The notes below the pieces were generated by a model that did not search any database, had not been told where the DNA came from, and saw only the letters and a list, made by a program, of their open reading frames with translations. Both the position numbers and the translations under genes were made by a program. Shown here in pieces: positions 1 through 17,225 of a stretch of 17,225 bases of DNA. Positions within the stretch are counted from its first letter, which is position 1; every line of letters begins with the position of its first letter. Source of the DNA: an uncultured archaeon (GTDB taxonomy: Archaea > Asgardarchaeota > Heimdallarchaeia > Heimdallarchaeales > Kariarchaeaceae); assembly GCA_964645535.1 (NCBI GenBank), contig CAZYCQ010000065.1, forward strand, positions 1-17,225, in the 5' to 3' direction.

Positions 1-1710
1 AAGGGCAAAGGCCAATATCAGCATTGCGGGGGAGTTGATGAGGGCAATGAATGGATTATCATCGAAAAACGTATTGTAGAATTGAGAAAATACGATCAGA
101 GTCAGTAGGAAGGATACAACAATGGGTATTCTTTTTCTTTGACTGGGAGAGAGATTAAGGAGTTTATTGATTTTTTCCAATGGTGAAGGAGCGGTTTCAT
201 TAATCACTACAGGAGTTTCTTTATGTTTTGACGTTGGGTTAGGGAAGATTATGGCGATCACAAAAGCCAGGAAGAAAATGATTTGGAACCACAAACGGTT
301 TTCCAATGGAACAAAAAGAGAGACAATCCAGTCAACAAATATCCAAGACATTGGAAATACACTGAGGAGAAGTATTTTCAATCCCCAATAATTCACGGCA
401 GGAGCATCCATTTTAAATCTTGGATCGAAAATCTTTTTCCAAGCCTCATGGAGAAGTTTTCCAAGCCTTATATGAAAGGTCTTTTTCCGGTATGGCGCCA
501 GAGCCAAAATTAGGAACGGCATTAGAAAAGGGGTATAGTATTTGTAGATTCCTCTACCGATGGTTCCATGAGCAAAGAAGTAATATAATGCGGCAAATCT
601 GAAGAAAAGATATGGACGTTCTTCCAAGATCCTGTATGCAGAGAACGCAAAATAGGATATAAGGAACAGTCCACCTACGAAGAGTATTTGAGTATCCACT
701 AGAATATGAAGGAAATTAGCAAGTCCGTAATCTTCTTGTGCAACTGCTGAAGATACAAGATTGGGAGCCACCCCTCCATTTTCCTGCAAGAATTCAAGTG
801 TTGGGACAGAAGAAGGCGCTCTTGATGCGAGGAATAATTTCACAATATATAGGTACGGTGTCAGAACAATATATGGCATAGAAAATATGAGAGACCAGAT
901 GATGAATTCAACCAAAAAGGCAAAACCTCTCAACCATCCATACCTACGTACCATCAACATAAGAGCAGGCATGGCGAAGAGCAATGGGAATTGCTTTGTC
1001 AAGAATCCCAAGGAAAGAATCACAAATCCCCATGAATCATGGTGTTCAAGATAGAACCAAAGATAGAGAACCGCGAAGAAGGTCATTTGAGGGGTGTTCA
1101 AACCATAAATATTTGCATAAAAGAGGGAGATAGGGGTAATGGTATGGAGGAAACCAAGGATAAGGGCAATTCCATTCCCCGTCACCCTTTTTGCAAGAAC
1201 ATAGACCAACACTGAGGTTAGTGAATCAAATATGACATTTGAAACCAAGACAGATTGTCTGGCATCAAGACCAAAGAATATTTTGCCTAGACTGATCCAC
1301 ACAATATAAAGTGGTCCGTAAACGTACCCACCCATCCTTTCAGGATGAAAGATGGCAGTCTGTTCTCCTTCATAAGGATTCCATCCTTGAGAAAAGTTGT
1401 CAACATAGGGAAGGTAATACCAGCTGAAATCAACATATCCTTCCACCACAATGGACTCTCCGGGTTTCCAACCGAAAAGAGATGTCAACCAGTACAATTC
1501 TTCATGAGTATTGATAAAACTGAATGAGGTATTATTGCCGACAACATCCAAGTAATAGCCAATGATGAAAAATTTCAGCCAATAGGAGATAGAAAAGATA
1601 AGAAGACAGAAAATCAGATCGGTCAATCTATCTTGATGTTCTTGTTTTTCAGGGACAGACTGTTCTGGAGTTTCGCGAACGAATTCTACAATTGCATTAA
1701 TAGCTGACAA
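1..1710 (-). CDS. Polytopic GT-C superfamily glycosyltransferase (GT87/DUF2029, PIG-M/PimE-like mannosyltransferase-type); 3' end truncated by the window edge
   Basis: Not in the ORF track because there is no stop in the window. Manual translation shows the frame is open from TTG at 1710 (in-frame TAG upstream at 1737-1735) through position 1, at least 570 codons. It has an N-terminal TM (DLIFCLLIFSISYWLKFFIIG), a loop EGYVDFSWYY...GWNPY...GGYVYGPLYIVW, then LGFLTKQFPLL and RGIYKYYTPFLMPF among many hydrophobic segments. These are typical GT-C/GT87 motifs. The start codon is uncertain. Confidence 0.8.
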   Translation of the reverse strand, partial: MSAINAIVEFVRETPEQSVPEKQEHQDRLTDLIFCLLIFSISYWLKFFIIGYYLDVVGNNTSFSFINTHEELYWLTSLFGWKPGESIVVEGYVDFSWYYLPYVDNFSQGWNPYEGEQTAIFHPERMGGYVYGPLYIVWISLGKIFFGLDARQSVLVSNVIFDSLTSVLVYVLAKRVTGNGIALILGFLHTITPISLFYANIYGLNTPQMTFFAVLYLWFYLEHHDSWGFVILSLGFLTKQFPLLFAMPALMLMVRRYGWLRGFAFLVEFIIWSLIFSMPYIVLTPYLYIVKLFLASRAPSSVPTLEFLQENGGVAPNLVSSAVAQEDYGLANFLHILVDTQILFVGGLFLISYFAFSAYRILEERPYLFFRFAALYYFFAHGTIGRGIYKYYTPFLMPFLILALAPYRKKTFHIRLGKLLHEAWKKIFDPRFKMDAPAVNYWGLKILLLSVFPMSWIFVDWIVSLFVPLENRLWFQIIFFLAFVIAIIFPNPTSKHKETPVVINETAPSPLEKINKLLNLSPSQRKRIPIVVSFLLTLIVFSQFYNTFFDDNPFIALINSPAMLILAFAL

Positions 1711-1791
1711 CTTAATTTCAGAAATTTTAATGCACTAAAAAAGAATTCCTCTGAAACACATGGATTTGATATTTCAAGAAGTTGAGGCAAC

Positions 1792-2655
1792 TCAATTTTC
1801 AGGGTTTGTCTTTTCTTTGTACCAGATGCGAATATTGTTTTCTTCGATATATTTGGTTGCTTTATTGTAGACTCTTGCAATTATCCATAGGAGGAGGAAG
1901 AGATATGGGATCTGGAGGAATTCATTATCTAAAACCCGGAGATACCGAGCTGCTTGACTCACCTTTTGTATTGAGTGATCCATTCTGTAGATAATTTTTT
2001 GGTTCTCGTCTCTTTTGATAATGTGGACAGCAGTTCTTTCTATAAGACCGGATTCAAAGTTGTTGGTATTCAGTTCTACATTGACAGTCAGATTTCTTAG
2101 TTGTCCATCTATTGATGCAAGTTGAATGAATTCAAAATTGAAATTCAGGAAAGTCTTCTCGCTTTCTAGGTTGAATCTACAACTGGATTGTTCGCAATAG
2201 ATGGCAGAAAGAAAATTGGTTTCAGTGTTGTTGAATGGATAGAGTTCAGGATTGACATTATCTCGCACCAAGAGAGGAATGGCGTCAAATTCTGTGGCCA
2301 AACGACCCTCTTGTGCAAAATAAAATATGAAATTTGCTCTTTTCAATGGTTGGCTCATTTTTTTCACATCCCCGTCAGTTCCTTCCTTAACGACATTAAG
2401 ATTGACAATGTTGCTTCCATATACAGGTTCAAAGCTTTCCAGAAAGAAGGTTTGCGTTGATTTGAATCTGAAATATTGCCCTCCATAAATTGAATATCCA
2501 GATCTGGTTTCTGTGAACACCCAACCTTTTGTTGTTATTGGATTCGAAACGATCATGCTCACAGGGACAATCACAAGCATCGTAATTAGAGCCAAATAAA
2601 AAAGCAAATTTGAGATTTTCATTACTTTTTGATTTCTCAAATCCGTTATAACCAT
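1792..2655 (-). CDS. Hypothetical membrane protein: N-terminal signal/TM, ~200-aa beta-rich extracytoplasmic domain, C-terminal TM
   Basis: 287-aa ORF with hydrophobic LLFYLALITMLVIVPVSMIV near the N terminus and FLQIPYLFLLLWIIARV near the C terminus. N-glycosylation sequons NNT and NLT. Starts 11 bp after the upstream gene's stop. The true start could be MKISNL at 2622. Confidence 0.75.
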   Translation of the reverse strand: MVITDLRNQKVMKISNLLFYLALITMLVIVPVSMIVSNPITTKGWVFTETRSGYSIYGGQYFRFKSTQTFFLESFEPVYGSNIVNLNVVKEGTDGDVKKMSQPLKRANFIFYFAQEGRLATEFDAIPLLVRDNVNPELYPFNNTETNFLSAIYCEQSSCRFNLESEKTFLNFNFEFIQLASIDGQLRNLTVNVELNTNNFESGLIERTAVHIIKRDENQKIIYRMDHSIQKVSQAARYLRVLDNEFLQIPYLFLLLWIIARVYNKATKYIEENNIRIWYKEKTNPEN

Positions 2656-2666
2656 TTAGTTGCAAT

Positions 2667-3275
2667 CTATAATGTTTCGGATGGAGTTGTTTTGAGGAGG
2701 GAGTAAACCTTTACAAATCGGTGTAGAGCAGTGATCGCGGTAAGAACCAAGAGAACTTGAACAATAACCACTACTGCTACTTCTCCGATAAGATAACCTA
2801 GGAAGCCTGCCATAAAGAGAAATGTCATTCTTTCAGCTCTTTCCATAATCCCGATTCCAGCAAGACTGACACCCAAACCTTCACCTCTTGCTCTAAGGTA
2901 CGAAACTGAGAATGCAGCAGCCAAGAGAGAAATGGCTGCAAGTTGATTTTTGACCTCAGTGAATCCTAGGACTAGACCAATATAGATCGCAGCTTCGCCA
3001 ATTCTGTCGGCAACAGAGTCTAAAAATGCACCATGGTTTGAAACCATCCCCCTGATTCTTGCAACACCTCCATCAAGAGTATCCATCAGACCACCAAGCA
3101 GGATTGCAAGGGCTGCTACCCCATAATCATGAGCATAAAATGCCCAGCCACCAATAATGCTAAAAGCCAAACCGATAGTGGTAATAAAGTTCGGAGTAAC
3201 ACCCAGTTTTGCGAGAAAAGCATACAACGGTTTCATCAGTTTAGTGAATGGGGCTCGGAATTGATTCAAAACCAT
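2667..3275 (-). CDS. pgsA: CDP-alcohol phosphatidyltransferase, archaetidylinositol-phosphate synthase / PIP synthase-like
   Basis: TPNFIT plus the signature DTLDGGVAR-x8-GAFLDSVADR (DxxDGxxAR...GxxxDxxxD). SYLRARGEGLG...GIMERAER resembles the inositol-phosphate-binding arginine motifs of the AIPS/PIPS subfamily. About 6 TMs, 202 aa. Confidence 0.88.
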   Translation of the reverse strand: MVLNQFRAPFTKLMKPLYAFLAKLGVTPNFITTIGLAFSIIGGWAFYAHDYGVAALAILLGGLMDTLDGGVARIRGMVSNHGAFLDSVADRIGEAAIYIGLVLGFTEVKNQLAAISLLAAAFSVSYLRARGEGLGVSLAGIGIMERAERMTFLFMAGFLGYLIGEVAVVVIVQVLLVLTAITALHRFVKVYSLLKTTPSETL

Positions 3276-3305
3276 GGATATCTATACTCATATAATACAA
3301 TTAAG

Positions 3306-3312
3306 TTTATAA
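3306..3312 (-). promoter_or_regulatory. Putative archaeal TATA box (TTATAAA) for the pgsA-like gene
   Basis: Minus strand reads caaaacaaTTATAAActt, 31-37 bp upstream of the ATG at 3275 in a 113-bp AT-rich intergenic region, with an A-rich BRE-like stretch just upstream. Confidence 0.4.
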
Positions 3313-3383
3313 TTGTTTTGAAAATTTTTGGGATTTAAAATCTGAAGATTAAATTTACGTGATTTCGTTCAACCATTCGTTCG

Positions 3384-3388
3384 AAAAA
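3384..3388 (-). terminator. Possible oligo-T archaeal terminator after the 1477-aa gene
   Basis: TTTTT immediately follows the TAA stop on the minus strand. Weak evidence only. Confidence 0.25.
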
Positions 3389-6300
3389 TTACCATCGAGG
3401 CATTGCCCGATAGGAGCTCACCAAGGTTCCAAGTTCTTCTACGAGAATCGGATCCTGGGTGACAATGCCGTAAACATCCTTATTTGTCACTGGAAGGCCA
3501 ATAAGAACCTCTTCTCCATCACGTGTTGCGATGATCATTTTCAGGCTCTCAGCGCCAAAACCTTTAGGTTGGTATTTACGGAATTGGATGTTGTTATCTG
3601 ATTTCCGCATCTTTTCCATTACCTGTTGATCTTTGGGACTGTGGGCCGTGGGATCAGTGATGATAGTGACTGATTTTCTTCCATATTCTTCCCAAACCCT
3701 GCTGTCCACCCAATCAATGGTGGGGGTAACAATTGTTAGATTGGATTTGGTTCGCATGATCAGGGCATTGAGGTCTGATATCAGAGCTTCTTTGGTTGCA
3801 TCGATATAGGTGGTTTCAACCAACTTGGGATCAAAGGCTTGAGCACCTTCTGCAATCTGCCTAAGAAGGTTCATTGCCTTGCCTGCTGCATCCAAAGTTT
3901 CGTTGATTACCTCAGGTATCTTGGAAATGGTGGCGGATATTTCTTGCCTGTCTTTTTGGATTTCTGTCTCGATGCTTTTTGTCAACGAGGATTCAAACGT
4001 CTGAACATCAGTTTTTAGTTTGGAGGAGGTTTCATCCAATTTGGCCTTGACCTCGTCAATGTGTGATCTGAACCGATCGTTCATTGCACCCATATCCTTT
4101 CCTAGGCTTTCATCAACAATCTTCTCATAGGATGTTGTTTCATTGCGTAGATTTGTTTCAATTGTGCCCAAAGCAGATGCATTGCTCTCTGTAATTTCTG
4201 AAATCTTGCCCTGCAGATTGCCTGCTGTATTTGTCACATTGGTCTTGATTTGCTCGATTGCGTTGAGGACTAAGTTTTCAACAGTTCCTTGGACATTTGA
4301 AACTGCACCATTCACTTCAGTCTGAAGATCCATTATTTGTGAATTGACGAAGCTTTGGGTATTTTCTACAAAGGATACCAATTCGTCAATCTGTGAGTTA
4401 ATCATGTCTTGGAGTTGTTGCTTTGTCTCTTCATTGAAAGAACCGATGGAATCCTTGAAATTATTAAGTTTGGTCTCTAATTCCCCAACAAGTTGGGCTC
4501 TAATACCTTCAACACTGTCCACAAATTTGTTAAATTCGTCAAGCACGGCTTTGGTTGATTGCAAGATTGTTTCAACATTGGAAAGGGGTTCCTTGTATAT
4601 GTTTTCAACTGCTTTTGAAGCTTTGTCTGCTTCCTTCTTGGTTAAGTCTGCAAATTTCTTGTCCAAGCTTTCTGCTGACTTTTTGATCTGCAGGAGAGGT
4701 TTGCTCACATCATCATTCATAGTTTTTGCAGATGTATCAATGGCACTTTCAGCCTTTGAGAATGATTCCTTGAGGGAAGCGAGTGTGGACTGCAAATTGT
4801 CTTCCTGAACCTGTTTGGCGTTTTCCAATGTTGATGAAAGCCGGTCGTTGGTTTCTGCCTGAATTTTATCTAGATTGGAGTTGAAATCTTCGAACTTAGC
4901 AGAGATATCGGCAAGTCTTGCTTGGGTATCCTCCTTAAGATTTCCCGTCTCTGCTTGGACACCGGTTTCAATTTCCTCGATACGGGTCTGGACGGTCTTC
5001 TCAAGTGAATCAATGGTGACATCAGATTTACTTCTCAGTTCCTCCTTGGTTCGGGAGATCACATCATGAAGTGAATTTCCCATGTTCTCCGAAAAGTCTT
5101 CCATTACTTGCAACTGCTGTTGGAGGTTTTCCTTGTTTGTTTCAACAAGTTCGTTTTTCATCTCTCCTGCTTCATCAACAGAGGAAGTAACTTGAGTGTT
5201 GACCTTGGCATTGATTTCCTCGACGTTTTTCTTTACGTTATCAAGGAGAGAATCGTAGTCTTCTTTAAGAGCAGAAACCAATTCATCCTGTGATTTCAAA
5301 ACGATGTTTTCTTGGGAGTTGGCATCCACCCCTGTAGCGAGATATTGTGCCTTCCCTATTAAGGAGGAGACAGGACCAACGAACGTGGTTGACAATTCAT
5401 TCTTTATTTTGTCTTCCATTTCATTGAGCAATTCTTCACTAGATGACGATACGTTGGTCATAAAAGATGAATGTGAATTCCCTAAGTTTTGAGTGAGCGT
5501 ATCTATAGCTGCCTCAATCTTGGAGGTTTGGGAATAGACAAGGTTTTCAACCTTTTCAACTTCATCCTGAACTGTCTTTCCCAGTGATCTCAAAACGACA
5601 TTCTGTGTTTCTTCAGTATCTTGTGTTGCTTTAAGAAGCATATTTCCCAGATTTTGAGACATCCGTTCATAATCAGACTTGATTCTTCGATGTTCTTCCA
5701 GTTTTTGGATGACAAAATCCTTCTTTCCGAACATACCTTTGGTGTTGTCCTCCAATGCCTTTTCAAGATCCTTAAGGAGTTTTTCTGATTTGGATTTGTA
5801 CGATTCAAATTCTCTGATCAGGTTGCTTAACTGATCTGCATGGTCACTAAACATTGTCTCAATTTCTTGTGGAAGTTCTTCACGGATGGTTACAATATTC
5901 AGTTCAAAGTCCGATTTGAATTTAGATATGTCTTCCTTGCTTTTCTGTTTAAGATTTTCCATATCGGATTTGAAGGATTCAAGGCTTGTTGAGGCCACTT
6001 CCTTGAACTTGGAAAGGGATTGATCTTTAACCTCCCGTATTGTGTGTGAGAAAGAAGATATGAGTTTGTCCTTGGAACTGGTTGCATCAATCTGAAGCTT
6101 TTCAGCTTCGGAGTTGAACTGTTCAATCTGTTCTTTCTGCTTTTCTAGGATTTCATTTCTCTTTTCTTCGAATTGACTGAAGTCAGAGGCAATTGATTGC
6201 TCGAATTGCTGAACATCCGTGTTCAATGATTGGGTAAGTTCTTCTCTAAAGGAAGCAAGATATTTGGAAATGGCTTGATGGAAGTTTTCCAATTTTTCTT

Positions 6301-7822
6301 CAGCGCTTGCAGCCAATTGTTCCGCTTTTGATTTTGCATCATTTACAAATCCTTCCCGTTGCACGGTTGCTTCATTTTCGATGGATCCTAGGGTTGCATC
6401 AATATCTGTATTGATTTTATCCAAGGAGGCCTTCAATTCCTCTTTTGTTTCTACAAGAAATTGAGAGATGAATTTCTGCAAGGATGTAAGTTCAGAAGTA
6501 ATATGTTCTACCGATTTGGTCGAAGCATCTACCAATTGATCCCGGAATACAAGATTGTTTTGTTGGACTTCGTTGAACTTTTCTTTCAGATTCTCCTGCA
6601 TTTGGAGGTTGAGATCATCTAAATCCTTATCCAACGTGTTTTTGTTTTGTCGGAGACCTTCTTCGATTGTCTTATGTGCATTGTTCAATTCAGACTTGGT
6701 CTGATCAAGGATCTTGGTGAGACCTTCGACGGCAGATTTTTGGGTATCGTCGATTGCCTTGACCAAACCTTCCTTGATTGAATTGACTTGGTTTTGGATA
6801 GTTGATTGCAATCCCTTGACTGCATCCTGTGTTACAGAAATGGCTTGCTTTTCAGCATCTTGCATTCCTCTTTTGATGGTGTCAGAGGTTTCAGACAAGA
6901 TTGAAGCCGTTTCCTGATATTTTGACTTGATTTTGTCATGTGAGCTTTTGAATTCAGAATCGGTAGAAAGAAGATGATCTGCTGTAAAGGAATCCGAAGT
7001 GGATGAAATATGATTAGCAAGCTCCTCTATTTTGGATAGAGCTATATTTCTGTGTTCCTCAACTTGAGTTTTGTTTTGATCTGCTATTTGTCCAATTGCC
7101 TGATCAACAACAGTAACTCGTGCAGATACAGACATTCCCAGTTCATTTGCATAATCAACGATTTCTGTCTTTGTTTCCTTGGTGACTTGATCTAGAAGCT
7201 GATGATGTTCCGCAATGGCATTATTGAGATTTTGCAGAGTTGCCTCCTTTGTTGCAGAGAGTTCATTGATTTCCCGGTTGATTGCATCTGCCACATTTTG
7301 GATTGGAGGGATGATTGCTGCCTTGACATTCTTGCCTAGATTAGATGACAGTTCCTCCATCGATTCCTTTTCAGAGTCTGCCAGTTTATCGAAAACTTCT
7401 TTCTGAGAGGCCGTGACATGATCAATGTCTGACGCAAATTTCGTGACTGCTTCGGATTTGGCTTGTTGAAACTCATCCTTGAATTGGAGGAGCTGTGTTT
7501 CTCCATTTTTCCAAATATCATTGACCTTATTCCCAATCTCCCCTAACCTAGTCGCGAGTCGGTTGCTCACATCAGCTCCAAGAACAATTTTTGGCGCCTC
7601 TGGGATGTAGATTCTTGATTCTTCACCTTTTATTGCAATGGATTTTACGTATCCTTTTTCTTCAAGTACTTTCAAGGCATTGGTTACTTCATCCAATGAA
7701 TGACCATCCAGGTAGGCGGTCACTTGTCCAGGCGTTCTGAAGCCAAACCCCACCAAGATTTCATAAGTCTTGGCCTCAAGCTCTGAGAAACCCAATGCTT
7801 GCAAGTCATTTCCGAGACTCAT
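3389..7822 (-). CDS. Giant TrmB-family protein: N-terminal TrmB-like winged HTH, ~1250-aa hendecad (apolipoprotein-like) helical region, C-terminal inactive PLD-fold (TrmB/TrmBL2 effector-type) domain
   Basis: aa 1-78 LQALGFSELEAKTYEILV...EVTNALKVLEEKGYV...IYIPEAP match the TrmB wHTH pattern. aa ~80-1330 are acidic and helical with 4-4-3 hydrophobic spacing. The C terminus LNALIMRTKSNLTIVTP...VTIITD...KMIIATRDGEEVLIG...GIVTQDPILVEEL follows a PLD-like fold with a degenerate HxKxxxxD motif. Strong SD GGAGGT upstream. Confidence 0.85.
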   Translation of the reverse strand: MSLGNDLQALGFSELEAKTYEILVGFGFRTPGQVTAYLDGHSLDEVTNALKVLEEKGYVKSIAIKGEESRIYIPEAPKIVLGADVSNRLATRLGEIGNKVNDIWKNGETQLLQFKDEFQQAKSEAVTKFASDIDHVTASQKEVFDKLADSEKESMEELSSNLGKNVKAAIIPPIQNVADAINREINELSATKEATLQNLNNAIAEHHQLLDQVTKETKTEIVDYANELGMSVSARVTVVDQAIGQIADQNKTQVEEHRNIALSKIEELANHISSTSDSFTADHLLSTDSEFKSSHDKIKSKYQETASILSETSDTIKRGMQDAEKQAISVTQDAVKGLQSTIQNQVNSIKEGLVKAIDDTQKSAVEGLTKILDQTKSELNNAHKTIEEGLRQNKNTLDKDLDDLNLQMQENLKEKFNEVQQNNLVFRDQLVDASTKSVEHITSELTSLQKFISQFLVETKEELKASLDKINTDIDATLGSIENEATVQREGFVNDAKSKAEQLAASAEEKLENFHQAISKYLASFREELTQSLNTDVQQFEQSIASDFSQFEEKRNEILEKQKEQIEQFNSEAEKLQIDATSSKDKLISSFSHTIREVKDQSLSKFKEVASTSLESFKSDMENLKQKSKEDISKFKSDFELNIVTIREELPQEIETMFSDHADQLSNLIREFESYKSKSEKLLKDLEKALEDNTKGMFGKKDFVIQKLEEHRRIKSDYERMSQNLGNMLLKATQDTEETQNVVLRSLGKTVQDEVEKVENLVYSQTSKIEAAIDTLTQNLGNSHSSFMTNVSSSSEELLNEMEDKIKNELSTTFVGPVSSLIGKAQYLATGVDANSQENIVLKSQDELVSALKEDYDSLLDNVKKNVEEINAKVNTQVTSSVDEAGEMKNELVETNKENLQQQLQVMEDFSENMGNSLHDVISRTKEELRSKSDVTIDSLEKTVQTRIEEIETGVQAETGNLKEDTQARLADISAKFEDFNSNLDKIQAETNDRLSSTLENAKQVQEDNLQSTLASLKESFSKAESAIDTSAKTMNDDVSKPLLQIKKSAESLDKKFADLTKKEADKASKAVENIYKEPLSNVETILQSTKAVLDEFNKFVDSVEGIRAQLVGELETKLNNFKDSIGSFNEETKQQLQDMINSQIDELVSFVENTQSFVNSQIMDLQTEVNGAVSNVQGTVENLVLNAIEQIKTNVTNTAGNLQGKISEITESNASALGTIETNLRNETTSYEKIVDESLGKDMGAMNDRFRSHIDEVKAKLDETSSKLKTDVQTFESSLTKSIETEIQKDRQEISATISKIPEVINETLDAAGKAMNLLRQIAEGAQAFDPKLVETTYIDATKEALISDLNALIMRTKSNLTIVTPTIDWVDSRVWEEYGRKSVTIITDPTAHSPKDQQVMEKMRKSDNNIQFRKYQPKGFGAESLKMIIATRDGEEVLIGLPVTNKDVYGIVTQDPILVEELGTLVSSYRAMPRW

Positions 7823-7824
7823 GG

Positions 7825-9138
7825 TTATACCTCCTTGGTTTCCTTGAGAATGGATTTAATCATCTCATCAACAGCCTTTTCAGCTTCCTTGAAGGATGAG
7901 GATGTTTCCTTTTCTGTCTGATCCACAAGACTTTTCACAGTTTCCTTGCCTTCTGAAGTCAAATTCCTTGCATTCTTGGATCCAGTAATGATGGCGGTCT
8001 TAGTGGCATCATTTAGGGATTGTGTGGTGGAAACGGTCTTTTCATTGAATTTGCTCAACTCTTGGATCATTAGATTCCTGTTTGATTCTCCTAGTTTTTC
8101 AAGCTCTGTTCGGAGAGTTGCAAAGGAATCGATAACTTCCTTTCTTGCTTCGCCAACTTGTGTGTCCATGAAATCCAAGGATCCCATGACTCTTTTCTTC
8201 TGTTCTTCGTTGAGATTGGATATTTCCTTCATCAAATCCTGCTTCAGCTGATTCAATGAACCTCTTAATTCCCCTATTGCAGATTTGGTCTTTTCTTGGT
8301 GTTTTTCAATGAGCAACGTCATTTGTTTGTTGTATGTATCTACAATGGCGGTCACTGTTTTCTCCATCTGTTCCTCAAATTCAAGGATGGTATCTTGAAG
8401 TTCACCCACTTCCTTTGTGAAATGGGCATCGATTTCAGTATGCAGTCTTTCCAAATTGGATTTCAGATGGCTTAAGGTATCTGTAATGATGCTGTCCAGG
8501 ACTTCCTTGGTTTGAACAACTCCCTTAAAGACATCTTCGACCTTCCCTCCGATCTGATTTTGGAAGTCATTCTTAAGAAGGTTGAGGGATTCACTCAGTG
8601 TTTCCTGATTGATTTGGAGGATCTGTTTCAGTTCTGTTGAAACCGTTCCATCTTTCTCTGCAACTAGATCAATTGATTGGTTCATGGTCTGTGTAGCCAA
8701 TTCATTGATTCTTTCGTCATACTTTCCAACATCCTCGAGATGGGCATTGACACTATCCTTAACATTTGAAAGGCTGGTATCCAATTGTAGTGCTATTTTC
8801 TGTTCAACATCATCCAGTGTTTGACGTCCGTACTCTTCCATGCTGGAAATATTTGAACTGATGTCTTCCTGTAAGCCTTTGACAGTTCCATCAACTTCAT
8901 TTTTGAATGAATTCAGATTGTTTTCGACTTCATCCTCTAGATTTTTGTTGACGGTTTCGATTTGTTTGGCAGTGTTTTCTAAATTCTCACCAGTTTTCCT
9001 TTCCAAATTTTCCAGTGAATTCTGGATGTTTTTCTTGGCAGTGGCCAACCTAGCATGGACGTCGTTTTTCGTTTTTGTAACTGATGAGTTTATGTTTTTC
9101 AGCTTTTCAATGTATTTGGTATTTCCCTGTTCGCTCAT
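7825..9138 (-). CDS. All-helical hendecad / apolipoprotein-like repeat protein
   Basis: 437 aa with no Pro, Cys or Trp. Clear 11-residue 4-4-3 hydrophobic periodicity, e.g. LEDEVENNLNSFKNEVDGTVKGLQEDISSNISSM. Lies 9 bp after the ATPase stop (TGAGGGattcaaATG). Confidence 0.85.
   Translation of the reverse strand: MSEQGNTKYIEKLKNINSSVTKTKNDVHARLATAKKNIQNSLENLERKTGENLENTAKQIETVNKNLEDEVENNLNSFKNEVDGTVKGLQEDISSNISSMEEYGRQTLDDVEQKIALQLDTSLSNVKDSVNAHLEDVGKYDERINELATQTMNQSIDLVAEKDGTVSTELKQILQINQETLSESLNLLKNDFQNQIGGKVEDVFKGVVQTKEVLDSIITDTLSHLKSNLERLHTEIDAHFTKEVGELQDTILEFEEQMEKTVTAIVDTYNKQMTLLIEKHQEKTKSAIGELRGSLNQLKQDLMKEISNLNEEQKKRVMGSLDFMDTQVGEARKEVIDSFATLRTELEKLGESNRNLMIQELSKFNEKTVSTTQSLNDATKTAIITGSKNARNLTSEGKETVKSLVDQTEKETSSSFKEAEKAVDEMIKSILKETKEV
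7829..7834 (-). promoter_or_regulatory. Shine-Dalgarno GGAGGT inside the 3' end of the 437-aa gene, suggesting translational coupling to the 1477-aa gene
   Basis: Minus strand: AAGGAGGTATAACCATG. The stop TAA and the start ATG are 2 bp apart. Confidence 0.7.
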
Positions 9139-9147
9139 TTGAATCCC

Positions 9148-10824
9148 TCATTGTATATTTAAGTTCTTGAAATACTTTTGATGCTGTGGATATTTAACAA
9201 AGGTGGTCACAGCTTGTTCTTGTATCTCTTTTACGGTGTTTTTTTGTCCTGCATGCATAAATGCATTGATGGCCTTAATGAATAATGACCGCATAGCATA
9301 ATGGAAAGTTTCCAAATCAATGTTTGAAATCTCCCTTCGATATCTTCTTCCTGCTTCTCGGTAATTCGCCTGAGATCTCCATCCGATTTTTGCCTTTTCA
9401 AAATAATATGCAGATTGCTCATAGGCGAGTGCAGAGAAATAATCAATTTGCTTTTCAGCAAACCCTTTTGCAAGTCTTTCGTAGAGGTCGCCCAATCGTT
9501 CATAATCACCGGTTTTCAAGAGCCCTGTTGCAGCAATATCGAGCAATTGGATAGTCAGATCCTTAAGTCCATTTTCCAAAGCCACTTCTGCGGTTTTCGC
9601 AAGCTCAGTGGAGAGTCGAAAGATTAGTAGGGGGTCTCGAACCCGTTTTACGTTGGCTGAAATGATTTCAATATCTTCTTTGAGGGGAAGCAATCCTTTG
9701 GTTGCCAATCGTTCAATTCGATTCAACAGTAAGAGAACTTCAGTTCTTGGGTCAATCGGGAGAAAAACGGAAGCGACCAATTCCCAAACCGAACGGGTGA
9801 TAAAGGCATAATAGTTTCCGCTTCGGGTAAGCATGAACCCTTGTACCAACCCATCAACTATTTCTTCTTCATGTTTTTTCAGGATTTCATTCCTTTCGAA
9901 AAGGTTGATGTCTTTCTTTGAAAGATCTTCCAGCAATTCAACCTCTTGTTCTGACAAACCCAAAGCCTTTGCAATGATCTCTGCATCTAGGACGCTTTGG
10001 TCATAACCCTTGCTTGCAAGAAATTGACGGAGGGCAAGATCGAAGGGAAGTCTCGTTGAAGCGCTCAGAACTTTTTCCCGTTCATTCTTGATCAATTTCC
10101 CTCGTCGACGGATCATCAAGTCAGCATCAGTGAAGTCAAAATTTGAGATTTCGAGGTGGAGAACCTTTGATTCCTCTTCCATTTTCTGGAGATCTAGGTG
10201 CTGATTAATTGAGTTGTGACCCGCAGTCAGGAAAAAAATATTCAGATTGCGTTTTGTGGTTTCTTCAAAGATGGTTCTCAATATTTCAAAGACACTGATG
10301 AATTCGTAATTCATAACTCGATCCAAATCATCAATAAAGACACCAATAAATTTTCGATCCTCTTTCAATTTAAGGTCTGCACGGTCAATCCTTAAGAAGA
10401 ATGCATCAATGAACTCCTTGAGAGTCTGTTCATCGATGGTTTCTCCAATTGCCCGTTGCAATATTTGATCCGGGATTTCTCCAATCGTCAATCCTCGTTT
10501 GCGTTCAATGAAGTTTCTCCATTCAGGGGAAAGAAAATTGATCTGTTCCTTGATGCCGTTGAAGAAGTTCTTCAACCCTTCAGGAGCAATGGGCATCTCT
10601 ATGCTGAAGGTCAGGATATCCTGAGATAAGGCAATATCTTTGAGTTTATTCATCAGCGAGGTTTTCCCAGCCCCAGCAACACCGGAAATGTGAACCCATT
10701 TCATGACCGGTTGATCATTGATTAGATCTTTGATCCATTGGTAGAACGCGTCGATCTGTTCAGTTCTTCCGACGAAATCGATTGGATTTATCGGGTTGAT
10801 GATTTCTTCCATTGAGACTTCCAT
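9148..10824 (-). CDS. STAND-class P-loop NTPase (AAA_16-like) with helical and winged-helix domains and C-terminal TPR/SNAP-like repeats
   Basis: FVGRTEQI pre-P-loop motif, Walker A GVAGAGKT (aa 48-55), Walker B IGVFIDDLD, sensor-1-like FFLTAGH, NFDFTDADLMI, GxP-like ASTRLPFDL, WHD-like LSEQEVELLEDLS...LVQGFML...YYAF. The C-terminal ~170 aa form TPR-like helical repeats. The start may be the second Met at 10812. Confidence 0.8.
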   Translation of the reverse strand: MEVSMEEIINPINPIDFVGRTEQIDAFYQWIKDLINDQPVMKWVHISGVAGAGKTSLMNKLKDIALSQDILTFSIEMPIAPEGLKNFFNGIKEQINFLSPEWRNFIERKRGLTIGEIPDQILQRAIGETIDEQTLKEFIDAFFLRIDRADLKLKEDRKFIGVFIDDLDRVMNYEFISVFEILRTIFEETTKRNLNIFFLTAGHNSINQHLDLQKMEEESKVLHLEISNFDFTDADLMIRRRGKLIKNEREKVLSASTRLPFDLALRQFLASKGYDQSVLDAEIIAKALGLSEQEVELLEDLSKKDINLFERNEILKKHEEEIVDGLVQGFMLTRSGNYYAFITRSVWELVASVFLPIDPRTEVLLLLNRIERLATKGLLPLKEDIEIISANVKRVRDPLLIFRLSTELAKTAEVALENGLKDLTIQLLDIAATGLLKTGDYERLGDLYERLAKGFAEKQIDYFSALAYEQSAYYFEKAKIGWRSQANYREAGRRYRREISNIDLETFHYAMRSLFIKAINAFMHAGQKNTVKEIQEQAVTTFVKYPQHQKYFKNLNIQ

Positions 10825-10880
10825 CTTTGAATCTACCTTTTCAACCTTCTTTGAAGTACATGATTATTTGGACGTCCTCC

Positions 10881-10886
10881 TTTAAA
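10881..10886 (-). promoter_or_regulatory. Putative internal TATA box (TTTAAA) upstream of the STAND ATPase / helical-protein genes
   Basis: Minus strand caattaataaTTTAAAggagg, in the only sizeable gap (113 bp) within the five-gene block. Confidence 0.35.
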
Positions 10887-10937
10887 TTATTAATTGTTGA
10901 AATCTACCCAAATAGAAGATTGTTTGAAGAGAGTGGC

Positions 10938-13121
10938 TCAGAAAGAGATACTGAGGTTGTCTCGGACTCCTGCAAGTGGATAGTTGGGATCGATTTTCAG
11001 AATTGCTTTTTCTGCAATCTGTACCAGACTTGGATGCGGATTGCCTTCCAAAATCGACACCATCCGTCCCAAGTCATCTGGTGTGCCACATTGACCGAGC
11101 GCCCAAAAGGCAGCCTTTCTGACTTCAACGTCCTCGTCTCCTAACGCATCAAGCAGAGTCCATCTTGCATCATTGGTGCCTTTTAATCCTAGACCAATCA
11201 AGATACCGCTTTTCAACCCTCGTGATATTTCTGGTTCCTTGAATAGCGAAATGAGATCTTCTTCTTCCAATAACCCTATTTTAGTTGCCAGTATAACAAC
11301 TCCTGATGCCACCTGATCGTGTGGATGGTGAATGAGATTTCTGAAGCATTCTGCGAACTGTGAAGAATCGGTTCGCTCCACATACCTGAAGGTTGCGAAC
11401 CGACCAAACTGCCCCAGTCCCTGAGCAAATTCTGTTTCAGGTTCCTTTATGTCAGCAGGCCAAATTGTCATGGCAAGAGGTAGAAAGAAGGGGGCATATG
11501 ACCAATGAAAACTTACCTGAGATGCCGATTTTGTCCAAATGTAGATGTTCCAAAGAAGAAGCAAGAGTACCATGAAGTTAAGCCATTTCCTCCAAGATTT
11601 AGAAAAGAAGAAACCATTTCGCATGGAATTTGCCCAAAAATATGAAAATATGGTCAATGCCATTCCCGGCATGAGAACAAAGAAAATCACAAATCGGATC
11701 TGATTGACCAAGTCCAATCTTTCAAGCTGTCGATACGTTGCGGCAATGAAAAGGAGGTAAACATATCCAAACCCCATCACGACAGCTATTCTTTTTGGAA
11801 GAAGATACCAAGGTTCACTAGCTTCCAAAAAATCAATGTCTGCCTTGACATTGAGGGGAAATATATCATTGAGGTTCTTTGGATCATCCATCAATCCACT
11901 TGCGACCAACATCATGGATTCAGGTGTAGGAGGTTCAAGTAACCGGAAAACAAAAGGCAGGACAAATCTCAATACCACAAGTGCGATAATATAGCCAAAT
12001 ATCAATGAGAATGAACTTGTGGTGCTTACAAAGGCAGAAAATATGATATCAATAACAATGAATGCTAAAAGAACAACAGCCAACCCTCTTTTTTGTAACC
12101 TAACGTCTGCAATTAATTTTCTCAATATAGGAAGTGTTTCATTGTAACCTAAAACAACTGTAGGAACGGCAAGAACAATCAATGCGATTCTAAGGAAGGT
12201 GAAAAATGTACTGACTTGGGAACTGAAGTTGGAAGAAATTTGGATAAAAAGAAGTTCTTCCTGAAGACGTTGCAAGAATTCCAAAAAAATCCGCTGAAAC
12301 ATAGATCCTGTGGTTAGAAGGTTCAAAAGCACTGCAAAGAGGGCAGAAGCCCAGAAGTTTCTGGTTCTCCACCATATAATTCCTGATATCAATCCCCAAA
12401 AGAAAAATCGCAGGAAAATGTAAATCAGAACATCCCAATCATTGGGAAGAAGAAAGATATTGGAAAATGTAATTGCCTGAATTAAAGCAGAGGCAATAAC
12501 TGCAGTTCCCATCCCCACTTTGGCAACTCTTGAAAAGTTTGCAATCAGTCCTCTCAACAGATACTCCACCCCAACATAAAGCAAGGCAAAACTAATCAAA
12601 AGAAGGTTCTTTTCAGTATTTGCCGTTTGATCTGGACTGATTAAAGTGTAGATATAGGTCTGATAGAAATCAGGGGAAGTTGGAACACTTTGTGATTTGA
12701 ATATTACTTCTTCTCCCCTTGTAGTGACCATAACGGTACTCAAAATCAAAATGAGGAAGAAGTAGACCCCCAGACCAAGGAAGACGTAAAGCAAGGTGAA
12801 GTTCTTCCCCTTTCTCCCTGTCAGGGGAGAAAGATTCATGTTCATGGATCTTACATAGTATTCTGAAATGAAAATCAACAGCAATGGGATAAGTATGGAC
12901 ATGGAAAGATACATGTTCAAAACAAATTGTAATTGATCGATCTGATCTAATGTGGTCAATGAACCATATTTTCCTGTCAGACCTCCAATGAATTGATTCC
13001 CAAAAAATACACCAATGATAAGAGAACCGATATATGCAGGAAAGTAGACTGAATAGAACAAGTTCAGGTAACGAGGTCCAATGACTTGATCTATTTTGAT
13101 TTGAGTGGTATTGTCAGACAT
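10938..13121 (-). CDS. Polytopic membrane protein with a degenerate CPBP (Abi/CAAX protease) domain and C-terminal HEAT repeats
   Basis: More than a dozen hydrophobic segments. CPBP-like pattern GVEYLLRGLI...ASALIQAITFS...FFWGLISGIIWWRTRNFWASALFAVLLN. C-terminal HEAT/PBS-lyase repeats LLDALGDEDVEVRKAAFWALGQCG and ILEGNPHPSLVQIAEKAILKI. Starts 1 bp after the upstream stop, with GAGGAGG SD. Confidence 0.8.
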   Translation of the reverse strand: MSDNTTQIKIDQVIGPRYLNLFYSVYFPAYIGSLIIGVFFGNQFIGGLTGKYGSLTTLDQIDQLQFVLNMYLSMSILIPLLLIFISEYYVRSMNMNLSPLTGRKGKNFTLLYVFLGLGVYFFLILILSTVMVTTRGEEVIFKSQSVPTSPDFYQTYIYTLISPDQTANTEKNLLLISFALLYVGVEYLLRGLIANFSRVAKVGMGTAVIASALIQAITFSNIFLLPNDWDVLIYIFLRFFFWGLISGIIWWRTRNFWASALFAVLLNLLTTGSMFQRIFLEFLQRLQEELLFIQISSNFSSQVSTFFTFLRIALIVLAVPTVVLGYNETLPILRKLIADVRLQKRGLAVVLLAFIVIDIIFSAFVSTTSSFSLIFGYIIALVVLRFVLPFVFRLLEPPTPESMMLVASGLMDDPKNLNDIFPLNVKADIDFLEASEPWYLLPKRIAVVMGFGYVYLLFIAATYRQLERLDLVNQIRFVIFFVLMPGMALTIFSYFWANSMRNGFFFSKSWRKWLNFMVLLLLLWNIYIWTKSASQVSFHWSYAPFFLPLAMTIWPADIKEPETEFAQGLGQFGRFATFRYVERTDSSQFAECFRNLIHHPHDQVASGVVILATKIGLLEEEDLISLFKEPEISRGLKSGILIGLGLKGTNDARWTLLDALGDEDVEVRKAAFWALGQCGTPDDLGRMVSILEGNPHPSLVQIAEKAILKIDPNYPLAGVRDNLSISF

Positions 13122-13122
13122 G

Positions 13123-14949
13123 TCAGGTCTCCTCCTCTATTGTCAAAATGGCATCAACTCGTGATTTTTGCAGTTTTCGCATTAGCCTGAATCTCCTGTA
13201 GGCAATTCTAGCCAGATAAACGATAACAATAATGATAAACAGGTCTATAGATACCCGAAGACGGATATTTCTTCCGACATGGATTGTCCCTGAAAATGTG
13301 TTGTCATCCTCATTGATTTCAGTGACTTCATTTTCGACATCAACATCTATGGAAAGGGTGAGATTCCTTTGATTGTATCTCAAGAAAGTCCGGTAGGTGT
13401 AAACCAATGTTTCATTGACAGGAAGGAAGTCCAATTCATCTTGGATGACGATTTCATCATCCAGTTTCACTTCCAATTTGAAGGCGGAAGCAGGCAGGGA
13501 TCCATTGTTGACGATTCTGACTTCCAAAAGCAGGGAGGAGAATTCTTCTGCCGGATCTGGAAAGATATCGATTGATTGGATTGCAAGATTGGTGAACCTG
13601 TACCAAGTGGCAGTGATTCCAGTAACATTCCTATAAAGGGTCTGTTGATTAAGTGGAAGAAGAACAAAGGCCATGCTTGGAGCCATCCAGTGTAATGATC
13701 TTCCAGGTGATACTGAAAGGCCATATAATGAATCATTTGCGACAACAATGCTTGGGGAAAATTTGGTTGGAATTGAAACGGAGTCATATGTCTCGAGCTT
13801 CCAAACTTCACGATTCGCGATAATGAATCCATCCTGTGTATATTCAGCAACGGTAAAGTTGGTATTTGGTTGAAGAATGGCAAAAGAGGCAGAAAGACCT
13901 GGGATAATAGCAAATAATTCTCCTGCCCGCATTTCAGGAGCTTCAATCATCTGAACCATCGATGATTTTGTCAAGCCTGCATATTGGTGTACAAAATGTA
14001 AATTCACATCAATTTCAGATCTGCGGGAAGTGATTCCCACTAAGTCTGCTGAAAGAGAAAACTTGGTTGGGCCAAAAATCGAAACAGTCCTTACCGCACC
14101 GTTAACATATGTCAGATTGATTTCCGTTGGCGAGGAAGGAATGACTTCCACATAGGAAAGGTCTGTTTCGTCTTCGGGAGTCACATACAATTGTTGAGGA
14201 ATAATGTATTTCATTCCCCGCAGATATCGAGGGATACCCAATGTTGCCTTGTAGCCATTTTCATCATCCGGTGAGAAGAATGTGACGGTTGTTGCCTTGG
14301 TGGTATTGATATAGGTGCCTTTTGCTATGGGGAAGGTTTGGGGATCAAAGGGTTGGAATATCATTCCCTGTTTGGTCGATCCATTGGGAAATCTAAAGTT
14401 GACTTCTGTCAGTTGATCTTCTGTAAACACAGTTACATATCCATCAAAAGGAGCCCGATATTCATATCCCCTCATCCGATCTGGTAAAACCGTATATGCA
14501 AAGGATTTGTCGTTTTCAACGTCTTGTGTCAATCTGTGAACGACAACTTGTGCGGGAGCAGTTAAACGGATAAGAGAACCATTGGTCAATCCAGGACTTG
14601 AACTGGGATCAAAGATTACAGTAGTTGGTGAATTGAAGACCCTTTGATTGACCCCTGACTCATCCATTGCAAAGGATGTCAACATTAAACTAGGTTGAAT
14701 AAGAGTCACAGAAACAGAAGCCAGTCCATCTTTGTGAGTTTCATCGAAAATGAGAGGAATGTAATAGTCAAAGAACAAGAAACCTCCACCACCACCGCCG
14801 CCACCACCGTTACCACTGGGTGGAGCGGGGTCTCCCTCAGAAGATGAACCAAATGTATAAACTATGTTTGCACGAATGGATATGAGAATTAGGACAACTA
14901 AAACAATGAATTTCCACCGGTTGATGATGTGCCTATGCATGTAATACAT
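13123..14949 (-). CDS. Membrane-anchored surface protein: signal/TM, Pro/Gly linker, beta-rich (IgGFc-binding-like) region, CARDB domain, C-terminal TM and basic tail
   Basis: N-terminal RWKFIVLVVLILISI. CARDB pattern NLAIQSIDIFP...VRIVNNGSLPASAFKLEVKLD...LPVNET...IDVDVENEVTEINEDDNT. C-terminal TM IDLFIIIVIVYLA followed by RIAYRRFRLMRK. Ten N-X-S/T sequons counted. The IgGFc-like call rests only on weak motifs (VLPDRMRGYEY, IPRYLRGMKYII). Confidence 0.8.
   Translation of the reverse strand: MYYMHRHIINRWKFIVLVVLILISIRANIVYTFGSSSEGDPAPPSGNGGGGGGGGGFLFFDYYIPLIFDETHKDGLASVSVTLIQPSLMLTSFAMDESGVNQRVFNSPTTVIFDPSSSPGLTNGSLIRLTAPAQVVVHRLTQDVENDKSFAYTVLPDRMRGYEYRAPFDGYVTVFTEDQLTEVNFRFPNGSTKQGMIFQPFDPQTFPIAKGTYINTTKATTVTFFSPDDENGYKATLGIPRYLRGMKYIIPQQLYVTPEDETDLSYVEVIPSSPTEINLTYVNGAVRTVSIFGPTKFSLSADLVGITSRRSEIDVNLHFVHQYAGLTKSSMVQMIEAPEMRAGELFAIIPGLSASFAILQPNTNFTVAEYTQDGFIIANREVWKLETYDSVSIPTKFSPSIVVANDSLYGLSVSPGRSLHWMAPSMAFVLLPLNQQTLYRNVTGITATWYRFTNLAIQSIDIFPDPAEEFSSLLLEVRIVNNGSLPASAFKLEVKLDDEIVIQDELDFLPVNETLVYTYRTFLRYNQRNLTLSIDVDVENEVTEINEDDNTFSGTIHVGRNIRLRVSIDLFIIIVIVYLARIAYRRFRLMRKLQKSRVDAILTIEEET
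14782..14808 (-). repeat. GGN trinucleotide run encoding a 9-Gly linker in the CARDB protein
   Basis: Minus strand GGT GGT GGC GGC GGT GGT GGT GGA GGT, following PAPPSGN. Confidence 0.8.
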
Positions 14950-15009
14950 TTCATATCTTTGCTGTAGGATATTTCAACCTACTGTTTTCATGCATTTTAT
15001 TTTTCCTTC

Positions 15010-15624
15010 TCAGATAGAGTTCATTTTGTGCTTGTCGCAGACGGGAATTTGGTGTTCAATTAGTTCTTGACCAATTTGTACCTGCATTTTCACCAACGTT
15101 TTGGTTGCCTTGGCACATGTTGTGCATTTCAATGGCTCATAAGTAAAATCATACCGACGTTTCGCTCTTGCAAACTTGGATTTAAGCACTTTAATTGCAG
15201 CATTCCATTCATCAGTAATCTTTGACCCAACAGGATCATCCTTGGGCCTGATTCCAGTCCGAGCGGTAAGAGAGTACCAAAGAATTAAGTCCAATAGCTT
15301 GATTATCTTGCTTGTTGGAACAAGATGCAGTCCATCAACAATGATCAGAAGGTGGGAATCGTCAGCACTCATTTGGACATTCAGGTATTGGCCTCTACGT
15401 GATTTGGTAAGATATTTTTCAGTTATACGTGAAAATGCCTTTTTCAATTGCGATTGGAGAGAAATAAGCAGCTCAGGTTTCTTCAGATCTTTGACATGAT
15501 GTTTGATGACAAGTCTTGTTTCATTTTCCACTGAAAGGATTGATTTTCGGTTCACTAGGTTGAACAATCGTACACAATACTTGACAATTGAAGATGAATA
15601 ATGAAGGAGAATGCTCATTCTCAA
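15010..15624 (-). CDS. Basic hypothetical protein with a C-terminal CxxC...CxxH zinc-binding motif
   Basis: ORF fills the space between the thioesterase and CARDB genes. It is Lys/Arg-rich, with CTTC and CDKH near the C terminus. The start is uncertain and could be GTG at 15531 (VENETR). Confidence 0.65.
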   Translation of the reverse strand: MRMSILLHYSSSIVKYCVRLFNLVNRKSILSVENETRLVIKHHVKDLKKPELLISLQSQLKKAFSRITEKYLTKSRRGQYLNVQMSADDSHLLIIVDGLHLVPTSKIIKLLDLILWYSLTARTGIRPKDDPVGSKITDEWNAAIKVLKSKFARAKRRYDFTYEPLKCTTCAKATKTLVKMQVQIGQELIEHQIPVCDKHKMNSI

Positions 15625-15667
15625 ATTAATATATTGTTTTGATTAAATAAAAAATTTAGAGACCTAT

Positions 15668-16141
15668 TTAAAAGTGAAGGTTTTCAATGTTCTCTACGGG
15701 AACGAATAAATCGGCGGTTAGAGGATTTTCAGTTCTAAGCATATCACTGAGACATTTTGCAGCCAATTTACCGTCATCTCTGATGAGCTCGCATTCGATA
15801 TTGATGAGCCTTCTTCCTCTACGGATCACTTTGGATTTGGCAAGTATCTTTTCCCCCAGTTCAACAGGGCGAAAGAAACGAACGTCCAAACTTACTGAAG
15901 CAAAGAAGTTTGTTTCACCTAAAGAGAAAATTGTCAGACCCATCAAGTCGTCCATCATTGCTGATGCAATGCCTCCATGCAAGGTTCCATTTAGGTTAAG
16001 CATTTCTTCCGTTACTTGGAATTGACAGGTAACACTTCCTTCACGAACCTCAAGAAGCTTGCTGACCAACCAGTGATTGATCCTAGAATTCTTCTTGGTT
16101 ATGAATTTACCAATCCATTCCTGCAATCTTACGGATTCCAT
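15668..16141 (-). CDS. PaaI-family (hotdog-fold) acyl-CoA thioesterase
   Basis: Signature MLNLNGTLHGGIASAMMDD, then SVSLDVRFFRPV and VIRRGRRL. 157 aa. Confidence 0.92.
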   Translation of the reverse strand: MESVRLQEWIGKFITKKNSRINHWLVSKLLEVREGSVTCQFQVTEEMLNLNGTLHGGIASAMMDDLMGLTIFSLGETNFFASVSLDVRFFRPVELGEKILAKSKVIRRGRRLINIECELIRDDGKLAAKCLSDMLRTENPLTADLFVPVENIENLHF

Positions 16142-16215
16142 ACCGGATTATGCAAAATCAAGATAAAAAATCGATGGGTTTAACCCCCTCAAGGTTGTTG
16201 ATCATATGAATTTGG

Positions 16216-16704
16216 ATGGTAGATCCTTCAGATTTGGATTGGAATATACTCAATTGGTCAGAAGCGCAGCATAACATAGTTGAATTCCTGCACAAAAACG
16301 GTTTCATGTCCTTTCATGAACGACCTGTTGTTGGAGGAAGGGCGGACGGCTATGTCATCAAAAAATCTGAAGAATCTATCACAAAAATGATTGTGGAAGT
16401 GAAGCACTACAAGAAGATAACCGATACCACAGTCCGTAACGCAATAAAGCAGGGTCTAAACTATTTGGAAACCATTATTCAAGAGGACAAGAAGTTCAGG
16501 GATCGATCTTCCAAAGACTTCAGATATGTGTTGCTTGTGGTTTTTTCAAAGGATTACCCGGTGAAGTTGATGAATGTAGAGATGTTGGGTAATTCTACAA
16601 GCTATCCAATAGAAATTATTTATTGTTCTGTAAAGAATCTTAGGGAAACTCTTCAGAAACATAGGTTAATCGATATCCAAATGGGACTGGAAGATTTCTT
16701 TTAG
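16216..16704 (+). CDS. Small PD-(D/E)XK nuclease (RecB/NucS-like QxxxY) with a C-terminal PCNA-interacting PIP box
   Basis: HE35RP..GRAD44G, IVE61VK63, Q79GLNY83. Ends in QMGLEDFF-stop (QxxLxxFF). Its stop overlaps the convergent thioesterase stop (TTAG, 16701-16704). Confidence 0.8.
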   Translation: MVDPSDLDWNILNWSEAQHNIVEFLHKNGFMSFHERPVVGGRADGYVIKKSEESITKMIVEVKHYKKITDTTVRNAIKQGLNYLETIIQEDKKFRDRSSKDFRYVLLVVFSKDYPVKLMNVEMLGNSTSYPIEIIYCSVKNLRETLQKHRLIDIQMGLEDFF

Positions 16705-17192
16705 TGATTGAAAATTTTTCTTTTTATGTCGAACTGGGTTTTTATCAGATTGGTATGAGCCTTGGCCAAGATTCTCCCATCCTCTTTTTCCAAGATCAGT
16801 TCAATATTCGAAACTCTGTTTCCCTTTTTCATCAATTTCGATCTTGCAATTACTGTATCCCCCAGTTTGGCGCTTTCAAAATAATCGATTGAGAAATTGA
16901 TGGTTGAATGGAAGGCGTCTTCACCAGTTGTGAACATTGTCATTCCCACCAAATCATCCAACATGGTTGCAATGACCCCGCCATGAAGTGTGCCTGCTGG
17001 ATTGAGCATATCTTTACGGACATGGTATGTAACTGCGACAGAACCTTCGTTGGCTTCTGTAAGAATTCCATCCAACCATTGGGTCAGTCCGGATGGAATT
17101 TGGGAAAGTTTCTGTCCAGTTAATTCTTTCATGAGAAGCAGATTTGTATTTTCCATGATTTGTTTTTGAAAATGAGTAGTCTTTAAAGACAT
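16701..17192 (-). CDS. PaaI-family (hotdog-fold) acyl-CoA thioesterase, paralogue of 15668..16141
   Basis: Signature MLNPAGTLHGGVIATMLDD, then STINFSIDYFESA and LMKKGNRV. The start may be the later Met (MENTNL). Confidence 0.92.
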   Translation of the reverse strand: MSLKTTHFQKQIMENTNLLLMKELTGQKLSQIPSGLTQWLDGILTEANEGSVAVTYHVRKDMLNPAGTLHGGVIATMLDDLVGMTMFTTGEDAFHSTINFSIDYFESAKLGDTVIARSKLMKKGNRVSNIELILEKEDGRILAKAHTNLIKTQFDIKRKIFNH

Positions 17193-17225
17193 AGATAATG
17201 GAAGGCAATCAGATCATTATTTAAT

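Follow-up and report, generated by a model that had tools for sequence, protein, structure and literature searches.

The five genes at positions 3389-14949 of the window, by which we mean the whole stretch of 17,225 nucleotides analysed here, are two unrelated units lying side by side, a reading drawn from synteny and phylogenetic profiles to which we assign a probability of about 0.9. The first unit (module A), a CARDB gene and a pseudo-CPBP/HEAT gene, is the last two genes of a seven-gene MoxR AAA+/DUF58 envelope (membrane-chaperone) operon, detached here. The second (module B) encodes a STAND NTPase, a hendecad helix and a TrmB-derived rod; the folds of its components are known, and what is new is the three-gene set and its architecture. 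All five open reading frames lie on the minus strand, with intergenic gaps of 1, 113, 9 and 2 bp in transcription order, and re-deriving the coordinates reproduced the orientation and gap lengths given in the first-pass annotation. The features are as follows.

13123..14949, minus strand: CARDB gene, 608 aa; module A, gene 6 of the MoxR-DUF58 operon
10938..13121, minus strand: pseudo-CPBP/HEAT gene, 727 aa; module A, gene 7
10881..10886, minus strand: TATA-like box TTTAAA in the 113-bp gap, 62 nt before the ATPase start
9148..10824, minus strand: STAND NTPase gene, 558 aa; module B, gene 1
7825..9138, minus strand: hendecad helix gene, 437 aa; module B, gene 2
3389..7822, minus strand: TrmB-derived rod gene, 1477 aa; module B, gene 3
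7592..7822, minus strand: wHTH head of the rod (aa 1-77), TrmB fold
5723..5746, minus strand: tip loop of the rod hairpin (aa 693-700), at a helix break in the AF2 model
3392..3916, minus strand: C-terminal PLD-like domain of TrmB type (aa ~1303-1477 of the rod), placed by alignment

Domain matches in the five products comprise CARDB (456-553), HEAT_2 (638-706), a weak Rce1-like match (174-268), a weak AAA_16 match and TrmB (7-65). SD-like sequences at or around the upstream stop precede the CPBP, 437-aa and rod genes (GAGGAGG, GAGGGA and AGGAGGT, respectively), as had been described for the locus in general; the signal before the ATPase gene is weak.

The earlier proposal of a single five-gene 'surface-to-DNA' system predicted conserved synteny across the 10825-10937 gap and a shared distribution of the five families across Asgard genomes, and neither was found. 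Pair and triplet are unlinked in family f2, where they lie ~330 kb apart in the complete genome G015, and in G007; G010 (80% complete) has the pair, and the triplet was not found there, while 27 genomes from 8 further families carry the ATPase with no pair detected. The pair is restricted to one Heimdallarchaeial order (CARDB gene in 35/38 of its genomes and F17 of the same operon in 38/38, each in 0/213 outside), whereas the triplet spans 12 Asgard families as a single-copy, vertically inherited unit. The evidence for this restriction comes chiefly from the profiles of CARDB and F17, because the CPBP searches (with a single protein and with seven sequences) missed the diverged CPBP orthologue that f2 carries behind CARDB; a search for related loci with single-protein queries gave no match. 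Counting against two units, the pair lies directly upstream of the ATPase gene, at 84-423 bp, in at least 10 genomes of f1, f3 and f4, and in genus g1 it remained beside the triplet after the MoxR-DUF58 genes had moved off. These three families form a single clade in a quick ATPase tree (SH-aLRT 94), so one gain or one loss suffices to account for the adjacency. The order of products from outside to inside the cell, previously taken as the mark of one apparatus, is thus explained by two operons that happen to adjoin.

The gap between the units also holds the TATA-like element, which is kept in the sister species and is probably the promoter of the triplet. A TTTAWA box at -44 to -65 is present at 27 of 56 ATPase loci, a count inflated by kin, against 5.5 in shuffled sequence (at most 13 in 500 shuffles). 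A sigma-70 promoter scan is unsuited to archaea, and terminator matches at the locus did not exceed chance level.

Module A can be traced to its operon of origin. Every f2 locus covering the operon, six in all, shows the order MoxR-F26-F27-F17-DUF58-CARDB-CPBP, and the pair likewise forms genes 6-7 in G010, G013 and G016; in the source genome the first five genes lie on another contig (C4), and the pair is also detached from them in the rest of genus g1 and in G007. In most relatives showing both genes (f1, f2 and f4), DUF58 lies immediately ahead of the CARDB gene, at a spacing of -4 to +6 bp, and the pseudo-CPBP/HEAT gene is always coupled to the CARDB gene. The CARDB protein (Pfam CARDB, E 1.6e-9) has a type-I-like surface layout, consisting of an N-terminal hydrophobic helix, a Gly-rich linker, a fold domain, CARDB and a C-terminal transmembrane helix. 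Residues ~55-445 adopt an IgGFc-binding/DUF5719 fold (an Atlas structure has a TM-score of 0.75-0.79 to IgGFc_binding/DUF5719 clusters), and one orthologue exceeds the Pfam IgGFc_binding cut-off. The ectodomain previously described as glycosylated has these two hydrophobic helices, the CARDB domain and 10 N-x-S/T sequons, with glycosylation itself being a prediction. Its partner has ~11 hydrophobic helices, a weak Rce1-like domain and C-terminal HEAT repeats. CPBP/Rce1 proteases are marked by the motifs EExxxR, FxxxH and HxxxN; here motif 1 reads VEYLLRG, retaining one Glu and the Arg, and both catalytic His are replaced in seven orthologues, in agreement with the earlier claim of lost catalytic residues, and by these motifs the domain is catalytically dead. 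On this reading, the tail of the envelope-assembly operon encodes an adhesin-like protein of the surface together with a membrane/HEAT partner.

The first product of module B was modelled with AF2 at a pLDDT of 89.8, showing a nucleotide-binding domain, a helical domain, a winged helix and C-terminal TPR/SNAP-like repeats. This modelled layout identifies it as a STAND-class P-loop NTPase; its best Foldseek matches are 6mfv (STAND-TPR), 8bob, 2qen, ORC2 and Avs3, and no effector domain was found in the chain. The motifs that mark STAND NTPases are hhGR, Walker A GxxGxGK[ST] and Walker B hhhhD[D/E]. The Walker A G-x-G-K is intact in 52 of 56 family members and has K-to-R in the other four (G53 in 56/56, K54 in 52/56), and D165 is kept in 55/56. 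The second Walker B acid is variable: this protein has D-D, and position 166 across the 56 is Asn in 26, Asp in 17, Pro in 6, and also Ser or Cys. The description of the ATPase as the only apparently active enzyme of the locus therefore remains uncertain, even with Walker A preserved and the CPBP and PLD domains dead. The gene is single copy, every family is monophyletic in the tree, and the neighbours of the triplet are housekeeping genes such as dnaK-dnaJ and map. Weak A4 matches of 511-571 aa in other families were rejected as unrelated ATPase/TPR proteins without rod neighbours. A predicted complex of the ATPase with the 437-aa protein scored 0.01, which is evidence neither way.

The hendecad character of the two remaining products was confirmed, the 437-aa protein and the rod both having a hydrophobic period of 3.67. 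The former lacks proline, and the lengths of its N- and C-terminal halves co-vary across orthologues of 425-773 aa (r=0.997), a pattern consistent either with a hairpin of about 33 nm or with two chains paired antiparallel over about 65 nm. An HHalign comparison of this protein with rod arm 1 gave a probability of 98.6 at 10% identity, which may reflect repeat bias, and we do not claim paralogy.

The rod matches TrmB (3qph, E 1.3e-12) and TrmBL2 (5bpd, E 3e-7), and consists of the wHTH head, a hendecad hairpin whose two arms of ~610 residues each fold back on one another, and the PLD-like domain. That it is a hairpin, with a modelled length of about 90 nm, follows from the covariation of its arm lengths (469-803 versus 472-779 aa, r=0.996, slope 0.96) and from the break that AF2 places at the basic-aromatic loop 693-700, the arm midpoint. 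Short orthologues of the rod measure 1176-1260 aa. A tip loop occupies the midpoint in 42 rods and follows the pattern K-x-x-(L/V/M)-F-G-K, in which K701 is invariant; the membrane role proposed for it draws on a resemblance to MinD-type targeting helices. In this rod no other stretch is as basic as the tip, but this does not hold in most orthologues. Length is constant over the ~313 residues nearest the head, and the distal spacer varies. A head-to-tip antiparallel dimer centred mid-arm was rejected, given that the distance from head to patch is constant and that from patch to tip is not. No Pfam or NCBIfam match to an SMC/Rad50 head, hinge or hook was found in the rod, whose termini are wHTH and PLD-like, and PF28217 is listed for one homologue.

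At the C terminus, R-D-x-E-E is kept, the His and Lys of HKD are lost and only the Asp of HxKxxxxD remains in 20 orthologues, bearing out the loss of PLD catalytic residues noted earlier; by these residues, the domain is an inactive enzyme fold. One orthologue weakly matches FilR1_middle, and the leading Atlas hits, Regulator_TrmB and PLDc_2, fall below 0.9. The chain ends ~175 aa past the arm and has no TrmB second effector subdomain (Gly320/Glu326). Of 251 Asgard genomes, 228 encode PLD-ended rods, as 1-6 paralogues, and most Asgard families have rods where no ATPase orthologue was found, so that rods can work without the switch. Lokiarchaeia, which include cultured members, likewise have rods and yielded no ATPase orthologue in the genomes searched. 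In f5 the rod is unlinked from the ATPase and middle genes, and it may have been lost in three genomes.

In TrmB, Tyr50 of the recognition helix contacts DNA together with Asp51 (PMC4158304). Its equivalent is present in 0/45 rods, compared with 5/5 stand-alone TrmBs of the same genome, and is also missing from both rod paralogues of the source genome; the recognition helix is neutral to acidic, and the mean wHTH net charge is -0.8. The DNA-binding-type HTH of the first-pass annotation therefore stands as a TrmB fold, and its 'to DNA' role is weakened and unproven.

We regard module B as a three-gene machine of the housekeeping kind. Our working model of its mechanism, held tentatively and at somewhat below even odds, is a nucleotide-switched coiled-coil strut of about 90 nm. 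On AF2 and covariation evidence, the rod folds back so that both TrmB-derived end domains meet as one head. By analogy with STAND biology, the NTPase would rest ADP-bound, its TPR repeats would sense a ligand or partner, and nucleotide exchange would lead to oligomerization with little hydrolysis. The oligomer and the 437-aa helix might then bundle or release rods, giving a switchable strut with two unlike ends. The basic-aromatic tip would dock on membrane or a partner, and the head would oligomerize as in TrmBL2, holding DNA non-specifically at best. Such a spacer or tether would run from the envelope to the interior and be independent of module A. A more specific version, with tip on membrane, head on nucleoid and an NLR-like switch, would make the triplet the switchable member of a pan-Asgard set of TrmB-derived hairpin struts of 70-120 nm, and we consider it unlikely.

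A protein or membrane scaffold without a DNA role has a modest chance of being correct: the pseudo-HTH would bind protein, and the rods, controlled by the STAND protein, would space or shape membranes or build a lattice resembling a cytoskeleton. The missing Tyr50, the uncharged-to-acidic recognition helix, an apolipoprotein-type 11-mer amphipathicity and the breadth and paralogy of PLD-ended rods all fit. However, no part of the rod is better conserved than the wHTH (Arg29, Lys60 and Lys65 in 32-34/45), the 437-aa protein lacks apolipoprotein-like proline punctuation, and MreA regulates genes despite a Ser at the Tyr50 site (PMC4158304).

A long-range relay to transcription, in which the STAND protein docks at the tip of a chemoreceptor-like hairpin and the TrmB head switches promoters, as in a MalT-like switch split over three genes, is quite improbable. 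Chemoreceptors (MCPs) are hairpins with symmetric arm indels and a conserved tip, features that the rod shares along with weak Foldseek matches to MCP cytoplasmic domains, and the TrmB ancestry of the rod and the STAND match to 8bob of the maltose system also fit. Yet Tyr50 and the second, sugar-binding subdomain are absent, regulated metabolic genes are not linked, and the rod has no MCPsignal match, although the source genome has 14 true MCPs (none on contig C65).

An antiviral role, combining an Avs-like sensor with Zorya-like hendecad tails, is very improbable: the STAND-TPR fold matches Avs3, Avs4 and Avs5 and PADLOC ZorA-tail matches reach E 9e-20, but these cover only helical tails (49.5 bits against a cut-off of 190), a MotA/B domain is missing, neither a nuclease nor any other effector is present, and a single-copy, vertical gene in stable neighbourhoods is neither patchy nor mobile. 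Least probable, and largely refuted by the linkage and distribution data above and by the promoter-like box, is the five-gene reading, in which the STAND-rod unit would be anchored by, or receive signals from, the CARDB ectodomain and the CPBP/HEAT protein.

Asgard archaea are the closest microbial relatives of eukaryotes, and their cells are unusual in internal organization; to our knowledge, few of the proteins that space their membrane, nucleoid and cytoplasm have been identified. The STAND switch, inherited vertically and coupled to ~90-nm hairpin rods of a family so widespread in Asgard genomes, offers a tangible candidate open to expression and imaging. If true, a membrane-nucleoid strut would be an archaeal membrane-chromatin tether under an NLR-like switch, in the lineages nearest eukaryotes. 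Follow-up should leave out the CARDB/CPBP pair and not assume DNA binding. The earlier view of an undescribed, conserved operon that is neither metabolic nor toxin-effector in nature holds for the triplet, of which we found no description in the literature on Asgard TrmB, coiled-coil, apolipoprotein or hendecad proteins, although a 2023 hendecad survey (J Struct Biol) may mention such rods.

Among known systems, Zorya shares with the rods the long amphipathic helical tail of ZorA, but the triplet has no MotA/ExbB membrane domain and no ZorB/C/D, and scores far under the cut-off. The operon of module A resembles MoxR-proper/DUF58/vWA operons (Bat-type and PFNA) in joining MoxR AAA_3 and DUF58/vWA with membrane and surface proteins, PFNA of bifidobacteria being of this type (PMC8430577); it differs in its order-specific F26, F27, F17, IgGFc-CARDB and pseudo-CPBP/HEAT genes, and in the detachment of the last two in genus g1. 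The hairpins of SMC/Rad50/MukB and MCPs share the antiparallel fold-back, adjoining termini, symmetric indels and weak Foldseek matches, whereas the rod lacks an ABC head, hinge, zinc hook and MCPsignal and has an 11- rather than 7-residue repeat; at TM-scores of about 0.2 this is analogy only. STAND-TPR NTPases (6mfv, 8bob, archaeal 2qen and 2fna, and Avs3/4/5) have in common with the triplet ATPase FxGR, Walker A, a helical domain with a P-F turn, a winged helix and TPR-like repeats, and differ from it in that the triplet ATPase has no effector or HTH in the chain, a variable second Walker B acid, occasional K-to-R and a fixed partnership with hendecad rods. TrmB and TrmBL2 of Thermococcales (5bpd, 5box, 5bqt and 3qph) share the wHTH, amphipathic helix and PLD-like domain, and TrmBL2, like the rod, has no sugar-binding barrel and also lacks the second effector subdomain (PMC4158304); set against these regulators, the rod has lost Tyr50, carries a fold-back hendecad insert of ~1230 residues and shares its operon with a STAND NTPase and another rod.

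The last three of the five genes described here form a real unit, which is undescribed and has no assigned function. The first-pass annotation had correctly placed five minus-strand ORFs in the window, which is contig C65 in full, separated by gaps of 1, 113, 9 and 2 bp; of its wider reading, a single apparatus running from cell surface to DNA, only the three-gene part stands. In transcription order, with Pfam matches in brackets, the genes are:

13123-14949, minus strand: CARDB gene (CARDB)
10938-13121, minus strand: CPBP/HEAT gene (HEAT_2 and a weak Rce1-like match)
9148-10824, minus strand: ATPase gene (weak AAA_16)
7825-9138, minus strand: middle gene, 437 aa (apolipoprotein-type repeats)
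3389-7822, minus strand: rod gene, 1,477 aa (TrmB)

A 204-aa minus-strand ORF (15010-15624), with a C-terminal Cys cluster and without any Pfam match, precedes the CARDB gene in this genus only (G001, G002, L097), and two PaaI/4HBT-like thioesterase genes lie either side of an opposite-strand, PD-(D/E)XK-like ORF of 162 aa (Pfam E 0.003) at 15668-17192. After the rod (1-3275) come genes for a CDP-alcohol phosphatidyltransferase, a 287-aa protein of no assigned function and a PMT_2-like glycosyltransferase, which occupy this place only in the window's genome (G000), G001 and G002 and are outside the system.

Throughout the window's order, the ATPase, middle and rod genes are contiguous in that sequence wherever the DNA suffices, mostly with gaps below 35 bp; the sole exception, G021, is perhaps mis-assembled. 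The triplet was also found in families f8, f11, f14, f19, f21 and f22 and on one Hermodarchaeota contig, whereas in f5 the ATPase and a middle gene of ~718 aa stay together with the rod at another place. One locus has no middle gene, and a headless rod may be the origin of that gene:

L057:8023-13292, family f28 (probably Helarchaeales): ATPase with a 1,123-aa TrmB-rod immediately behind it

Two overlapping ORFs of 229 and 254 aa (L002:1319-2648) take the place of the middle gene in G001, through a frameshift or assembly error. Every one of the order's 38 genomes has a full-length ATPase orthologue, as do 27 more from eight further families, always in single copy; none was found in f6, f7, f10 (60 genomes), f13 (55) or f16 (19). 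A scan of 1.84 billion representatives returned only ~30 full-length clusters, the named ones from Freya-, Hod-, Hel- and Hermodarchaeota; ATPase relatives at ~40% identity carry the labels Kariarchaeaceae or Heimdallarchaeota, so the host is probably a Heimdallarchaeial Asgard archaeon. Each family is monophyletic in a quick ATPase tree. A literature search, with one likely source outside its coverage, found no paper describing the triplet.

The ATPase model (pLDDT 89.8) has STAND proteins as its best structural matches (6mfv, 8bob, 2qen, ORC2 and Avs3). Of 56 ATPases, 52 keep an intact Walker A; at the second position of Walker B the family has Asn, Asp, Pro, Ser or Cys, a variability that would suit a binding switch better than a motor. 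Between the two motifs, residues 99-110 form a conserved basic-aromatic insert (P-E-W-R-x-F), possibly a membrane- or partner-binding helix.

Both helical proteins have a hydrophobic period of 3.67 residues, and 85-90% of windows in their orthologues peak at 3.62-3.72. In the rod, the arm from head to central motif (469-803 aa) co-varies with that from motif to PLD-like domain (472-779 aa; r=0.996, slope 0.96, 42 rods, related to one another). AlphaFold2 breaks the helix of residues 451-950 twice, at 693-700 and 831-839 (pLDDT 85, pTM 0.35), and the best structural matches, all weak, are chemoreceptor, Rad50 and MukB hairpins. Because a helix rises 0.15 nm per residue, an arm would be about 90 nm long. 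Within the order, the 313-314 head-proximal residues are constant and all length variation is distal, which suggests a register-matched partner. The middle protein changes length symmetrically about its centre (r=0.997), where no helix breaker was seen, and is therefore an antiparallel dimer or hairpin.

The rod head matches TrmB and TrmBL2, and the rod derives from TrmB. Of 251 Asgard genomes, 228 have rods with the same PLD-like end domain, at 1-6 per genome; the window's own has two besides the rod described here:

G000:C30:7258-9981: 907-aa TrmB-rod-PLD paralogue, without ATPase neighbour
G000:C36:24114-26147: 677-aa TrmB-rod-PLD paralogue, without ATPase neighbour

The tip motif was not found near the midpoint of either, and both lack Tyr50. 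The C36 paralogue lies upstream of ribosomal-protein-like genes, close to EF-1alpha. In f16 (G050:C29, G079:C26, G094:C38 and others), PLD-ended rods reach open frames of ~1,795 aa, with no ATPase orthologue found in the family. The recognition-helix tyrosine, which matters for DNA binding by TrmB, TrmBL1 and TrmBL2 (PMC4158304), is absent in 45/45 rods and kept, as R/K-I/V-Y, in the five stand-alone TrmBs of the window's genome. Because all 45 rods have lost it, yet MreA regulates with Ser at that site (PMC4158304), we put DNA binding by the rod head at somewhat short of even odds.

We favour, at roughly 40%, a nucleotide-switched strut, of which the hairpin geometry, the fixed stalk, the conserved tip and co-inheritance are shown. 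STAND-type activation would be followed by oligomerisation of the NTPase; rods would be bundled with the middle helix, the basic-aromatic tip would dock on membrane or partner, and the head would bind DNA weakly or not at all. The tip presumably resembles MinD-type targeting helices. A scaffold that dispenses with DNA altogether, to which the missing tyrosine points and the MreA precedent is the counterweight, is unlikely. A transcriptional relay through the TrmB-derived head, against which the missing tyrosine counts, is more doubtful still, and a defence system, despite the Avs3 match, is improbable.

That the pair (CARDB and CPBP/HEAT) and the triplet make one five-gene apparatus is least probable of all, and that system is rejected. 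In f1, f3 and f4 the pair does lie in front of the ATPase (gap 84-423 bp), but because these families form one clade in the quick ATPase tree, a single event can explain the adjacency. The pair belongs to a MoxR-DUF58 operon, not with the triplet. In relatives, the CARDB gene lies directly 3' of a DUF58/vWA gene (spacing -4 to +6 bp), the full order being MoxR (AAA_3), a 720-aa membrane protein, 230-aa and 530-aa proteins, DUF58, CARDB and CPBP/HEAT. In f2 this operon is unbroken in 6/6 loci covering it, and other genes then come next; in G015, a complete genome, the operon maps to 1.51 Mb and the triplet to 1.18 Mb. G010 (80% complete) carries all seven operon genes with an unrelated 509-aa gene next in line, and searches of it found no ATPase and no rod. 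A rhomboid gene precedes the ATPase in G007, where the CARDB gene lies ~16 kb downstream of the triplet. The first five operon genes lie apart from the pair in the window's genus (~48 kb off in G003):

G000:C4:78210-84595 (L091:6210-12595): MoxR, 718-aa membrane protein, 245 aa, 530 aa and DUF58, detached from the pair

Phylogenetic profiles agree with this separation: of the order's 38 genomes, 35 have the CARDB gene and all have the 530-aa gene, and neither gene was found in the 213 genomes outside it. The large domain of the CARDB protein has the IgGFc-binding/DUF5719 fold. Upstream of the ATPase, a TTTAWA box occurs 44-65 nt away in 27 of 56 loci (5.5 in shuffles), a count inflated by related loci:

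10881-10886, minus strand: TTTAWA promoter-like box before the ATPase, from a motif scan against shuffles

Compared with known systems, the rod belongs to neither the MCPs nor the SMC proteins, and its end domain is not an active PLD. Nor is the CPBP domain an active one: both catalytic His are absent in 7/7 aligned orthologues, bearing out the proposed catalytic loss. Avs and Zorya were considered and rejected. The rod departs from TrmB in lacking Tyr50, the DNA-contact tyrosine; the ATPase has the architecture of the STAND NTPases.
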